Assembly (NCBI GenBank): GCA_903928565.1
Contig: CAIYRH010000018.1
Coordinates: 10,693-74,692, forward strand
DNA from: Candidatus Staskawiczbacteria bacterium
GTDB taxonomy: Bacteria > Patescibacteriota > Minisyncoccia > Minisyncoccales > Staskawiczbacteraceae
DNA length: 64,000 nucleotides
Direction of reading: 5' to 3'
Shown: piece after piece, positions 1 through 64,000 of the stretch
How positions within the stretch are numbered: the stretch's first letter is position 1
How the letters are laid out: each line of letters begins with the position of its first letter
Made by a program: the position numbers and the translations under genes
Notes under the pieces: model-generated
The model's database searches: none
What the model saw: the letters and a program-made list of their open reading frames with translations, nothing else
What the model was told of the DNA's origin: nothing

Positions 1-1893
1 TCCGTCAATTATTACATTGTTAGCATCTACTTGTAAGCATGTCCCGTCGCTGGTAATATTGCTTGCTAATTGGTAATACCCTGAAATATCAATTGTTCCG
101 CATTCTGTGACTTGGCAGGCGTCGCCTTCAGTTCCACTGCCGGCCCAACCATTTGGACAAGTTGGGTCAACAATAAAATCAAAATCAATTGAGCCTGAAA
201 TCTTAAAATCAAATTGGTCTGTTGGGGTTTGCAGATTCGTTAATAAAACTTTATAAATTTTTGCTCCTGAAATGTCACTAAAGCTGGCAATTTGCGGGCC
301 TTCGGTAACATTGCCGTCTGCGTCGGTGTAAACCGGAAATACTTGGATAGACGAGTTGGTAGTTTGTAGTGGGTAGTTTGTAGCACGAGCATAAATTGTA
401 TTATCGTTTTTGTTTGTTAGTGTTTTTTCAAAAGTAAACCTAACATATTGATTGTTAGTTATTGTTGCATAATTGCCGTCTTGAGTTTTAACTGTGTCGT
501 AAATATCAGATAATATAGTTTGGTCGGTGTCTAGTTGGAATGCTTTTGAAATAAAAATAATATTGAAAATTTGTTCTGACAAGTGCGGAACAGTCCATTC
601 AACATAATCTAATTTACCATTGTTGTCTGTGTCGTAAGCGTGAAAAGCAACATCTTGGTTGCCGTTGGTTTCCCATTTAATTTTTATTTTATCTTCTTGC
701 CCTACTTTAAATATTTCTGGAATTTTTGTTGACGCTAAAACATCTACAAGCGGAGCTTGCGCATCTTCATTTGTTGCTGAAACAGTCACCTGTTGCCCAG
801 TGTCGGTTGCCTCGGAAACAATTTCCGGAGCTGGAGTTTCATATTGAATTGCCACAAAATCTCCGGCTGGGGCATCGGGCGTTGGCGTTACAGCGGGCGT
901 TACCGATGGTTTTGGTGCCGGCGCCGAAGTACTTTTAATATCGGCCACCAAAACCGTTACAACTGCCGGAGCCGTGCTAGTTGCCGACTTGCTTGTTGCA
1001 ACAATGTTTGCGGTGCCTGCAGAAACAGGCGCCACTACACCGCTAGAATTTACAGTGGCTACTGCGGTGTTGTCTGATGCCCAAATTAAATCTGCAGTAA
1101 TTGGCATACCACTTTGATCTAAAGTTTCTGCTGTTAATTGTTGAGTGCTACCACCAACTGTTAAGTCTAATGTTAACGGTGAAATATTAATTGTTGTTAA
1201 AACCGGAGTTGAAACCTCGGTTGGCGGGGTTGCAATATTTACATATGTTGCATCTACCGCCGGCGTGATGGTTTGGTCTGCCGGTTGTCCACCTATATTT
1301 TGTATAATCTCTGAAACCGGAATTACATTTTCAACGGCATCACCCAAATCGGCAAACATAAATTTAAAAGCATCGCTTATGCTGGCAAAAGAAGAACTAA
1401 AACCTTTTATTAAGGCATTTCTCTGATTTTTAACCGGCACTACCGCCAGCTGTTGCCGTTGCGCTAAAGATAACCGTGGTTGCGGTTTTGACGACAATAT
1501 AATTTTTGCTTGCTCTGCGCTGGCCTGTTTAACTTTTATATTCTGCGCTTCTTTTGGTAATTGCGCCAAATATTTTCCATTTTTAATTTGGCTTTTAGGC
1601 ACCAACATGGTCCATTTAACCGGTTGGCCAGCCACAATTTGTGCTTGTTTTATTGTAGAACCCGCTACTATTTTGCTTTCTGGTATTTTGGGAAATAAAA
1701 TAGCTGAACTTATACCCAAAACAACAACCAAAAGCAAAACTGCTACCGAAGTAGAAACCCAAATTGCTCTTCTTCTCTTTTGCTTTTTTAGTTTTTTTTC
1801 TTGATATGCTTTTACAAGCTCGGCAGGAAAAACTAGCTTGTCTGAAGAAGATTTTTTAGGTAAAGTTTTTTTTATTTTTTTAGCAACTGGCAT
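1..1893 (-). CDS. Large membrane-anchored surface protein, 5' part only (gene continues beyond window start); N-terminal TM anchor, Big_2-like Ig domain, beta-helix-like C-proximal part; N-terminal region paralogous to residues ~300-460 of the 2293-aa protein
   Basis: ATG at 1891-1893 (minus) followed by Lys-rich and hydrophobic segment; DNA and protein similarity between 600-760 and 11180-11340 (KIKIKW..DY.EWTVPHLSEQ.F.IIFISKAFQLD); the six-frame track missed it because the stop lies outside the window. Confidence 0.55.
   Translation of the reverse strand, partial: MPVAKKIKKTLPKKSSSDKLVFPAELVKAYQEKKLKKQKRRRAIWVSTSVAVLLLVVVLGISSAILFPKIPESKIVAGSTIKQAQIVAGQPVKWTMLVPKSQIKNGKYLAQLPKEAQNIKVKQASAEQAKIILSSKPQPRLSLAQRQQLAVVPVKNQRNALIKGFSSSFASISDAFKFMFADLGDAVENVIPVSEIIQNIGGQPADQTITPAVDATYVNIATPPTEVSTPVLTTINISPLTLDLTVGGSTQQLTAETLDQSGMPITADLIWASDNTAVATVNSSGVVAPVSAGTANIVATSKSATSTAPAVVTVLVADIKSTSAPAPKPSVTPAVTPTPDAPAGDFVAIQYETPAPEIVSEATDTGQQVTVSATNEDAQAPLVDVLASTKIPEIFKVGQEDKIKIKWETNGNQDVAFHAYDTDNNGKLDYVEWTVPHLSEQIFNIIFISKAFQLDTDQTILSDIYDTVKTQDGNYATITNNQYVRFTFEKTLTNKNDNTIYARATNYPLQTTNSSIQVFPVYTDADGNVTEGPQIASFSDISGAKIYKVLLTNLQTPTDQFDFKISGSIDFDFIVDPTCPNGWAGSGTEGDACQVTECGTIDISGYYQLASNITSDGTCLQVDANNVIIDG
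352..386. repeat. Degenerate heptamer tandem repeat (AGTTTGT-like x5) inside CDS
   Basis: agttggtagtttgtagtgggtagtttgtag read directly; same unit as at 22865-22897. Confidence 0.6.
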
Positions 1894-1981
1894 TAAAATT
1901 TATATGAAAAATATAAAAATAGTGATTAATATATAATACGCCTATTTAAATTCAAGCACAACACTGTGAATAACTTTAAAG

Positions 1982-3358
1982 TTATAAATTATTTTTACTT
2001 TTTTTGGCATCTCTAAAAAAATTGTAGGCAACCAAACAGAAAAGAATAATTATTAAAATTGTGTTCCAATTAAAGAGCGCCAACACATCAAATTCTTTCT
2101 TAAGCGCTATGTTGGCGTGTATTTCTTTTCCTTCAGCCACGCTGAACGCATCTCCTTGAAAAAGATAATAGTTAGGAGCAGAAACCGTAATATAATATGT
2201 GCCCGCTGGCACTAAAAAGGCGTAGTTTCCGGTAGCGTCGGTTATTTGAGGATTTTCTTGACCAAATTCGCCGGCGTTCCATAATTCATAACCGCCCGCT
2301 TCGTTTAACTTATACAAAGAAACTGTTGCATTATTTATGCGGAGTTCTTTGTCCCCCGTTCTTTCGTAAATATATCCTTCTGGGTCAACTAACGTGGTAA
2401 ATTTAATATCTTTTTTTTCTGCAACTTGCCCGCCATAATCTATTGAAGAAACAACTTCATATTCTCCTTTTACAACCGGAGCTTTTATATCAGCAACATA
2501 AATTCCGTCTTTGTCATCATCGTTGTAATTAAAATTTAAAATCACAAATTGCTGGTCATTTTGTGGCAATAATGCTACTCCACTTTTTGGAACGTAATTT
2601 GAAGAAACACCCGCGCTGCTTAAAGCCGAAAGCGCAACGTTGAAAGATGGAATATATTTTCCAGTAAAGGCGATTTTGGTGGCCGGAGTTTTAAAAAGCA
2701 TATATCCAGATACTGTTTTTGCTCCTGGTTTTGGTTTTAAAATTAAACGTAGTGATTCTCCTGAAAAAACATTAATTTTTTGTTTCACAACTCCAGCGTC
2801 TGAAAAATCTAATTTCGTTAAAGCGTCAATTTTCCCGTCGCCTAACAAGACAAACATTGTTTCGGCCGGTATTTTATTTTTTTGCTCTTGAGTAAGACTT
2901 GCAAAACTAGCTCCTGTCAATTCTTTAAGACCCGGCAAAAAAATATTATAATTTTGAAGTTTAACAATATCCTCTGCGCTACTAATATTTAACTTAGAAA
3001 GTATTCTACTAAAATCAGGAATTTTTTGGGTTAAATCTGCCACAGCCATTGGCAATAAACTAATAATGGCTGGAGTAGATGGCGTTGGAGTTTTTTCGGG
3101 TAAAATATTTTTCTCTGGTTGCACCGACGGATTTATTGCTGGCGGTATTGGTTTTTTTTCTGGCGGGGTTGAGGTTGGAACCGGAGGATAATAGCCACCA
3201 CCACCCGGACCAGTTTGGCTTTCTTCTACTCCAGGCACATAAACGCTTACATTAGAAATTTCTGCGGTGAAAAAATTACCAGCAACTGGCGCTAAAACTA
3301 AAATAAAAGATACTATAAATGCTAAACCTAATATTTTGTTTTCTATTTTTTCAGCCAT
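1982..3358 (-). CDS. Hypothetical membrane-anchored protein with Pro/Thr-rich linker and carboxypeptidase-regulatory-like beta-sandwich segment; C-terminal TM
   Basis: 458-aa ORF; N-terminal hydrophobic segment, PPxP-rich linker, motif GNYAFLVPAGTYYITVSAPNYY, C-terminal hydrophobic stretch. Confidence 0.55.
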   Translation of the reverse strand: MAEKIENKILGLAFIVSFILVLAPVAGNFFTAEISNVSVYVPGVEESQTGPGGGGYYPPVPTSTPPEKKPIPPAINPSVQPEKNILPEKTPTPSTPAIISLLPMAVADLTQKIPDFSRILSKLNISSAEDIVKLQNYNIFLPGLKELTGASFASLTQEQKNKIPAETMFVLLGDGKIDALTKLDFSDAGVVKQKINVFSGESLRLILKPKPGAKTVSGYMLFKTPATKIAFTGKYIPSFNVALSALSSAGVSSNYVPKSGVALLPQNDQQFVILNFNYNDDDKDGIYVADIKAPVVKGEYEVVSSIDYGGQVAEKKDIKFTTLVDPEGYIYERTGDKELRINNATVSLYKLNEAGGYELWNAGEFGQENPQITDATGNYAFLVPAGTYYITVSAPNYYLFQGDAFSVAEGKEIHANIALKKEFDVLALFNWNTILIIILFCLVAYNFFRDAKKSKNNL

Positions 3359-3367
3359 TTTATTATT

Positions 3368-4357
3368 TTACTTGCCGCCGTGAATTCTTAATTTTTTAAC
3401 TTCTTCTTTTTCTTCACGAGGCTTACCACCACCATTATTTTTATTTTTACGTAAAATTATAATTATAATTATTATCAATACTATAATCACTATAACGGCT
3501 CCAATTAACATATAAACCCAAGGTGGAATTGCTGAAAAGTTTGGCATTGGGAATACAAAACCTTTTTGTTTATTTTTAGCAATTACTGACGGACTCACTA
3601 CATTAAAAACCATTTTACTATCTACGGCGACCTTGTTTCCACTATAAATTTTTACATCAGCCCAATAAGACCCCAAATCTAAATTGTTTGGAAAATCAAC
3701 CGAAATATCTTTAGTTTGGAATGATTGAACTTTTTCTGTTATATCTTCGTCTTGCTGGCCTAATTGTTTTGAATGGTATTGGTCAAAAAATGTTAAGCTT
3801 ACTTTTGTTGGCCCATTTTCAACATTGCCTTCGTTTTTTACTTTAATTATAAATTTAATTGGAGCACCTTTAGCAACATCGGGAATTTGAAAATTTCTTA
3901 TAGAAAAATCAGAAACTTTTATGTCTGTAACGTCTAAATTAATTGCAACTTCAGCTCCTAAAGTTACTTGAACTCCTCCGGGGTTTTTAGTGGCCGGTAA
4001 AGTATTTATATGAATTTTCCCCTTATAATTACCAAGAGCAGCGGTAGGCGGCACATTTACGTCAACCTTCATTGCAAACTGTTGCGTGCCTTTTGGAATA
4101 TTAAAACTGTTTCCGTTTTCTATTGTAATCCAGCTATTGATTGCGCCGGCATCAACTGCAACCGTAGCATTAAGATCTTGATCTGGCGTGCCCTGAATTA
4201 AATAAATATTTTGTTCGTAAAAAGAACCGGGCACAAGATTTTTATTTGCAACTGTTGGCGGAGAAATACCAAATCCGGCAAGCGCAACACCACTTTGAGA
4301 AATAAAAAATATAAATAGCGTTAGCGCAAATGCAAATATCTTGGTTTTATAATTCAT
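3368..4357 (-). CDS. Hypothetical secreted/surface protein with C-terminal TM anchor and basic tail
   Basis: 329-aa ORF; signal-like N-terminus; C-terminal IVIIVLIIIIIIILRKNK. Confidence 0.55.
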   Translation of the reverse strand: MNYKTKIFAFALTLFIFFISQSGVALAGFGISPPTVANKNLVPGSFYEQNIYLIQGTPDQDLNATVAVDAGAINSWITIENGNSFNIPKGTQQFAMKVDVNVPPTAALGNYKGKIHINTLPATKNPGGVQVTLGAEVAINLDVTDIKVSDFSIRNFQIPDVAKGAPIKFIIKVKNEGNVENGPTKVSLTFFDQYHSKQLGQQDEDITEKVQSFQTKDISVDFPNNLDLGSYWADVKIYSGNKVAVDSKMVFNVVSPSVIAKNKQKGFVFPMPNFSAIPPWVYMLIGAVIVIIVLIIIIIIILRKNKNNGGGKPREEKEEVKKLRIHGGK

Positions 4358-4378
4358 TAAAATTTTAAATTAATATTA

Positions 4379-5329
4379 TTAAATAGCGGCTATTGCAGTA
4401 AACGTTGTTGTGCCCGAACACGTTCCCTTGGTTCCATTTGGAATGCCAACCTGCCAATAAGTATCCTGTGCAACTGGAACATTATTATAAGCTGGAGTTG
4501 CAAAAGTTCCGTTAACTGCTACGTCACCAGTTGTTAAAGCAGTTGCCCCGCCGCCGCCATAACTGAATGAAGCTAAATTATATTGTTCGTTTCCAACAGG
4601 AATAGCTCCCCTGCCATCGCAAGTTAAATCTGTTCCTTTAACATTAAAATCAATTGCAATATTTCCCGTATCTTTTACTGCTGATTTATGGTCACCCGTA
4701 GAATTACTCCCAGGAGCCACAGAACCATAAGCTATGTCTCCCACGCTAAGCGATTGCAAATCATTTAATGTAACTGCCGAAGATTCGCTCGCCCCTGCCG
4801 GGCCAGCGCTATCAGATGGAGTAACGGTTGTTTTCCATGTTCCACCATCGGCGTAATATTGAATATCAAAATTATGACTTACAGCATAAGTTAAGTCACT
4901 ATCGCCCGTACAGCTTGAATTAGAGGCGGGCGTAGAATCTGTCCAAACATAACAAGTATCGTAGTTGGTGACCGTGCACCCGGCGGCGCTACCCTTATAA
5001 ATTTTAACTTCTACCGAAGTTAAATCTTTGCAACTGTTATAATCTGTAACGTCACCAGTTACACCAATTGATGTTGTTGTGTTTTCGGTAAGAGTTATTT
5101 CTGTTTCACTATTAGTATTTCCATGCAAAACAACACTGGTTGTAGTTGGTGCGCTGTTTTCAACGGTAACCGTAACTTGCGAAATTCCGCCAAGGAAATA
5201 TTTTTTATATTTTCCTAAAGTATTTGGATAAATAGAAACAATTAAAACAAATATTAAGAGCACCAAAACACCAACCAACGCTGGCAGTCTTTTTTGTGGT
5301 TTCTTTTCCGTAATTTCAGTGCCTTCCAT
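4379..5329 (-). CDS. Hypothetical membrane-anchored Ser/Thr-rich protein; C-terminal ~150-aa domain shared with the C-terminus of the 2293-aa protein
   Basis: C-terminus ...NEQYNLASFSYGGG...QDTYWQVGIPNGTKGTCSGTTTF aligns with ...YEQYHLTSFVYGGG...QDTYWQMYVPNGVKGTCTGSTTF. Confidence 0.6.
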   Translation of the reverse strand: MEGTEITEKKPQKRLPALVGVLVLLIFVLIVSIYPNTLGKYKKYFLGGISQVTVTVENSAPTTTSVVLHGNTNSETEITLTENTTTSIGVTGDVTDYNSCKDLTSVEVKIYKGSAAGCTVTNYDTCYVWTDSTPASNSSCTGDSDLTYAVSHNFDIQYYADGGTWKTTVTPSDSAGPAGASESSAVTLNDLQSLSVGDIAYGSVAPGSNSTGDHKSAVKDTGNIAIDFNVKGTDLTCDGRGAIPVGNEQYNLASFSYGGGGATALTTGDVAVNGTFATPAYNNVPVAQDTYWQVGIPNGTKGTCSGTTTFTAIAAI

Positions 5330-5386
5330 AAAAATTAATATTTATTAATTGTAAATTATTAATTACCTAATTGCAAATTAATAATT

Positions 5387-8300
5387 TTAATTTACGCCAA
5401 AAGTTGTAGAGCCCGTGCACGTGCCCTTAACACCATTTGGAACATACATTTGCCAATAAGTATCTTGCGTGGGCAATGGAGTTGATTGCGTTGGTTTGTT
5501 TATGCTGGCCCCCGTGTCTGTTTCAACTTGCGCAAGTGCGGCGCCACCGCCATAAACAAAGCTGGTTAAATGGTATTGCTCATAACCAATAGCAATTGTT
5601 CCGCGAGAGCTACAGGTTAAAGCTGACTCTACCCCAGAAACTTTAAATCCTGTTGCCACGTTTCCTTCGTTAGTTACGGTTGCTTTATGATCTGAGGTTG
5701 TATTTTGCCCAGGAGTAAGCGAACCATAATTTAATGACGACACGTCAATATATTTTAATGTATCCATTTCAATTCCAGAAGAAACGGTGCTGGTGCCCGC
5801 ACCAACGTGATCGGCCGGAGTTATTTTGCAAAGCCAATTTTCGCCAGAATAAGTACCAGCATCTGTTGCGTCGGCATAATAATAAACTGAAAAAGTACAA
5901 GTGTAAACTTGCGTATTTCCCGAACCACCCGAAGCAACACATTGGCTTGTTAAAGTATAATGATTGCTTCTATCATCACCAGCACCGGCGCCAACTCCAC
6001 TTCTATATAATACCGCTGTCACACCGGTTAAATCTGAATAACCATTACCGTCATAAGCGGTTGCCGAGCAAACAACATTTTTTGTTGAATTTCCTATTAA
6101 AGTTATATCGGTTGATGATAAAGTTGTAGCGTCATAAGTTGAAACACTTCCCGATATATATGGCGCAACGTTAAAAAGCCAATTTAGATTATGACCGCCG
6201 TCAATTGAATTAGTTTGCACGACTGTTGTTCCACCAGAAGCATCAGAATCTGTAACGTCTGCATAATTAATTGCAAAAGTTCCATTGGCTACCAACCCCC
6301 ATCTTGTTCCGGGGCTGTCAGAAACTAAATTAACTCTGTCGTTATTGTCTATTCCTTGCAAAGTTAAAAGTCCTGCGATTGTTTGCGTGCCGGTATGATC
6401 AAAAGTTAAAATCACATCTGTAGAATTATTTGTTGTGTCGATTTTTGAAAAGTTTTTAAAATTAGTTGAGCCGGCGATTGATTGGTTTGTGCCATTAAAA
6501 GTTACCGTGCCGTTATTGTGATTAAACGTTCCTGTTGTATGCGACCAATTACCCGCCACTGAAAGATTTCCAGAGGTTGAATTGAAGGTTCCACCAGATA
6601 ATGAAAAGTTTCCCCCAATGTTTATGTCTCCGGTTCCAACAAACGTTCCGCCAGATTGTAAAAACTGTCCTGTTCCAAGACCAGAAGAATTATTTACTGT
6701 TAATGTTCCTGCATTAAGTGTAGTGCCACCAGAAAAAATATTTGTTCCCGACAAAGTAAGTGCTCCAGCTCCAGCTTTTGTCATAACATATGAGTTACTT
6801 CCGCTAATTCCCCCTTCAAAAGTTAATGTTTTCCCTGCAGTATTTGTTGTTATTTGGGAACTTGCATACAACATTGAAGAAGAAACCGTATCAAAACTTA
6901 GATCATTCGTGCCTGCAAATGCAAAATTTCCATAAAAAGAACAGCTCGTGCCAGTCACTGTCAGGGGGCTACCCGAAGTATTGTCAATTGTACCTCCATA
7001 TAAATAAAGAATTCCGTAAGGGCCACCAAGTGCGCCTGCGTTTGCAATATTTAAGGTGCCGGCGTAAACAGACACTCCACCAAAAGCAATAGCGGGGTTA
7101 TCGTCTGTATTATTATCTCCAGAAAGAGTAAGCGCACCTGTGCCATATTTTCCTATGCCGATATAATTAGTATCATCGTTAATTGTGCCACTAATTGTTA
7201 GATTTCCGCCATTCACGGTTATATAATGATAATCGCTTTGCCACCAAGCGCCAGAAAAATTTATATCTTTTGTGCCGGTGAATGCAAAATTACCACCCCA
7301 ATTTATATCATTAGTTACAGTAATAGGGTTACCAGAAGTATTATTTATTGTTCCGCCATTAATCCAAGCTAAAGCGCTTCCCAAAGCCGAAGCGTTGTTT
7401 ATATTTAATATACCGGTATTCATTTGAAAGCCGCCTGAAAAATTATTCGCACCAGAAAGCGTAAGCGTGCCATCACCATTTTTTTGAATACCAAACGTGG
7501 ACCCAGAAATAATTCCACCTATGGCTAATGTTCCTGTATTTATAGTCCATACACAAGTCGTTCCCAACGCAACAGCACCAGACCAAGTTCCTCCGGTAAA
7601 CGCCATATTCGCGTTTGAATTAATTGTAGCGGCAGTAATATTTATGGTTGATAATGGTGTAGTTCCGCCAACTACTCCACCAAAAGTTACCGTGGTGTTG
7701 GCCCCTCCGCTAACTGTAAGAGTTTGGGCGCCGTTAATTGTTTGTGCGAAATTTATCGTGTGAGCTGTACCTGAACAATTTACTGTAACGGGCGATCCTA
7801 AAACAACGGGCCCGGTGAATGTTGCGCCGTAGTTGGCAGCTATAGTAATTAGTGAGGTATTTAAATTAATTGCCGTGCCAGCTGTAACAGAAAGAGTCTG
7901 GATAGGTGTTGGGCTACCAATTATTCCGCCAAAAGCAACCGTAGTACCAGCTACTCCGCTAATTGTAAAAGTATACGCACCGCTAATACTAGAAGTAAAA
8001 TTAATTGTATGGGCCGTACCCGAACAATTAATTTGCACATTAGCACCCAAAACAACGGGCCCAGTAAATGTCGCGCCGTAGTTGGCAGCTATAGTAACAT
8101 TTTTAGACAAATTAATCGCCGTACTAGCGGTTACTGATAAAGTTCTTATGGGCGTTGATCCACCGATTATTCCGCCAAAAGTTACTGTACCAAAACTTCC
8201 GCTATTAATAGTAAGTGTATATGCCCCATTGATGGTCGCCGTGCTACCGCTAAAGTTTACGGTATTACTACCTGAAGTAGTAATTGAAGTGTTAACTCCA

Positions 8301-11300
8301 AGCACAACCGGACCCAAAAATGTTGGGCTATATCCCGAGGCAAGAGTAATTCCCGTAGTATTTATATTAATTGCTGTGCCGGCGGTAACTGAGAGGGTTT
8401 GTATGGGTGTTGAGCCTCCAATAATTCCGCCAAATGTTGCTGTTGTGTTTGTGCCTCCATTAATATAAAGTCCTTGGGCACCATTTATAGTAGATGTAAA
8501 ATTAATTGTGTGCGACGTGCCTGAGCAACCAATAGAAACCGTGGCGCCCAATACAACTGGTCCCGTAAATGTTGCGCCGTAGTTAGCGGCCAAAGTAATT
8601 CCTGCGCCATTTAAATTTATTGCCGTGCCGGCGGTGACTGCAAGAGTGTGTATCGGCGTTGGGCTACCAATGCTTCCACCGAAAGTAACCGTAGTGCCAG
8701 CAACTCCGGCAATAGTTAAATTATTTGCTCCACTAACACTTGAAGTAAAATTAATTGTGCTGGTTCCCGCTGGAGTAATAGTAACCGTTGCAGAATTTAA
8801 AGTTACTGGCCCAGTAAACGTAGCGCCATAACCCGAGGCAAGAGTAATTGCAGACGTGGAAAGACTAATAGCTGTTCCGGCGGTAACAGAAAGCGTACGT
8901 ATAGGAGTTAAATTCCCGATAGTACCATAAAAATAAACCGTACCCGAAGCCCCCGCATTAATTGTAAGATTATTAGCACCATTAACAGGGCTCATAAAAG
9001 TAACCGAGTTTGTACCAGAGGTGGTTATGGTTGTTGTAGGCGACCCCAAAGTTACAGCAGCGTTAAACGACAGATTATAACCCGAAGCAAGAGTAATTGC
9101 AGAGGTATTAAGGTTAATAGCAGTACTACCACTAAAAGAAAGTGTGTGCAATGGAGTTGTACCCCCAATGGCACCACCTAAAGTTAAAGTGCTTGAACCT
9201 GCTGTTAAGTTATAAGCGCCGTTAATTGTTCCAGCGAAATTAACTGTGTTAACACCCGCGGTGCTAATTGCAAGATTAGCCCCTAAAACAACCGGGCCGG
9301 TAAATGTTGCACTATATCCAGAATATAATGTTATTGCTGTAGTATTTAAATTTATTGCTGTGCCGGCAGTGACCGAAAGATTATGTAATGGCGTTGAGCC
9401 ACCTATAATGCCTCCAAAAGTAACTGTTGTACTCGCACCTCCGTTAATAGTTAGATTCGCCGATGAATTAATGGTAGAAGTAAAATTAATTGTGTGCGCT
9501 GTACCAGAGCAATTAATAGTGACATCTGTGCCTAGCGCAACCGGGCCGGTAAATGTTGCCCCATAGTTAGCAGCAATAGTTATTGCTGAGGCGCTTAAAT
9601 TTATTCCCGAAGTAGCGGTGACTGAAAGTGTGCGTATGGGCGTTGTGCCGCCAATAACACCAGAAAAATTCACCGAGCCAGAAGCTCCAGCATTAATTGT
9701 TAGAGTGTAGGCACCATTTATTGTTGTGGAGCTAGAACCACTAAAACCAACAGTATTTGTCCCCGAAGTAGTAATTGAAATATTTGCGCCTAAAACAACC
9801 GGGCCGGTAAATGAAGGACTATAACCCGAAGCAAAAGTAATTGCTGTAGTATTTAAATTTATTGCTGTGCTGGCGGTGATATAAAAATTTCGTATTGGCG
9901 TTGAGCCACCTATAATACCACCAAAAGTAACCGTGCCAGTGCCAGCGCCAACTGTTAAGTTATATGCTCCGTTAATGGTTGATGTAAAATTAACTGTATT
10001 AGTGCCTGAAGTAGTAATGGCAACATTAGCTCCCAACACAACAGCCCCCGTAAATGTTATACCATAAGTAGAGGCAAGGGTAATGGCCGTGGTGTTTAAA
10101 TTAATTGTGGTTGCGGTTACGGCCAAAGTTCTTATTGGCGTTGAGCCTCCAATATTTCCACCAAAAGTAACGATTCCGCCCGTATCACTAATTGTTAACG
10201 TATAAGCGCCATTAATTGTCCCTCCAATTGTCAAAGTTTGGCTGTTACTTATGGTCACGGTAGTATTTGCGCCAAGCGTTACAGCTCCAGTGCCAAGGTT
10301 TAAAGCTTGTGTGCCAGTAAATGCAAAGCTTGCGTTCCAAGTCTCTGCGTTATTAATGGTTACAGAACCAGCCGAAGTGTTATCTATTGTTCCACCATTA
10401 ATGGTAAGCGTTCCCGCGCCAAGAGCAAGGGCACTATTTATATTTAAAGTGCCCCCGGCATTTAAAGTCACGCCACCAGAAAGAGTATTGCTGTTTATTA
10501 AAGTAAGTTTACCGGCAGAAATTGCTACAGCCCCCGCAGATGTTACGATATATGTAGACGTTTGAGTTACAGTGCCAGAATATCCACTGTTTAATTGCAA
10601 TGCAGCAACGCTGACATCAACATTAATATTACAATCAGCAGTGCTTGTAGTATCAAAAACAGCAGTATCGCTAGAAGTTGGCACGTGCCCCAAAGACCAA
10701 TTATTTGCGTCGTTGTAGCTGTTATTATTGTCAGTATTTGTCCAGTAATTATTTGGGTCAACTACAAAATCAACGTCTACATTACCAAATATTTTTAAAT
10801 CAAAAGTATCTGTTGAATTTTGCAAATTAGTTAACGGAATTTTATAGGTATCTTCGTGGTCTATATTTTCAAAAGTTGCAACTAACGGGCCATCGGTCAT
10901 ATTTCCATTTTCATCGGTATAAACAGGATAAACTTCTATTTTAACTGGAGAGCTTGGATCTCTCGGCCTGGCATAAATAGTATTATCGTTAAAGTTTTGC
11001 AATGCTTGATCAAAAGTTGCTCTAATATATTGGCCGTCGGTTAATTGCGCCCAATTACCATCTTGTGCGCGAACTTTATCATAAATATCAGAAATTATAT
11101 TTTGACTTGCGTCCAATTGAAAAGCTTTAGATATAAAAATTATTTCAAATGTTTGCTCAGATAAGTGGGGAACCGTCCACTCTAAATAGTCAATTAAACC
11201 ATTGCCATCTAAATCTTTGGCGGTAAATTTAACTTCTTGGCCGTCATTGCTTTTCCATTTTATTTTTATTTTTTTCTCATCGCCAACTTTATAAATTTCT

Positions 11301-12268
11301 GGGATTGTAGTAAAAGCCACAACATCTGTTAGTGGAGTTGTTTCATCTTGAGCTGAAACTGTTACTAATTGCCCATTGTCTGTTTCGGTTTTTTCAATAA
11401 CGGGGGCGGGAGCCACATATTCCACCGCGATACAATTATCTGTTGCGTCACCCTGACAAGGTTGCTGATCTGGCTGAATATTTGAAGGATTTTCGGCAGG
11501 TTGTGTCTGGCTTTGATCTGGTGTAACGTCTGGCGGCGGGGTATTGTCTACTGGAGGTAAGTTAGTTTGATCTGTTGGTGGAGTTGTGTCGGTTGGCGAA
11601 GTTGTTTCTGTTGGCGGCGGTGTTTCGGTTATCGCTGGAGTCGAGGCAGTGGGCTCGCCCGCCACATTGTCCGCAGAATTTTGGGCGGGTTCGGCCGGTG
11701 CTGGATTAGAAACATCAACAAGTTGCGAGTTGCTGTCTGGCACAATGGCAGAAACCACGTTTTCTACCGCTTGCTGCTCATCGGCCAAAAAAAGACTCAT
11801 ACCGTCAGCCAAACTTCCTAAAAAATTTCTAGAAGAAACATTTTTGGCTACAGCGTTTTTAGCCGGTTTATTTTTTATGGATTTAATTATATTTAATCTT
11901 TGCTCTTCGGTAATTACAAATTGACCATTATTTTTCAAACTTTTAATTTCTTCTGGTGTTATTTTTTTTACCGTTACATTCGTGGCACTCTTAGGAACTT
12001 TTACTAAACGTTTTCCATTTTTTATTTCATTGGCATCTACTAAAGTAATCATTCTCACTGGTAGGCCGGCTACAACCTGAGAAGTAGAGGCTGTTCTAGT
12101 ATTTTTGAAAACAAAAACTTCTTCTCTATAATGGCTCAATTCAAACCAAATTCCCCAGACAAGAAACAAAAAAACTGCACAAGCTAAAACAGCCAAAATA
12201 TTCTTTTTGTTTTTCGAAAAGAATGCCACAAAAAACTCACAAAATTGATTGAAAGTTTTGCTTTGCAT
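5387..12268 (-). CDS. Giant (2293 aa) membrane-anchored surface protein with Pro/Thr-rich linker and at least ten tandem repeats of ~82 aa (beta-helix/adhesin-like)
   Basis: Single uninterrupted ORF; N-terminal TM; repeated block GPVVLGAN..TTSGTNTVNF..INGAYTLT..TVTFGGIIGGSTPIRTLSVTAGTAINLNTTAITLASGY. Confidence 0.7.
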   Translation of the reverse strand: MQSKTFNQFCEFFVAFFSKNKKNILAVLACAVFLFLVWGIWFELSHYREEVFVFKNTRTASTSQVVAGLPVRMITLVDANEIKNGKRLVKVPKSATNVTVKKITPEEIKSLKNNGQFVITEEQRLNIIKSIKNKPAKNAVAKNVSSRNFLGSLADGMSLFLADEQQAVENVVSAIVPDSNSQLVDVSNPAPAEPAQNSADNVAGEPTASTPAITETPPPTETTSPTDTTPPTDQTNLPPVDNTPPPDVTPDQSQTQPAENPSNIQPDQQPCQGDATDNCIAVEYVAPAPVIEKTETDNGQLVTVSAQDETTPLTDVVAFTTIPEIYKVGDEKKIKIKWKSNDGQEVKFTAKDLDGNGLIDYLEWTVPHLSEQTFEIIFISKAFQLDASQNIISDIYDKVRAQDGNWAQLTDGQYIRATFDQALQNFNDNTIYARPRDPSSPVKIEVYPVYTDENGNMTDGPLVATFENIDHEDTYKIPLTNLQNSTDTFDLKIFGNVDVDFVVDPNNYWTNTDNNNSYNDANNWSLGHVPTSSDTAVFDTTSTADCNINVDVSVAALQLNSGYSGTVTQTSTYIVTSAGAVAISAGKLTLINSNTLSGGVTLNAGGTLNINSALALGAGTLTINGGTIDNTSAGSVTINNAETWNASFAFTGTQALNLGTGAVTLGANTTVTISNSQTLTIGGTINGAYTLTISDTGGIVTFGGNIGGSTPIRTLAVTATTINLNTTAITLASTYGITFTGAVVLGANVAITTSGTNTVNFTSTINGAYNLTVGAGTGTVTFGGIIGGSTPIRNFYITASTAINLNTTAITFASGYSPSFTGPVVLGANISITTSGTNTVGFSGSSSTTINGAYTLTINAGASGSVNFSGVIGGTTPIRTLSVTATSGINLSASAITIAANYGATFTGPVALGTDVTINCSGTAHTINFTSTINSSANLTINGGASTTVTFGGIIGGSTPLHNLSVTAGTAINLNTTAITLYSGYSATFTGPVVLGANLAISTAGVNTVNFAGTINGAYNLTAGSSTLTLGGAIGGTTPLHTLSFSGSTAINLNTSAITLASGYNLSFNAAVTLGSPTTTITTSGTNSVTFMSPVNGANNLTINAGASGTVYFYGTIGNLTPIRTLSVTAGTAISLSTSAITLASGYGATFTGPVTLNSATVTITPAGTSTINFTSSVSGANNLTIAGVAGTTVTFGGSIGSPTPIHTLAVTAGTAINLNGAGITLAANYGATFTGPVVLGATVSIGCSGTSHTINFTSTINGAQGLYINGGTNTTATFGGIIGGSTPIQTLSVTAGTAININTTGITLASGYSPTFLGPVVLGVNTSITTSGSNTVNFSGSTATINGAYTLTINSGSFGTVTFGGIIGGSTPIRTLSVTASTAINLSKNVTIAANYGATFTGPVVLGANVQINCSGTAHTINFTSSISGAYTFTISGVAGTTVAFGGIIGSPTPIQTLSVTAGTAINLNTSLITIAANYGATFTGPVVLGSPVTVNCSGTAHTINFAQTINGAQTLTVSGGANTTVTFGGVVGGTTPLSTINITAATINSNANMAFTGGTWSGAVALGTTCVWTINTGTLAIGGIISGSTFGIQKNGDGTLTLSGANNFSGGFQMNTGILNINNASALGSALAWINGGTINNTSGNPITVTNDINWGGNFAFTGTKDINFSGAWWQSDYHYITVNGGNLTISGTINDDTNYIGIGKYGTGALTLSGDNNTDDNPAIAFGGVSVYAGTLNIANAGALGGPYGILYLYGGTIDNTSGSPLTVTGTSCSFYGNFAFAGTNDLSFDTVSSSMLYASSQITTNTAGKTLTFEGGISGSNSYVMTKAGAGALTLSGTNIFSGGTTLNAGTLTVNNSSGLGTGQFLQSGGTFVGTGDINIGGNFSLSGGTFNSTSGNLSVAGNWSHTTGTFNHNNGTVTFNGTNQSIAGSTNFKNFSKIDTTNNSTDVILTFDHTGTQTIAGLLTLQGIDNNDRVNLVSDSPGTRWGLVANGTFAINYADVTDSDASGGTTVVQTNSIDGGHNLNWLFNVAPYISGSVSTYDATTLSSTDITLIGNSTKNVVCSATAYDGNGYSDLTGVTAVLYRSGVGAGAGDDRSNHYTLTSQCVASGGSGNTQVYTCTFSVYYYADATDAGTYSGENWLCKITPADHVGAGTSTVSSGIEMDTLKYIDVSSLNYGSLTPGQNTTSDHKATVTNEGNVATGFKVSGVESALTCSSRGTIAIGYEQYHLTSFVYGGGAALAQVETDTGASINKPTQSTPLPTQDTYWQMYVPNGVKGTCTGSTTFGVN
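7570..10290. repeat. At least ten in-frame tandem DNA repeats of ~246 bp inside the giant protein gene
   Basis: Recurring ccgggccggtaaatgttgc...gcaagagtaattgc landmarks at ~7820, 8060, 8310, 8560, 8815, 9060, 9295, 9545, 9795, 10045. Confidence 0.6.
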
Positions 12269-12513
12269 TATATAACTTTATCATTTCCAATAAATTTTAC
12301 AATATACTTTATGCACAAAAAAACGGCCTGCTTATGGTCGTTCTTTTGTCGCCCTGAATTCCTTAAAAAATTCTAGTAATATTTTAGGTGGGCATCCTCA
12401 CGTTGTGGCCACGGCCACAACAAATATTAGATTCCCTAATGAAAAATTGTATAGAATTTATTGTGAAATATCAGAGCTACTTCTATTTTAACTTATTAGG
12501 CGTCAGTGTCAAA

Positions 12514-13578
12514 TTAAAATCCCAGGGCTCCTACAAGTTGTTTTATTAATGAAACAACAACTGGAGGTGGCATTAAACTGTTAGATAAATTTCCTTCGTC
12601 GTCTTTAACTTCCCAAGGTTTTTCATGAGTTAAAACAACGCCATCTTTTAATTCATAACTAAATTCTGGAGTAATTTCATAATCATCGGCAGTTTCGTTA
12701 GTCTTTGCAACAGGAATCGTGTTTCTCAATAAAACTTTTGGAATTCCCTGCAATTTATAAGCTTCTTTTATTAACATTTCGTCTTTGTCTAATCTTTCTT
12801 TTATTGGAGCAATTCCATTTTCGTCACCTTCTTTGGCAACCATTCTGGCTCCTGGACAACCGGAATTATCACAAATCAAATGAAATGTTTTATCTTTTTC
12901 ATCGTATTCAACTTTCTTGGTTGGCAAAAGTTTCAAACTTCTTGAATTATTACACAAAGGGCAGATAACTCTTGTTTTAACCCTTTCATCAATTACTGTT
13001 GTTGGGACATCAATTAAAACAAAAACGTCGGCATCTTCTCTGTATCCAATTAAATCTCTAAAAAATAATGCGTAGGAAATTTGGTCTAAGTCGCGCGGGA
13101 AACCGTCTATAAAAATTGTTTTCTTACCAAGCTTTGAAATTTCTCTCTTAGCCAAAGTTAAAATCAATTCTGTTGGCAATAAAACTTTTGTTGAACGGGT
13201 TTCTAGGGCCTTCATTATTTCCGACAACGGCAAAAAACCTCTATAATTTTTTTCTAAAAAATCAACCAGCTCTTTCTTTTTTTCTTCATCTTTCATTGTT
13301 TCGTCGAAACTTCTTATCATGTCTCCAATTGAAAAATGAGCAATTTTATCTTTATCAATTACTTCAGCCAACATTTTAGCATAGGTGCCTTTCCCAGAAG
13401 ACTTTTTACCCATCATATATGCAATAAAAGAATTTTTTTGCATATAATCTTTAAGTTTCTTTATTTCCGGCCCGGCTTTGTATTCAAAATACGCCTTTCT
13501 GCCTTCAAAGTCTGTTAAATCGAATTTTTTGTCCTCACTTGTTTTTGTTACAAATAATGGAAAATCTAAATCTTTCAT
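12514..13578 (-). CDS. Adenylate kinase family protein (NMP kinase with zinc-binding lid) with N-terminal extension
   Basis: P-loop GKKSSGKGT, IDGFPRD motif, lid cysteines CPLCNN...CDNSGCPG. Confidence 0.5.
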   Translation of the reverse strand: MKDLDFPLFVTKTSEDKKFDLTDFEGRKAYFEYKAGPEIKKLKDYMQKNSFIAYMMGKKSSGKGTYAKMLAEVIDKDKIAHFSIGDMIRSFDETMKDEEKKKELVDFLEKNYRGFLPLSEIMKALETRSTKVLLPTELILTLAKREISKLGKKTIFIDGFPRDLDQISYALFFRDLIGYREDADVFVLIDVPTTVIDERVKTRVICPLCNNSRSLKLLPTKKVEYDEKDKTFHLICDNSGCPGARMVAKEGDENGIAPIKERLDKDEMLIKEAYKLQGIPKVLLRNTIPVAKTNETADDYEITPEFSYELKDGVVLTHEKPWEVKDDEGNLSNSLMPPPVVVSLIKQLVGALGF

Positions 13579-13582
13579 TTGT

Positions 13583-14443
13583 TTATTCTTTAATTATATT
13601 TTCACCGTCAGAAACAAATACAACGTCGCCGTTTTTATCTGTTCTGAATATATTTATACCAAAATTTGCCAATCTATTCAATGCCTCAGGCGTTGGGTGC
13701 CCATAAGAATTCTTTCCAACATCCACAACGGCAAACGCGGGTTTAACATTTTCTAAAAATAAATCTGAGGTTGAATATTTACTTCCGTGGTGAGCAACTT
13801 TCAAAACTGTAGCTAAAATATTCTCTCCGCTGTTTACTAATTGCTTTTCAGCTTTTGTGTCTATGTCGCCGGTAAATAGAAATGAATCTTTTCCATAAAT
13901 TATTTTTGCCACAACGCACGAATCGTTAGAACTACTTTTCATTTCTTGCCCCTCCATGCTTTTTAAGGGATACATTGTATTTATTAAAACATTTCCGGCC
14001 TTAATTTCTTGGCCGGCCTGGGCAATTAAAATTTTAGCACCCATTTTCTTTTGTTCATCTAAAACTTTAAGCCACATAGTATATTCGGGAGCCGATTTCT
14101 TAATACCGCTCCACAAAATATAGCCTACTTTGTATTTTTGCAGGGCAAATAGAAGGCCTTGCATGTGATCGGATTCTGGGTGAGTTAAAATTACCAAATC
14201 AATTGTTTTGTCCCACACAGGCATATTCACAGACAGTTTAGCCAAAAGTGCAGAACTTGGCCCGCCATCAATTAAAATTTGGTGGCCTTCTGGGGTTTCA
14301 ATAAAAGCCGAATCTCCTTGCCCAACATTTAAAAAGTCGACCTTCAAATTATGCGGAAAATATAACGCAAAAACATTTTGCCACGCATAAATATTTAGAA
14401 TTATTAAAATTCCGGCAGTAAATATTTTTGTTTTCTTCTGCAT
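13583..14443 (-). CDS. ComEC/Rec2-like metallo-beta-lactamase domain protein
   Basis: LNVGQGDSAFIETPEGHQILIDGGP, HPESDHMQG, VAHHGSKYS motifs; N-terminal signal/TM. Confidence 0.6.
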   Translation of the reverse strand: MQKKTKIFTAGILIILNIYAWQNVFALYFPHNLKVDFLNVGQGDSAFIETPEGHQILIDGGPSSALLAKLSVNMPVWDKTIDLVILTHPESDHMQGLLFALQKYKVGYILWSGIKKSAPEYTMWLKVLDEQKKMGAKILIAQAGQEIKAGNVLINTMYPLKSMEGQEMKSSSNDSCVVAKIIYGKDSFLFTGDIDTKAEKQLVNSGENILATVLKVAHHGSKYSTSDLFLENVKPAFAVVDVGKNSYGHPTPEALNRLANFGINIFRTDKNGDVVFVSDGENIIKE

Positions 14444-14452
14444 ACAAATAAA

Positions 14453-14474
14453 AAACCCCGCTAAGCGGGGTAAT
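14453..14474 (-). terminator. Rho-independent terminator (CCCCGCTTAGCGGGG + T-run on minus strand)
   Basis: Hairpin followed by TTTTTT directly downstream of the 55-aa gene. Confidence 0.55.
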
Positions 14475-14477
14475 TTA

Positions 14478-14645
14478 CTATTTCTTTGCCATTCCTAATA
14501 TCTTGAACATTCCTGTTCCACATGTTGGGCAAGTACCTTTCATAGCGGCTCTTTTTTTACCGCCCTTGCCGTTCATGGAAACTTCTTTGGGGTCTTTCAT
14601 GTCTCTTTTTGCTTTACATTTTACGCAATAAGCTTCTGTTGCCAT
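14478..14645 (-). CDS. Small (55 aa) Cys-containing protein MATEAYCVKCK...GTCPTCGTGMFKILGMAKK, missing from the ORF track (shorter than 60 aa)
   Basis: ATG at 14643-14645, CxxC...CxxCG pattern, own terminator. Confidence 0.35.
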   Translation of the reverse strand: MATEAYCVKCKAKRDMKDPKEVSMNGKGGKKRAAMKGTCPTCGTGMFKILGMAKK

Positions 14646-14678
14646 AATTTTTGTTGATTTAATTATTATTAGATTAAT

Positions 14679-15479
14679 TTACCCGGCTGTCCACCCGCCG
14701 TCAACTACCATAACGCTTCCGGTCATATAAGATGATTCATCTGACGCCAAAAATAAGACTGCGCCGGCAATTTCTTCTGCAGTACCACTTCTTTTCATTG
14801 GTATTGGAGCCAGCATTGCCTCCCTTGTTTTTTCGTCCATTACCATTGTATGCGTGCCTGGGGTGTCTATTGAGCCAGGGTCAATTACGTTAATTCTAAT
14901 TCCCAGTGGAGCTAATTCTAAAGCCATTGCTCTTGTCATTCCCACCATTCCGCCCTTTGAGGCACAATAATGTGTTAGGCCAGCAAAGCCCATCAAGGCC
15001 GCCACCGAAGCAATATTTATAATAGAACCCCTTTGCCCTTTTTCATTTGGCTGGTTATTTTTCATTTTTAATGCGCAAGCCTGAGCAAACATAAAACTTC
15101 CTTTCAAATTAACATCAATAACTTTTGCAAACTGTTCTTCTTTCATTTCTAAAAATGGTTGAAAGGGATAAATGCCGGCATTATTTACTAAAATATCTAT
15201 TTTACCAAATTTTTTAATAGCTTCGGAAACCGCATTATCAATTTCTGATTTCTTACTAATATCACATTTTATAATAATAGACTCTCCACGCATTTTTTTA
15301 ATTTTTTCTGCAACCTGCTGGCAAGAAGCTGCGTCAACGTCGCACAATACAACCTTGGCACCTGCTTGTGCTAATTTTATTGAATCGGCTTCGCCCATGC
15401 CCTTACCGGCACCCGTTACTATAGCAACTTTTCCTTTTAGATCACAAAACTTTGGCGAGGTTCTATTTAGTCCAAACAT
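14679..15479 (-). CDS. Short-chain dehydrogenase/reductase (FabG-like)
   Basis: GKVAIVTGAGKGMG Rossmann motif, NNAG, YxxxK (YCASK). Confidence 0.75.
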   Translation of the reverse strand: MFGLNRTSPKFCDLKGKVAIVTGAGKGMGEADSIKLAQAGAKVVLCDVDAASCQQVAEKIKKMRGESIIIKCDISKKSEIDNAVSEAIKKFGKIDILVNNAGIYPFQPFLEMKEEQFAKVIDVNLKGSFMFAQACALKMKNNQPNEKGQRGSIINIASVAALMGFAGLTHYCASKGGMVGMTRAMALELAPLGIRINVIDPGSIDTPGTHTMVMDEKTREAMLAPIPMKRSGTAEEIAGAVLFLASDESSYMTGSVMVVDGGWTAG

Positions 15480-15521
15480 ATTTTTATTAAATTAATTATT
15501 AATATTAAATAATTATACCTC

Positions 15522-16055
15522 TTATTCTTTGCAACAATCAATTACTGACTGCACAACTTTTCCCAATTTTGCCAAAATTCCTTTTTTGTCTGTATCTGTT
15601 TTGGTAATTTGGTGGTCTTCAAGTTTTTTTACTTCGCCCATGTCTATAAGCTTTAAATTTAAACCCCAAAATAGGGAATACAATTGATAAGATTTCTTAA
15701 ATAAATCCTCGGCGTCTTTTTTATTATTACGCGCGTGAGCTTTTGTGCCAACTTCCATTAAACGCATTGAAGCGGCTAATAAGTGTTTTGAAATGCACCA
15801 AATTTCACCCTCGGGGTCTTTAACAATTCTTTTTAAAAGTTCGCCCCGCATTTTGCGCGCCTCTTGTAGCAAATCAAAATATTCTGGCTTGCCGGTTTTA
15901 TTTGCAGTAAAGAAAAAGTGCTCTTCAATGGAGATTAAATTCATTATTGCAATAGACAAGTCTTCATCTGAAGATAAGTCTAGCTGATTATCTTTGTCTT
16001 CTTGAACTTTTTTTATAAACTCTTCAATTTTTTTGTCGTCTAAATTGTTTTCCAT
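15522..16055 (-). CDS. Hypothetical protein
   Basis: 177-aa ORF in operon context; no recognised motif. Confidence 0.45.
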   Translation of the reverse strand: MENNLDDKKIEEFIKKVQEDKDNQLDLSSDEDLSIAIMNLISIEEHFFFTANKTGKPEYFDLLQEARKMRGELLKRIVKDPEGEIWCISKHLLAASMRLMEVGTKAHARNNKKDAEDLFKKSYQLYSLFWGLNLKLIDMGEVKKLEDHQITKTDTDKKGILAKLGKVVQSVIDCCKE

Positions 16056-16546
16056 AAAATTAAACTTGTTATTAATAAAAATAAAACCGGCACCGCCACT
16101 CTTTGATACGGAAAATACACTTTTCCGCCATTTTGCTTTTTTAAATATAAATTAAACCAACTGCCCAAATATAAAACTATAAAACCAATAGTAGACCCCA
16201 CAATTATTTTATCTAATCCCCAAATTTGGTTTAAAGGGTGCCCAACAATTCCAGCATAATATAGCGGAATAAATGTTAGCAAAATATAGGCCAAAGTAAT
16301 TACAATGCCGTCGTCAGTAAAATTCCAATTTCTTTTTTTCATAAATTCCAGCGTCCAGGAAATCATTGCAATTAAAAATGCACCAATCCAAACAGAAGAA
16401 ACAACGTCATCAATGCCAAACCAGCGCGACAAACCAAGCCCCGCACCAATTGCCACAACGCAAACCGGGCAAACTTGCGCACTCACAAAACCCGCCACAA
16501 AAATGCCTAAAAATAATAATGCAAAAAATAAATATTTAAATTTCAT
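16040..16546 (-). CDS. Hypothetical integral membrane protein
   Basis: 168-aa ORF with several hydrophobic helices. Confidence 0.5.
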   Translation of the reverse strand: MKFKYLFFALLFLGIFVAGFVSAQVCPVCVVAIGAGLGLSRWFGIDDVVSSVWIGAFLIAMISWTLEFMKKRNWNFTDDGIVITLAYILLTFIPLYYAGIVGHPLNQIWGLDKIIVGSTIGFIVLYLGSWFNLYLKKQNGGKVYFPYQRVAVPVLFLLITSLILWKTI

Positions 16547-16547
16547 A

Positions 16548-16940
16548 CTACTTGATACCGGCTGCGGTTTTTAAGAAATTAGGAACGTCTACTTCCCCTA
16601 TGTAACATTTGCCATTACCGTCGTATAAAAATGGAACACCCACCGAGTCTCCTTTTATATTACACATTTTTACAACCTGTGCCAAAGTGGCCTGGTTATT
16701 CTTATTATACCAAACTTCCAGCCTGCTAATTTTAACTTTGTCTTCAATTTTATTTTCAGTGATAAATTTTTCAACATCTTCGCAATGCGGGCACCCTTGC
16801 CCGTAAAACAAAACTATTCCTGCAGGTAATGGAGTAGCGGTTACTGTTGAATGCCCAGCAAATAATCCGCCCTGAAATGCCCAAAATAAAAACCCAGCTA
16901 AAACTACTATTAAAATTGTATAAATTATTGTTTTATCCAT
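16548..16940 (-). CDS. Thioredoxin-fold protein with N-terminal membrane anchor (CPHC active site)
   Basis: YGQGCPHCEDVEKF motif; N-terminal hydrophobic segment. Confidence 0.55.
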   Translation of the reverse strand: MDKTIIYTILIVVLAGFLFWAFQGGLFAGHSTVTATPLPAGIVLFYGQGCPHCEDVEKFITENKIEDKVKISRLEVWYNKNNQATLAQVVKMCNIKGDSVGVPFLYDGNGKCYIGEVDVPNFLKTAAGIK

Positions 16941-16984
16941 ATTTTATTATTTTACCCCCTTACAAAAAAATATTCAACTTAATT

Positions 16985-19213
16985 TTACTTATATGCCTTC
17001 ATGCTCAAGGAATTTAGCACCACGCTTACTGAAGAAAATGCCATGGCCCCCGCGGCAATTGAAGGGCTTAACAGCCAACCAGTAAATGGGAACAAAACGC
17101 CCGCCGCCACAGGAATTCCAACTATATTATAAAAGAAAGCCCAAAAAAGTCCCTGTTTTATTTTTCTTAAAGTGTAAACACTCAAATGAATTGCCTTAAC
17201 AACATCGCGCAAATCATTTTTAATTAAAACAATTTCTCCGGTTTCCATTGCAACATCGGTGCCACTACCCAAAGCAATTCCCAAATTTGCTTGAGCTAAG
17301 GCGGGCGCATCGTTTATGCCATCACCCACCATAGCCACGACTCTTCGAGTCGTGGAATTTCGAATTTCGAAATTCGAATTTCGAATTTGCTCGCCAGATT
17401 GCAATTTTTTAATAATCTGTGCTTTATCTTGCGGGAGGATCTCTGCAAATACATAATCTATACCAAGCTGGCGAGCTATGGCTTGGCCCACTCTTTTATT
17501 GTCTCCTGTAATTATTGCAACTTCTTTTCCCATTTTATGCAGGGTTTCAATGGCCTCTTTTGAATGTTCTTTTAAAACATCTGCCACTGCAATAATTCCA
17601 ATGATTTTTCCGCCCTGCGCTAAAATCATAGCCGTTTTGCCCTGATCTTCAAGCGTTGTCATTTTGTCTTCTATTAAATCAACCGGAATTTTATTATCGT
17701 TCATTAACATTCTTGTTCCTAATAAAATTTGCTTTCCCTCCAATAGAGCCTTAACGCCCCTGCCCGGAATTGCTTCAAACGCTTCAACTACGCTTAGCAC
17801 AAGCCCTTCTTTTTTTGCTTTGTTTACAATTGCTTGAGCCAAGGGGTGTTCTGAATTTTTTTCTACACTTGCTGCAATCTGCAAAATTTCGTTTTGAATT
17901 TCGGATTTCGTACTTCGAGTTTCCGTGATTGAAATTATGTCAGTCACGGTTGGTTCGCCCCTAGTAAGGGTGCCTGTTTTATCAAAAACAACCATATTAA
18001 CATCTTTTGCCATTTGCAGGGCTTTACTGGACTTTATTAAAATTCCATTTTTAGCGGCCAAGCCCGTGCCCATCATAACGGCGGTTGGCGTTGCTAACCC
18101 CAAGGCACACGGGCAAGCTATTATAAGCACCGCAACAAACACCGAAAGAGCTACAGAAATTTGGTGCACTATTAAAAACCAAGCCAACCCCGAAATTAAA
18201 GCAATTCCAATTACAACCGGCACAAAATAAAATGAAACTTTATCTGCCAAAAGCTGAATTGGTGCTTTGCTTCCCATGGCCTCTTCAACAATTTTAATTA
18301 TTTGGCTAATCATTGTGTCTTTGCCAACGCGAGTTGCCCGAAATTGCAAAACGCCAGTTTTATTTATGGTGGCACCAATAACTTCGTCACCTTTTTTCTT
18401 TTCAACCGGCATTGATTCGCCGGTAATTGCCTGTTCGTCAACACCCGAATAACCGCTTACAACAACACCATCAACCGGAATTTTTTGCCCTGGTTTTACT
18501 AAAATAATATCGCCAACCATAACTGCCGAGATTTGTATTTCCACTTCTTCGTTTCGGATTTCAGATTTCGAAATTCGAATTTCCCGCAACACTGTTGCGG
18601 TCTTTGGTGCCAAGCCAATTAATTTTTTTATGGCAGAAGAAGTTTTACCTTTTGTAACTGCCTCTAAATATTTCCCTAAAGAAATAAATATTAAAATAAA
18701 GATTGCACTTTCAAAATAAACCTCACCACCTAAAAACATTTCTACGATACTATATATAAATGCCACGGCAGTACCAATAAAAATTAGCGAATCCATATTG
18801 GGCGCTAATTTTACAAGTTTTTTAAACCCCGAAGTCCAAATATCGAAACAAATTAGAATAACCGCCAAGGCCAAAATTGCTTGCACATATTTGGGAATAA
18901 AATCCATTTTTCCTGCCACCATTGCAATAATTATGGGCAAGCCAAAAATAAGAGATAAAATAAATCTAGTTTTTAGTCTTTTAGATTCGTCTTTAACCAC
19001 GCCCTCAACAACTTTATATCCCGCACTTTTAATAGCATTTTTTATGTTGTCTTCTTTAATAATTGTTTCGTCAAAATCAATGTAAGCTTTTTCAGAAGCC
19101 AAATTAACGGTGGCTGAATTAATGCCCTTTTCTTTTTTTAGACTATATTCAATAACCGAAGCGCAAGAAGCGCAAGTCATTCCACCAATATTTAAGACAA
19201 TTTTTTTATCCAT
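16985..19213 (-). CDS. copA: Copper-translocating P1B-type ATPase
   Basis: N-terminal [14 protein letters not shown] motif, [17 protein letters not shown]; carries three in-frame heptamer-repeat inserts. Confidence 0.85.
17345..17390. repeat. (TTCGAAT)n-type heptamer repeat inserted in-frame in copA (encodes [10 protein letters not shown])
   Basis: gaatttcgaatttcgaaattcgaatttcgaattt. Confidence 0.65.
17885..17925. repeat. Degenerate heptamer repeat in copA (encodes [13 protein letters not shown])
   Basis: aatttcgttttgaatttcggatttcgtacttcgagtttccg. Confidence 0.5.
18547..18586. repeat. Heptamer repeat in copA (encodes [14 protein letters not shown]) ending in tttcccgc
   Basis: cgtttcggatttcagatttcgaaattcgaatttcccg. 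Confidence 0.6.
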
Positions 19214-19214
19214 C

Positions 19215-19433
19215 TTATTTTTTTACTTTCTTTCCGGCAGGCGAGTTTAACTCTTTTAAAATTTTAGCCAATTTTAAATCATAGGCTTTGCACACTTCTC
19301 CTATTTTTAAATCGTTTACTTCAAATTCGGCCATTGGGCAAGACAAACACGGCACGCCATTTTTTGCCAAAACTTCTTCACCGCCCTTCTTCTCAATTAT
19401 TTTTGCTAAAGTTGTATCTTTTGTAATTTTCAT
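19215..19433 (-). CDS. Small DUF1858-like redox/disulfide-motif protein
   Basis: 72 aa with CLSCPMA motif; placed between HMA membrane protein and copA. Confidence 0.45.
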
Positions 19434-19437
19434 AAAA

Positions 19438-20832
19438 TTAATTAATTACTTCTATTGTTCCCCTTATCATTCCCATTGTACAAGAAAACCCAAACGTACC
19501 CGCTGTTTGTGGAGTAAATTCTTTTACCGAAAGTTGCCCCGGAGTTAAATCAATTGCTCCATCAAATAATTTGCCAGAAATAATTGCCCCATTACATCCA
19601 AGCGAACTACCTGCCGTAATTTCCCACCTAACAGGAACTCCCGCCTTAACCTTAAAATAATTTGGGCTGTCTTCAGAACCAGTGGCAGTCATTGCAAGAA
19701 CCTGTTTTCCATTTACAATTGGTGCCAGGCCATTTTGCTTTGCCTCGCCAGAGCCTTGCGCGGAGGCGGGCGTTTGTGTCACTGTGTTATTATTGCCCGT
19801 AAATCCCAAAACCGTTGCTTGGTTAGACATATTAAACAGCGCAAAAAAGATTACTAAAAATCCGGCAACTTTAGAAAACCTTTGCGCCAAATGTGGTTTT
19901 GAAGATAATTTAACACTTGAAAGCCCAATAAAAAATAATACGGGAATTGTTCCAAGTGCGAACGCGCCCATTATTAATGCTCCGCTTACCATATTGCCCG
20001 AAAGCAATGCCAAACTTTGGACTGTTATTGTAAAACCACAAGGCAAAAAGAATGTTAACGCTCCCATAATAAATGGAGCATATTTTGTTTTGAAATTATT
20101 TTCATTGGCAATTCCGCGTGTAACTGACTTTGGTGCCGAAAGCTGAAATTTTCTGAAAGCTTTTACTCCAAGCATTTGCAGGCCTAAAGCAATCATTAAA
20201 ATAGAGATTGCAACAACTAAGTAACCCGTAATTTGCGGAGAAATTTGAAGCCGGCTACCAATTAACCCCAAAACGCCACCCAATACAGTGTAAGAGATTA
20301 ATCTTCCGGCGTTAAACATTAAATGTGGTTGAAGTTTTTTTGATGTGCTTTGATCTTGTGCATACAAACTGTTCCATTGTTTAGACATTGATAAAACAAT
20401 TCCGCCAACTAGCGCGGCGCAAGAAGACAGCCCAGCCAATAAACCAAAACCTAAAAAGGTTAAAACAGAAGAGCTTGAGCTTAAACTTAAAAAATTAGCA
20501 ATGCCTAATTTGTCTAAAACCAAAAAGGCAATAATTATAAAAATTGCAATATTAAAAGCCACTAACGTTGGATTGGCCCTTCGACTTCGCTCAGGGTCTT
20601 CGACCTTCTTTTCTTTTATATTTCCGTCTGAAAACGTGTAGTTGTCTTCTTTAAATATTCTATTTAATCTTTCTGGGTTTGGGCGGTCACCGTCGAATTC
20701 AATTGTAACTTCGCCTTTTGTAGTTGAAGCATTAACTGCTTTAATATTTTGTAAATCTAAAAGTTTTTTCTCAACTAAAATTTCGCACGAAGCGCAATGC
20801 ATTCCAACAACTTTGTATATATGTTCTGTCAT
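19438..20832 (-). CDS. HMA-domain membrane protein of CcdA/DsbD transmembrane family with C-terminal cupredoxin-like domain
   Basis: N-terminal GMHCASCE HMA motif; TM helices with conserved Cys (LSSCAAL, LPCGF); C-terminal beta-rich domain; contains GC-rich in-frame insert. Confidence 0.5.
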   Translation of the reverse strand: MTEHIYKVVGMHCASCEILVEKKLLDLQNIKAVNASTTKGEVTIEFDGDRPNPERLNRIFKEDNYTFSDGNIKEKKVEDPERSRRANPTLVAFNIAIFIIIAFLVLDKLGIANFLSLSSSSSVLTFLGFGLLAGLSSCAALVGGIVLSMSKQWNSLYAQDQSTSKKLQPHLMFNAGRLISYTVLGGVLGLIGSRLQISPQITGYLVVAISILMIALGLQMLGVKAFRKFQLSAPKSVTRGIANENNFKTKYAPFIMGALTFFLPCGFTITVQSLALLSGNMVSGALIMGAFALGTIPVLFFIGLSSVKLSSKPHLAQRFSKVAGFLVIFFALFNMSNQATVLGFTGNNNTVTQTPASAQGSGEAKQNGLAPIVNGKQVLAMTATGSEDSPNYFKVKAGVPVRWEITAGSSLGCNGAIISGKLFDGAIDLTPGQLSVKEFTPQTAGTFGFSCTMGMIRGTIEVIN

Positions 20833-20924
20833 ATTATTAAGTGAGCCAAATAAATTTTTGGAGGAGGGGCAATCGCCTTTAGGACATTCCCCCGACGAGC
20901 AAAAATTTAATTTGGCGAGCGAAG

Positions 20925-21200
20925 TTATTTGTTAAATAATTTAGTTACTTTTAAAATTTCATCGGTCATTTCTTGTTTTCTTTTACTGTTTTTAGAAGCC
21001 ATTGCATTTTTAAAACAAGAATTTAAATGGCTTTCCATTAGCATCTCGTGTGCCGAGCGCAACAAACCTATAACAGCCAAATTTTGCTGCATAATATCTA
21101 CGCAATATTCGCCCTCTTCAATCATTTTAATAATTCCCAAAAGAGAACCTTGGGCTTTTTTAAAACTAACCAACGCTTTTTGCCTATTTTCACTTAACAT
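20925..21200 (-). CDS. csoR: CsoR/RcnR-family metal-sensing repressor
   Basis: 91 aa; C...H...C ligand arrangement (YCVDI..., HEMLMESHLNSC). Confidence 0.6.
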   Translation of the reverse strand: MLSENRQKALVSFKKAQGSLLGIIKMIEEGEYCVDIMQQNLAVIGLLRSAHEMLMESHLNSCFKNAMASKNSKRKQEMTDEILKVTKLFNK

Positions 21201-21360
21201 AGTGTTTATTAATTTAATTAGTATTTTACCCCTACCTAGGGTATAGGTCTATGATATCAAAAGCAAGCCCCCGTGTCAATACCCCACCCCATTTCATATA
21301 ATAAAAAATCCCCGACAACAAGCGCAAAATTGAACTTGCTATCGGGGCATCAACGCCTGC

Positions 21361-22071
21361 TTACGCAGGCGGGATAACGGAGGAAACAACGGAACGGGAA
21401 CGCAGGTAGTCACTAGCATAGCCGGGGCTGTCCCAGTAGACAACGACCTCGCCACGGTCGACGACGAAGTACACGCCCGGCACGTAGCCACTGGAGCTGC
21501 GCGAGCCCGTACACAAGGTGGCATTTTTGACGTCCAAAAAATGACGGGTCGTCAGAAAATACCCAAGTTCAGGGAGCAGGCGCTCCAAAAGCGTGGCGCC
21601 CTTATGGCTTTCCGTCTTCAGCACGTTGGCCGACTTATTGGCATTTTCCTCGTCTGCCTCGACTGTCCGACGAAAACCGACAACGTACGAGCCGTCGCGG
21701 TTTGGGTCGCGGTCGTTGGTGGACACGTCTTTGTCGAGGTCATCAATATCGGTGCCGACCTTCAAACCAAACGGCTTCAGCACCTCGCGGAGCGTGGCAA
21801 CCACCTTATTGCAGGTGACGCCCTTAACCGCAGGCACAAGCCAGAGATTCGGGTTTTCCGCGACGCCGAGCTTTTTACTGACCTCGGCATACTCAGCAGA
21901 CATACCGAGCGCCGCATAGGTTATTTGCCAGTTAATATCGGGCACATTGCCGAATACAAACTGTTGCAGCACCTCGGCGAAAGCCTCTGGCTCCCGCTTT
22001 CCGTCGAGCACCAGCTTGTTAGCACTGGCTGCTAGTTTCCATAGACGTTCAAACACATTGTCATTGCTCAT
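21361..22071 (-). CDS. Hypothetical protein on a high-GC (~58%) island
   Basis: Start at MSNDNV with AAGGAAA RBS; strong GC contrast to flanks; terminator-like hairpin at 21305-21345. Confidence 0.5.
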   Translation of the reverse strand: MSNDNVFERLWKLAASANKLVLDGKREPEAFAEVLQQFVFGNVPDINWQITYAALGMSAEYAEVSKKLGVAENPNLWLVPAVKGVTCNKVVATLREVLKPFGLKVGTDIDDLDKDVSTNDRDPNRDGSYVVGFRRTVEADEENANKSANVLKTESHKGATLLERLLPELGYFLTTRHFLDVKNATLCTGSRSSSGYVPGVYFVVDRGEVVVYWDSPGYASDYLRSRSVVSSVIPPA

Positions 22072-22207
22072 GACAGTTTCCTTTCTTATAAGCACGATGA
22101 AGCAATTGCCCAGTTTGGTAGCACCAAACCAGTAAAACAACTACTATTGTCAACGAGCCTACTACCGTCTTATTACCACAAAAAAACAACGCTGTCAAGC
22201 ATTATTT

Positions 22208-23332
22208 TTACTTAATAATTCCGCCGCCGAGGACTTGGTTACCTTTGTAAAAAACGGCGGATTGGCCTTGGGCTAGGGCTTTGCCGGATTTTTTAAAAAC
22301 TAATTTACCATCTTTATATAAAGTTGCTTTTTGCAAAGGGGCTCTATAGCGAGTGCGCGCGTCAACCAAAACCGGAAAACTTGTTGGCCTATTTATCCAA
22401 TTAATATTTACAATTTTGGCTGTTTTGGTGGCTAAATCTTTTTCTTTACCAACATATATTATATTTTTCTTTAAATCTTTTTTAACAATAAAATATGGCC
22501 CATGCCCATCTGTTATGTTTAAGCCGTGGCGTTGGCCAATTGTATAATAATATACGCCATCATGCATTCCGATGACTTGGTCAGCGGAGTGTCCTGAGCG
22601 AGCAAAGCGAGTCGAAGGATTCCACAAAATTATTTTACCTATTTTTGGTTTTATATACATTTTTAAAAATGCCTTCATATCAAACTGCCCCACAAAGCAA
22701 ACCCCTTGGCTGTCTTTCTTTTCGGCGTTGTCTAATTTAAATTTCTTAGCTAATTTTCTAACTTCGGGTTTTACTAAATTCCCCACCGGAAAAATTATTT
22801 TATCTAACTGATTTTTTTTAATTTCATACAAAAAATACGTCTGATCTTTATTTGCATCGTGGGCAGTTTGTAGTTTGTAGTTTGTAGTTTGTAGTTTTTT
22901 ATTTTTAGATTTATTTCGAATTTCGAATTTCGAATTTCGAATTTCCCGCTTTATGCGGGCGTAGTGTCCTGTTGCCACAAAATCAAAACCCTCTTTCATT
23001 GCCCTATCAAAAAAATAACCAAACTTTATTATTTTATTACACATAACGTCGGGGTTTGGAGTAATCCCCTTTTTATATGAGTCAATCATATACTTGCCCA
23101 CCTGAGTCTCATATTCTTTTGAATAATCCCAGGTTAGAAAAGGAATTTTAAGTTTGGCACATGCCCGCATTGCATCTTGCCTGTCTGTTTTCCAAATGCA
23201 TTCTTTGCCTAAAATTTCCGGCGCCCACTGACGCATATAAATTCCAACTACGCTAAAACCAGCCTTTTTCAGCAAAGCCGCTGAAACACTAGAATCTACG
23301 CCCCCAGACATTGCACAGGCGACCTTAACCAT
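22208..23332 (-). CDS. mnmA: tRNA 2-thiouridine(34) synthase
   Basis: PP-loop AMSGGVDSS; length and C-terminal domain; contains heptamer repeats and a GC-rich insert. Confidence 0.85.
   Translation of the reverse strand: MVKVACAMSGGVDSSVSAALLKKAGFSVVGIYMRQWAPEILGKECIWKTDRQDAMRACAKLKIPFLTWDYSKEYETQVGKYMIDSYKKGITPNPDVMCNKIIKFGYFFDRAMKEGFDFVATGHYARIKREIRNSKFEIRNKSKNKKLQTTNYKLQTAHDANKDQTYFLYEIKKNQLDKIIFPVGNLVKPEVRKLAKKFKLDNAEKKDSQGVCFVGQFDMKAFLKMYIKPKIGKIILWNPSTRFARSGHSADQVIGMHDGVYYYTIGQRHGLNITDGHGPYFIVKKDLKKNIIYVGKEKDLATKTAKIVNINWINRPTSFPVLVDARTRYRAPLQKATLYKDGKLVFKKSGKALAQGQSAVFYKGNQVLGGGIIK
22865..22943. repeat. Composite heptamer element (AGTTTGT)x4.7 - spacer - (TTCGAAT)x4 - TCCCGC, in-frame in mnmA
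   Basis: agtttgtagtttgtagtttgtagtttgtag...ttcgaatttcgaatttcgaatttcgaatttcccgc. Confidence 0.7.
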
Positions 23333-23987
23333 AATACTTTTCTAAATAAAATTTAATTAGTTGTTCAATTGCCGGAATTGCTTCTGGGTCACCAACGCCA
23401 ACTTTTAATTTCTTCTGCACATCAAGCAAAGTGCGAGCTCCTTCTAAAACCGCCTCTTCAATGTCGTGGTCGGTAATGTTTAACCTTTTATCTATAACTT
23501 TATGACCCAAAACAATAATTTTTTCGTGCTGGCCTTTATTTCTAAAATAATTATTGGCGGCCTGCATAAACGCTTTGTCGCACAATACAGAACAATGCAC
23601 CTTTCTAACCGGTAAACCACCAAGACGCGCCATAATATCTTGCGGTTTTATTGCTAAAGCTTGATCAACAGTCATGCCCCCTTTTTCTGTAACAATAACC
23701 GAAAACATAGAAGTTGCCGCAATTGCCGAAGCACAACCAAAAGTTCTCCACTTTAATTTTTTAATTTTTTCTGTTTTTGGGTCAACTTTTATCCAAATGC
23801 GCATAACATCGCCACATTGAGGCGAACCAACTTGTCCCTCGGCGTCGAATTCGCCCTTCTTGGGCATTTTAGGTAAAAAATTTCTGGGGTGGAAAAAATG
23901 GTCTTTTACTGTTTCAGAATAAACCCAGCCATCGCCAACACGGGCACTGGCAACATCGGTTTTCTTTATTTTTGCTTTAGTTTTCAT
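23325..23987 (-). CDS. NifU/IscU-type Fe-S cluster scaffold protein
   Basis: GSPQCGDVM, FGCASAIA motifs. Confidence 0.8.
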   Translation of the reverse strand: MKTKAKIKKTDVASARVGDGWVYSETVKDHFFHPRNFLPKMPKKGEFDAEGQVGSPQCGDVMRIWIKVDPKTEKIKKLKWRTFGCASAIAATSMFSVIVTEKGGMTVDQALAIKPQDIMARLGGLPVRKVHCSVLCDKAFMQAANNYFRNKGQHEKIIVLGHKVIDKRLNITDHDIEEAVLEGARTLLDVQKKLKVGVGDPEAIPAIEQLIKFYLEKYYG

Positions 23988-24114
23988 ATAATATTATTTA
24001 GCGAGGCAATAAACTTTTTGTAGACCCAGGTCCACTTGCCTGCAAAGGCAAAGGGGGTTACCTGCATCGGAAAAAAGTTTGATTGGCGAGCGAAGAATTC
24101 GCTAGCGAGCGTTT

Positions 24115-25338
24115 TTAAATCTTCACATTTACCGGAGAAATACTTCTTAAATCAGAAACAATTTTTGGTAAAACTTTTAAAACATAATCTAAATCTTTTT
24201 TTGTTGTGTATTTGCCCATAGTAAACCTTAAATTTCCATTGGCATATTCATATGGCCTTCCTAGGGCTAAAATGACGTGTGAGGGCTCTAAACTTTGCGA
24301 ATCGCAGGCAGAACCAGTTGAACAAAAAATTCCATATTTATCGAGCCACAAAAGCATTGCCTCACCTTCAATATCTAAAATTGAAATGTTTATATTGTTT
24401 GGTAATCTTTTTTCTGCGTGACCATTCAAAACAACCTTAGAAACTTTTTTAGAAATTTCTTTTATAAAATAGTCACGCAATTTTGCTTCTCGTGCTGACT
24501 CTTGTTTTCTTTTTGCCTGCGATAATTCTAAGGCCTTGGCCAATCCAACAATTCCTGCAATGTTTTCTGTGCCACTGCGCAACCCTTTTTCTTGACCTCC
24601 ACCAAAAACTATTGGTTTAAGCTTAGTGCCGGTTCTAACATACAAAACTCCCATTCCTTTTGGGCCATAAATTTTACTTCCATTAAGGGTTAATAAATCA
24701 ACTCCTAATTTTTGAACATCTAAATCTAAATATCCGGCAGCTTGGCAAGCATCGGTGTGAAAATAAATTGGAGCGTCTATATTTCTTTTTATTCTATCGG
24801 CTTTTATTTCTTTTATAATTTCACCAATTTCTTTTATCGGTTGAATGGTGCCAATTTCGTTGTTGGCGTACATTATTGAGACTAAAATTGTGCTGTCTGT
24901 TATAGCCTTTTTAAAATCGTCTAAGATTAAAACGCCGTCTTTATCTACTTTAGAATAAACTAGATCAAAACCTTCTTTTTCGAGTTGCTCGCATGTATAC
25001 AAAACCGCATGGTGTTCGATGGCCGAAGTGACGATACATTCCCCCGACGAGTAAAAATTTGATTTAGCGAGGCTAGTCAAAAAAGCACGCGCCACACCCA
25101 AAATTGCCAAATTGTCGCTTTCTGTGCCCGAGCCCGTAAAAATAATTTCTTCCGGTTTGCAATTTAAAATTTTAGCAATTGATTTTCTGGCCTGCAATAT
25201 TGCTGTTTTTGATTCTCTACCCGAACCATGCAAAGAGCCGGGGTTGCCGTAAACTTTATTAAAATAAGGCTCCATTGCTTTTAACACGCGGGAATCTGTT
25301 GGAGTTGTGGCTGCGTTGTCTAAATATATTTTTTGCAT
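24115..25338 (-). CDS. Cysteine desulfurase (NifS/IscS, class V aminotransferase)
   Basis: PLP-enzyme fold motifs, SGSACDS active-site Cys. Confidence 0.85.
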   Translation of the reverse strand: MQKIYLDNAATTPTDSRVLKAMEPYFNKVYGNPGSLHGSGRESKTAILQARKSIAKILNCKPEEIIFTGSGTESDNLAILGVARAFLTSLAKSNFYSSGECIVTSAIEHHAVLYTCEQLEKEGFDLVYSKVDKDGVLILDDFKKAITDSTILVSIMYANNEIGTIQPIKEIGEIIKEIKADRIKRNIDAPIYFHTDACQAAGYLDLDVQKLGVDLLTLNGSKIYGPKGMGVLYVRTGTKLKPIVFGGGQEKGLRSGTENIAGIVGLAKALELSQAKRKQESAREAKLRDYFIKEISKKVSKVVLNGHAEKRLPNNINISILDIEGEAMLLWLDKYGIFCSTGSACDSQSLEPSHVILALGRPYEYANGNLRFTMGKYTTKKDLDYVLKVLPKIVSDLRSISPVNVKI

Positions 25339-25342
25339 ATTA

Positions 25343-25789
25343 TTATTTAATAAGACTTGCTAATGTAATTGAATTCAATGTTTTGTTTAATGCTAAATCA
25401 ATTTTGCTCCACACATTTTTAGCAAGGCATTTTTTTGACCTAAGGCAACCCGTGCAATCTACGGTGTTTATGTCTTCAAGTAATTTTATAACGTCGGCAA
25501 CAGCTATTTTTGTCGGACTTTTAGCAAGAGCATAGCCACCATTGGCACCATGGTGCGAAACTACCAATTTACCTTTTTCTAAACTGGAAAAAATTTTACT
25601 TAAAAATTCAAAAGGCACACCTTCAATATTTGAAATTTGTCTAATTGAAACAGCCCCGTTGCTATTGCGGTTTTTTTTGTGAGGTGGATTTTTTGCCAAA
25701 TGGACCATTGCAGTAAGCCCATACTCGGCCTTTTTTGATATTTTCATTTTTTTAATAGAAGTTACTCTAGAATTAGCATAACCGACCAA
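25343..25789 (-). CDS. Rrf2-family transcriptional regulator (IscR-like)
   Basis: N-terminal wHTH, C-terminal Cys cluster CTGCLRSKKC. Confidence 0.75.
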   Translation of the reverse strand: MVGYANSRVTSIKKMKISKKAEYGLTAMVHLAKNPPHKKNRNSNGAVSIRQISNIEGVPFEFLSKIFSSLEKGKLVVSHHGANGGYALAKSPTKIAVADVIKLLEDINTVDCTGCLRSKKCLAKNVWSKIDLALNKTLNSITLASLIK

Positions 25790-25857
25790 TTTAGTCGGTT
25801 ATGGTTGATAGTATCAAAACAAAAACCCCCTGTCAAGGGTGAAAAAAGGAGTTTTTT

Positions 25858-26319
25858 TTAACTGTCTAATACCTTTACGTCGTGCTCTAAAATTTTATAT
25901 TCGTCTTCAAAAATAAAATTTGCTTCAACCTTGCTTCCCTTTAGCACATGGGGCATCCAGTGAGCATCGTCGGGCCACATTTTTTTATATGGAATTTCGT
26001 CGTGTAAAAACCATTTTGGCGCCATTTCATCGGACTCTGCCGGCTCGCCGTCCCATTCTTTTGCCACAAATAAAGTTACCATTTGATTCCATTCTGGCTT
26101 GTCTGTAAATTTAAATTTAAAAACACCAACTTTCTCTATATTTTTCAAATCAACACCAATTTCTTCCTTGGCTTCTCTAACAGCTGCGTCTGTAATTTTT
26201 TCTCCAAATTCAACTTTTCCGCCTACTCCATTCCATTTCCCAACACCAAACCCTCTTTTCTTCATTGCTAAAAGAATTTGGTTGTCTTTAATCAGCAAAC
26301 ATAAAGTTGATTGCTTCAT
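25858..26319 (-). CDS. NUDIX hydrolase
   Basis: Nudix box GGKVEFGEKITDAAVREAKEEIGV; start taken at MKQSTL. Confidence 0.65.
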   Translation of the reverse strand: MKQSTLCLLIKDNQILLAMKKRGFGVGKWNGVGGKVEFGEKITDAAVREAKEEIGVDLKNIEKVGVFKFKFTDKPEWNQMVTLFVAKEWDGEPAESDEMAPKWFLHDEIPYKKMWPDDAHWMPHVLKGSKVEANFIFEDEYKILEHDVKVLDS

Positions 26320-26327
26320 AATTTTTT

Positions 26328-26576
26328 TTACTGTTTTATTTTTGTTGATTTTCTTTTGCTGAAATAAAATATGTAAAGAATTTCTAATATACCCACTGTG
26401 TTTACAACTAATAGCACAACAAACCATGGCTTTGAGCCATTTCGGGCGGCTGTCCATAAAGCAATTCCCTTCCAAATTATTGACCATACTGCTAATAATG
26501 CAAACAAAACCATAAAACCTACCGGCACCGATTGGTACCCCATTACGTTTATAAACTGTTGAAAATCTGGATTCAT
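26328..26576 (-). CDS. Small membrane protein
   Basis: 82 aa, two hydrophobic helices. Confidence 0.4.
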   Translation of the reverse strand: MNPDFQQFINVMGYQSVPVGFMVLFALLAVWSIIWKGIALWTAARNGSKPWFVVLLVVNTVGILEILYIFYFSKRKSTKIKQ

Positions 26577-26594
26577 AATTTTTTTTATTTAATA

Positions 26595-27077
26595 TTATTT
26601 GCGATATTTATTTATTTCGTATCCTGCGACTCCAAAGGATACGGCTACGTTTAACGATTCTTTTTGCCCCGACATAGGCAAAAATATTATTTTATCTGAC
26701 TTTTTTAATACTGCTTTTGAAACGCCCTTTACCTCGTTGCCCAAAATTAGTGCTAACGGAAATTTAGGCTTAAGTTTTAAATAATTAATAGACTGTTTGC
26801 CTGCCTGCCGAGCTGGTAGGGCCTGCTCTAAAGCTATTATATTTATTCTACTCTTCTTTAGTTTGTCTAGCAACCTGCTAGTTTGTTTGCAATATTCAAA
26901 GGGAATTCTTTCTTCCGCCCCCAGTGCAGTTTTAGAAATTTTATGATGCGGTGGTTTACCGGTTATTCCGCATAAAAATATTTTGGCTACGCCCAACGCG
27001 TCGGAAGTTCTAAAAATAGAACCCACATTTTCTAGGCTTCTAATATTGTCGCAAATCACATAAAATTCTTTTTTCAT
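26595..27077 (-). CDS. SpoU/TrmH-family RNA 2'-O-methyltransferase
   Basis: SPOUT motifs LILGNEVKGVS, LNVAVSFGVAGY. Confidence 0.7.
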   Translation of the reverse strand: MKKEFYVICDNIRSLENVGSIFRTSDALGVAKIFLCGITGKPPHHKISKTALGAEERIPFEYCKQTSRLLDKLKKSRINIIALEQALPARQAGKQSINYLKLKPKFPLALILGNEVKGVSKAVLKKSDKIIFLPMSGQKESLNVAVSFGVAGYEINKYRK

Positions 27078-27169
27078 TATTCAATTCTATACTCTTTGCC
27101 CAAAAAATCAACAAAAAAAGAGCCACACGGTTTTAACGGTGGCTTATAAAATCTGTTGAGGGGCAAGCC

Positions 27170-27769
27170 CTATATTCTTGCAATAGCAATGAAAACTTCG
27201 TTTATGAAGCGCTGAGTCCGCCCTTCGTTTGCCGACTTTGACTTCATTGCTTTAATTAAGCGAGTTGCAACCTTCGCTAGCTTGATGCGGTTTTCGATCG
27301 CATATTCCAACTTAAGTAAATCCCTTCGGTATATTTCACGAATTTTCCGAGAATCATCCTCCACGTCCATAGAAATAGACACCGTTTCCGACATGGGCAG
27401 ACAAGTCAAAGTGGCACCAAATCTTTCTCCAACAATGGGATGCTCGCCATTAACCCACTGATATTCGCCATAGCGCGTTGGGCGCCTGCCGGAAGGAATG
27501 CGTGCATGCGTATAATGCACAGACACATTAATAAGCTTCATGCAGGTAGGACCCGCATCGAAAAGCGTATTCTCGGGGCAATGGCTGCTACCAGTATCGA
27601 GAATACACTTTGCCCAATCCTTATGGTCATAACTTGCCTCTAGTATATTCCCGTCAAGATGCTTAATCTTCAAGCCCCTTCTTTCCAGCGACTCTTTTCC
27701 TGCGCTTAGGATTCCTAGTGGGTTTTCAAGCCCGGGCACCACTAAATACATCAATTTTATCGTTTTCAT
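27170..27769 (-). CDS. Hypothetical protein on a high-GC island; paralog of the gene at 50606-51268
   Basis: Shared TCLPMSETVS/TCLPIDETVS and RTQRFINEV..IARI/RAQRFIIEL..IARS; own terminator at ~27125-27165. Confidence 0.5.
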   Translation of the reverse strand: MKTIKLMYLVVPGLENPLGILSAGKESLERRGLKIKHLDGNILEASYDHKDWAKCILDTGSSHCPENTLFDAGPTCMKLINVSVHYTHARIPSGRRPTRYGEYQWVNGEHPIVGERFGATLTCLPMSETVSISMDVEDDSRKIREIYRRDLLKLEYAIENRIKLAKVATRLIKAMKSKSANEGRTQRFINEVFIAIARI

Positions 27770-27934
27770 ACAGGTATTTTTCTGTAAATGATCAATCAGT
27801 GTTCCGCGGCACACTGAAAAGCCGTTAGATATAATCTATATCTTTTCTAAATTTTTGTCAAACAAAAAATCGCCCTACTTACGGACGATTTTTAAATACG
27901 ATTTTTTATTTTTCTAAAAAACGGTTTTTACTAG

Positions 27935-30900
27935 CTATTTATTAAGCTCATTAAGCTTATTTCTTGTATTTGACCCCACCATTCCATATTGAAGTGATTT
28001 TGCTGTAAGAATATTATATTTTAATTGAAAGGCCTTAACTGATTTTAATGTTGTTGGGCCAAAACTTTTAGTTGAGTTTATTGATTGCGAAAAGAGATTT
28101 AATTTCTTTAAAATATTTTGCAACAAAATAACTTCGCTGTCGTAGCTACCAAATCTTAAATCTTTAGTTAATAATTGAGGCGTAGTTGGATTTTGCCCTC
28201 TTTGAGCCAATATTTGCTGTATAAGAATTTGCAATTGAAGAATTTGTGCTTTTAGAGATTCTATGGTTGGGGTGTTGTTTGGTGGAATATTTATTGGAGA
28301 TACTGGGGGCGTGGTTACCGATATTGCTGAAAAGTTTGCTAAAATTGTATGGGATTGGGTAACATTACTGAATGTATAGGTTGATCGGGCTCCAACAGAA
28401 ATATTATCTACTAGTACATCTGCAATTTGGTATCCTGTATATGGGGTAATGGTGAAGGTATAGCTTCCTCCTCGCGCGATAGACTGGCTTTGTGGAGTAA
28501 TTGAACCATTAGGGGTTACGTAGACTGAAATTGGATAATATGTTAGCCCTCCGCCACCGGGTGCTCTGGTTACAGTAATTGTGTATGTATTTGTGCTTGA
28601 ATCTTGAGCAGTTACTACAACCGTGATTGTATTAGAACCCACGTTTAGTGGCAATGAATCAGATGGTAAGCCAGATGTAATAGCTATAGGAGTTGAATTA
28701 TTAATGGATATTGTCATAGTTGCACTTGCCTGATTTCGTGTTGGGGTAACTGTTAAATTATTTGTATTGTAATCAACACTTTCGGTATATGAAGTTGTTT
28801 CCGATGAAAACGTTGGAGATAACGTGCCCGCGCTAATGGCAAGATTACTTAGGGTGGCGTCGGCGCTTGCCGGTGTTACAGTTATTGTATATGTTGCTTG
28901 CGAAACACCATCCTGAGCTAAAACAACTAAGGTATCTCCAGTTAATATTGGATCATGTATACCGGTATCTGTCCATGTCTGATTAATTTGACCTTTAGTT
29001 AGATTAGATTCAAAAGTCGCCTTAGATGTATTGTATGGAACATTAATTATTGTTCCCGCATTGCCAACAAGCGAACTAACCGTATAAGTTGATGAACTAA
29101 CTGTATCATTGCTACTTAGAGAAAAATAAGATATATTGCTTGGATTAGACCACCCTGATTGACCATTTGTAAGGGTGAATGTCTTACTACCCGATGAAGC
29201 AGGGGTATATGTAAAAGTAAATGAATTCGCAGAAGCAGCGGGAGTAACCGTTACCGACGAAATACCAGATGAGCCAACTGACGGAGTAAATGTACCGCCA
29301 TCTCCGCCGTCTGAAATTGTTATCGTTTGGTCTCCAATAAATGGCGCACTATTTCCTAAAGTCACAGTAAATGCTGTGCTAGTTTGTGATGCCGATCCAC
29401 TTGAAGGCCCAGAAACAGTATAGCTTGGCTGAGCTAATATTGGAGCAATACGTTTTGCATATTTTACAAATCCACTGTCTGTAGGATGCACATCATTACT
29501 TACATCTGATAAGGTTAATAGAGTTGTTCCATCAACTAATGCCGCATAACTACTACGCGCATTACACACTGTAGCAATTTGTGATCTATAATCTGCCAAA
29601 GTATTTCCATTTGAATTAAGCGGACCAGTAATTTCAGAACCCCTAACAAGAGGAGTTTGACAAATAACACGCGCAGCTGGCAATGCAGAATGTAGACCAT
29701 CTAATAAATTACCGTAAGCCGTACCGAAACTATTTACATTCCAACTATCGCCCCAATCATTTGTGCCAATAGCAAGATATATTGTTGAGGGCGTGTATGA
29801 CACAAGCCGACTTACAAACGCATTCAATAATCCGACCGTATGAGCATCATCGTATAAAGCGCGGTACCCCCACCCCTCTAACATTACACTCTGGCCGTAA
29901 AGATTTCTTAGCAATGGAACATATGCTTGGCTTTCAGGATTAGTTGCATAAGCTCCGGCTGATATACTATCACCATATACAAGCACACGATTTGGTGTGT
30001 CGTTAGGTGGCAACACATTAAATGAAGCAGTAGCAGGATATGTGATACTATTAATAAATGAACCACTCACAGTATTCGTGCCCCCATCGCTCTGCATTCC
30101 CGTAATTATATCTACAGTACGCGTAGTACCCGCAGAACCAAGATTAACCGTAAAACTTTGAGATGCACTAGTAAACGATAAAGGCGACTGGTCTACTCCG
30201 TTTATTTGCACGCCCAAAGTTGCATAATAATTTGGATATAAAGTTGAATTACCGGTAACGGTAATACTTGCTGCGTTAGTTGTAAAAACAAATCGAGCAA
30301 ATGTTGATTGCTTGGGTGCGTTAACATTATCATACCCATTATCCCACAAATCTGCTTGCTGAACATTATATGTGATATCATTCGTCACTATCGTTAATAT
30401 ATTTGAGGTGGCGGTACTTGATGTGGCATCGGTGTAGACGACTTTATAATCATAACTTGTTGAAGGGCTTAGTCCCGTGTCTGTTACCGGGCTTGTAGTT
30501 GCGCCACTTACATTTGACCATGTGTTTGCACTGTGTGCACTGCGTTGCAATTGCGCTGTTATTGGGGCAGTACCACCAGATGCGACCGTCCATGACACAG
30601 TAGCAGAAGTAGATGTTTGAGATACCGAAGAAAGAACACCAGCCGACAAACTATTATCTGCAGTTACCGTTAATATATTTGAGGTGGCGGTACTTGATGC
30701 TGTATCGGTATAGACAACTTTGTAATCATAACTTGTTGAAGGGCTCAATCCCGTGTCTGTTGCCGGGCTTGTAGTTGCGCCACTTACATTTGACCACGTG
30801 TTTGCGCTGTGTGCACTTCGTTGCAATTGCGCTGTTATGGGGGCAGTACCGCCAGATCCGCTTGTCCAGGAAACGGTGGCAGAAGTAGATGTTTGAGATA

Positions 30901-31615
30901 CCGAAGAAAGAACACCAGCAACCAAAGGATTATTATCGGTCACTAAAAAATTATCAATATGCACTTGAGTTGTCGCTGTTGCTGGCTGATCAAAATACAT
31001 GCAAGGAACACCAATAGAACCAATAATGTTTCCTCCGGTTGCGGTTACATCTATTACAGAAGACGCATCCCAATATACTTTAATATTATTACCATTCATT
31101 ACCAATTTCATAGCATGAGTCTGACCCGCAGCAAGTCCGGATAAACTATAAGCTCCAATTTGAGTTCCAATAGTTGAATATAATTTAATCATCGGACCGG
31201 GTGACACAGTAGCAAAATAGCCAAGGGTACTCGCACCACAACGTCCGCCAATCCCAGTATTGCCACTCACCACGCCATCCGCTAAATATACATCAGCCGA
31301 AACCGTATAGTTATATGTGGGTGGCGAGAAAGAACTATCGTATATGTCCATACTACTTAAAAGATAAATCCTGCCGGCACTTGATATGGTTACGTCTCCC
31401 CAATAAATAGCATTATTCTTGACCCAAGTATTGCCATCAGCGGTATGATTTTGTAATAAAGTACCGGTAGTATCTGTAAATGTATCGTTAACATATGTTG
31501 TAGCGCTAGCTTCATGCACAGAGCTAAAAAATAAAAAACAAGCAAAAAATAAAATTGCAACAGCTTTATAATTAAGAAACATTTTCTTCCAAATTTTATT
31601 TTCCATTACTACCAT
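27935..31615 (-). CDS. Large secreted multidomain protein: two FN3 repeats, SGNH/GDSL hydrolase domain, cadherin-like beta-sandwich, C-terminal peptidoglycan-binding domain
   Basis: Signal peptide; GDSIS and DxxH SGNH motifs; repeated FN3 block; C-terminal PG_binding_1-like helices. Confidence 0.6.
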   Translation of the reverse strand: MVVMENKIWKKMFLNYKAVAILFFACFLFFSSVHEASATTYVNDTFTDTTGTLLQNHTADGNTWVKNNAIYWGDVTISSAGRIYLLSSMDIYDSSFSPPTYNYTVSADVYLADGVVSGNTGIGGRCGASTLGYFATVSPGPMIKLYSTIGTQIGAYSLSGLAAGQTHAMKLVMNGNNIKVYWDASSVIDVTATGGNIIGSIGVPCMYFDQPATATTQVHIDNFLVTDNNPLVAGVLSSVSQTSTSATVSWTSGSGGTAPITAQLQRSAHSANTWSNVSGATTSPATDTGLSPSTSYDYKVVYTDTASSTATSNILTVTADNSLSAGVLSSVSQTSTSATVSWTVASGGTAPITAQLQRSAHSANTWSNVSGATTSPVTDTGLSPSTSYDYKVVYTDATSSTATSNILTIVTNDITYNVQQADLWDNGYDNVNAPKQSTFARFVFTTNAASITVTGNSTLYPNYYATLGVQINGVDQSPLSFTSASQSFTVNLGSAGTTRTVDIITGMQSDGGTNTVSGSFINSITYPATASFNVLPPNDTPNRVLVYGDSISAGAYATNPESQAYVPLLRNLYGQSVMLEGWGYRALYDDAHTVGLLNAFVSRLVSYTPSTIYLAIGTNDWGDSWNVNSFGTAYGNLLDGLHSALPAARVICQTPLVRGSEITGPLNSNGNTLADYRSQIATVCNARSSYAALVDGTTLLTLSDVSNDVHPTDSGFVKYAKRIAPILAQPSYTVSGPSSGSASQTSTAFTVTLGNSAPFIGDQTITISDGGDGGTFTPSVGSSGISSVTVTPAASANSFTFTYTPASSGSKTFTLTNGQSGWSNPSNISYFSLSSNDTVSSSTYTVSSLVGNAGTIINVPYNTSKATFESNLTKGQINQTWTDTGIHDPILTGDTLVVLAQDGVSQATYTITVTPASADATLSNLAISAGTLSPTFSSETTSYTESVDYNTNNLTVTPTRNQASATMTISINNSTPIAITSGLPSDSLPLNVGSNTITVVVTAQDSSTNTYTITVTRAPGGGGLTYYPISVYVTPNGSITPQSQSIARGGSYTFTITPYTGYQIADVLVDNISVGARSTYTFSNVTQSHTILANFSAISVTTPPVSPINIPPNNTPTIESLKAQILQLQILIQQILAQRGQNPTTPQLLTKDLRFGSYDSEVILLQNILKKLNLFSQSINSTKSFGPTTLKSVKAFQLKYNILTAKSLQYGMVGSNTRNKLNELNK
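30402..30933. repeat. Two near-identical 266-267-bp tandem DNA repeats (FN3 domain duplication)
   Basis: cgttaatatatttgaggtggcggtacttgatg recurs at 30402 and 30668. Confidence 0.7.
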
Positions 31616-31648
31616 TACTATATTATTGAAATATTATTTTATTATACC

Positions 31649-31676
31649 AAAAAGCCACCTCGATTACAAGGTGGCT
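31649..31676 (-). terminator. Rho-independent terminator downstream of SOD gene
   Basis: AGCCACCT...AGGTGGCT 8-bp stem followed by T-run on minus strand. Confidence 0.6.
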
Positions 31677-31684
31677 GAAACAAA

Positions 31685-32293
31685 CTATTCGCTAAATGTT
31701 TTTTCGGCTTCTTGCCAGTTAACAACATTCCACCAAGCTTTTAGATAATCTGCGCGGACATTTTTATATTGCAAATAATATGCATGCTCCCAAACATCGT
31801 TGCCAATAATTGGTTTTTTACCTTCGCTTATTGGGTTGTCTTGGTTTGCGGTTGAAACAATTTCAAGCTTGCCTAATTCATTTTTAACCAACCACACCCA
31901 ACCCGAACCAAAACGTTTTAAGCCTTCGTCGTTAAACTTTTGCTGAAAATCTGCAAAGCTTCCAAAATTGTCATTTATTACTTTTGCCAAATCACCTGAG
32001 GGCTCGCCGCCTGATTTAGGCGCCATACTTTCCCAAAACATTGAATGGTTTACGTGCCCACCGGCATTATTTCTAACAGCAGTTCTTATGTCTTCGGGTA
32101 ATTTGTCTAACATTACCAAAAGTTGCTCTGCGGTTTTTTCAAAAAATTCCGGATGTTTTTCTATAGCAACGTTTAAATTGCTAACATATGTTGCGTGGTG
32201 CTTATCATGATGCAATTTCATTATTTCTTCTGAAATATACGGCTCTAAAGCATTATATGCATAGGGTAATTCCGGTAATGTATATTTTTCCAT
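31685..32293 (-). CDS. sod: Fe/Mn superoxide dismutase
   Basis: [18 protein letters not shown] motifs; 202 aa. Confidence 0.9.
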
Positions 32294-32305
32294 AAATTTG
32301 TTTAT

Positions 32306-32476
32306 TTAGCCTTCGTCTACTCTTGAACAAACTGGGCAATATGCTAATAAATGTTGAGCCATTTTTTCTTTTTTCTCTTCGCTGATTCTTGAATTGCTTA
32401 GCCAAATTTCGAATTGAGCAGCACAAATGCTGCACTGCCTACTTTCTTCTTTTATTTTTTGTGTAGCGTATTTCAT
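32306..32476 (-). CDS. Possible small (56 aa) CxxC...CxxC zinc-finger protein MKYATQKIKEESRQCSICAAQ...YCPVCSRVDEG (alternative to the overlapping track ORF 32253-32435)
   Basis: ATG 32474-32476, stop 32306-32308, two CxxC pairs. Confidence 0.3.
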   Translation of the reverse strand: MKYATQKIKEESRQCSICAAQFEIWLSNSRISEEKKEKMAQHLLAYCPVCSRVDEG

Positions 32477-32517
32477 ATTATTTTTATTAATAATTAAGCT
32501 TCACAAATTACTACGAG

Positions 32518-32817
32518 CTAACAACAGTCTTTAGATGCAATAAACTCTTTTCTCTCTGCAAATTCCTGTTTTTTACCTTTATGCCATTGCTGAACTGGCC
32601 TTATATAGCCAACAACTCTTGAGTAAACCTCGCAAGGCTGGTAATTGGTAAGCGCCGGGCTTTTTGCATAGCAATCATCGCACTTTAAAATATTTATTTT
32701 TTCGCCAGCATTATCGTATACCAAACAAACTCCACCTTGAATTTCTTCGTTGCTTACTGACATTTCTTTGCCACAATCGTGGCAAGCACTATCGTTTACA
32801 TTTTTTACAGATTCCAT
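32518..32817 (-). CDS. Stand-alone NrdD C-terminal-domain-like protein (zinc ribbon plus glycyl-radical-type motif)
   Basis: CHDCG...CDDC zinc ribbon followed by SRVVGYIRPVQQWHKGKKQEFAERK, which resembles the anaerobic RNR RVxGY...NxGKxxExxxR glycyl-radical loop. Confidence 0.45.
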   Translation of the reverse strand: MESVKNVNDSACHDCGKEMSVSNEEIQGGVCLVYDNAGEKINILKCDDCYAKSPALTNYQPCEVYSRVVGYIRPVQQWHKGKKQEFAERKEFIASKDCC

Positions 32818-33180
32818 AAAAATTTATTTTATAACTATTAATTGCACCGACCTTTGTTCTTTTATTCTTTAAAATGCCACATTTTGAGCATTCATCTATA
32901 ACATCAAAAACATTTCCACAATTTTCGCAAATAAAATGGGCGTGATCGGAAATGTCGGCGTCAAAGTGCACGGTGTCTTTGGTGTCTATAGAAATAATGT
33001 CCCCTTTTCTTTTAAAATTATTTAAAACTCGGTAAACTGTGCCTTGGCTTATGTTGGGCAATTTCTTTTTTACCTCTTTGTAAATTATTTCTGCCGAAGG
33101 ATGTGATTTAACGCTTTTTAAGTAACCCAAAATAAAACTCTTTTGAGCCGTCATGCGTTCTTTTTTTTGCAAAGTTTTCA
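32789..33180 (-). CDS. Fur-family metalloregulator (Fur/PerR/Zur-like)
   Basis: wHTH ISQGTVYRVL, metal site HAHFICENCGNVFD...CSKCG; start taken at MKTLQKK (approximate to 1-2 nt) because the conserved promoter motif occupies 33208-33252. Confidence 0.7.
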
Positions 33181-33207
33181 TAATTTTATTACGAATACTA
33201 TTAATAT

Positions 33208-33252
33208 TTATTACTAATTGTATTTTATTACTAACAAGAACCCTTGTCAACT
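33208..33252 (-). promoter_or_regulatory. Conserved promoter/operator module (TTGACA + direct repeats TTATTACTA) upstream of the Fur-family gene
   Basis: ~45 bp near-identical to 35164-35209, at identical distance (~65 nt) from the start codon. Confidence 0.5.
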
Positions 33253-33263
33253 CGGTGAATTAT

Positions 33264-33824
33264 TCACAACCTAATGTATGTTGGGTTGTTGTCTTTGTAA
33301 GTATCTAAAATTATTTTTCTAACTTCTGCGGTATCTTTGGGGTAAAAACGTTTTATGTTGGGCAAATTTTTAAGCAAATCTTCTTCGTTTTCTTTGCCTA
33401 ATAGGTTGTGCGACATTCCCTGAAACCTGTAGTGGACCGCCCCAACTGCGCCAATCATTTTAACATCTGCATTATTATAGCAAACGTCGTTTCTAAGCTG
33501 TTCGTAATTGCGCATAATAATAAACGGCACCATGGAATACACATATGGTTTCCAACCGCTTTTAGCTAAACCGGCGGCAATGCCCATAAAAGATTGCTCT
33601 GTAACGCCGGCATTAATGTATTGCTTGGGATATTTTTCTTGAAAAACCTGCATATAAGAAAAACCAACATCACCCACAATTAAGATAATTTTTTTGTCTT
33701 TTTTAACCAACTCTTCAAGCGTTTCCATAAATACGCCACGGGAACTTCGGGCAACTTTTTCTTTGAAGACTTCGTTGGGCAAACCGTTGGTAAAACCAGG
33801 AATAGAAGATAATTTATTTTCCAT
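33264..33824 (-). CDS. Transketolase, C-terminal (pyrimidine-binding) subunit of split enzyme
   Basis: Pyr domain motifs; adjacent and overlapping N-terminal subunit. Confidence 0.7.
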   Translation of the reverse strand: MENKLSSIPGFTNGLPNEVFKEKVARSSRGVFMETLEELVKKDKKIILIVGDVGFSYMQVFQEKYPKQYINAGVTEQSFMGIAAGLAKSGWKPYVYSMVPFIIMRNYEQLRNDVCYNNADVKMIGAVGAVHYRFQGMSHNLLGKENEEDLLKNLPNIKRFYPKDTAEVRKIILDTYKDNNPTYIRL

Positions 33825-34620
33825 TGTTGTTTAATTCGCTTAATGCTTTTATATAATTTTCTTTATCTATGTTTTTATAATGCCATTCCAATTTTCTTTC
33901 AAAAAAAGATACGCCTTTGCCCTTGGTTGTGCGAGCAATAATTACTAGTGGGCGTTTTCTGGTGCTTTTGAAACTCTCGGTTATGGCTTTATTTATTTGC
34001 ACATAATTATGGCCATCAATTTCGGCAACATCCCAATTAAAAGCTTTCCATTTATCTGCCAAAGGTTCCATGCTTAAAACTTCTTTGGTGGTGCCCATGG
34101 CTTGAAAATCGTTGCAATCTACAATAACGGTTAAATTATTTAGCTTATGCTGAGGAGCCAACGCTGCACATTCCCAAGTGGTTCCGCAATCTAACTCGCC
34201 GTCTGACATTAAAACAAACGTTTTCCATTTTTCTCCGGATAATTTTGCGCCCAATGCCATGCCAACCGCCATTGGCAAACCGTGCCCCATTGCTCCGCCG
34301 GCAACTTCAACGCCCCTGACATCGGGTTCGGCAAGTCCTATATATTTAGAACCGGGCTGGCAATAAGTTTTTAAATCATCTTTAGGAATTACTCCTTTTT
34401 CTGATAAAAAGTAATACAATGCTGCCGCCGCCCAACCCTTAGAAAGTATAAAACGGTCTCTGTCATCTTTTAAATCTTTATCTAAATTCAGTTTAGAAAA
34501 CAAAACCGCCAAAACATCCATGCAAGAAAAATTAGACCCAATGTGAGATGTGCCCGCCAAATGCACCATTTCTAGAACTTTTTTGCGGGCGTTATTTGCT
34601 ATTTCTTTATAATCTTCCAT
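33814..34620 (-). CDS. Transketolase, N-terminal (TPP-binding) subunit
   Basis: GHIGSNFS, GDGELDCG TPP-binding motifs. Confidence 0.8.
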   Translation of the reverse strand: MEDYKEIANNARKKVLEMVHLAGTSHIGSNFSCMDVLAVLFSKLNLDKDLKDDRDRFILSKGWAAAALYYFLSEKGVIPKDDLKTYCQPGSKYIGLAEPDVRGVEVAGGAMGHGLPMAVGMALGAKLSGEKWKTFVLMSDGELDCGTTWECAALAPQHKLNNLTVIVDCNDFQAMGTTKEVLSMEPLADKWKAFNWDVAEIDGHNYVQINKAITESFKSTRKRPLVIIARTTKGKGVSFFERKLEWHYKNIDKENYIKALSELNNNGK

Positions 34621-34631
34621 ATATTAAATTT

Positions 34632-35138
34632 CTATTGAACTATTAACACACCAATTTGCCCCATCATGCGGTGAAAACCCTTACCAACGGCACAATAATA
34701 TTCAAACGTTCCTTTTTTATCTGCGGTGAATTCAATTGTGTCGGTTTCGCCTCCCTGAATAGTTTTAGTAGCAATTCCTCCAAAATCTGTGAAAGTTAAG
34801 TTGTGCGTTCCGCCAACGTTAGTAAAGTTAATTACTACTTTGTCACCTTGTTTTACTGTTATTTCATTTGGAGTAAAGTAAAAGCTTCCTCCGGCAACAT
34901 CGAATGTTAGGGTGGTTGGCTGGTGATCGGCGGCGCCCAATTTTAACTCTGCCTTTTGTGCATCTGTTAATGTGGCGGGAACGTGTGGTTGCATGAAGTC
35001 TTCCTTCATTGAAGCTGTTTGCGATGCGTTGTCATTAACTGCAACAGCCGGCCTTTGCATGTTGCCAACTAAAAGATAAACTACCGTTATTGCTAAAACA
35101 ACAATAACGCCCAACGATACTTTTATACTTGTATTCAT
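34632..35138 (-). CDS. Secreted cupredoxin (type-1 blue copper protein-like)
   Basis: Signal/TM; ligand pattern H (GGTHN), C, H, M in YYCAVGKGFHRMMG. Confidence 0.55.
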   Translation of the reverse strand: MNTSIKVSLGVIVVLAITVVYLLVGNMQRPAVAVNDNASQTASMKEDFMQPHVPATLTDAQKAELKLGAADHQPTTLTFDVAGGSFYFTPNEITVKQGDKVVINFTNVGGTHNLTFTDFGGIATKTIQGGETDTIEFTADKKGTFEYYCAVGKGFHRMMGQIGVLIVQ

Positions 35139-35163
35139 ATTTTTATGTATTTTGTTATTAATA

Positions 35164-35209
35164 ATTATTACTAATTAGATTTTATTACTATTATTAACCC
35201 TTGTCAACT
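35164..35209 (-). promoter_or_regulatory. Conserved promoter/operator module upstream of cupredoxin gene (twin of 33208-33252)
   Basis: TTGACA-N17-TAAAAT on minus strand followed by TTATTACTA direct repeats. Confidence 0.5.
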
Positions 35210-35310
35210 ACCTCCTTTCCAGAAAAGTTATCCACAGTTGACGACCCTTCTTAATAATCATAAAATTAAATAATCTTAACGATAATAATTATTAATAAAT
35301 AATCAATACT

Positions 35311-37821
35311 ATGGAAATTTATGTGACGAAGAGAGATGGCACCAAGGAGCTTTTTGATGCCAATAGAATAAACAAATCTATTGAAAGAGCTTGCCTTGGA
35401 CTAGAAAACCCAATTAGCAAAGTTGTGCAAATTGCTTCGGAAACCCAGTTAATGCTTTATGACGGCATTACAACCGAGGAATTGGATTTTGCTACAATAA
35501 ACGCTGCTTTGCAAAACATTCAAGAAGACACTTCTTATGACAAGGTGGCCACTCGCCTATTGCTAAAAACTGTATATAAACGAATTTTTGGCGATTATAA
35601 TGCCGACGAAACTGTTTTAGAGGGAAAATACAAAAAATATTTTTCACAGCACATTAAAAACGGAGTTAAGTCAGAAATTTTAGACAAAAGAATGACAGAT
35701 TGTTTTAATTTGGAAGAATTAGCTGGCGCGTTAGATATCAAAAAAGACGAACTTTTTAAGTATGCGGGAATTTCAACTTTGTTTGACCGCTATTCAATGA
35801 AAGATACGGACCAAAAACCAATTGAAACTCCTCAATATTTTTTTATGCGAGTTGCTATGGGTTTGTCTTATAACGAAAAAAATCCCACAGAACAGGCAAT
35901 TAAGTTTTACAACAAAATGTCTAACTTAGAATATGTTGCCGGAGGTTCTACAAATATTGGAGCAGGAACTACAAGACCGGCCTTATCAAATTGTTTTTTG
36001 CTGGAAATTCAAGACGACATTGAGAATATTGCCAAATCTGTGTCTGACGTTATGAAAATTTCTAAAGCAACCGGAGGTATTGGAGCTTCAATTACAAAAT
36101 TAAGAGCCAGCGGATCACCACTTTCTTCAAATAATACAACTTCATCTGGCCCAACACCGTTTGCAAAAATTATTGATACAGCTATTAGGGCAATTCAAAG
36201 GGGCGGGAAGAAAAAAGGAGCATTGTGTTTTTACATGGAAAATTGGCACATTGATTTTCCGGACTTTTTAATGTGGAGACATAATGCCGGTGACGACTAT
36301 TTAAGAATGAGAACTGCCGATACCGCTGTTTTCATTTCTGATGAATTTATGCAAAGAGTAAAAGATAAAGAAAGCTGGTATATGTTTGACCCTAAGGAAA
36401 CGCCGGATTTAAACGAGTTGTATGGGCAGAAATTTTCTAAACGCTATAAAGAGTACATTGCAGACGCCGAAGCCGGAAAACTGAGAACTTTTACGAAAGT
36501 TCCCGCAGAAGAACAATACCGGCAAATTTTGGTTATGTTGCAAGCTACCTCTCACCCGTGGCTAACATGGAAAGACCCAATTAATTTGCGAGCGTTAAAT
36601 AATAATACGGGCACAATTCACATGTCTAACCTTTGCACAGAAATTTGCTTGCCCCAAGACAAAGACAACATTGCCGTTTGCAATTTGGCCTCTATTAATA
36701 TTGCAGCGCACATTAACAACAAAGAAATTAAATGGAAACAGCTTGAGGAAACTACAAGGTTGGCTGTAAGACAGCTAGACAACTTAATAGACATTAATTT
36801 ATTGCCCATTCCCGAGGCAATAAAATCGGACAAAGAAAACCGAGCCATTGGTTTGGGAGTTATGGGTTTTTCTGAAGCTGTAGAATTGCTGAGATTAGGT
36901 TATGAAGATGAAAAAACTTTTGAAATGGCTGACAAAATTTTTGAGTTTATAAGTTATGTTGCAATTGATGAAAGCGCAAATTTGGCAAAAGAGCGCGGAA
37001 GCTATAAAAATTTCGAAGGGTCTGGGTGGGCAAAAGGCCTGGTGCCATTTGATACTATTGAAAATGTAGAAAATTCTAGAGGAGAAAAATTAGATTTAGA
37101 CAAAACAAGCCACGCAAAAGAACTTAATATTGATTGGACCAGTTTAAGAAAAAAAGTTAAGAAAGGAATGAGGAATGCTACGTTAATGGCGGTCGCCCCA
37201 AATGCAAACATTGGCTTGTTGGCGGGCACCACACCTGGGATTGACCCAAGATTTGCACAAGTATTTTCTAGAAATAAAATATCTGGAAAATATTTAGACA
37301 TAAACCACAACCTAGTTAACGACTTAAAAGAAATTAACATTTGGGAGGAAGTAAAAAACGAAATAATTGAAAAACAGGGCGACATTTTAAGCATTGAAAA
37401 AATTCCGCAAGAATTGAAAATAAGATATAAGTCGGCATTTACTACTTCGCCGTATGCGTTTATTGAAATTGCCGCACGCGCGCAAAAATGGGTTGACCAG
37501 GCTTTGTCACGAAATATGTATTTAGAAACAAGAATTACAGAAGAATTAATGGATATTTATAACATGGCTTGGCGCAAAGGTTTGAAAACAACCTATTATT
37601 TGCACATGAAACCACGCCACACTGCCGAACAAAGCACCGTGACCATAAATAAACGAGAAAAAATGGGCAGAGTTGGTTTTTCCGCCTTTGCTAAAGTTTC
37701 GACGGACAAGGGTGCAGTTGGCACCGAAGAAACAGAGCAAAGCTCGGCAGAATATGAAGCAATAATGGCAAAAATAAACGAAGACCCGCAAGGGAATTTT
37801 GTTTGTGACTCTTGCCAGTAA
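35311..37821 (+). CDS. nrdA: Ribonucleoside-diphosphate reductase class Ia alpha subunit with ATP-cone
   Basis: N-terminal ATP-cone, NLCTEI active site, C-terminal CDSCQ. Confidence 0.9.
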   Translation: MEIYVTKRDGTKELFDANRINKSIERACLGLENPISKVVQIASETQLMLYDGITTEELDFATINAALQNIQEDTSYDKVATRLLLKTVYKRIFGDYNADETVLEGKYKKYFSQHIKNGVKSEILDKRMTDCFNLEELAGALDIKKDELFKYAGISTLFDRYSMKDTDQKPIETPQYFFMRVAMGLSYNEKNPTEQAIKFYNKMSNLEYVAGGSTNIGAGTTRPALSNCFLLEIQDDIENIAKSVSDVMKISKATGGIGASITKLRASGSPLSSNNTTSSGPTPFAKIIDTAIRAIQRGGKKKGALCFYMENWHIDFPDFLMWRHNAGDDYLRMRTADTAVFISDEFMQRVKDKESWYMFDPKETPDLNELYGQKFSKRYKEYIADAEAGKLRTFTKVPAEEQYRQILVMLQATSHPWLTWKDPINLRALNNNTGTIHMSNLCTEICLPQDKDNIAVCNLASINIAAHINNKEIKWKQLEETTRLAVRQLDNLIDINLLPIPEAIKSDKENRAIGLGVMGFSEAVELLRLGYEDEKTFEMADKIFEFISYVAIDESANLAKERGSYKNFEGSGWAKGLVPFDTIENVENSRGEKLDLDKTSHAKELNIDWTSLRKKVKKGMRNATLMAVAPNANIGLLAGTTPGIDPRFAQVFSRNKISGKYLDINHNLVNDLKEINIWEEVKNEIIEKQGDILSIEKIPQELKIRYKSAFTTSPYAFIEIAARAQKWVDQALSRNMYLETRITEELMDIYNMAWRKGLKTTYYLHMKPRHTAEQSTVTINKREKMGRVGFSAFAKVSTDKGAVGTEETEQSSAEYEAIMAKINEDPQGNFVCDSCQ

Positions 37822-37834
37822 GTTAAATAAAATC

Positions 37835-37928
37835 CGAAGCACGAAATCCGAAATCCGAAACAAATCATAATTTTCAAATACTAAAAATTCAAAACAAGTT
37901 TCGAATTTCGAAATTCGAATTTCGAGTT
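37835..37928. repeat. Intergenic heptamer repeats (CGAAATC)n and (TTCGAAT)n in inverted arrangement between nrdA and nrdB
   Basis: aatccgaaatccgaaac ... gtttcgaatttcgaaattcgaatttcgag. Confidence 0.6.
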
Positions 37929-37938
37929 TCAAATCAAT

Positions 37939-38961
37939 ATGGCACTTATAGGAAAAGCATCACCAAAAGATTATAACATTCACCCTTCTTTGTACCCCTG
38001 GGCACGAGAACTTTACGACCAAGCAATTGCAAACACTTGGTACCCGCACGAAATTCCGCTAAAAGAAGATTTAGAAGATTGGGCAACAATGACCAACGAC
38101 GAAAAATATGCGGTGGAATTTGTTATGTCGTTTTTTAATCCAGCGGAGTTAGTTGTTAACAGAGTTTTGGCACTGGGAGTTTACCCATATTTAAAGTCGG
38201 CTGAATGCCATTTATATTTGGCAAAACAAATGTGGGAAGAAGCAAACCATTGTGTTGCATTTGAATATGTTTTAGAAACTTTACCACTAGACAGAACAAA
38301 AATATATGAAACACACATAACCACTCCGTCAATGAAGGCGAAGGAAGATTACATAAATGATTATGTTGCCCGAATGACCGAAGACACTTATGACGTTACA
38401 ACAGTTGAGGGCAAAAAAGATTTTATTAGAAATCTTGTGGCATACAATATTGTTATGGAAGGCGTTTGGTTTTATTCTGGGTTTATGGTTATGCTTTCTT
38501 TCAGACAAAGAAATAAGCTGAGAAATTTGGCTTCTATGATAAATTGGGTTTTACGCGACGAAAGTTTGCACTTAAAATTTGGAATAAATTTGGTTTTAAC
38601 TTTGCTTGAAGAAAACCCTGAAATTGTTTCTGCTGAATTTGCCGAGGAAATTAAAAATATAATAATTAAGGGAGTTGATTTGGAAACAGAATATAACAAA
38701 AATTTATTTCCACGTGGAATTCTTGGGTTAAACGCCGACTATGTTAACCAATATGTGCAATATGTTGCCGACAGGAGAATGGAAGAATTGGGTTTTCAGC
38801 CACATTATAACGCAACAAACCCAGCTAAATGGATGAGCACGGCAACTGACGTTTATGAGTTGGTTAACTTTTTTGAGGCACAAAACACCAACTACGAGGT
38901 TAATTCAAAATCACATAACCTGCCTACCGGACAGGCAGGCACAGAGAAACCAAAAGAATAA
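37939..38961 (+). CDS. nrdB: Ribonucleotide reductase class Ia beta subunit
   Basis: Di-iron ligands EEANHC, DESLH; 340 aa. Confidence 0.9.
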   Translation: MALIGKASPKDYNIHPSLYPWARELYDQAIANTWYPHEIPLKEDLEDWATMTNDEKYAVEFVMSFFNPAELVVNRVLALGVYPYLKSAECHLYLAKQMWEEANHCVAFEYVLETLPLDRTKIYETHITTPSMKAKEDYINDYVARMTEDTYDVTTVEGKKDFIRNLVAYNIVMEGVWFYSGFMVMLSFRQRNKLRNLASMINWVLRDESLHLKFGINLVLTLLEENPEIVSAEFAEEIKNIIIKGVDLETEYNKNLFPRGILGLNADYVNQYVQYVADRRMEELGFQPHYNATNPAKWMSTATDVYELVNFFEAQNTNYEVNSKSHNLPTGQAGTEKPKE

Positions 38962-38962
38962 A

Positions 38963-40111
38963 TTAAATTTCGCCTTTTTTTATTCTTTCGCGGATGCTTT
39001 CTACAAAAGTGTTGAAATAAAACAAATTATGAAATGTTAGAAGTTTCATGCCGGTTATTTCACCAGCTTTTAGTAAATGGCAAATGTAGTCTTTTTTGTA
39101 ATTTAAACAAACAGCGCAAACACAACCCTTGTCTAACGGTTCATTCTTTCTTAAAAATTTAGTTTGTTTTAAATTTAATTTTCCTTGGCTAGTAAAGGCA
39201 ATTCCTCGCCTGGCATAATGAGTTGGCACGGTGCAGTCGAAAGTGTCGGCGCCAGATTTTATTATTAATTCCATATCTTCTAAATAACCTACACCCAAAA
39301 GGTGCCTTGGCTTTTTTTCGGGCAATTCATCTACCACCCAGCCAATCATTTCACCCATTTTTTTCTTGTCGTTGCCAAATTCTCCACCAATTCCAAAACC
39401 GTCAAAATCCATTGCACCAATTACTTTTGCGCTTTCAATGCGCAAGTCTTTAAATTTTGAACCCTGCACAATGCCATAAAGGGCTTGTTTTGACTTTTGA
39501 GATTTTAAACAAATTTCGGCCCAGCGGTGTGTTTTTTCTAACGATTTTTTTACATAGTTGTAGTCAGCCAAGGAAGCTGTACACTCGTCGAAGGCAAAAA
39601 TAATGTCTGCGCCCAAACTTTCCTGTATTTTAATTGATTCTTTTGGGCCAATAAATAATTCGTCTCCATTTACCGGCGAGCGAAAGGTCACGCCATCGTG
39701 ATTTATTTTTATGTTTTGTGGCTGAGCTCCAGCACTAATTGAGCGCGGCAATAAACTTTTTTCAGGCGCGAGCGAAAATTTGCTGCCAGAATTGAAATCC
39801 CTTCCAAAACCTAAAGAGAAAACTTGATAACCGCCCGAGTCCGTCATAAGCGGTTTTTTCCAATTCATAAACTTATGCAGTTTTCCGGCCTTCTCTACAA
39901 TTTTCTCGCCCGGTTTTAAATGCAAATGGAAAGTATTGGAAATTAAAATTTGAGATTTTGTTTCTTCCACTTCTTTACTTTCTAAAGTTTTAACAACGGC
40001 TTGTGTGGCAACCGGAACTAAACACGGAGTTTCAACAACTCCGTGTTCTGTTTCTAAAAACCCCAACCGCGCTCTGCTTTTTGATGACTTTTTTAATATC
40101 TTAAAATTCAT
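38963..40111 (-). CDS. tgt: Queuine tRNA-ribosyltransferase
   Basis: TIM-barrel Tgt motifs, zinc site CVCAVC...H. Confidence 0.85.
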   Translation of the reverse strand: MNFKILKKSSKSRARLGFLETEHGVVETPCLVPVATQAVVKTLESKEVEETKSQILISNTFHLHLKPGEKIVEKAGKLHKFMNWKKPLMTDSGGYQVFSLGFGRDFNSGSKFSLAPEKSLLPRSISAGAQPQNIKINHDGVTFRSPVNGDELFIGPKESIKIQESLGADIIFAFDECTASLADYNYVKKSLEKTHRWAEICLKSQKSKQALYGIVQGSKFKDLRIESAKVIGAMDFDGFGIGGEFGNDKKKMGEMIGWVVDELPEKKPRHLLGVGYLEDMELIIKSGADTFDCTVPTHYARRGIAFTSQGKLNLKQTKFLRKNEPLDKGCVCAVCLNYKKDYICHLLKAGEITGMKLLTFHNLFYFNTFVESIRERIKKGEI

Positions 40112-40184
40112 GTTTAGCGATACTAATAATATACTAATCTCATACCAATGATACTAATTAGCTTCAATTCTCACAATTTTTTTT

Positions 40185-40202
40185 GGTTATCACGTGATAA
40201 CC
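40185..40202. promoter_or_regulatory. Palindrome box GGTTATCACGTGATAACC, 8 nt upstream of TTGTGA-N17-TATCAT promoter of tgt
   Basis: Perfect 18-bp palindrome. Confidence 0.6.
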
Positions 40203-40220
40203 TAAGCTTTTTTATTTCAC

Positions 40221-40412
40221 CTAACTTTTTAATAAATATTTTATATCTGTTTTTTTAATTATAAAATTGGGCCCGACTTTTACTGCTTTGATTGCTCCCC
40301 GATTAATTCTTTTCAGTACAGCCACCCGACTAATTTTTAAAAGCTTCGCCAGCTGACTCACGGATAAAAACTCACTTTTTTCTATAATAACATCTTTTAA
40401 ACTGTTGCTCAT
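40221..40412 (-). CDS. Excisionase/MerR-type helix-turn-helix DNA-binding protein (63 aa)
   Basis: LSVSQLAKLLKISRVAVLKRINRGAIKAVKVG matches the excisionase-family HTH; flanked by palindrome boxes. Confidence 0.6.
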   Translation of the reverse strand: MSNSLKDVIIEKSEFLSVSQLAKLLKISRVAVLKRINRGAIKAVKVGPNFIIKKTDIKYLLKS

Positions 40413-40436
40413 ACTACGGCTATTTACTTATATTCT

Positions 40437-40460
40437 TCAGGTTATCACGTGATAACCTGA
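40437..40460. promoter_or_regulatory. Perfect 24-bp palindrome TCAGGTTATCACGTGATAACCTGA upstream of HTH gene
   Basis: Read directly. Confidence 0.65.
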
Positions 40461-40480
40461 GACTTTCAATAAATTACAAA

Positions 40481-40900
40481 TTAGAGGTTTTTACTTAAAT
40501 AGTACCAATCCACCCCATAATAATATTTTGGAAGAACTGCATCTTTTTTATAACCCATTTTCTTATAAAAATGTATGGTTTTGGGCCACGCAGATGAGGT
40601 TTTTACAACCGATTTAACACAATTTTTTTTGATCTTTGCCCAAGCCTCAACGTGACTAAATAACTGGGTACCAACACCGCTCCCCCGCAAACCATCCTTC
40701 ACAAGCAAAGACCGAATTTCTGCAATTCCGCCCCTAATTTCAACTTGAGCATATGCGATAATTTCTTTGCCCGAATATGAGGCAAAATAAAATGTTTTTC
40801 TAGAAGGTAAGAAGTTAAACTTTTTATCATTTATTGCCCATTGTTTGTTCCCAAAACTTTCAGTCGCCGTTTTTTTAACTTCTTTAATTTGAACATTCAT
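40481..40900 (-). CDS. GNAT-family N-acetyltransferase
   Basis: Acetyl-CoA motif RGSGVGTQL; start taken at MNVQIK, since upstream in-frame codons are a translation of the palindrome. Confidence 0.65.
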   Translation of the reverse strand: MNVQIKEVKKTATESFGNKQWAINDKKFNFLPSRKTFYFASYSGKEIIAYAQVEIRGGIAEIRSLLVKDGLRGSGVGTQLFSHVEAWAKIKKNCVKSVVKTSSAWPKTIHFYKKMGYKKDAVLPKYYYGVDWYYLSKNL

Positions 40901-40908
40901 ATTTATTT

Positions 40909-40932
40909 TCAGGTTATCACGTGATAACCTGA
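40909..40932. promoter_or_regulatory. Perfect 24-bp palindrome TCAGGTTATCACGTGATAACCTGA immediately upstream of GNAT gene
   Basis: Read directly. Confidence 0.65.
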
Positions 40933-40957
40933 GCATTTATGTCTTATTGTGTCGAAA

Positions 40958-41428
40958 TTATTTGATAATCACGGGGAGGCCGAGGTTTTTGTTCTTTTCT
41001 GGTAAACCGCTGGGGTTTTCATTGCTGAAGAAGAGCGTGGCAGAGCCCTTGTAGTCCGTGGTGAATGTTAGGGTTGTTTCAAATTGAGTTGGAAATTTTG
41101 TCCAATCTGTTGTTGCCTTTAAAACGCCATCTGCTATTTTTTTACCTTTATTATCGGACAACTGAACTGTGCCAACTTGTCCTTCAAAACCTGCCCAGCC
41201 ACCGCCATTTACAGAACCCGTAATTTTTAATGGCGAAACAACCCAACCGCCGTCTTTAGGAGAATCTATTTTTATGCCCTCTACTGCTTGGTTTTGCGTT
41301 TGTGAATTTTGTTGCGAATTATTTTGTTGCGAAGTTGTGGGCGCTTTTGCCGGCACAAGAAACAAAATTCCTAACAAAATAATAAATATTATACCTAACA
41401 CGGCTAAAAGCCAAATTTCTTTTTTCAC
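40958..41428 (-). CDS. Secreted Gmad2-like Ig-fold domain protein
   Basis: Signal/TM; KIDSPKDGGWVVSPLKITGSVNGGGWAGFEG pattern. Confidence 0.4.
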   Translation of the reverse strand: MKKEIWLLAVLGIIFIILLGILFLVPAKAPTTSQQNNSQQNSQTQNQAVEGIKIDSPKDGGWVVSPLKITGSVNGGGWAGFEGQVGTVQLSDNKGKKIADGVLKATTDWTKFPTQFETTLTFTTDYKGSATLFFSNENPSGLPEKNKNLGLPVIIK

Positions 41429-41594
41429 GGGTCTGCGAGCGAGGCGAGCAGATTTGCTTCGGAAATCAAGCCCAGATATATCTTATACATTGAGGGTTTG
41501 ATTTACGCTGAATACCTTTTTCGAATTAATTGTATATCTTCATTCTACATTTTAGATAGAAAAAATAAACCCCCCTACCCACCGGCAGGCAGGC

Positions 41595-41623
41595 TTGACA
41601 TAGCCCTATAAACAAAGTATAAT
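41595..41623 (+). promoter_or_regulatory. Consensus sigma-70-type promoter TTGACA-N17-TATAAT
   Basis: cTTGACAtagccctataaacaaagTATAATaaat ~65 nt upstream of small zinc-ribbon gene. Confidence 0.55.
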
Positions 41624-41688
41624 AAATATAGTTAGTTAAAAGGTCGTTTTAGTATTTATTAGGCAAATGCCTATAAAAGAAACAAAAA

Positions 41689-41868
41689 ATGTTCGACAGA
41701 AACAATAACAGTGGAGGTTTTGTTAAAAGAGAACCTGTAAAAGGAAACTGGAAATGCTCCGAATGCGGAGTAGAAATCACAGAGCTTCCTTTTGAACCGG
41801 CTCCAGACAGACCAATCTACTGCAGAGAATGCTGGTCTAAAAAGAGACCTCCAAGATTCAGCAGGTAA
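41689..41868 (+). CDS. Small (59 aa) zinc-ribbon protein; C-x2-C...APDRPIYC-x2-C motif identical in pattern to the C-terminal ribbon of the Cys-rich array proteins
   Basis: MFDRNNNSGGFVKREPVKGNWKCSECGVEITELPFEPAPDRPIYCRECWSKKRPPRFSR; terminator-like hairpin at 41890-41915. Confidence 0.5.
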   Translation: MFDRNNNSGGFVKREPVKGNWKCSECGVEITELPFEPAPDRPIYCRECWSKKRPPRFSR

Positions 41869-41965
41869 AATTTCTGAATTTTAGAAATAATCCCCTACTC
41901 GGGGGTTATTTTTTTGCAAAAAATTCTAATAGTGATACAATAAAAAAACAATTTAAAAATAAATT

Positions 41966-42364
41966 ATGGAAATTAATCCTCCCGTAAAAATTAAAGTTTT
42001 AGAAGTGGAAGGCAAGGGACGAGGTGTTGTGGCAACAGAAGATATTAACGAAGGTGAAATTATTGAATACTGCCCTATTGTTTTTATTACTAAAGAAGAA
42101 GCTGAATTTTTTGAAAAAGGAAAAACCGTTTTGAATTTTTATTATATGCAACAACCAGAAATTAACCAAGTTTGCTTAATGCTTGGTTACGGTTGCATTT
42201 ACAACCACAGCCAAACGCCTAACGCGGAAGTAGATTATGACACTGCCAGCCCAAAAGATTTTTTGTATTTTAAGGCCTTAAGAAAAATTTCTGCCGGCGA
42301 AGAAATTGTGTACGACTACCAATTTGATAATAATAAAGAAGAATTTTTACAAGATGCCAAATAA
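41966..42364 (+). CDS. SET-domain protein (putative lysine methyltransferase)
   Basis: GKGRGVVATEDINEGEIIEY, NHSQTPN, GEEIVYDY motifs. Confidence 0.55.
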   Translation: MEINPPVKIKVLEVEGKGRGVVATEDINEGEIIEYCPIVFITKEEAEFFEKGKTVLNFYYMQQPEINQVCLMLGYGCIYNHSQTPNAEVDYDTASPKDFLYFKALRKISAGEEIVYDYQFDNNKEEFLQDAK

Positions 42365-42767
42365 CGAATTTTTAGAAAACTTAAAAAACACATACTGCAG
42401 GCTGAAAGCTTCAAAGATAGAAGGTGTTGGGATTTTTGCAATAAGAAATATTCCTAAAAATACTAACCCATTTTATGGAGTTTCTAAAAGAAAGTGGCAA
42501 AAAATAAAACCAAAAGACTATAAAAATTTTGATAAAGAAATAAAAGCAATGATTGGAGATTTTTTTGCCTTTGATGAAAATGGAGAGTTTTCAATTCCCC
42601 AACATGGACTAAACGGCATGGACATATCATTTTTTCTGAATACATCTAAAAACCCTAATGTGAAAACAATAGATGACGGAACAAATTTTGTTACTACAAG
42701 AAAAATTAAAAAGGGCGAAGAACTTACCGTATTTTATGGAGATTATGACGTAAGATATAAAAAATAA
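42354..42767 (+). CDS. Second SET-domain-like protein (overlaps preceding gene by 11 nt)
   Basis: GVGIFAIRNIPKNTNPF ... KKGEELTVFYGDY. Confidence 0.45.
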   Translation: MPNNEFLENLKNTYCRLKASKIEGVGIFAIRNIPKNTNPFYGVSKRKWQKIKPKDYKNFDKEIKAMIGDFFAFDENGEFSIPQHGLNGMDISFFLNTSKNPNVKTIDDGTNFVTTRKIKKGEELTVFYGDYDVRYKK

Positions 42768-42772
42768 AAAAA

Positions 42773-44005
42773 ATGGCACAAGATCCTGACAAATTAAATG
42801 AGGGCGAAAAAACGCAGGAAACTGCCGAGCAGGATGAGGTGTCTAAACAATTGCAAGAAATGGCCAGAAACTTAGAAGCAGGCGCGCCTAATAAAGAACA
42901 AGCGGAACAAAAAACCAGAGAAATAAGAGAAAAACACGCCGGCCAAATGATTGATGATTATTTATCGCTGAGCCCAAATGAGAGAGTTTTATTTTTAACA
43001 GACACAAATCCTGTTAACACAGACCGGCCGCTTATTGAAGCGATTCAAAACCAGTTGAGAGCAAGAGGCGTAGATTTTTCTGAATTAGCAGTTAGTAAAA
43101 AAACAAAGAAAAAAGATTTTTCAACTGAAGTAAACAAAGCCGACCTTATTTGGTCTTCGTGGTCTTGGGAAGAACAGCCAAAAGGTGTTGATTTTTATGA
43201 TTTTACTGAATCTTTGCCAGATAGTGGCAAAAGAATGGCATTTTGCCCTGGTTTAACAGCCGAAGCACTAGACGAGGGAGGGGCATTAACAGAACAAAAA
43301 GACGTTTTGGAACACCGAATGAACCGAATGTTAGAGCAAGTAAAAGACGCCGAAGTAATGAGAATAACTACAGTTTATGGAACAGATTTAACCGTAAAAT
43401 TGCGCAAGGGCGACAGAAGATGGGTAACAGATGGCGGAGCAATTGAAAAAGGAATCTGGGACAACCTACCAAAAGGCGAAATATATACCACGCCAGACGA
43501 AGAACAAGCCAATGGAATTTTAATGCTTCCAGTTTTGCAAGATGAAGTTACTATGGACCAAGGCGTAGACAAATTTGTACGTTTGGAAGTGGTAAATGGA
43601 AAAATAAGAGGAATTAGCGGTGGGGCTTCAGCCGAAAAATTGAGAACATATCTGCAAGAGCACTCTTTAGATGAGAGTAACCCTGAAAGCGTTTTACAAA
43701 TTGCTGAAATTGCTTTTGGTGCCAATTCAATGGCACGAACTGGGCCATCGAACCCAGAAGGTGACTACTCTGAACAAGTTAGACCCACAGTTGAAACAGA
43801 AAAACGTTTAGGAACAATGCATATGGCTTTTGGAAGTTCGCAACACGGCTCGGACGGTGCCGACGGCCACACAGAGTCTGACGTACATTTAGATTTTGTA
43901 ATTCCCCGACACGGTTTAACAATTGAAAGTTTTAATACAGAACAAGATTTTAGACGCAATAAAAATGGTAGAAAGCTAATTGACCGCGGGGGCTGGAATT
44001 TTTAA
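42773..44005 (+). CDS. Putative aminopeptidase (M29/AmpS-like)
   Basis: GTMHMAFGSS..GHTESDVHLDF resembles HIAFG...H.D motifs; weak. Confidence 0.35.
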   Translation: MAQDPDKLNEGEKTQETAEQDEVSKQLQEMARNLEAGAPNKEQAEQKTREIREKHAGQMIDDYLSLSPNERVLFLTDTNPVNTDRPLIEAIQNQLRARGVDFSELAVSKKTKKKDFSTEVNKADLIWSSWSWEEQPKGVDFYDFTESLPDSGKRMAFCPGLTAEALDEGGALTEQKDVLEHRMNRMLEQVKDAEVMRITTVYGTDLTVKLRKGDRRWVTDGGAIEKGIWDNLPKGEIYTTPDEEQANGILMLPVLQDEVTMDQGVDKFVRLEVVNGKIRGISGGASAEKLRTYLQEHSLDESNPESVLQIAEIAFGANSMARTGPSNPEGDYSEQVRPTVETEKRLGTMHMAFGSSQHGSDGADGHTESDVHLDFVIPRHGLTIESFNTEQDFRRNKNGRKLIDRGGWNF

Positions 44006-44042
44006 TAAAAATATTTAAAATAATATAATATCATAAAATAAA

Positions 44043-45392
44043 ATGGAGAACGGACAAAATGGGCAAAATGGAAAAAACAACTTGCCCGAACCAAAAGTTA
44101 TACCGGAAAAAATAAAAAGGAAATTTTTGTTTGTTGGCTGGGAAAGTTTGTCGGGTGATTTGGCTTGGCAAATTTCTAAAGAAGGCCACGAAGTAAAAGT
44201 TAGTATAAAATCGGAAGCAGACAAAGATGTTTATGATGGCTTTTTAGATAAAGTTGGCGACTGGAAAGAATTTGTTGATTGGGCAGATGTAATTATTTTT
44301 GACGACATTGGTTTTGGAGACGTTGCAGATGAACTTAGGAAAAAAGGCAAATTGGTTGTAGGGGGCAGCGAGTATACCGACAAATTAGAAAAAGACAGAG
44401 AATTTGGTCAGTCGGAAATGAAAAGAGTTGGAATGCTTACGCTTCCCCACTGGGATTTTACCGATTACGATTCGGCATTAAAATTTATTGAAGAAAACCC
44501 CGGAAGATATGTTTATAAACCATCGGGGTTTACTCCATCTGATTCTAAGGGGCTTTTATTTTTAGGAAAGGACGACGATGGAAAAGACATTCATGAGATT
44601 ATTAGGTCAAACAAAAAAGTTTTGCAAACAAGAGTTAAAGAAATGCAACTGCAAAAATTTGTTCAAGGCGTTGAAATAGCCGTTGGCGCATTTTTTAACG
44701 GTAATGATTTTATTTATCCCATAAACGTTAATTTTGAACATAAAAAACTTTTCCCGGGCGACATTGGCCCTTTTACGGGAGAAATGGGGACATTAATGTA
44801 TTGGTCGGGGCCGAATACAATTTTTAGAATGACTTTAGATAGAATGAAAGAAGATATTAAAAAGTCTGGTTATGTTGGATATATTGATATAAATTGCATT
44901 GCCAATGGCCGAGGAATTTACCCCTTGGAATTTACTGCAAGGTTTGGCTACCCTACAATTTCTATTCAAATGGAAGGAATTATTTCCGAATGGGGAGAAT
45001 TTATGCACTCAATTGCAAAAGGAGAAAATTTTGACTTAAAAACAAAGAAGGGTTTTCAAATTGGTGTTGTTTGCGCAACTCCGCCGTGGCCTTATAGCGA
45101 CAAATCGGAGGCTAGTATTTACCACGACTTGTCTATTATTTTCAAAAAACCAAACCTGGAAGGCATACATTTGGGCGATATAAAATTAGTTGATGGAAGC
45201 TGGAGAATTGCGGGCGTTATGGGGTATGACTTAATTGTTACTGGAAATGGAGTTACAGTTGAAGACGCCAGAAAACAAGCATATGGCAGAATTGACAATA
45301 TATTGTTACAAAATATGTTTTACAGGACAGATATTGGACTTGGTTGGTATGAAGATTCCGATAAATTACAAACTTGGGGATACCTTTACTAA
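44043..45392 (+). CDS. ATP-grasp enzyme related to phosphoribosylamine-glycine ligase (PurD-like)
   Basis: N-terminal KFLFVGWESLSGDLAWQ; EHKKLFPGDIGPFTGEMG resembles PurD DHKR..D.GPNTGGMG. Confidence 0.45.
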   Translation: MENGQNGQNGKNNLPEPKVIPEKIKRKFLFVGWESLSGDLAWQISKEGHEVKVSIKSEADKDVYDGFLDKVGDWKEFVDWADVIIFDDIGFGDVADELRKKGKLVVGGSEYTDKLEKDREFGQSEMKRVGMLTLPHWDFTDYDSALKFIEENPGRYVYKPSGFTPSDSKGLLFLGKDDDGKDIHEIIRSNKKVLQTRVKEMQLQKFVQGVEIAVGAFFNGNDFIYPINVNFEHKKLFPGDIGPFTGEMGTLMYWSGPNTIFRMTLDRMKEDIKKSGYVGYIDINCIANGRGIYPLEFTARFGYPTISIQMEGIISEWGEFMHSIAKGENFDLKTKKGFQIGVVCATPPWPYSDKSEASIYHDLSIIFKKPNLEGIHLGDIKLVDGSWRIAGVMGYDLIVTGNGVTVEDARKQAYGRIDNILLQNMFYRTDIGLGWYEDSDKLQTWGYLY

Positions 45393-45415
45393 ACTTTATT
45401 TTTTAAATAACAAAA

Positions 45416-45440
45416 AAGCCCCGTAGAGCGGGGTTTTTTG
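45416..45440. terminator. Bidirectional rho-independent terminator (A-run, GCCCCG..CGGGG hairpin, T-run)
   Basis: aaaaaagccccgtagagcggggttttttg between convergent genes. Confidence 0.65.
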
Positions 45441-45450
45441 TTGAAGTTTT

Positions 45451-45657
45451 TTAATTTCTGCCTAATTTTGGCCAGACAACAATAAGGTAAATTGCTGACA
45501 AACCAACTAATACATAAACTGTGCTTACTAACCATGCCATTGAACCAAAAAGCATTGTGACTAAATTATAGTCGGGACTGATGGCTACCAATAGCCAGTT
45601 TAACCCTCCAATTATTACTAATACTAACGCAATTGCGTCTAATGTTTTAAATTTCAT
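45451..45657 (-). CDS. DUF378-like small membrane protein
   Basis: GGLNWLLVA ... VYVLVGLSAIYL pattern. Confidence 0.5.
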   Translation of the reverse strand: MKFKTLDAIALVLVIIGGLNWLLVAISPDYNLVTMLFGSMAWLVSTVYVLVGLSAIYLIVVWPKLGRN

Positions 45658-45734
45658 ATTCGATTTTATAAATTAATTCTTAAAATCGACCTTTAATATA
45701 TTATACTACAAAATTGGCAGTCAATAGAAGTGGA

Positions 45735-46211
45735 TTACTGCACAGTTACCTTTGCTGTGTCCCCCACTTTTATGCCCAGACTGTCCGAAAGCCCGCCGTT
45801 AATTTCCAAAACATAACCTGCCCTAGCAGATGAGTTAATTGACGGGCAGATTAAACTTTTGCATGGCTGAACATTTTTTGCAATAAAAACAACTTGGTTA
45901 GCAGAATTAATCCAAATCATGTCTAGCGGAATTAAAGTATCTTTCATCCAAAAAGAATACAAACCTTCATTTTCAAAAATAAAAAGCATTCCTTTATTTT
46001 CATCTAAATGGCTTCTATTCATTAACCCTTTTTCTCTTTCGGCGGTTGTTTTAGCGACTTCAACAAAAAAACATTTTTCTGCTACACAAACAGAATTATT
46101 ACTGTTTTGCGGAGTTGCAGGAGACAACGAAACTTGGGCATAATGAAAAAAAATATAACTCAAAACAATAACCAAAATTATTAACAACAATATTTCAAAC
46201 ATTATTCTCAT
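45735..46211 (-). CDS. DUF192-domain protein
   Basis: GLMNRSHLDENKGMLFIF...FWMKDTLIPLDMIWI pattern. Confidence 0.55.
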   Translation of the reverse strand: MRIMFEILLLIILVIVLSYIFFHYAQVSLSPATPQNSNNSVCVAEKCFFVEVAKTTAEREKGLMNRSHLDENKGMLFIFENEGLYSFWMKDTLIPLDMIWINSANQVVFIAKNVQPCKSLICPSINSSARAGYVLEINGGLSDSLGIKVGDTAKVTVQ

Positions 46212-46687
46212 TTTAAAGTTGAATGCCTTTTATATTCTAAATAAATAAACCCTATTACAACAATATCAAAAATTGTTAATAGCAAAAGCAATAAAGAGTG
46301 TGTGTGAAAGTATCTGTAAATTTGATAAATTGAAAATAGAGAAAAAATTCCTAAAGCCGCAGGATATGCCCACAACTTTTCCTTTAATAAAAATATGGCT
46401 AAAAATACATTTACGATGCCGTGTGCAATTAAATACACAATGGCAAAAACATGAACACCCGAGAAAATGTTACTTGAAGTTTTTAAAATAAAATTTACGA
46501 AAACATCTTTTGGGTCTTCTGAAATTTCCTGTTGAGTTAAGGCTATTATTAAATTATTTGTAATTAGCCGGCCGGATGTTGCCAAAATTGTTCCCGCTAA
46601 AACTTCAAAAAAACCAAAGAAGGCCTTTATTAAAACGCCGATATCAAAAACTTCATCAATAAATTTTTTGCTAAACATTTTTGCCAT
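46208..46687 (-). CDS. Integral membrane protein (DUF2127-like)
   Basis: 159 aa, four hydrophobic helices. Confidence 0.45.
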   Translation of the reverse strand: MAKMFSKKFIDEVFDIGVLIKAFFGFFEVLAGTILATSGRLITNNLIIALTQQEISEDPKDVFVNFILKTSSNIFSGVHVFAIVYLIAHGIVNVFLAIFLLKEKLWAYPAALGIFSLFSIYQIYRYFHTHSLLLLLLTIFDIVVIGFIYLEYKRHSTLK

Positions 46688-46955
46688 AATCTTTTTTTAT
46701 TGTAACACTTCAACAAACAACGCTCAAGAAAAAATCACCGCAGATTCGGTGATTTTTAAAGAATACGTGTCATTTATTTGCTTGTCCTCTTGTTAAGTTT
46801 TGTTCTTTTTCTTTTTTTAACCCTTCGTCCTAATCTTTTTTTATTCGCCCAAGTTGGCATATTTTTGTTTCTTTATAATATAATACCTACGACCTTTTAA
46901 TATTCTTTATATTAATATACCACAGTTTTAATAAAAATGATATAATAAGCGCAAT

Positions 46956-47681
46956 ATGGAATTATTAATTTTTGTTTATATAATTTTAGGTTTGGTGCCC
47001 AGCTTGGTTTGGTTGGCTTACTATTTAAGAGAAGACATGCACCCCGAACCGAAAAGAATGATTTTAGAAATTTTCTTTTGGGGAGCACTTATTACAATTC
47101 CCGTTTTTTTTGTTCAAGTTGGACTTGCCAATTTGTTGGAAATGACAAACTTAAACTCGACTATTTTTAGCATTATATATTGGTTTTTAATAATTGCTTT
47201 CTCTGAGGAATTTTTTAAATATTTGGTTTTTAGAGTAAAAGTTTTTAATAGTCCGCATTTAGACGAACCTTTGGATGTTATGCTTTATATGGTTGTTGCT
47301 GCATTAGGTTTTACTGCCATTGAAAACATTCTTTACTTGTTTTCGCCCGCCGGACCAATGTCTTTTGACCAATCGGTCACCAGAGCGCTAATTATGGTGC
47401 TAATTCGCTTCATTGGAGCCACTTTCTTGCATACATTGTGCTCAGCAACTGCCGGCTATTTCCTGGCCATTTCCATTCAAAAAGCAAAAAAGAAATATAT
47501 CCCACTTATTTTAGGTTTGTTAATAGCAACTGTATTACACGGATTGTATGACTTCTCTTTAATGGCAACTAACAACTATATAAAAATTGGCGTTCCCATT
47601 GCCATAATAGTCGTGCTTGCCGTTTTTGTATTTACCGGATTTTCCAGACTCCAAAAAATGAAGAGCGTTTGCAAGGTTTAA
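46956..47681 (+). CDS. PrsW-family intramembrane metalloprotease
   Basis: FSEEFFKYL, TAIENILY, HTLCSATAGY motifs; terminator at 47687-47716. Confidence 0.6.
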   Translation: MELLIFVYIILGLVPSLVWLAYYLREDMHPEPKRMILEIFFWGALITIPVFFVQVGLANLLEMTNLNSTIFSIIYWFLIIAFSEEFFKYLVFRVKVFNSPHLDEPLDVMLYMVVAALGFTAIENILYLFSPAGPMSFDQSVTRALIMVLIRFIGATFLHTLCSATAGYFLAISIQKAKKKYIPLILGLLIATVLHGLYDFSLMATNNYIKIGVPIAIIVVLAVFVFTGFSRLQKMKSVCKV

Positions 47682-47717
47682 TTATAAAATAAAAGCACCC
47701 TACCGGGTGTTTTTTTG

Positions 47718-47788
47718 CTGCGAGGCTTGGACTCGAACCAAGATAACATCCTTCAGAGGGACGTGTCCTACCATTAGACGACCTCGCA
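47718..47788 (-). tRNA. tRNA-Gln (anticodon CTG)
   Basis: Manual cloverleaf: acceptor TGCGAGG/CCTCGCA, anticodon loop CTCTGAA, T-loop TTCGAGT; CCA not encoded; exact ends within 2 nt. Confidence 0.65.
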
Positions 47789-47804
47789 ATTCAATATTGT
47801 TATC

Positions 47805-48719
47805 TTATACCTGCAAGTGTTTTTTGACAACTATGAAACTGGAGATAACCCCCACCCCAATTCCAAACCCCAATTGTAATAAAATAAAAATCCACAAATT
47901 ATTTAAGAAATACCCAAACATGTCAAAGCCCGGCAAAATAATTGCCATTTGGGGCGACAAAAGAAATGCCGTAATTGCAGAAATGAAAATGCAAAATAAG
48001 AATGCAATAAACCCGTAAATTACGCCCTGAATAATAAATGGGCCCCTGATAAACCAATCTGAAGCGCCAACAATTCTCATTGTGCTAATTTCGTCTCTTG
48101 AATTTTCAATGGCAAGCTTTATTGTGTTGTAAACAACCAAAATGGCAACTAGCGCTAAAATAATTCCCAGTATTAAACCAACTGTATTTATTTTTGACGT
48201 TATGGAATAAACTTTTTCAATAATATCTTTTTTCTGAGAAAAATCTACCGTGTCTATTAAATTGCTAAAATCTGAAGTTTGCAAAAGGCTGGCAATTTGC
48301 GCATATTGAGCTGGTTCGCCATTGGTTGTGATGTTTAAAGATGGCAAAAATGGATTTGCTCCAACTTCTTGTAAAGCCTGCGATAAAGTTGAGTCGCTTT
48401 GATGAATTGTGTTAAAAGTGGCCAACGCCTGATCTTTAGAAACGTAATCAATGTTCTTTATGTTTGGTGCCAATTTTACTATTTGGTCTCTTACATTTAA
48501 AATATCTTGCTCTTGAGTGCCATCTTTAAAATAAGCAGTAATATCAATTTTGTCTTGTATTTGCGTGGTTAAATAACCAACCATGTTTTGAAAAAAGAAA
48601 AGCCCAGTAACAAGCAAAATGGTAATTATTAAAACAAAAATTGCGGCAATTGAAATTCCTTTATTTCTGCTAAAATCTTTAACAGCAAAATTTGTAATTC
48701 TTTTTAAATTTGTTGGCAT
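47805..48719 (-). CDS. ftsX: Cell-division ABC transporter permease FtsX-like
   Basis: Four TM helices plus periplasmic loop; downstream of ftsE. Confidence 0.7.
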   Translation of the reverse strand: MPTNLKRITNFAVKDFSRNKGISIAAIFVLIITILLVTGLFFFQNMVGYLTTQIQDKIDITAYFKDGTQEQDILNVRDQIVKLAPNIKNIDYVSKDQALATFNTIHQSDSTLSQALQEVGANPFLPSLNITTNGEPAQYAQIASLLQTSDFSNLIDTVDFSQKKDIIEKVYSITSKINTVGLILGIILALVAILVVYNTIKLAIENSRDEISTMRIVGASDWFIRGPFIIQGVIYGFIAFLFCIFISAITAFLLSPQMAIILPGFDMFGYFLNNLWIFILLQLGFGIGVGVISSFIVVKKHLQV

Positions 48720-48761
48720 GAGATTAAAATTATTCTAATTATATTAATTATTCTAATTACA

Positions 48762-49442
48762 CTAAATAATAAATTTTCCTTCGGCTTCGTCTCTTAAAAT
48801 TTTACCTTGTTCTAAGGTAATTACTCTTTTCCCTAATTTATTTATAACTTCTCTGTCGTGAGTGGCTAAAATAATTGTTTTTCCGGCTTGATTAATTTTT
48901 CTTAAAAGCGCAATGACTTCGTATGTGTTGTAAGGGTCTAAATTGCCGGTTGGTTCGTCGGCAATAATTATGTCGGGCTGGTTTACAAGGGCTCGGGCAA
49001 TGGCAAGCCTTTGCTGTTCGCCACCGGAAAGTTGATGGGGGAAATTATTAACTTTATTTTCTAAACCAATAACTTCTAACACTTTGGGAACTTCCCTTTC
49101 TATTTCTTCATTATCTTTGCCCTCTACCTGCATAATGTAAGCCACATTTTCATAGACGGTTTTTTTAGGCAATAATTTATAATCTTGGTGAATGACGCCA
49201 ATTTTTCTTCTTATTTCTTGAATTTTTAAAGAGTCGGCCTCGCTTAAATTTGTACTTTCAAAAAAAACTTCACCTGAAGATGGCTTTTCTAACCCTAAAA
49301 TTAAATGAATTAGAGTAGTTTTGCCAGAACCGGACTTGCCCACAATTGATACAAATTCTCCTTTTTTTACATCAAATGAAACGTCTTGCAAAACTAGAGT
49401 ATCTGGTGGGTAAATTTTTTCTACGTTTTTAAATTTTATCAT
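48762..49442 (-). CDS. ftsE: Cell-division ATP-binding protein FtsE
   Basis: Walker [13 protein letters not shown] signature LSGGEQQR. Confidence 0.85.
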
Positions 49443-50521
49443 ATTTTATTTCAGCTTCTATAAATTTTTCTAAGTCGCCGTCTAAAACTCCTTCGGCATC
49501 GCTTGTTTCATAAAGCGTGCGCAAATCTTTTACCATTTTATAAGGGTGCAAAACATAAGACCTAATTTGATTCCCAAACCGCACTGAAATGTTTTCACCT
49601 TTTATTTCTTTAATTTCTTTAACGTGCTGTTCTTCGCGCAACTGATATAATTTTGCCACCAAAATTTTCATTGCCTTATCTTTATTTTTTCCTTGCAGCC
49701 TTTCTTTTTGCGAAGCGACTACAATGCCAGTTGGTATGTGCGTAATTCTAATGGCCGATTCGGTTTTATTTACATATTGGCCACCAGGGCCAGAAGCTTT
49801 AAATGTGTCTATTTTTAAGTCGTCTGGCCTAATTTCTAATTCAATTTCGTTATCTTTAATTTCCGGCAATATATTTACAAGCGCAAAAGAAGTGTGGCGA
49901 AGTTTTTGCGAATTAAATGGCGAAAGTCTTACCAACCTGTGTACGCCTGCTTCTTTTTTTAAAAAACCGTAAGCATAGTTTCCTTTTATTTCTATTATAA
50001 CAGATTTTGTGCCAATTCTTCCTTCGGGGCCACCGCCTTCGCCAAGCGCTTGGTGCAAAATTGCAGTTTTATAACCTTTTTTCTCACAATAGCGTTCGTA
50101 CATTCGTAAAAGCATTGTTGACCAATCTTGCGAATCTTGCCCACCGGCCCCAGAATATATTTCTAAAATTGCATTGCTTTTGTCGTATTTGCCTGACAAA
50201 TAAGTCTTAAATTCTTGCTTTTCTATCTTTACATTCAAATTTTCCAAAGAAAATTTGTCCTGAGCGGAGTCGAAGGATTGCAACACCTTATAATCGGCAA
50301 TATCATTTTTTATTTCTTCCAATGCTGATATTTCATTTTTTATTTCTGAGATTTCTTGTTGAACTTCCGTTGCATGTTCGTTGTCGTTCCAGAAATTTGG
50401 CAGTAATGATTCTTCTTCTAACTCTTTTAATTTCTTTTCTTTTCCGGCTACATCAAAGACGGTCTCCCAAATTCTGGAGCCTTGTTTCTAACTCTTCAAT
50501 TTGTGGAGTTGCATCTACCAT
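49429..50521 (-). CDS. prfB: Peptide chain release factor 2 with programmed +1 frameshift
   Basis: ATG 50519-50521, 22 codons MVDATPQIEELETRLQNLGDRL then CTT TGA T shifty site (rc of 50453-50459), continuing in +1 frame into the 297-aa ORF; GGQ-type RF2 body. Confidence 0.85.
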
Positions 50522-50567
50522 ATTGTTTTTATTTTATCATAATAATTGAAACAAAAAAAGACCGCAA
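50313..50567. repeat. Direct repeat copy 1 (~255 bp, prfB promoter plus first ~75 codons), ~92% identical to 51604-51858
   Basis: Aligned by eye. Confidence 0.7.
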
Positions 50568-50605
50568 GGCGAACCTTACGGAGTGCGTCGCTGAAAAACA
50601 GCGAC

Positions 50606-51268
50606 CTAAGACCTGGCAATGGAGAGCATGAGTTCTATGATGAACCGCTGAGCGCGCCCATAATTGAAAGTTTTTGCCTTGATAGCTTTTTCTAGGCGAC
50701 GAGCAGCACGCGTGACTTTGAGGTTGTGCTCAAGTTTATGCATCTCGCCCATAAAGAAACGACACCAAGCTAGACTCATAAACCTGGATAAACCACAGGG
50801 CATCTCCGCATTTAGCGACACTGTTTCGTCAATTGGCAAGCATGTCAATTTTGCGCTGAAAAAATTCATCGTCTTGAAGTAATCAGCACTGCCCACCTCA
50901 ATATCGCTATTCTCTCTGGGTATTTCATCTCCACTTATGAGAATTTGCCTGTTAGCCCAATCATAACAATGATATCCAACGCGCATGTTAGAGGGCAAAA
51001 CGGCATGATCGTAAGTGACCGCGATGCGCGAGATATAAAGACGTTCGTCGGTGGGCGTCCAATAAGAATGGATTACGGTGCCAGACGACCCCACGTCTTC
51101 AATTGCTTTTGTCCAGTTTTTTTCTTCCATCGACACAACAAGAGCGTCTTTAAGCCTGGTGCATCGCACATCTGGCCGGCCCGACCTGTTATACTCTTCC
51201 GCAGTAAAAGCACTAAATTGATCGCTGAGCGTAATAGCCTTGTAAGTGAAGCTCAATGTTTTTTTCAT
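50606..51268 (-). CDS. Hypothetical protein on a high-GC island; paralog of 27170-27769
   Basis: GGAGGA RBS before MKKTLSF; terminator hairpin 50553-50580; GC ~50% versus ~35% flanks. Confidence 0.5.
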   Translation of the reverse strand: MKKTLSFTYKAITLSDQFSAFTAEEYNRSGRPDVRCTRLKDALVVSMEEKNWTKAIEDVGSSGTVIHSYWTPTDERLYISRIAVTYDHAVLPSNMRVGYHCYDWANRQILISGDEIPRENSDIEVGSADYFKTMNFFSAKLTCLPIDETVSLNAEMPCGLSRFMSLAWCRFFMGEMHKLEHNLKVTRAARRLEKAIKAKTFNYGRAQRFIIELMLSIARS

Positions 51269-51394
51269 AGTACATTTCCTCCATTGTTTGGATGATGTAA
51301 AGAGCATCTGTGTTTAGATAAGGCACACCGAAAAGCCTCCGATGTTATAGCTTATAACACGAATTGTTTTATGTCAACAAAAAACGCTATTGCC

Positions 51395-51418
51395 TCAGGT
51401 TACCCTACGGTAACCTGA
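51395..51418. promoter_or_regulatory. Variant palindrome TCAGGTTACCCTACGGTAACCTGA followed by TTGACA promoter element of the 233-aa gene
   Basis: Same 8-bp outer arms as the consensus 24-mer, different centre. Confidence 0.5.
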
Positions 51419-51529
51419 GCCGAACTATTCCACTTTTTCGTGGAATGGCTGTGCCCCACCACCTTAATTTATTAATTTTTCATATAGGACAATTCTATAG
51501 AATTGTCCTATTGCGTTTTGTCGCACTTA

Positions 51530-51812
51530 TTATGCTACTTCGTTTTGATAACAACTTTCGCAATAAACTAATTCCGGACGGTCGGGAGAATAAGAAGTTT
51601 TGATTTCTTCCAATGCTGATATTTCATTTTTTATTTCTGAAATTTCTTGTTGGACTTCGGTAGCATGTTCGTTATCATTCCAAAAGTTAGGCAACACAGA
51701 TTCTTCTTCTAATTCTTTTAATTTCTTTTCTTTGCCAACTACATCAAAGACGGTCTCCCAAATTCTGGAGCCTTACTTCTAACTCTTCAATTTGCGGAGT
51801 TATATCTACCAT
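51530..51812 (-). pseudogene. Chimeric relic: duplicated prfB 5' end (start, frameshift site, ~55 +1-frame codons) fused in-frame to the last 23 codons of a Cys-rich-family gene (KTSYSPDRPELVYCESCYQNEVA)
   Basis: Start 51810-51812; stops TAA TAA at 51527-51532; followed by relic family intergenic palindromes (51420-51530). Confidence 0.6.
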
Positions 51813-51858
51813 ATTGTTTTTATTTTATCATAATAATTGAAACAAAAAAAGACCGCAA
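51604..51858. repeat. Direct repeat copy 2 of prfB 5' region
   Basis: See 50313-50567. Confidence 0.7.
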
Positions 51859-51883
51859 TAACTTTCGCTACTACGGATGTTTA

Positions 51884-52309
51884 CTATCCGGCCATTATGC
51901 CAGTCATAAAATTTTCTACCTCCAAAGCGATTTCTAGGCTCGTCAGACCGTCTTTCAGAGTCAGCACTAACGGATCTACCGTTTTTTCCATTGCTTCGAA
52001 TGCAAAACTATCGACACCAAAGATGACAATAGGCAAACATGGAATCTCCTCGCGCAATCTATGGTAAAGCGCTATGCCCGTTTCGCAACCACCCGCAACC
52101 AGATGTTCCCTAAACACTCCCCCGTATGGCAAAAAGTTAGAAGTGACTAACAGCTCTGACCGTTGGTCTTCTGGCTTATCAAATTGTTCCAAAACCGCCG
52201 AAGCATAGTCACAAACCACAACTTTATGCCCAGCTTTTTGCAATCTTGCAATGAGTATTTCATTAAAAAATCTACTATCTGTAGCGAATGCAATTCTGAA
52301 CGTTTTCAT
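51884..52309 (-). CDS. Hypothetical protein with degenerate CheY-like receiver fold (phospho-acceptor Asp not evident); moderately GC-rich
   Basis: AAGAAGGGAA RBS; pattern MKTFRIAFATDS...LLVTSNFLPYGG...IPCLPIVIFG resembles a receiver-domain scaffold. Confidence 0.3.
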   Translation of the reverse strand: MKTFRIAFATDSRFFNEILIARLQKAGHKVVVCDYASAVLEQFDKPEDQRSELLVTSNFLPYGGVFREHLVAGGCETGIALYHRLREEIPCLPIVIFGVDSFAFEAMEKTVDPLVLTLKDGLTSLEIALEVENFMTGIMAG

Positions 52310-52410
52310 GACGTTTGATTCCCTTCTTGTTGTGAAGTTGCTACGATTGATTAAGATCAATTATAATACTACCCGAATTATTCTATCTGTCAACAAAAAA
52401 CGCTATTGCC

Positions 52411-52434
52411 TCAGGTTATCACGTGATAACCTGA
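52411..52434. promoter_or_regulatory. Perfect 24-bp palindrome TCAGGTTATCACGTGATAACCTGA, 8 nt upstream of TTGACA-N16-TAGTAT promoter of the CheY-like gene
   Basis: Read directly; abuts the stop codon of array member 1. Confidence 0.65.
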
Positions 52435-52435
52435 G

Positions 52436-54013
52436 CTAGGATATTTCGGTTTGATAGCAGGCCTCGCAGTAAACTATTTCGGGGCGGTCTGGGGCGTAGG
52501 AAGTTTTGATTTCTTTGGCGCATTTGGCACATTGGCGGTTCCACAGTTTAAATGGAGTGCGCATAGACAATCTTTTGCTGTGACGGCACATAAAACAATT
52601 AACGGGTTGTGGCAAACCCATTTCATTATAAAAATCTTGCTCGCGATCTATAATTTTAAAATAATTACCGCACTGCTGACATTTAAAAACATTCTTTTCA
52701 TCGCCGGCGTATTCTACCTTAGTTTTCTCTCTCCAAAGAAACCCCTTTTGCGCTGCTGTTTCTGGCGATAAAGGGAAATAGTCTTGGGCAAGCGTTTCGT
52801 TGTAGGCAAAGGGCGATAATTCTGCCGGAAAAAATTGGCCGTACTCGCCCGTTTTTTTCATATGTTCAATAATTTTATCTCTTAATGCAAAATACTCTTC
52901 TTTAGAATATTGTTTGTTAAATATACAATGTTTTTTCTTGCGCAAACCTACGCAACCAAACAAATCAGACGAATTGTAACAATAATAAGAATATTGAACA
53001 TCGTTGGAATACCAAACACGCTTGCTGTAAGAAATGTTCGTGCCCAATATGCTCATTGAGTCATTTATTAATTCACCATAGCCACTGCCAAAACAATCGT
53101 AAGCATCTTTAATTTTGAGCGATTCTTGAACCCATTTTAAATTTTCGCCATCGTTAATGCCAAAACAATTTTTACAATTTTTAGAATTATTTATATTTTC
53201 GCCAAAACAATCTACTGCATTTTTGAATGTGTGTAATTGACGTGGCTTTGAATTTACAAATTTTATGGCTTCATCTTGTGAAATGCTTTGTATCTTCTCA
53301 AAATATTCTTTTTTAGTATATGGTTTATTAAAAATGTGGAATTTTTTACTACGTAAACCCACACAAGCAAAACAATTTGAACAATCGCGGCAATCGTATA
53401 AATATGATGATTCTCTGCATTCAATTGCAAACCGGCTAAACCGAACATTATAACATTTTTGGCTGTCTATTAATTCGTAACATTTTTCGCATGGCCCACC
53501 AACCCAAAAACAATCCGCAGAATCCTTAAGATCGTTTGACTGAGAAGTGTACAGAACATTCTCGTCGTAGTCTGAGACAAAAGTCATATAACAATTTTTA
53601 CAACTTAAAAGCGAATGACAATAGTTGCAATTTGACGAATTAGTGTTGGCCACATGAGGAAATGGCACCGCCTGAATAAGTTGGGCAAATTGCTCAAAAA
53701 ATGGAACAGAAAAATTGAAATCTTTTCCATAACTCATAACATCCCAATTGTCGGACCACCAATAATCTTGGTCGTAAACTACAACGTTGGCTTGAGGCGG
53801 GAAAATTGATATTAATTCCTCAGAGTGCCCTGGCGCCTGGCACTTTCTTCTAAAAAGATTGTGCTCGTTGCGCCACATAAACCTTCTACCAATTCTGCAT
53901 TCTGGACAAAATGTTGGAGCGGGCACTTTCATTTTTTCGTAGAACGCAAAATCATCAGGCTCTATTACAAAGTCTTTTTTGCAGTTTTGACAATTTTTTG
54001 TTTGACTATCCAT
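52436..54013 (-). CDS. Cys-rich double-zinc-ribbon protein, array member 1 (525 aa from MDSQTK)
   Basis: Conserved N-terminus MDSQTKxCQNCKxxFxIEPDDFAFYEKMKVPAPTFCPECR, internal CxxCxxCxGLRxKxYxIFNKxY(T/S)KEEY signature twice, C-terminus C..C..APDRPEIVYCEACYQTE. Confidence 0.7.
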   Translation of the reverse strand: MDSQTKNCQNCKKDFVIEPDDFAFYEKMKVPAPTFCPECRIGRRFMWRNEHNLFRRKCQAPGHSEELISIFPPQANVVVYDQDYWWSDNWDVMSYGKDFNFSVPFFEQFAQLIQAVPFPHVANTNSSNCNYCHSLLSCKNCYMTFVSDYDENVLYTSQSNDLKDSADCFWVGGPCEKCYELIDSQKCYNVRFSRFAIECRESSYLYDCRDCSNCFACVGLRSKKFHIFNKPYTKKEYFEKIQSISQDEAIKFVNSKPRQLHTFKNAVDCFGENINNSKNCKNCFGINDGENLKWVQESLKIKDAYDCFGSGYGELINDSMSILGTNISYSKRVWYSNDVQYSYYCYNSSDLFGCVGLRKKKHCIFNKQYSKEEYFALRDKIIEHMKKTGEYGQFFPAELSPFAYNETLAQDYFPLSPETAAQKGFLWREKTKVEYAGDEKNVFKCQQCGNYFKIIDREQDFYNEMGLPQPVNCFMCRHSKRLSMRTPFKLWNRQCAKCAKEIKTSYAPDRPEIVYCEACYQTEIS

Positions 54014-54087
54014 AATTTTATTATAGTATGTTTTTTCACGTGGCGTGAAAAACATACTACTGTCACGTGTACTGTCACGTGTATTGT

Positions 54088-54110
54088 CAGGTTGTCGCAT
54101 GATAACCTGG
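54088..54110. promoter_or_regulatory. Variant palindrome CAGGTTGTCGCATGATAACCTGG upstream of member 1
   Basis: Followed on coding strand by ACACGTGACAGT x2 and the stem-loop GTATGTTTTTCACGCCACGTGAAAAAACATAC. Confidence 0.55.
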
Positions 54111-54218
54111 TATTGGCTATTCCACTTTTTAGTGGAATGGCCGTGCCCCACCACTTTAATTTATATTTCTCACATACAACTATTCCATGGAATTGTTTAA
54201 TGGTGGGATTAGCAATGT

Positions 54219-55886
54219 CTAGGCGACTTCATTTTGATAGCAAACCTCGCAGTAAACTATTTCTGGGCGGTTGGGGGCGTAGCTGGTTTCAAATTCATTG
54301 ATGCAACCTGGTTTCATGCATTTTCTGTGCCAAAGTTTGGAAGGCCCGCGAAGCTCAAATCTTTTTTTGAGTCTACAAAAAAAACATTTTACAGGTATAG
54401 GAATTTTCCATTTACGATAAAAAGCCAACTCGTCAGGTACTATTTTATAATTTCTTTTGCAAACGTCACACTCTAATATTTCATTTAAAATTGAATCATC
54501 AACATTATTTATATTATCGGGGATATTTTTTAACGTAGTTTTACCGAGGGTTTTTTGAATATTTTCTTGCCAATTTAGCTCTTTGCTTAAAGCTTCTTCT
54601 TTTGTTAAAGGAAAATCTATCATCGCCATAGATTCGTTATAAGCAAACGGTGAATACTGCATTGGGAAAAACTCGCCCCACTCTCTTCCCTTTTTCATGT
54701 GTTCAATAATTTTTTCTTTTAAGGCAAAATATTCTTCTTTTGTGTATTGTTTGTTAAAAATTGAATATTCGCCATGTTTTAAAGCAACGCTGCCAAAACA
54801 ATTATTTGAAGATTGGCAAAAATCCGAATATGCCACATCCATGCATTTCCAAGCATGAATACAGTACAATGCCCTATTAGAATTATCTGGCGTTATGCTT
54901 TCATAGCATTATGAAAGTTCACCGCCAGAACACAAGTCGTAACTGTCTTTTTGAGTATCACCATTTTCTAAATATTTAGAATCTTCTGACCTGCGACAAT
55001 GAAAAACGTTTTTTGAATTTTTACTGTTAATTATATTATTCCCCGTGCAGTTTAGGCAATTTCTGGAAGAAACAAACCGCCTTGGCTGAGTAATTAAAAA
55101 ATTGTTAAATTCAAGTTGAGCCCTTTCGCAACCGTTTCGGCTTCCTATTTTATAAGCATCGATAATTTTTTCGTATTCTTCTTTTGTATATTGTTTATTT
55201 AAAATATAGTATTGCTTGTTGCGTAAATTTACAGACATAAAACAATTTTCACATCCAACACATTCAACGCAATAAGCGCAATTCATCAGACTGGAAGAGC
55301 CATAAACATTTCTGCATCCAAAACATTTGTCGCTATACATTACCTCATACAAACCTTCGCCCGTGCTAAAAATTCCCATTGAATCAACGGTGTCTTTTGT
55401 TTCGGCGCAATAACACGTGTACATACAATTTTCAACTTTCCATGAAACCATTGCCATATAACAATTTTTTCCCAAAGCGAAATTTTGGGTATATTCACAA
55501 TTTTCGCTTCCAATATTATTATCGTTGACTAAAGCAAGCGTGGGAACTTTCAATCTAAATTCCCTAAATTGATCAAAAAACGGTCTGTTAAAATCAAAAT
55601 CTTGTGCATATTGTTTGGGGTCCCATGAGTCTCCCCACCAACATTTATTACAATAAATGACTTGTGGGCTTTCTGGAGAATAAATTGAAATTATATTTCT
55701 TTTACATAAATCGCAATTACGATTATAAAAAACAAAATCGTTTCTCCATGACAATCGTCTCTGTCTTCTGCACTCTGCGCACCAGGTTGGGGGTGGGACT
55801 TTCATTTTTTCGTAAAACGCAAAATCATCGGGCTCAATTACGAACTCGCTGTTACAGTTTTGACAAACTTTTGTTTGACTATCCAT
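54219..55886 (-). pseudogene. Cys-rich array member 2, interrupted by a single in-frame TAA (54906-54908) lying within a small hairpin; otherwise a continuous ~555-codon reading frame
   Basis: Track ORFs 54909-55940 and 54219-54869 are in the same frame; N-half has MDSQTK start, C-half has the family C-terminus. Confidence 0.6.
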
Positions 55887-55948
55887 AATTTTATTATAGT
55901 ATGTTTTTTCACGTGGCGTGAAAAAACATACTACTGTCACGTGTACTG

Positions 55949-55972
55949 TCAGGTTGTCACGTGATAACCTGA
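55949..55972. promoter_or_regulatory. Palindrome TCAGGTTGTCACGTGATAACCTGA upstream of member 2
   Basis: One mismatch from the perfect 24-mer. Confidence 0.6.
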
Positions 55973-55978
55973 TGAATT

Positions 55979-57682
55979 TTAAACAACTTCTTGCTGGTAA
56001 CAGCCTTCACAATAAACTATTTCGGGACGATTTGGTGCATAGGAAGTTTGGATTGCAACATTGCATTTTGCGCAGTTTCTAGGCCACAGTTTTGGCGGAT
56101 TGATACGTGCCAAACGTTGCATGTGCCGACAATCTGAACAAAAATGAGGAACTGGGAATTCGAAACGGCGTAAAAGTGCAAGTTCGGCTGTTGTTATTTT
56201 AAAAGCTTTTCCACACAATTCGCAACCCAAAACTTCTTTTAATATTGAATCTTCCACATTTTTTATATTGTCGGAGATTTTATTGGCAGGTAGTGTAATA
56301 ACGTGATTACTTATTGCGGGGTCGCGCCACTTCCAGCCATTTTTTAAAACCTCTTCTTTTGAAAGTGGATAATACTGAATTGCTTGAGATTCGTTATATG
56401 CGAAAGGGCCTAAGTCATAAGGTAAAAAATCACCATAACGCCAAATTCTGCCAACTGAATCAATGTAGGGGTTTTTATTCATGTCTTCTATTATTTGCGC
56501 TCGCAAAGCTGTGTATTCTTCTGCCGAATATTGTTTGTTTAAAATTCTATATCGTTTCTTTTTTTGATTTATACAACCAAAAGAATATTGGCACGAAACA
56601 TTATACATTCCATATTCCACCTCCATAGTACCCTGATGCCATGCACCCAAAGTAAACCTAACCATGTCGGCCCCCTCGCCGACAGTAATTGAGTCTACAA
56701 CACGTTGAACGCCATTGCCCCATTCAGTGAGATCATAGATATCTTTAGCTGGAGGTATTGTTATAAATTGGCAGTATTTAGCATCTTCCAACTCGCGAGC
56801 CTGAAAACAATTGAGTGCATTCTTTGCACGATAAACATAATCTCCAGAAACATTTATACACTGTGCATCTTTGTGCATATATTTGTTTGGATATTGCAGC
56901 CAAAAATCATCAACAATTTTTTTGATCTTTAACAATTCGCTGTTACTGGCAAGATTATATTCTTTAATTTTTTCTAAATATTCTTCTTTGGTATATGGTT
57001 TATTAAAAATATAATATTTTTTATTGCGCAAATTAATGCAACCGAAACAATTGTCACAACCGATACAACTTTTTAAAAAATAAGATTCTGTGCACTTTGT
57101 GCAACTTTCGGAAAAAAATAACTTATAACCTTTGCTGTCTATGGCTTGATACATTAATTCTGACTCGCCCACCATATAGCAATCCATAGAATCTTTAACG
57201 CTTACCACAATGGTTGAATAATGAACATTTTCGCAAAAATCAGAATTAAAAACTAAGTAACAGTTTTTGGCACTTCCTGCATGATTAACATAATCACTAT
57301 TTATAAGTGTTGCGTGGTCATTTATTAGAGCCATATGCGGAGTTTTTTTCTGCAATTCAAGCATTTGCTCAAAAAATGGCACCGCTGGGTTGTATTCTAA
57401 AAAATGTTCGCCGTCGTCCCATTTGTCAGACCACCAACAGGCGGAACAATACATAATTAGTTTTGATTCCGGAGAAAAAATTGTCACAACATTTTCGCCA
57501 CATAAGTCACATTTTCTTTTATACAGAACTCTTTCGCTTCTACACATAATTCTACGCTGAAATCTGCAGGAAGGGCAAAATGTTGGAGCGGGAACTTTCA
57601 TTTTTTCGTAGAACGCAAAATCGTCGGGCTCAATTACGAACTCGTTTTTGCAGTTCTGACAAACTTTTGTTTGACTATCCAT
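55979..57682 (-). CDS. Cys-rich double-zinc-ribbon protein, array member 3 (567 aa)
   Basis: Same architecture; ends PNRPEIVYCEGCYQQEVV. Confidence 0.7.
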   Translation of the reverse strand: MDSQTKVCQNCKNEFVIEPDDFAFYEKMKVPAPTFCPSCRFQRRIMCRSERVLYKRKCDLCGENVVTIFSPESKLIMYCSACWWSDKWDDGEHFLEYNPAVPFFEQMLELQKKTPHMALINDHATLINSDYVNHAGSAKNCYLVFNSDFCENVHYSTIVVSVKDSMDCYMVGESELMYQAIDSKGYKLFFSESCTKCTESYFLKSCIGCDNCFGCINLRNKKYYIFNKPYTKEEYLEKIKEYNLASNSELLKIKKIVDDFWLQYPNKYMHKDAQCINVSGDYVYRAKNALNCFQARELEDAKYCQFITIPPAKDIYDLTEWGNGVQRVVDSITVGEGADMVRFTLGAWHQGTMEVEYGMYNVSCQYSFGCINQKKKRYRILNKQYSAEEYTALRAQIIEDMNKNPYIDSVGRIWRYGDFLPYDLGPFAYNESQAIQYYPLSKEEVLKNGWKWRDPAISNHVITLPANKISDNIKNVEDSILKEVLGCELCGKAFKITTAELALLRRFEFPVPHFCSDCRHMQRLARINPPKLWPRNCAKCNVAIQTSYAPNRPEIVYCEGCYQQEVV

Positions 57683-57744
57683 AATTTTATTTTAGTATGT
57701 TTTTTCACGTGGCGTGAAAAAATATACTACAGTCACGTGTACTG

Positions 57745-57768
57745 TCAGGTTATCACGTGATAACCTGG
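57745..57768. promoter_or_regulatory. Palindrome TCAGGTTATCACGTGATAACCTGG upstream of member 3
   Basis: Read directly. Confidence 0.6.
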
Positions 57769-57878
57769 AATTTGGTATTCCACTTTTTCGTGGAATGGCA
57801 GTACCCCTTCACTTTAATTTATTAAATTTTCACATTGAACAATTCTATGGAATTGTTTAATGATGGGATTGGCAATAT

Positions 57879-59534
57879 CTAGGCGACCTCGTTCTGGTAA
57901 CAGGTCTCGCAATAAACTATTTCCGGGCGGTCTGGGGCGTAGGAAGTTTCAAATTCGTTTTGACAACCTGCCTTCATGCATTTTCTGTGCCAAAGTTTAA
58001 AAGGCAGTCTCATTTCTCGGCGGGCACCTAGACGGCATTGAGGACACTCGCGTGGTAACGGCAATGAAAATCGTTTAAGATATTTTAATTCTTCTATAAC
58101 AATTTTATAGTTTCGTTTACAATATATGCATGAAAAGACTTCTTTAATAAAATCATCGTCGACATCTTTAATATTATCTGGAATATTTTCTGTTAAAACT
58201 GTCTCCTGGCTTGTGATTAAAGGCACATCCTCTTGCCAATGATAACCTTGTCTTAATGCTTCCTCTTTTGTAAGTGGATAATAATCGTTTGCGGCAGTCT
58301 CGTTATAACCAAAAGTGCTAAAATCTTTATCCATAAATAAAGCAAGCTCTTTTTTTTCTTCAATTTGTTTTTTTATGGTTTCATATTCGGCTTTTGAATA
58401 TTGTTTATTTAAAATACAATATTCTTTTCGCTTTAATCCAATGCAAGCAATGCAATTATTACATGAAATTAGGCTATCACACCAATCACAGAAGCTGGAA
58501 TTAAAAATATTGAAAGAATTTTTTATCATAGAACCTCCCTTAATCACTGCCGAACTGAAAATATTTTCCGTTGGTTGGGTGCCTACTGCATAGCTCCATT
58601 GAGCACTATTTGAATGGAGAATGCTGGCAACATTGCGCACATCTTGATTATCCGCACCATCAAAACACCAAAAATTTCTATCACAATTTTCGAGATAATT
58701 GCCAACACAGCCGTTAGATTTTAAGAAAAAAGCAAAGCGGTGGATAGCAACCTTCTTCAGCTCTTTATATTCGGAAAGCGAATTAAGATGAGTAACATAA
58801 CTGCCATTAAGAATTTTTTTACATTCTTTGAGATACTCTTCGCGCCCAACTTCTTTATTTCTAACGCAATAAGATTTATTCCGCAAATTATAACAAAAAA
58901 GACAGTTACTACAACCACGCAAGTCATAGCTAAAATAGCAATCTGAACAATCAGAAGAATCTTGAATATACGCAGAGTGATAAGACTTTATCACGTCTAC
59001 TGAATTGAGAATTAATTCGCTATCGGTTATTTTATGACAATCCATGCAATCTTTGTTGCCAACCATCCACATCGAATATAGGATATTCTCTGAATTCGAA
59101 ATTAAAAAAGAAAAATAGCAATTTTTAGAATCACGCACGTTGCTACCGTAAGTACAATTTGTAGAATTTAAAATAATGACAGCCTCCCGAGGAACTCTTT
59201 TTTGTAATTCAATAACCTGGTCAACAATTGAGCGACCAGAATCATAATTATTTCCATAAGATAGTCCATCCCATTGATCACTCCACCAACAGTCGTGACA
59301 AAAAATCGTATACGGTGATTTAGAATGATAAAGTGACATTGTTTTCTGTCCACAATGAGCACATTTACCCCAATATACCACTTTTTCGTTACGTAATACT
59401 TCTATTTGTGCCATGCCGCACTCATAACAGAATTCTAAAGGATTCACTTTCATTTTTTCATAAAACTCAAAATCATCGGGCTCAATTATGAAGTCCTTCT
59501 TGCAATTTTGACAAACTTTTGTTTGACTATCCAT
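57879..59534 (-). CDS. Cys-rich double-zinc-ribbon protein, array member 4 (551 aa)
   Basis: Same architecture; ends PDRPEIVYCETCYQNEVA. Confidence 0.7.
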   Translation of the reverse strand: MDSQTKVCQNCKKDFIIEPDDFEFYEKMKVNPLEFCYECGMAQIEVLRNEKVVYWGKCAHCGQKTMSLYHSKSPYTIFCHDCWWSDQWDGLSYGNNYDSGRSIVDQVIELQKRVPREAVIILNSTNCTYGSNVRDSKNCYFSFLISNSENILYSMWMVGNKDCMDCHKITDSELILNSVDVIKSYHSAYIQDSSDCSDCYFSYDLRGCSNCLFCYNLRNKSYCVRNKEVGREEYLKECKKILNGSYVTHLNSLSEYKELKKVAIHRFAFFLKSNGCVGNYLENCDRNFWCFDGADNQDVRNVASILHSNSAQWSYAVGTQPTENIFSSAVIKGGSMIKNSFNIFNSSFCDWCDSLISCNNCIACIGLKRKEYCILNKQYSKAEYETIKKQIEEKKELALFMDKDFSTFGYNETAANDYYPLTKEEALRQGYHWQEDVPLITSQETVLTENIPDNIKDVDDDFIKEVFSCIYCKRNYKIVIEELKYLKRFSLPLPRECPQCRLGARREMRLPFKLWHRKCMKAGCQNEFETSYAPDRPEIVYCETCYQNEVA

Positions 59535-59616
59535 AATTTTATTTTAGTATGTTTTTTCACGTGGCGTGAAAAAATACACTACTGTCACGTGTAATATCAC
59601 GTGTACTTTCAGGGGG

Positions 59617-59790
59617 TTATTTTTTCCAATCTATGACGCTGATTGTTCGCCCTTTTAAGGCAACAACCACCTTTTGGTGCTCTTTCCAGCCAAGTTTTTG
59701 CACAATTTCAATTGGAAGAGTAATGCCTAGGGTTTTTCCCTTGCCTGTTTTAGTTAATTTCCTAATATTTTTTTCACTTAGATTTCTCAT
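59617..59790 (-). CDS. AbrB/MazE/SpoVT-type swapped-hairpin DNA-binding protein (57 aa), missing from the ORF track
   Basis: MRNLSEKNIRKLTKTGKGKTLGITLPIEIVQKLGWKEHQKVVVALKGRTISVIDWKK; variant palindrome directly upstream. Confidence 0.5.
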   Translation of the reverse strand: MRNLSEKNIRKLTKTGKGKTLGITLPIEIVQKLGWKEHQKVVVALKGRTISVIDWKK

Positions 59791-59802
59791 GTTAAGTGTA
59801 CT

Positions 59803-59828
59803 GTCAAGTTAACCACGGTTAACCTGAC
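59803..59828. promoter_or_regulatory. Variant palindrome GTCAAGTTAACCACGGTTAACCTGAC upstream of AbrB-like gene
   Basis: Inverted arms GTTAACC/GGTTAAC; preceded by the actgtca context seen at other copies. Confidence 0.45.
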
Positions 59829-59842
59829 AATTAATTATTTTT

Positions 59843-59916
59843 TGGAGCCGCTTGCAAGAATCGAACTTGCGTCCACGCTTTACGAAAGCGTTGCTTTGCC
59901 ACTAAGCTAAAGCGGC
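59843..59916 (-). tRNA. tRNA-Thr (anticodon CGT), CCA encoded
   Basis: Manual fold: acceptor GCCGCTT/AAGCGGC, D-stem GCTT/AAGC, anticodon loop TTCGTAA, T-loop TTCGATT. Confidence 0.7.
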
Positions 59917-59994
59917 TGGAGCGAAAGACGGGAATCGCCCGGTGATAAACACCGGGCGCCCAGTGTTAATCACTGGGCGAACTACTGTTTCGCA
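59917..59994 (-). ncRNA. tRNA-like element of uncertain nature: acceptor-like ends GCGAAAC...CTTTCGCTCCA, but the core forms two consecutive 9-bp hairpins instead of D and anticodon arms
   Basis: Minus-strand CGCCCAGTG-ATTAA-CACTGGGCG and CCCGGTG-TTTAT-CACCGGG; 3' part resembles a T-arm/acceptor; could not be folded as a canonical tRNA by hand. Confidence 0.25.
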
Positions 59995-60065
59995 AGCGAG
60001 TAACGGGAATCGGACCCGTATCTTATCCTTGGGAAGGATACGTTCTACCACTGAACCATACTCGC
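59995..60065 (-). tRNA. tRNA-Gly (anticodon CCC)
   Basis: Manual fold: acceptor GCGAGTA/TACTCGC, D-arm GTTC-AGTGGTA-GAAC, anticodon loop TTCCCAA, T-loop TCCGATT. Confidence 0.7.
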
Positions 60066-60082
60066 GATATAAATATATTACC

Positions 60083-60496
60083 TTAATTTTTACTTTTAGA
60101 CCAGTTAAAAATTCCGGAAACCCAAGACGTAAAAGCCTCCCAGGCATTTTTTGGAGCCACTGGCGCGGGCGTTTTGGCAGGAGCTTTTACAAACATGTAT
60201 TCGGTTTCACCGGGCTTGGCTTGGCCAAATTGTTCGTAGCCAAGCTTTTCTAAGTAATCGGTTTCGCCGGCATTGGTAATTTGATTTTTCAATTTTTGAC
60301 TGTCGGTTTTTATTTCCTCTATTTGCTTTTTGTAAGTGTTAATTTGAGCAAGTAATTCTTGTTTTTTTCTGTAAATTTTAATATCTTGGACAATCATAAA
60401 CAAAACAAAGAAAATTAAAAAAACACCGCCAATTTTTAATAAAAGTTGCTGTTTGAAAGCTTCCCTATTCCCTTTTTTGTTAAAATCAGATACCAT
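60083..60496 (-). CDS. Septum-formation initiator (FtsB/DivIC-like) coiled-coil membrane protein
   Basis: N-terminal TM then Q/K/E-rich coiled coil. Confidence 0.5.
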   Translation of the reverse strand: MVSDFNKKGNREAFKQQLLLKIGGVFLIFFVLFMIVQDIKIYRKKQELLAQINTYKKQIEEIKTDSQKLKNQITNAGETDYLEKLGYEQFGQAKPGETEYMFVKAPAKTPAPVAPKNAWEAFTSWVSGIFNWSKSKN

Positions 60497-60634
60497 TAGA
60501 ATAATATATTAAAAAAATTTATGAAAAGAAAAACAATATTTAAGATTACTTGGACAATTTTGATAAGCTTGGTGGCAATTGGTACAGTTTTGTTTTTGAT
60601 TGCACCAATTCTTTAGTGATTATATCATAAAAAA

Positions 60635-60660
60635 ACCCGCTTTTAAAAGCGGGTTTTTTG
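60635..60660. terminator. Rho-independent terminator AAAAAACCCGCTTTTAAAAGCGGGTTTTTTG (bidirectional shape)
   Basis: Read directly. Confidence 0.6.
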
Positions 60661-60669
60661 TTTGATGTT

Positions 60670-61212
60670 TTAACCAAGTCCTATATTGTTGGCGGCAACT
60701 TCGTAAGTGCTTAATATTTTTTGAGCCTCTGCTGAAGGTATTTTATAATTAGGGTTATATACAATTGCATTTCTAACTTCGTGAGCGTGCAAAACTTCAC
60801 TTAAAAGTGGCTCTACTATTCTGCCTGCTTTTTGAATGCTTTCTTCAAAAGTGTCGCCCTCGTAGCCCCTGTTATCTAAAATTTCTGCCAAAAAATCGTC
60901 TGCGTCAATTATTGCTAATTTGTAGTCTGATTCTGCGCCAGATTCAATTCTTTTTCTAATTTTGTTCCACTGTTTTTGCATTTCGCGTTGACCATAGGCC
61001 TGCCAAGAAAAAAATTCTGTGACATCTTCTAAAAATTTGAATTGAAGCCACGAAGAATTCAACATAAAATAAATTACAAATATTAGAAAGAATGCCGAGA
61101 ATATAACAAAAATTAGCTTTACAGGAAAAAGCATATCTTGCAATTGCGAAGACGAAATAAAATAAATAAAATCTTTAATGTGTAGAAAATCGTAAAAATT
61201 ATCCCAGGTCAT
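60670..61212 (-). CDS. Hypothetical membrane protein
   Basis: 180 aa, hydrophobic N-terminal half. Confidence 0.45.
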   Translation of the reverse strand: MTWDNFYDFLHIKDFIYFISSSQLQDMLFPVKLIFVIFSAFFLIFVIYFMLNSSWLQFKFLEDVTEFFSWQAYGQREMQKQWNKIRKRIESGAESDYKLAIIDADDFLAEILDNRGYEGDTFEESIQKAGRIVEPLLSEVLHAHEVRNAIVYNPNYKIPSAEAQKILSTYEVAANNIGLG

Positions 61213-61324
61213 TATATTATTGTAATATCATGCAGAAAAAAAAGCAAACCCTCCTTCGCCAAGGCTTCGGCGAGGCCAGGTAAAAAAAGAGCGACCGTGG
61301 TCGCTTAACTTGAAAAGAGGAAAA

Positions 61325-61543
61325 TTAAATTGCAAGATGGTTTAGCAAAAGGCGCAAAAGTTCACACGAATCTTCGTTGCGGTCAAACACAAACACAAAC
61401 TCGCCCCGCTCTTGCGCAAAGCTAAGTGCCCAATCAACGATGTTGGCATAAATGAACGCCAGTGCGCAGTGCGGTTTATTTCTAAGTGTTAAAACCAACA
61501 GTGGCTTATGAGATATAAGCCAATGAACAAATTCCTGTCTCAT
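61325..61543 (-). CDS. Hypothetical small protein (72 aa from MRQEFVHW), tandem paralog of 61561-61836; GC-rich
   Basis: AAGAAGGGAAACG RBS; DWALSFAQERGEFVFVF versus EWAMRFAQATGTGLLLY; terminator hairpin 61288-61312. Confidence 0.4.
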   Translation of the reverse strand: MRQEFVHWLISHKPLLVLTLRNKPHCALAFIYANIVDWALSFAQERGEFVFVFDRNEDSCELLRLLLNHLAI

Positions 61544-61560
61544 TTTGTTCGTTTCCCTTC

Positions 61561-61836
61561 TTATTGAAATTGCGCTGGGTCGATGCCCTTTAGAATTTTC
61601 GCGTAACGTTTTTGGCAAAAGTGTAAGAGATCTTCATGAATGCGATGTCCAGGATAAAGTAACAACCCCGTTCCTGTTGCCTGCGCAAAACGCATTGCCC
61701 ACTCATAAAGCAAGCTTGAAAAATGTATTAGTATCTCGTCTGGGGACAACTTCATTGCCAACAAAAATTCGCCAATTGCTTCTTCCCCGCGACTTTCAAG
61801 ATCCTGTACGAACCATTTCATAAAATGAATATTCAT
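61561..61836 (-). CDS. Hypothetical small protein (91 aa), paralog of the preceding gene
   Basis: Promoter-like TTGACA...TATAAT at 61893-61921. Confidence 0.4.
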   Translation of the reverse strand: MNIHFMKWFVQDLESRGEEAIGEFLLAMKLSPDEILIHFSSLLYEWAMRFAQATGTGLLLYPGHRIHEDLLHFCQKRYAKILKGIDPAQFQ

Positions 61837-61924
61837 TTCAATTTTCCCTTCAGTTTAGGTTTTCAAAGGCCAGTTGCATAATACAACATTATAATTTTTA
61901 TTGGCAAATGTCAATTTAAAGTAA

Positions 61925-61948
61925 CAAAAAACCACTTATTTAAAGTGG
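61925..61948 (-). terminator. Rho-independent terminator ending the ATP synthase operon
   Basis: ACCACTTTAAATAAGTGGT + TTTTT on minus strand. Confidence 0.6.
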
Positions 61949-61959
61949 TCTTAAGATAT

Positions 61960-62201
61960 TTATTGTTCAACAATGCACCTGACTTCGTTGTCTGGTTTTA
62001 CCTCTAAAAATCCGGAATTTATTGGGAAAAACTGTTCTTTTTTGTCTTTATCGATAAGTTTAATTACGCCGGCAGACAAAACGCTAATTAGCGCCTCGTG
62101 GTGGTCTAAAACAGTTATTTCGCCCATAATTGTTTGACAATTAAAACTGGAGGCTTCGCCCTGAAATAAAATATTTTTTAAGCTGTAGATTGAAAGTTTC
62201 A

Positions 62202-62202
<1 letters not shown>
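61960..62202 (-). CDS. atpC: F0F1 ATP synthase epsilon subunit (short form)
   Basis: 80 aa beta-sandwich-length protein immediately after atpD, with start/stop overlap. Confidence 0.65.
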
Positions 62203-63584
<1,382 letters not shown>

Positions 63585-63650
63585 TTATTTTTAAATTAAA
63601 GTTATAAGCGAGGCAATAAATTTTTTATTTAAAAGTTTGCTACCGAGCGA

Positions 63651-64000
63651 TTATGAAAGCGCTTCGGCTCCGGCGGAAATTTCTGAAATTTCTGTGGTAA
63701 TTTTGCTTTGTCGTGACTTATTATATTGTAAATTTAAGGCGTTACCTAATTCATTTGCGTTGTCTGACGCGGTTTTCATGGCCATTCGGCGTGCTGAATG
63801 TTCACTGGCGTTGGCCTCTAAAATTAAGTGGTAAACCTGTATAAAAAATAAATGTTTTGCCAATTTGTTTAAAACTTCTTGTGGCGAAGGTTCAATTAAA
63901 TAATCTGTGGTGCTGGCTTTGTTTGGCACAAAGTTTATATTGTGCTCTTTTATTAAATCGGCGAACTTTCCGCGTTCGGGAATTATTTCTTTTACGGTGT
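63651..64000 (-). CDS. atpG: F0F1 ATP synthase gamma subunit, 3' part (gene continues beyond window end)
   Basis: C-terminal helix ...RQSKITTEISEISAGAEAL typical of gamma. Confidence 0.75.
   Translation of the reverse strand, partial: TVKEIIPERGKFADLIKEHNINFVPNKASTTDYLIEPSPQEVLNKLAKHLFFIQVYHLILEANASEHSARRMAMKTASDNANELGNALNLQYNKSRQSKITTEISEISAGAEALS

Follow-up and report, generated by a model that had tools for sequence, protein, structure and literature searches.

Introduction

Single-crossover integration of a circle that carries part of a gene has been described in E. coli, where a duplication of 109-950 bp brackets the insert (PMC3240628). Homology-facilitated illegitimate recombination (HFIR) is known from natural transformation (de Vries and Wackernagel 2002; Prudhomme et al. 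2002; Meier and Wackernagel 2003, cited in PMC5361080 and PMC3240628), and a role for it has been suggested where displaced 3' gene ends precede arrays of orphan genes (PMC5361080). The Rhs, CDI and T6SS effector-immunity loci contain arrays of orphan modules formed by displacement (PMC5361080). The programmed +1 frameshift site by which prfB is autoregulated has been reviewed across bacteria (PMC12421855).

Here we describe a locus in a 64-kb window (the whole stretch of DNA that was analysed) where the 5' end of the essential gene prfB (release factor 2, RF2) is present twice and the second copy is fused to the 3' end of a Cys-rich family gene. We consider it probable (approximately 0.7) that recombination of two diverged lineages stacked two prfB-proximal haplotype ends in tandem. 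The arrangement is real and informative, yet it is an ordinary kind of rearrangement. As in Campbell-type integration, direct repeats with one intact and one truncated gene copy bracket an insert, and the repeat length of 261 nt lies within 109-950 bp. However, the circle would here be a chromosomal fragment of a related lineage, closed by an illegitimate joint, and not a plasmid; the repeats are 9% diverged, and only one contig (L083), itself ambiguous, hints at a circle. The likeness to HFIR would consist of one end anchored in homology, another end at a short microhomology (which a 7-nt AAGAAAT joint would fit), and putatively foreign genes trapped beside a conserved gene. HFIR belongs to natural transformation, whereas DNA uptake and transformation by the present organism are presumptive. 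Classical HFIR usually deletes recipient DNA, but here the foreign or resident end contained a second prfB 5' end, so that a repeat results. With the Rhs, CDI and T6SS arrays the locus shares stacked small unrelated genes and a displaced 3' remnant of an upstream gene, a stack that would have grown by successive imports from other strains and not by duplication. In contrast to those arrays, the displaced end is fused to prfB and is not a free fragment, the C-terminus of the Cys family is conserved and not a variable toxin tip, and internal array members lack small partner genes. PADLOC and Pfam yielded no toxin, immunity or defence signature, and for these reasons (conserved C-terminus, no partner genes in internal members, no toxin matches) a polymorphic toxin or orphan immunity array was rejected.

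Results

The intact prfB and its second 5' end

Self-comparison of the window (repeat search and blastn) identified an ungapped direct repeat of 261 nt, at 50307-50567 and 51598-51858, with 23 mismatches (91.2% identity, E = 4e-103). The window holds just two copies, both on the minus strand. The initial annotation had placed a duplicated prfB 5' end of ~255 bp and ~92% identity at nearly the same coordinates, and this was confirmed. Each copy contains 46 nt of promoter and leader followed by an ATG (50521 and 51812, respectively), a 22-codon ORF0 ending in CTT TGA, and 49 codons in the +1 frame, fewer than the ~55 codons first counted past the shift site. Copy 1 (R1, 50307..50567, minus strand), which starts with the 3' arm and T-run of a terminator, is part of the working prfB. 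This gene is intact (49429..50521, minus strand; Pfam PCRF 5e-40, RF-1 8e-39): its ORF0 (50521..50456) reads MVDATPQIEELETRLQNLGDRL, the TGA lies at 50455-50453, and the +1 frame runs from 50454 to a stop at 49429. Downstream of it are ftsE and ftsX, as in the relatives. In copy 2 (R2, 51598..51858, minus strand), 1.3 kb upstream of the real prfB, promoter and leader are identical to R1 at 46/46 positions, ORF0 reads MVDITPQIEELEVRLQNLGDRL, and CTT TGA lies at 51749-51744. The interval between the repeats is 1030 nt and contains one gene only (220 aa). Another candidate repeat (D8, 50667-50697 vs. 51909-51939, 74%) is out of register with the tandem units described below and was rejected as a chance match.

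Both copies carry the features of a prfB +1 frameshift site, that is, a short ORF0 ending in CUU UGA with an upstream Shine-Dalgarno-like element (GGGAG), and both read TTGGGAGACCGT CTT TGA at the end of the 22 codons. In these respects they resemble the described autoregulatory system. They depart from it in that the base 3' of TGA is T in both copies but C in the three relatives read, and in that copy 2 leads to a 71-codon chimeric tail instead of RF2. A complete RF2 in the +1 frame is encoded by copy 1 and not by copy 2. The latter consists of 49 RF2 codons, 22 Cys-family codons and a stop, and is therefore not a prfB gene.

A chimeric reading frame and its joint

Copy 2 reads in frame into TSYSPDRPELVYCESCYQNEVA-stop (22 codons, stop at 51530). 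Translation and alignment identified this stretch (51530..51597, minus strand) as the 3' end of a Cys-rich family gene that is either lost or foreign. The in-frame chimera of a prfB 5' end and a Cys-family 3' end that had been proposed was thus borne out by translation, and it forms an intact ORF of 93 codons (22 + 71) with a weak Pfam match to the PCRF N-terminus. The tail had also been called the exact C-terminal ribbon of the family. It is family-typical, but it copies no member exactly: its DNA is 77-78% identical to each array member in the window, and therefore the parent gene, here termed gene Z, is probably absent from this genome. Of the terminal CxxC-x17-CxxC ribbon, the tail has kept just the second CxxC. 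The ribbon regions of the intact 572-aa and 567-aa members gave matches to Pfam zf_Tbcl_2 and to TIGR04272, both below cut-off. The Cys part of the relic has diverged significantly more than the prfB part (P = 0.006). The chimeric ORF is probably a non-functional by-product, with a predicted promoter and shift site that are probably still live.

The novel joint (J, 51598..51609, minus strand, AAGAAAT-C-AAAA) was located by three-way comparison: the sequence there is GGAAGAAATAAAAAATGAT in prfB, GGAAGAAATCAAAACTTCT in the relic and CAAAGAAATCAAAACTTCC in the 572-aa gene, and the two parents share an E-I-K that is in the same frame in each. The microhomology between prfB and a 3' end of the 572-aa type is 7 nt (AAGAAAT), or up to 12 nt with one mismatch, on the presumption that gene Z resembled the 572-aa member at the joint; it would be only 3-4 nt if gene Z resembled the 567-aa member. 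The joint sequence equals the 572-aa gene of this genome over 16 nt.

Two tandem units with unrelated cargo genes

In the earlier reading the repeats bracketed a single cargo gene. We found that the whole unit is repeated, with a second, unrelated cargo gene (141 aa, 52309..51884) upstream. Each of the two tandem units opens with the 3' end of a Cys gene and a hairpin; next come a 23-nt module, identical in both units, and a cargo gene, and the unit closes with a terminator and a prfB 5' end, all on the minus strand. The upstream unit begins with the 3' end of the intact 572-aa array member (52436..52515, ending in CAKEIKTSYAPDRPEIVYCEACYQTEIS), which is the homologue of the relic tail (78% identical). 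It is followed by the second copy of hairpin 3 (52435-52410) and of the module (52410-52388, 23/23 identical, with a promoter-like TTGACA-16-TAGTAT), 5' of cargo A, and by a terminator-like hairpin with a T-run (CCGTAGTAGC-GAAA-GTTATTGCGG, 51853..51876) after the 141-aa gene. In the downstream unit the relic tail is followed by a family-type intergenic spacer (51421..51529), hairpin 3 (CTCAGGTTACC-GTAG-GGTAACCTGAG, 51419-51394) and the module (GGCAATAGCGTTTTTTGTTGACA, 51394-51372, a T-run and a -35-like TTGACA), 5' of cargo B. A terminator-like hairpin with a T-run follows the 220-aa gene (CCGTAAGG-TTCG-CCTTGCGG, 50562..50581), and the repeat boundary lies in its loop. The two terminators have a common 3' arm and different 5' arms. 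A terminator belonging to the cargo gene had been noted before; the hairpin at 50581-50562 exists, but only half of it is the cargo's own, as the 3' arm and T-run are within the repeat.

The 110-nt spacer occurs in one unit only. It is collinear with the spacers 3' of the 551-aa and 216-aa members (blastn and alignment; 77% identity over 177 nt to 57776-57949, 76.5% to 54117-54275) and contains two perfect palindromes (51511-51484 and 51446-51427). All three palindromes after the relic are perfect (fold dG -66.8 kcal/mol, z = -10.5), so the spacer is intact and not a relic of the family palindromes, as had been suggested. Searches for known RNA elements in 50.0-52.7 kb gave sub-threshold chance matches only. 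No transposase or integrase gene is present in 50.2-52.6 kb, where the sole inverted repeats are local hairpins. Readings of the locus as a transposon, an IS, an integron or a target-site duplication were rejected on the lack of a transposase and of terminal inverted repeats, and on the 261-nt repeat being gene sequence.

Cargo B (220 aa, 50606..51268, minus strand, preceded by a GGAGG ribosome binding site) is the high-GC gene that had been seen between the repeats. It is relatively GC-rich, with 45.9% GC against a gene mean of 37.1% (z = 2.0; GC3 z = 2.6). Cargo A (141 aa, 51884..52309, minus strand) has 43.2% GC (z = 1.4), and the GC excess of both genes is modest. Cargo B belongs to a very rare family of predicted proteins of ~200 aa without assigned function: among 5.8e9 proteins it matched only itself, and among 1.84e9 representatives it had 9 distant relatives (27-39% identity), the nearest at another locus of a related genome. 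It had zero matches in Pfam, NCBIfam, PADLOC, PHROGs and a PDB profile search. Cargo A had no detectable relatives in protein and profile searches, Pfam included. For the function of either cargo gene these five resources were empty or far below cut-off. Single-sequence AlphaFold models of the two proteins were poor (pLDDT 35 and 53). Cargo A shows an alternating beta-alpha pattern in a low-confidence model; with only this pattern and a CpdR match of E = 0.02, far below cut-off, an assignment as response regulator was rejected.

The locus in related genomes

All relatives have divIC, tRNA-Gly and tRNA-Thr upstream of the locus and ftsE, ftsX and tRNA-Gln downstream, with 0-2 Cys genes before prfB and no cargo. 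In one genome (L087) a single Cys gene precedes a hairpin (TCAGGTTACC-ATAT-GGTAACCTGA), a T-run and the prfB promoter; in L088/L089 prfB comes after two Cys genes, and in L094 the locus has zero Cys genes. In the nearest genomes (L087, L088/L089) the last Cys gene is followed by the same hairpin and a T-run, and the prfB promoter comes directly after them. A Cys gene thus adjoins prfB in relatives free of cargo, which demonstrates that an array member once abutted prfB, as had been proposed from the window itself.

No close strain was found among species-representative genomes (best RF2 66% identity); the closest RF2 in the protein collection had 85% identity. Scans of metagenome contigs with the 23-nt module and with a 23-mer around the shift site gave 0 matches, as did a viral scan, and exact look-ups of the 297-aa RF2 ORF, P0002 and FtsE returned no record. 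Neither parental haplotype was found in the species-representative genomes, the metagenome scans or the protein collection, and therefore neither the donor and the direction of transfer nor the place of the homologous crossover was observed.

Divergence and selection between the prfB copies

R1 and R2 differ by 17 synonymous and 6 non-synonymous changes (dN/dS 0.059, dS = 0.61; P = 0.007 under a model with half of the changes neutral). Third positions account for 16 of the 23 differences, and 4 of 70 residues are altered. Coding identity is 89.3% between R1 and R2 and 83-85% to other species. Relative rates were 8 vs. 8 with two outgroups, i.e. the branches are symmetric, and 7 of the 8 changes on the copy 2 lineage fall in third positions (P = 0.0026). 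The truncated copy has thus not evolved neutrally. The differences are mostly synonymous and those of copy 2 mostly at third positions; therefore the copies were functional alleles that evolved apart, each in its own lineage, and came together recently. A simple in-genome duplication followed by decay is contradicted by the dN/dS ratio, the symmetric branches and the third-position bias. The low dN/dS could also stem from selection on the chimeric ORF itself.

Divergence was significantly uneven along the segment: it rose from 0% in the first 55 nt at the 5' end of the repeat to 11% over the repeat's remainder and 22% in the Cys portion. The first 55 nt hold 0 differences compared with 23 of 206 in the remainder (P = 0.006), and the 46 nt of promoter and leader hold 0 compared with 11 of 66 in the other non-coding flank (P = 0.003). 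The identical block would be a crossover or a later gene-conversion tract, which adds an extra step to the main explanation.

A proposed origin

We propose that this group of Patescibacteria has a variable island between tRNA-Thr and prfB, and that the prfB-proximal end of the island differed between two diverged lineages. One lineage would have carried a Cys gene, the hairpin, the 23-nt module, the 141-aa gene, a terminator and prfB (allele b2); the other, Cys gene Z, the spacer, the hairpin, the module, the 220-aa gene, a terminator and prfB (allele b1). Full-length gene Z is predicted to end in EIKTSYSPDRPELVYCESCYQNEVA, ahead of the spacer, the 220-aa gene and prfB b1. DNA of one lineage would then have entered the other, and a single illegitimate joint would have connected prfB codon 70-71 (E-E-I-K) to the 3' end of gene Z, which at this point probably encoded K-E-I-K-T-S-Y, with AAGAAAT(N)AAAA in common. 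The other end of the exchange would have been resolved by ordinary homologous recombination. The outcome would be an intact prfB, a 261-nt second promoter, start and shift site fused to 22 codons of gene Z, and the 220-aa gene trapped between the repeats. Unrelated cargo genes with homologous flanks on both sides (hairpin and module on one, the terminator 3' arm on the other) are what one would expect if a single variable slot had two alleles. The data show the anatomy, the junctions, the former adjacency, the imprint of selection and the recent date, whereas we infer which way the DNA moved and by what route: HFIR with its anchor in prfB/ftsE or in the array is one possibility, and a circularised fragment that integrated by a single crossover is another.

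Alternative explanations

The source is a metagenome-assembled contig, and two diverged alleles side by side might look like a chimera of two co-occurring strains or like a collapsed or expanded repeat, the artefact named in the initial annotation as grounds for doubt. Four contigs from other samples matched the window at 100% identity (L081, 52507..50513; L082, 51640..50001; L085, 51950..50752; L086, 51810..50752) and jointly cover all four junctions. In total, five short contigs from five other assemblies, with two contig-naming schemes, reproduced all junctions at 100%, so the arrangement is not an assembly artefact. Moreover, the 23 differing sites mean that neither copy can be the assembler's duplicate of the other, and the 7-12 nt common to the parents at the joint are too short for a de Bruijn chimera and far under any k used. 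An artefact is consequently highly improbable. A contig from another sample (L083) speaks for a different reading, namely that a 1.29-kb unit (one repeat, the Cys tail, the spacer and the 220-aa gene) is an active mobile or amplifiable element, a circle or tandem formed through the 55-nt block that re-integrates by homology to the prfB 5' end, with the duplication as its attachment scar. L083 is 1311 nt long, which equals one 1291-nt period plus a 20-nt terminal overlap, and after the 220-aa gene it has copy-2-type bases at 9/9 diagnostic positions, precisely as a crossover in the 55-nt block predicts; relatives of the 220-aa protein at other loci are also in line with mobility. A 20-nt overlap, however, is k-1 for the smallest default k of MEGAHIT, and at k = 21 the 55-nt block collapses. 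The sample has low coverage, and L084, the neighbour of L083 in it, ends 16 nt before the repeat. An isolated graph loop is therefore possible without a circle, and the self-closure of L083 reflects either a circular or tandem form or a k-mer artefact. Its length could also be that of a k = 141 unitig flanked by identical repeats (1030 + 2x140, approximately 1310), but a closed loop cut at an arbitrary point is the more likely of the two, given that its ends are asymmetric (127 and 154 nt). There is no recombinase in or beside the unit, and in all other samples the arrangement is linear, which makes an active element quite unlikely. A more specific version, likewise a long shot, is that the 1291-nt unit is a self-excising or amplifying cassette without a recombinase, which passes between lineages as a circle, integrates at the prfB 5' end and couples cargo expression to the RF2 level. 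If this were true, every integration would place a second live promoter and frameshift leader, both RF2-sensing, immediately 5' of the cargo gene.

An old tandem duplication within the genome, mediated by microhomology, would account for the two-unit layout with homologous flanks and for the 16-nt match of the joint to the genome's own 572-aa gene. One cargo gene would have been replaced later, and both prfB 5' copies would have been kept by purifying selection because the 93-aa chimera or its leader is functional; the intact chimeric ORF and the conserved promoter, ATG and shift site agree with this. A duplication of the same content with even divergence does not describe the locus, in which the cargo is unrelated, the spacer is confined to one unit and segment divergences are very unequal. 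At least two added events are required, a cargo swap and the gain of the 110-nt spacer. The putatively selected relic is half a zinc ribbon joined to 71 RF2 residues, an incomplete RF2 domain, and the dS of 0.61 implies very long retention of a deletion-prone repeat with a 55-nt perfect block. We regard this history as unlikely and favour the recombination of two diverged lineages.

Discussion

Patescibacteria are uncultured, and their recombination and DNA uptake are mostly inferred. In the locus described here, an exchange of DNA between diverged Patescibacteria lineages has left a clean natural trace. Because the two alleles survive next to each other in the scar, a single genome suffices to date the event, and the age of the joint is at most about one-eighth of that of the allele split. 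The interval from tRNA-Thr to prfB is a hotspot, in which the copy number of the Cys-rich zinc-ribbon family expands from 0 to 5 and the captured genes have few relatives or none. The second intact prfB frameshift leader will mislead annotation pipelines and frameshift surveys. With its 55-nt perfect repeat, the locus is prone to deletion or amplification.

Results

The 5' end of prfB is present twice on the minus strand, as an ungapped direct repeat of 261 nt. Copy R1 (50307-50567) lies within the intact gene and copy R2 (51598-51858) is fused to the 3' end of a gene of the Cys-rich zinc-ribbon array family. At 91.2% identity (23 mismatches, E = 4e-103), they are the only two copies within the window. 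As the initial annotation had claimed, both sites contain a start codon (ATG at 50521 in R1 and 51812 in R2), the CTT TGA shift site at the end of the 22-codon ORF0, and RF2 codons downstream in the +1 frame, although these number 49 rather than about 55. A 46-nt non-coding leader precedes each ATG. R1 runs on into full RF2 (PCRF and RF-1 domains), with ftsE and ftsX next, and R2 reads in frame into TSYSPDRPELVYCESCYQNEVA-stop (stop at 51530), yielding an intact chimeric ORF of 93 codons. TSYSPDRPELVYCESCYQNEVA is the conserved C-terminal half-ribbon of the array family; the tail, earlier called exact, is family-typical but not an exact copy. The palindromes that had been described as a relic are in fact intact (dG -66.8 kcal/mol, z = -10.5). 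Both window copies have a T immediately 3' of the shift-site TGA (CTT TGA T; 50453-50455 and 51744-51746), and the three relatives read have a C there (L087:10045-10048, L088:10045-10048, and L094:8045-8048).

An assembly artefact, the danger raised by the initial annotation, was rejected by comparison with short contigs of five other assemblies, under two contig-naming schemes. These matched the window at 100% identity (L081, 52507..50513; L082, 51640..50001; L084, 52418..51874; L085, 51950..50752; L086, 51810..50752), and jointly they cross all four junctions: cargo A-R2, R2-Cys tail, cargo B-R1, and R1-unique prfB. Since R1 and R2 differ at 23 sites, neither is an assembler's duplicate of the other, and the parents of the novel joint share at most 12 nt, a stretch too short to produce a k-mer chimera.

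Between the repeats lie 1030 nt that comprise a family-type spacer, a hairpin, a 220-aa gene (cargo B, 51268..50606, minus strand), and a terminator-like hairpin. Cargo B, whose GC content is 45.9% (gene mean 37.1%, z = 2.0), is the high-GC gene already reported there. Directly upstream of R2 the same series of elements occurs again, also on the minus strand: the 3' end of an intact array member of 572 aa (52515-52436; 78% identity with the relic), hairpin 3 (52435-52410), a 23-nt module GGCAATAGCGTTTTTTGTTGACA (52410-52388), a 141-aa gene (cargo A, 52309..51884, 43.2% GC), and a terminator-like hairpin (51876-51853), with the 3' arm and T-run of which R2 begins. The module has exactly two copies in the window, identical, one upstream of each cargo gene, and array-internal spacers diverge from the cargo-unit pattern beyond hairpin 3. 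The structure thus exceeds its earlier description and consists of two tandem units, each with the order Cys 3' end-hairpin-module-cargo-terminator-prfB 5' end. The flanks of the units are homologous and their cargo proteins are unrelated. Among 5.8 billion proteins the sole match of the 141-aa protein was itself; for the 220-aa protein, a search of 1.84 billion representatives gave nine relatives (27-39% identity), with a motif conserved at the C-terminus, the closest being encoded at another locus of a related genome. Neither matched a known family in Pfam, NCBIfam, PADLOC, PHROGs, or PDB. In the predicted fold of the inter-repeat spacer, AGCGTTTT of the module (51372-51394) pairs with AAAACGC just 3' of the relic stop (51510-51523, minus strand), a predicted 7-bp long-range stem that would enclose the entire three-hairpin spacer.

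Third codon positions hold 16 of the 23 differences between R1 and R2, and only 4 of 70 residues are changed (Nei-Gojobori dS 0.61, dN 0.036, dN/dS 0.059). Neutral drift of one copy over half the divergence would be expected to change approximately 8 residues (P(<=4) = 0.007). With L087 and L088, contigs of related genomes, as outgroups, 8 derived changes were assigned to each copy's branch; on that of copy 2, 7/8 are third-position changes, six of them synonymous (P = 0.0026). This pattern indicates that copy 2 spent almost the whole of its separate history inside a working prfB. Coding identity is 89.3% between the copies vs. 83-85% to other species, suggesting two substantially diverged lineages, and on this sequence evidence R1 and R2 appear to be alleles from different lineages (b1 and b2). 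Because dN is at most 0.036 and dS/2 about 0.3, the joining event would be no older than roughly 1/8 of the age of the allele split. Identity of the Cys part of the relic to each array member of this genome is only 77-78%, a divergence significantly greater than that of the prfB part (P = 0.006), and the parent of this Cys part, gene Z, is therefore absent from this genome. Divergence is unevenly spread: the repeat opens with 55 nt (46 nt non-coding plus ATGGTAGAT) that show no difference at all, vs. 23 differences in the remaining 206 nt (P = 0.006). The other non-coding flank has 11 differences in 66 positions (P = 0.003 against the identical leader), and the promoter region is strongly divergent between species despite the 55-nt identity.

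The nearest genomes are Staskawiczbacteria-like Patescibacteria with RF2 81-85% identical. They share a backbone of divIC, tRNA-Gly(ccc), tRNA-Thr(cgt), a variable region, prfB, ftsE, ftsX, and tRNA-Gln, in which the interval from tRNA-Thr(cgt) to prfB is a variable island (window 50568-59842; L094:7911-7981, L087:8087-10000, L088:6218-10000). Cys-rich genes between these two number zero in L094, two in L088/L089, and one in L087, where the gene is orthologous to the 567-aa member of the window (81%). The window island holds 4-5, together with the relic and two cargo genes; no integrase was seen in it. Its array members are of 551, 567, and 572 aa, plus one that a nonsense codon (TAA) divides into ORFs of 343 and 216 aa and probably inactivates; the latter (54219-55940, minus strand) is a single reading frame with one TAA at 54911-54909. 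In L087, downstream of the Cys gene stop, come a hairpin of the same type as in the window (TCAGGTTACC-ATAT-GGTAACCTGA), then a T-run, and then the prfB promoter, an order that supports the earlier proposal that an array member once abutted prfB. This comparison shows that both cargo genes fill a slot that is empty in relatives.

Discussion

The joint reads GGAAGAAATCAAAACTTCT in the relic, GGAAGAAATAAAAAATGAT in prfB, and CAAAGAAATCAAAACTTCC in the 572-aa member. If Z was like the 572-aa member here, the crossover fell within AAGAAAT (7 nt; 12 with one mismatch), and the fusion would be in frame because both parents read this stretch in a common frame, as E-I-K. If Z was like the 567-aa member, the overlap is just 3-4 nt.

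We propose, with a probability of about 0.7, that two lineages' versions of the locus were stacked through one illegitimate joint, the other end of the exchange being homologous. One lineage would have carried cargo A and prfB b2 as its prfB-proximal island end, and the other gene Z, cargo B, and prfB b1; a single joint from prfB-b2 codon 70-71 to the 3' end of Z would stack both. The exchange could have proceeded by homology-facilitated illegitimate recombination (HFIR) anchored on the prfB/ftsE side, or by HFIR anchored on the array side, or a fragment could have closed into a circle at the joint and then integrated by a single crossover via prfB 5' homology. All three routes yield an identical product and are indistinguishable here. 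The circularisation route has a direct experimental parallel in E. coli, where inserts integrated by a single crossover were left flanked by duplicated copies (109-950 bp) of the homologous segment (PMC3240628). An HFIR origin has been proposed for orphan-gene arrays that lie behind displaced gene 3' ends at T6SS and Rhs loci (PMC5361080). The 55-nt identity would need an extra step, which could be a homologous crossover within the block, subsequent gene conversion of this tract, or the subsequent exchange of prfB, from its ATG on, for a diverged allele.

The scar resembles those of insertion-duplication or HFIR, and the locus resembles the displacement arrays at polymorphic-toxin loci. Membership in the toxin/immunity class was nevertheless rejected, as the family is conserved at its C-terminus, partner genes are lacking beside internal members, and toxin or defence matches were absent. 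A transposon or integron cassette was rejected as there is no recombinase, terminal repeat, or attC-like site, and a plain tandem duplication because content and divergence of the units are unequal and the substitution pattern is non-neutral. The feature is a further case of a known kind of rearrangement; its main value is that it records, in datable form, recombination between lineages of Patescibacteria and marks a tRNA-Thr/prfB hotspot.

A contig from another sample, L083 (ENA ERZ27313080 k141_386935), corresponds to window 51724..50414. Its 1311 nt are accounted for exactly by one repeat period (1291 nt) and an overlap of 20 nt between its ends, and all nine diagnostic positions downstream of the 220-aa gene have copy-2-type bases. 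Either an excised circle or a tandem amplification of the unit, through R1 x R2 recombination in the 55-nt block, would be expected to give such bases and a one-period length. An isolated graph loop arising as an artefact at k = 21 is also plausible: the 55-nt block collapses at that k, the sample is thinly covered, and a neighbouring contig ends 16 nt short of R2. Twenty nucleotides is k-1 for the smallest default k of MEGAHIT.

prfB is intact and keeps its own promoter. Copy 2 retains promoter, start codon, and CTT TGA, and so should be transcribed; its product should be a 22-residue peptide or, after the +1 shift, a 93-residue chimera. A function for the chimera is unlikely because its 71 RF2 residues form an incomplete RF2 domain and it has just the second CxxC of the ribbon. 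Since hairpin 3 stands 9 nt away from its T-run and was not among the terminators called, transcription from the copied prfB promoter may read through into the 220-aa gene.

Elsewhere in the window, two more ORFs are GC outliers (21361-22140, 54.5% GC, z = 4.0; 27170-27814, 45.1% GC, z = 1.9; both minus strand); neither has a Pfam match, and each may be of foreign origin or no genuine gene at all. L088:13238-17214 is a mobile island, missing from the window, that is inserted downstream of ftsX and a GIY-YIG gene and encodes an RVT_1 reverse transcriptase, a serine recombinase, and an N6/N4 methyltransferase. The perfect palindrome CAGGTTAYC-N4-GRTAACCTG occurs seven times in the window vs. 0 expected by chance (40438-40459, 40910-40931, 51396-51417, 52412-52433, 54088-54109, 55950-55971, and 57746-57767). 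Two copies bracket a GNAT acetyltransferase gene (40481..40936) distant from the array, and the palindrome, a genome-wide hairpin, seems to mark off small accessory genes.

Follow-up and report, generated by a model that had tools for sequence, protein, structure and literature searches.

Four tandem genes (g1 to g4) on the minus strand of the window, by which we mean the whole 64,000-nucleotide stretch of DNA analysed here, begin at ATGs at 54013, 55886, 57682, and 59534, and each of them is preceded by nearly the same sequence. The question raised by this locus is whether the shared sequence is a structured RNA leader, as the first-pass annotation had it, or the DNA of a promoter. The encoded proteins belong to a very large, cysteine-rich, uncharacterised, and Patescibacteria-specific family with more than 6,400 homologues. 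Pfam and NCBIfam searches of the array protein return treble-clef zinc fingers at both ends and nothing else, a PDB sequence search gave no match, and Foldseek, run on its AlphaFold model (mean pLDDT 72) with the PDB as target, produced no hit at E below 2.

The conserved module is real and is present in four minus-strand copies. Alignment of all four gives the same order of elements: one or more boxes of the form ACACGTGAC(A/T)GTAG, an inverted repeat (IR), TATAAT or TAAAAT, the six nucleotides AAAATT, and the ATG (Table 1). From -36 to +18 the copies are invariant except for T/A at -10, and over -60 to +95 they are 81-97% identical, whereas the gene bodies share merely 36-45% protein identity. 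The N-terminus of g1, MDSQTKNCQNCK, is common to the other array copies, and the synonymous sites of codons 1-6 are invariant as well. Recent duplication or gene conversion may account for part of this near-identity; a repeat, D7 (82% over 179 nt, spacing 3660 nt), marks a two-gene duplication unit. The IR reads GTATGTTTTTTCACG-CCA-CGTGAAAAAACATAC in the part common to the four copies. Its arms, first given as 11 bp, measure 15 nt, or 17 nt counting a TA/TA extension, around a 3-nt centre in the window copies, and its final stem base lies at -13 (-11 with the extension), so that the earlier description of a stem ending 13 nt before the ATG holds. Wherever the paralogues differ within the IR, they do so upstream of the -35, in its promoter-distal arm. 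The IR core occurs at 4 sites against 0.3 expected, and folding of the module gives a z of about -7 on either strand alike.

Table 1. Features of the array and its surroundings (positions in the window; a dot marks a feature listed without strand).
Feature	Position	Strand	Remarks
Perfect 28-nt palindrome	51484..51511	.	ATAGGACAATTCTATAGAATTGTCCTAT; adjoins relic C-terminus
g1 ATG	54011..54013	-	CDS 52436..54013; proposed transcription start, A at 54013
-10 of g1	54020..54025	-	TATAAT; promoter scan TTCACG-18-TATAAT, 10/12
IR of g1	54024..54059	.	TAGTATGTTTTT-CACG cca CGTGAAAAAACATACTA; T5 against A6 forms a bulge
-35-like element of g1	54044..54049	-	TTCACG; 4/6 match, 18-nt spacer, within IR
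12-nt direct repeats of g1	54060..54087	-	TGACAGTACACG units, the ACACGTGACAGT boxes of the first-pass annotation
P1 of g1	54088..54109	.	Degenerate palindrome copy, CAGGTTGTCGCATGATAACCTG
Hairpin-type repeat before g1	54119..54138	.	ATTCCAC-N6-GTGGAAT; long spacers only
P2-type palindrome before g1	54182..54193	.	ATTCCATGGAAT; long spacers only
g2 CDS	ATG 55886	-	Broken into ORFs 54909..55886 and 54219..54869
-10 of g2	55893..55898	-	TATAAT; -35-like TTCACG 55917-55922
IR of g2	55897..55933	.	17-nt arms, 100% complementary, 3-nt centre
Box region of g2	55934..55949	-	ACAGTACACGTGACAG
P1 of g2	55950..55971	.	1 mismatch; 8 nt past stop codon of g3
-10 of g3	57689..57694	-	TAAAAT; -35-like TTCACG 57713-57718
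IR of g3	57693..57729	.	Single A.C mismatch, promoter-distal arm
Box region of g3	57730..57745	-	From alignment
P1 of g3	57746..57767	.	Perfect 22-nt palindrome
Hairpin-type repeat before g3	57777..57796	.	ATTCCAC-N6-GTGGAAT; long spacers only
P2 palindrome before g3	57839..57856	.	ACAATTCCATAGAATTGT; one mismatch
-10 of g4	59541..59546	-	TAAAAT; -35-like TTCACG 59565-59570
IR of g4	59545..59581	.	One G.T and one A.C, distal arm
Box units of g4	59582..59612	-	Three units, without P1
57-aa AbrB/MazE-like (SpoVT/AbrB-type) gene	59617..59790	-	Head of array
P1 variant	59805..59829	.	CAGGTTAACCGTGGTTAACTTG; directly after tRNA-Thr; orthologous P1 after tRNA-Thr in L161

A promoter scan finds TTCACG-18-TA(T/A)AAT in 4/4 copies, with the -10 at -12 to -7 from the A of the ATG, and all four array genes have ATG as start codon and T at -1. 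The IR spans -47 to -11 and so overlaps the -35 and the spacer and takes in the first 2 nt of the -10. The -35-like TTCACG is a 4/6 match at 18 nt, the array promoters are without the TG at -15/-14 that is usual in these genomes, and promoter-like matches are frequent in the AT-rich array region (58 vs 30 in shuffles). We take the repeated "leader" to be, most likely, the DNA of a promoter and not a leader in the RNA. The explanation that we find best, and cautiously consider probable, is that the array genes are leaderless genes transcribed from sigma-70-type promoters, with the IR as an operator over the promoter. Every array gene would then be its own transcription unit, under a promoter made up of the -35-like TTCACG, an 18-nt spacer, TATAAT/TAAAAT at -12 to -7, and T at -1. 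From this arrangement we infer that transcription starts at the array ATGs: the mRNA would begin with the A of the ATG, or no more than 1-2 nt away from it, and be leaderless. If so, the "stem-loop" is absent from the mRNA and is dyad-symmetric DNA; read-through from an upstream gene, or transcripts initiated at the palindrome P1, would possibly carry the IR into RNA.

The same geometry is found in related genomes. In the 95 family homologues with free upstream sequence, 17 TATAAT-like hexamers start at -12, and offsets -13 and -14 have 6 and 5 of them, against about 1.8 per other offset (p=2e-12 for the peak at -12). Unrelated genes behave alike: for 390 of them, drawn from 165 Patescibacteria sequences, the -10 is at -12 in 53, against a mean of 8.3 at other offsets (p=3e-26), and control ATGs have at most 6 such hexamers at an offset. 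Leaderless-type genes carry TG at -15/-14 (80/108 and 62/108), T at -35 (64/108), G at -33 (48/108), and T at -1 (67/108), biases that are a promoter signature and not a ribosome-binding one; the general promoters in this group of genomes combine an extended -10 (TGn) with a weak -35. The leaderless option, which the first-pass annotation had offered beside a hairpin-dependent start, is thereby strengthened. No GGAGG-like ribosome-binding site precedes the array genes, as had been noted, and a Shine-Dalgarno (SD)-like 4-mer of any kind is present in 2/37 window genes, so the missing SD is not a mark of this leader; it reflects the organism's usual translation initiation. In Parcubacteria-type CPR bacteria, genes appear to be expressed mainly from leaderless, extended -10 promoters. 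We did not find this stated in the literature searched, where queries on leaderless and SD usage in Patescibacteria, Parcubacteria, Saccharibacteria, and CPR returned nothing pertinent and no TSS map.

Upstream of the IR, the picture first drawn of the boxes and palindromes stands in part. Tandem boxes are found before g1 (2, plus a degenerate third) and g4 (3), while g2 and g3 have 1 plus a half; each junction between 12-nt units creates CACGTG, a word seen 21 times against 6.2 expected, 15/21 of them within these modules or P1. P1, said to precede each array gene, is present before g1, g2, and g3 but not before g4, and the two further palindromes described for every spacer (the hairpin-type repeat and P2, of the form (C)AATTCCAT(G/A)GAATTG) are confined to the two long spacers, those of g1 and g3, and to the vicinity of the relic, and are missing from the other two of the four spacers. 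A motif scan gives 7 matches to P1 vs 0 expected, and P1 is scattered over at least 9 sites in the 64 kb, beside unrelated genes; a P1 variant and a box variant also stand upstream of the AbrB/MazE-like gene. The right arm of P1 reads TGATAACCT, which is extended -10-like (TGn+TAnnnT), and P1 may itself be a promoter, because in 5-6 other genes it stops 8-10 nt short of the ATG with no other -10 between. It is followed by ACAGTACACG, or by GGCAATAGCG ahead of a T-run 9 nt off, and is found also upstream of a TTGACA -35.

Taken as RNA, the 90-nt leader folds to -32 kcal/mol (z=-7.1), and such stability would be expected if a promoter upstream of the IR gave a leader of about 45-80 nt whose stem-loop tunes translation or mRNA stability, an alternative that we regard as decidedly unlikely. 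Promoters for it could be sought in the right arm of P1 or in CTGACA-16-TATGTT/TATATT, found in 3/4 copies. P1, however, is absent before g4, and TATGTT lies inside the left arm of the IR, as does the TAGTAT of the first-pass annotation, so that transcripts from either would be without most of that arm; the pair originally proposed, GTGACA (or CTGACA) with TAGTAT, is moreover spaced by 13 nt, outside the range of 16-18 nt, and we abandon it. In the MFE structure no pairing involves the AUG, which lies outside the hairpin, 12 nt from the stem, and an SD that could be masked is absent; hairpin-dependent translation, suggested at first, finds neither a start codon touched by the hairpin nor a ribosome-binding site to sequester. 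A leader hairpin also leaves the perfect TATAAT at -12 to -7 with T at -1 unexplained. Rfam offers no match: a gathering search of the whole window, and one with E up to 1 on 51200-60000, returned only tRNAs and noise. RNA thermometers (ROSE/FourU) and riboswitch expression platforms sequester the SD and/or the AUG. The array IR is like such 5'-UTR hairpins in being a stable stem-loop shortly upstream of the start codon, and unlike them in that the array lacks an SD, the stem stops 12 nt short of the AUG, and transcription is predicted to start downstream of the stem-loop.

Relatives bear further on the choice between DNA and RNA. L001, the closest genome at 81% protein identity, shares the tRNA-Thr neighbourhood and has a different perfect palindrome, GATGAGTGTTTTGC-CACGTG-GCAAAACACTCATC, at -46 to -13, which contributes TTGCCA at -36 to -31; its hexamer at -12 to -7 is weak (AAATAT), and its gene is possibly co-transcribed with the tRNA, because it abuts it. 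In L032 and L161 a homologous IR lies at about -70 to -42, followed by P1, and not over a recognisable core promoter. Conservation in related genomes is therefore seen in L001 for the palindromic structure but not for its sequence, and two other relatives place the element at a different distance from the ATG, the range among close relatives being 12 to 41 nt. Across 12 IRs of this type, 188/204 positions in the arms are paired, the outer ones showing 3-4 types of pair, which is the covariation that had been proposed as a check and is compatible with RNA pairing; the non-Watson-Crick positions, however, show no G.U bias, A.C (6) being as common as G.T (5). The palindromes of L001, L032, L161, L097, and L085 are perfect and have zero loop, and zero-loop perfect palindromes make up 19/25 of those within 120 nt upstream of family genes vs 34/91 elsewhere (p=0.0012). 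Symmetry through the centre fits a dimer binding site better than an RNA hairpin, and both it and the shifting distance to the ATG count against a leader hairpin. For the family as a whole, a long palindrome precedes 8/62 family genes with leaderless-type promoters and 8/139 others, an approximately 2-fold difference (p=0.096). The 12-fold enrichment before family genes over bulk sequence shrinks to this non-significant 2-fold against other promoter regions, and we therefore claim no family-wide association. An 8-mer enrichment upstream of 230 family genes gave no motif that they share, the enriched words being -10-like or derived from an unrelated insertion, and, as judged from these comparisons, the palindromes are lineage-specific.

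The palindromes have neighbours on their other side as well: in all cases a co-directional gene or tRNA precedes the IR and P1, P1 being 0-8 nt past stop codons at 52433 and 55971, the IR of L001 10 nt past tRNA-Thr, and P1 of L161 5 nt past tRNA-Thr. No canonical terminator lies between the array genes, and a 17-bp perfect duplex is about the size of an RNase III substrate. All this would suit intercistronic RNA elements, that is, IR and P1 hairpins that, on read-through transcripts of the array or on tRNA co-transcripts, set 3' ends or stability, terminate transcription non-canonically, or separate cistrons as RNase III processing sites, which we nevertheless think improbable. We rejected intrinsic (Rho-independent) termination because IR and P1 are without a U-tract: the IR is followed by TATAATAAAATT, with no T-run, and a terminator scan flags neither palindrome on the coding strand, although canonical terminators (GC stem plus T-run) are common elsewhere in the same genomes. 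The position of the elements is fixed to the downstream ATG and -10 and not to the upstream stop codon, which is 8 to about 200 nt away; an RNA role does not need zero-loop symmetry; and P1 occurs also upstream of the TTGACA -35 mentioned above.

The modules might, alternatively, have no specific function, being kept alike by recent tandem duplication or gene conversion, with the palindromes as selfish or neutral REP/MITE-like repeats near a promoter. We consider this quite improbable. The visible duplication unit D7, the invariant synonymous sites of codons 1-6, which conversion would give, the dispersal of P1 beside unrelated genes, and the non-significant enrichment at family promoters are all in its favour, but it sits poorly with proteins that have diverged so much further than the -60 to +95 stretch. 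At the orthologous position, L001 keeps a perfect palindrome with another arm sequence, so that selection for symmetry would be needed, and transposase genes, target-site duplications, and terminal repeats are all absent. A reading as integron attC or another recombination site was dropped because the array genes are all paralogues within a single family, no integrase lies next to them, and the palindromes have symmetric centres.

Under the operator explanation, the dyad-symmetric IR, which covers the -35 and the spacer and reaches the edge of the -10, would most likely be an operator on which a dimeric DNA-binding protein would exclude RNA polymerase, and the boxes and P1 (about -48 to -90) would be additional protein-binding sites with a CACGTG core. 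Protein binding and the identity of the regulator are both what we infer from sequence. The nearest candidate binder of the boxes and P1 is the 57-aa AbrB/MazE-like protein, encoded at the head of the array by a gene that itself follows P1 and a box. Its match to Pfam PF04014 (E=9e-5) scores 22.7 bits, below the curated cut-off of 24.7. We rejected it as a conserved partner of the family, since tblastn against the other 165 loci found no homologue; L085 has a remnant of the P1/box arrangement. Other candidate regulators are a 63-aa HTH_17 protein encoded at 40221..40412 and flanked by P1, and the array proteins' own zinc ribbons. There is a slender chance that the palindromes are fast-evolving, family-dedicated operators read by these zinc ribbons, or else RNA-level cutting signals. 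In the former case, the N- and C-terminal treble-clef zinc ribbons might read the palindromes in an autoregulatory manner, half-sites and protein co-evolving; in the latter, the hairpins of IR and P1 could serve to divide read-through transcripts or tRNA co-transcripts into units fit for translation, the organism relying otherwise on leaderless initiation.

Palindromic operators over a core promoter are classical, as in LexA boxes and the operators of the TetR family. The IR resembles these in its dyad of about 34-37 bp over the -35 and spacer, centre-symmetric in relatives and with half-sites that change together between lineages. It is unlike most operators in its longer arms (15-17 bp) and in a sequence that is lineage-specific rather than a conserved box, and unlike core-promoter operators in that the element lies upstream of the core promoter in two relatives. 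Assignment of IR or P1 to Fur/Zur, CRP/FNR, LexA, NrdR, DnaA-box, or CIRCE-like sites was set aside, since half-site orientation or sequence does not appear to fit. CIRCE, the target of HrcA, is a 9-N9-9 inverted repeat (TTAGCACTC-N9-GAGTGCTAA) that lies between the promoter and the start of heat-shock operons, downstream of the TSS, and acts both as a DNA operator and as an mRNA element. Like CIRCE, the IR is near the start of a gene and possibly has a dual DNA/RNA role; unlike CIRCE, it has no conserved CIRCE sequence, no 9-nt non-palindromic spacer, no position downstream of the TSS, and no link to hrcA. Regulators of the MraZ/AbrB type bind direct repeats in promoters, MraZ boxes being GTGGG. 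The array shares with them a small SpoVT/AbrB-type gene at the head of the cluster, 2-3 direct repeats spaced by 12 nt, or about one helical turn, upstream of the promoter, and direct repeats also before the AbrB-like protein's own gene, and departs from MraZ in a box sequence unrelated to GTGGG, a Pfam match below cut-off, and the absence of the gene from related loci.

The mRNA of lambda cI from PRM is an example of a leaderless mRNA. In Mycobacterium tuberculosis, the leaderless transcriptome is described as extensive (Cortes et al. 2013, as cited in PMC12641261). With a -10 at -12 to -7, no SD, a pyrimidine at -1, and a purine at +1, the array promoters are like bacterial leaderless promoters, and their positional -10 peak across related genomes is like the leaderless-gene signal used by gene finders. 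Unlike mapped leaderless mRNAs, the array start is a prediction from sequence, in an uncultured Parcubacteria-type Patescibacterium.

A palindrome overlapping a promoter is in itself ordinary biology. What changes is the reading of the array, which is to be taken as four independently promoted, probably repressible, leaderless genes, not as an operon with a structured leader, and this gives a testable promoter/operator architecture for a huge CPR-confined protein family. The control analysis provides quantitative evidence that in Parcubacteria-type genomes most transcripts begin with the start codon, being initiated at TGnTATAAT promoters, and that SD pairing is dispensed with. Leaderless, SD-free initiation of this kind has consequences for how CPR genes are called, how their start codons are assigned, and how they are expressed in heterologous hosts.

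The first-pass annotation had noted its module in the upstream spacer of a minus-strand gene, one of a co-directional array of four paralogues (g1 to g4; coordinates are tabulated below). The array proteins are 525-567 aa long, rich in cysteine, and carry treble-clef zinc fingers at both ends (PF13451, PF23477, TIGR04272). Their family has more than 6,400 matches, all in Patescibacteria/CPR, with the closest homologue (81% identity) in a Candidatus Staskawiczbacteria genome; homologues often stand in tandem arrays of 2-7 genes. No structural relative was detected by AlphaFold modeling and Foldseek (pLDDT 72; best PDB E=2.3). Synteny with the related locus L161 spans ATP synthase, DivIC, tRNA-Gly, tRNA-Thr, the array, prfB, ftsE, and ftsX.

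Coordinates of features in the window
Feature	Position	Strand
Co-directional array of four paralogues	52.4-59.6 kb	-
g1	52436..54013	-
g2, split in two ORFs	54219..54869 and 54909..55886 (overall 54219-55886)	-
g3	55979..57682	-
g4	57879..59534	-
C-terminal relic of the array family	51530..51697	
P1 copies or variants	40183-40204, 40438-40459, 40910-40931, 51394-51419, 52412-52433	
P1 copies or variants, array side	54088-54109, 55950-55971, 57746-57767, 59805-59829	
HTH_17 protein gene	40221-40412	-
prfB 5' part, two copies	50320-50580 and 51600-51850	-
Genes around the prfB copies	51884..52360 and 50606..51307	
Terminator-TATAAT-ATG sites	60630-60659; upstream of 13583-14443; upstream of 27935-31615	

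Alignment on the coding strand bears out a fixed series of elements before all four array genes, far above chance expectation: one or more boxes (ACACGTGAC(A/T)GTAG), an inverted repeat (IR; (TA)GTATGTTTTTTCACG-CCA-CGTGAAAAAACATAC(TA)), a -10 hexamer (TATAAT in g1 and g2, TAAAAT in g3 and g4), AAAATT, and the ATG. The boxes are 2-3 direct repeats of the 12-nt unit TGACAGTACACG, with CACGTG formed at every junction, and the imperfections of the IR in g1, g3, and g4, a bulge or A.C/G.T mismatches, are confined to the promoter-distal arm. The first-pass observation was largely right, with several details wrong or overstated: the IR arms measure 15-17 nt rather than 11 bp, the palindrome P1 precedes g1, g2, and g3 and not every array gene, and the two further palindromes ascribed to each spacer are restricted to the two long spacers and the relic. 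The split in g2 probably marks a pseudogene or a frameshift from sequencing, yet no copy of the promoter/IR module is more perfect than that of g2.

The promoter originally proposed, GTGACA (or CTGACA)/TAGTAT, has 13 nt between its hexamers, and TAGTAT is the outer part of the left arm of the stem, so that a transcript from it could not hold the full hairpin. A consensus promoter scan found TTCACG-18-TATAAT/TAAAAT in 4/4 copies, the second hexamer ending exactly 7 nt before the A of the ATG (-10 at -12..-7, counted from that A), a position from which the mRNA is predicted to begin at the ATG itself. Because promoter-like matches are frequent in AT-rich DNA such as this window (37.5% GC; 58 matches vs. 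30 in shuffles), the -10 geometry was tested independently in three ways. The first test took 95 homologues, from 80 Patescibacteria genomes, whose free upstream sequence is 45 nt or longer: a TATAAT-like hexamer (at least 5/6 matches, A2 and T6 fixed) begins at -12 in 17 of them, at -13 in 6, and at -14 in 5, against ~1.8 on average at the remaining offsets (p=2e-12). Unrelated genes in a set of 165 sequences (the window plus loci L001-L165 fetched from related genomes, without L117) peak at -12 in 53 of 390 cases against a mean of 8.3 elsewhere (p=3e-26), and at most 6 at control internal ATGs. The 108 genes with a -10 at -12..-7 have T at -15 (80/108), G at -14 (62/108), a weak TtG at -35..-33, and T at -1 (67/108); such flanks characterize a sigma-70 promoter of the extended -10 type that starts at a pyrimidine-purine step, and not a ribosome-binding site.

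An SD-like 4-mer precedes just 2 of the 37 window genes; the lack of a Shine-Dalgarno sequence thus characterizes the genome as a whole, and the array genes fit a general leaderless architecture in the position of the -10, the ATG, the T at -1, and organism-wide usage. Their promoters have no TG extension, a perfect or 5/6 -10, and a 4/6 -35. With the -10 at -12..-7 in all four copies and the peak at -12 elsewhere, the leaderless alternative is the sole first-pass interpretation to survive. Judged from sequence, leaderless extended -10 promoters would be the apparent main mode of gene expression in Parcubacteria-type CPR genomes, where SD-like motifs hardly occur; no paper in the literature library searched states such dominance in Parcubacteria-type Patescibacteria. 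Intergenic signals are compact in this genome: directly downstream of a canonical bidirectional terminator (A-tract, GC stem, T-tract) there is often a TATAAT box and a leaderless ATG.

With a start at the ATG, the IR (-47..-11) would be DNA that covers the -35 hexamer and the spacer and runs two bases into the -10. Folding of the leader gives z ~ -7, the same on either strand, and translation had been suggested to depend on the state of the hairpin. The predicted transcription start, however, puts the IR outside the mRNA; apart from the possible P1 promoter discussed below, we found neither an upstream promoter of functional spacing, nor occlusion of the start, nor strand-specific covariation, nor any Rfam match for the module, and control of translation by a 5' leader hairpin is unlikely. 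The orthologue in L001, from the closest genome, follows the same tRNA-Thr and has a different perfect palindrome (GATGAGTGTTTTGC-CACGTG-GCAAAACACTCATC at -46..-13), which supplies TTGCCA at -36..-31. Similar palindromes in other relatives read (T)AACTTTTTTGCCACGTGGCAAAAAAGTT(A) in L032 and L161, TGTGGTTTTTTGCCTCGAGGCAAAAAACCACA in L097, and GTACGGATTTTTTGCGGCCGCAAAAAATCCGTAC in L085, and more distant relatives share a plan of variable outer arms, T-tract, GC-rich palindromic core, and A-tract. Arms pair at 188 of 204 positions in 12 IR-type elements, with 3-4 Watson-Crick pair types at outer positions, and the 16 non-pairs (A.C 6, G.T 5, other 5) show no G.U preference, which argues that symmetry is selected without a strand-specific RNA signal. 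Perfect palindromes at most 120 nt upstream of family genes are zero-loop in 19/25 cases vs. 34/91 elsewhere (p=0.0012), many of the 91 being ordinary A-tract-stem-loop-T-tract terminators. A self-complementary loop has no reason in an RNA hairpin and is expected of a dimeric-protein site. In the four window copies all IR differences lie upstream of the -35, and -36 to +18 is identical save for T/A at -10. From palindrome position, covariation, central symmetry, variation pattern, and the Rfam result, we read the IR, with moderate confidence, as a putative operator over a leaderless promoter. The module resembles a leaderless sigma-70 promoter under a palindromic operator, whose symmetry and promoter overlap the putative operator shares. 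An intrinsic terminator was rejected, the IR having no U-tract.

Confidence in the operator reading is tempered by L001, where -12..-7 has a weak hexamer (AAATAT) and the gene may share a transcript with the tRNA. It is also tempered by L032 and L161, whose homologous IR, at ~-70..-42 with a P1-type palindrome next downstream, covers no recognisable core promoter. It is unlikely that the IR acts in RNA between cistrons, affecting stability, processing, or non-canonical termination of read-through transcripts or tRNA co-transcripts. A dual DNA/RNA role is possible, with a parallel in CIRCE, a single element that has both. Long palindromes at leaderless-type promoters are 2-fold enriched at family genes (8/62 vs. 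8/139 at others; p=0.096), so a family-wide palindrome rule is not established.

The array derives from duplication of a two-gene unit (repeat D7). Copies are 81-97% identical over -60..+95 vs. 36-45% for whole proteins, and synonymous sites in the first six codons are invariant; given the duplication and these invariant sites, part of the copy identity may be recent conversion. We give little credence to the module having no specific function and reflecting duplication or conversion together with palindromes that are selfish or neutral. Two copies exist of the 5' part of prfB (RF2), its promoter and CTTTGA frameshift site included; the upstream one is cut short and continues in frame into the relic C-terminus, and two genes around the copies, without family match, each stand behind the same 49-nt P1+TTGACA module. 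Together these point to a segmental duplication or insertion adjoining the array. A hairpin-rich insertion of 45-90 nt lies right behind about codon 7, immediately 5' of the CQNC zinc ribbon, in many homologues from other Patescibacteria (upstream of family gene starts in L087/L088, L092, L094/L095, L096, L016, and L047). In most cases the reading frame is lost and a new ATG comes after the insertion; in L085 (1551-1601) the frame is kept. The insertion resembles a small mobile or structured element that has recurred at a single hot spot.

Scattered between genes is the 22-nt palindrome P1 (CAGGTTA-N8-TAACCTG), of which the window has nine or more copies or variants. It adjoins unrelated genes (a GNAT acetyltransferase, an HTH_17 protein, tgt, and two unassigned genes with TTGACA promoters) and is kept in Staskawiczbacteria-like relatives, its centre with compensatory changes. 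Its right arm reads TGATAACCT (TGn+TAnnnT), like an extended -10, and in several genes only 8-10 nt, without another -10, separate its end from the ATG; P1 could therefore be a promoter, giving the array a ~75-nt leader containing the IR. Against this, P1 covers the -35 and spacer of a good leaderless promoter in L156, sits upstream of a -35 elsewhere, is missing from g4, and has a dyad symmetry needless for a -10. The array is headed by a 57-aa AbrB/MazE-like gene that likewise stands behind a P1-plus-box module, and L085 retains a remnant of this arrangement fused in front of its g3 orthologue; the 57-aa protein is therefore, by analogy with AbrB/MraZ-type regulators, the nearest candidate binder of P1 and the boxes. 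The HTH_17 protein, a 63-aa excisionase-family DNA-binding protein with P1 palindromes on both flanks, is a candidate P1-binding, autoregulated factor.

The module is a real, well-conserved, repeated regulatory element, new and specific to the lineage, of a kind already known: the ordinary biology of a promoter with operator(s). Two side results stand out: leaderless promoters of the extended -10 type seem to dominate Parcubacteria-type CPR genomes, and P1 forms a palindrome family.
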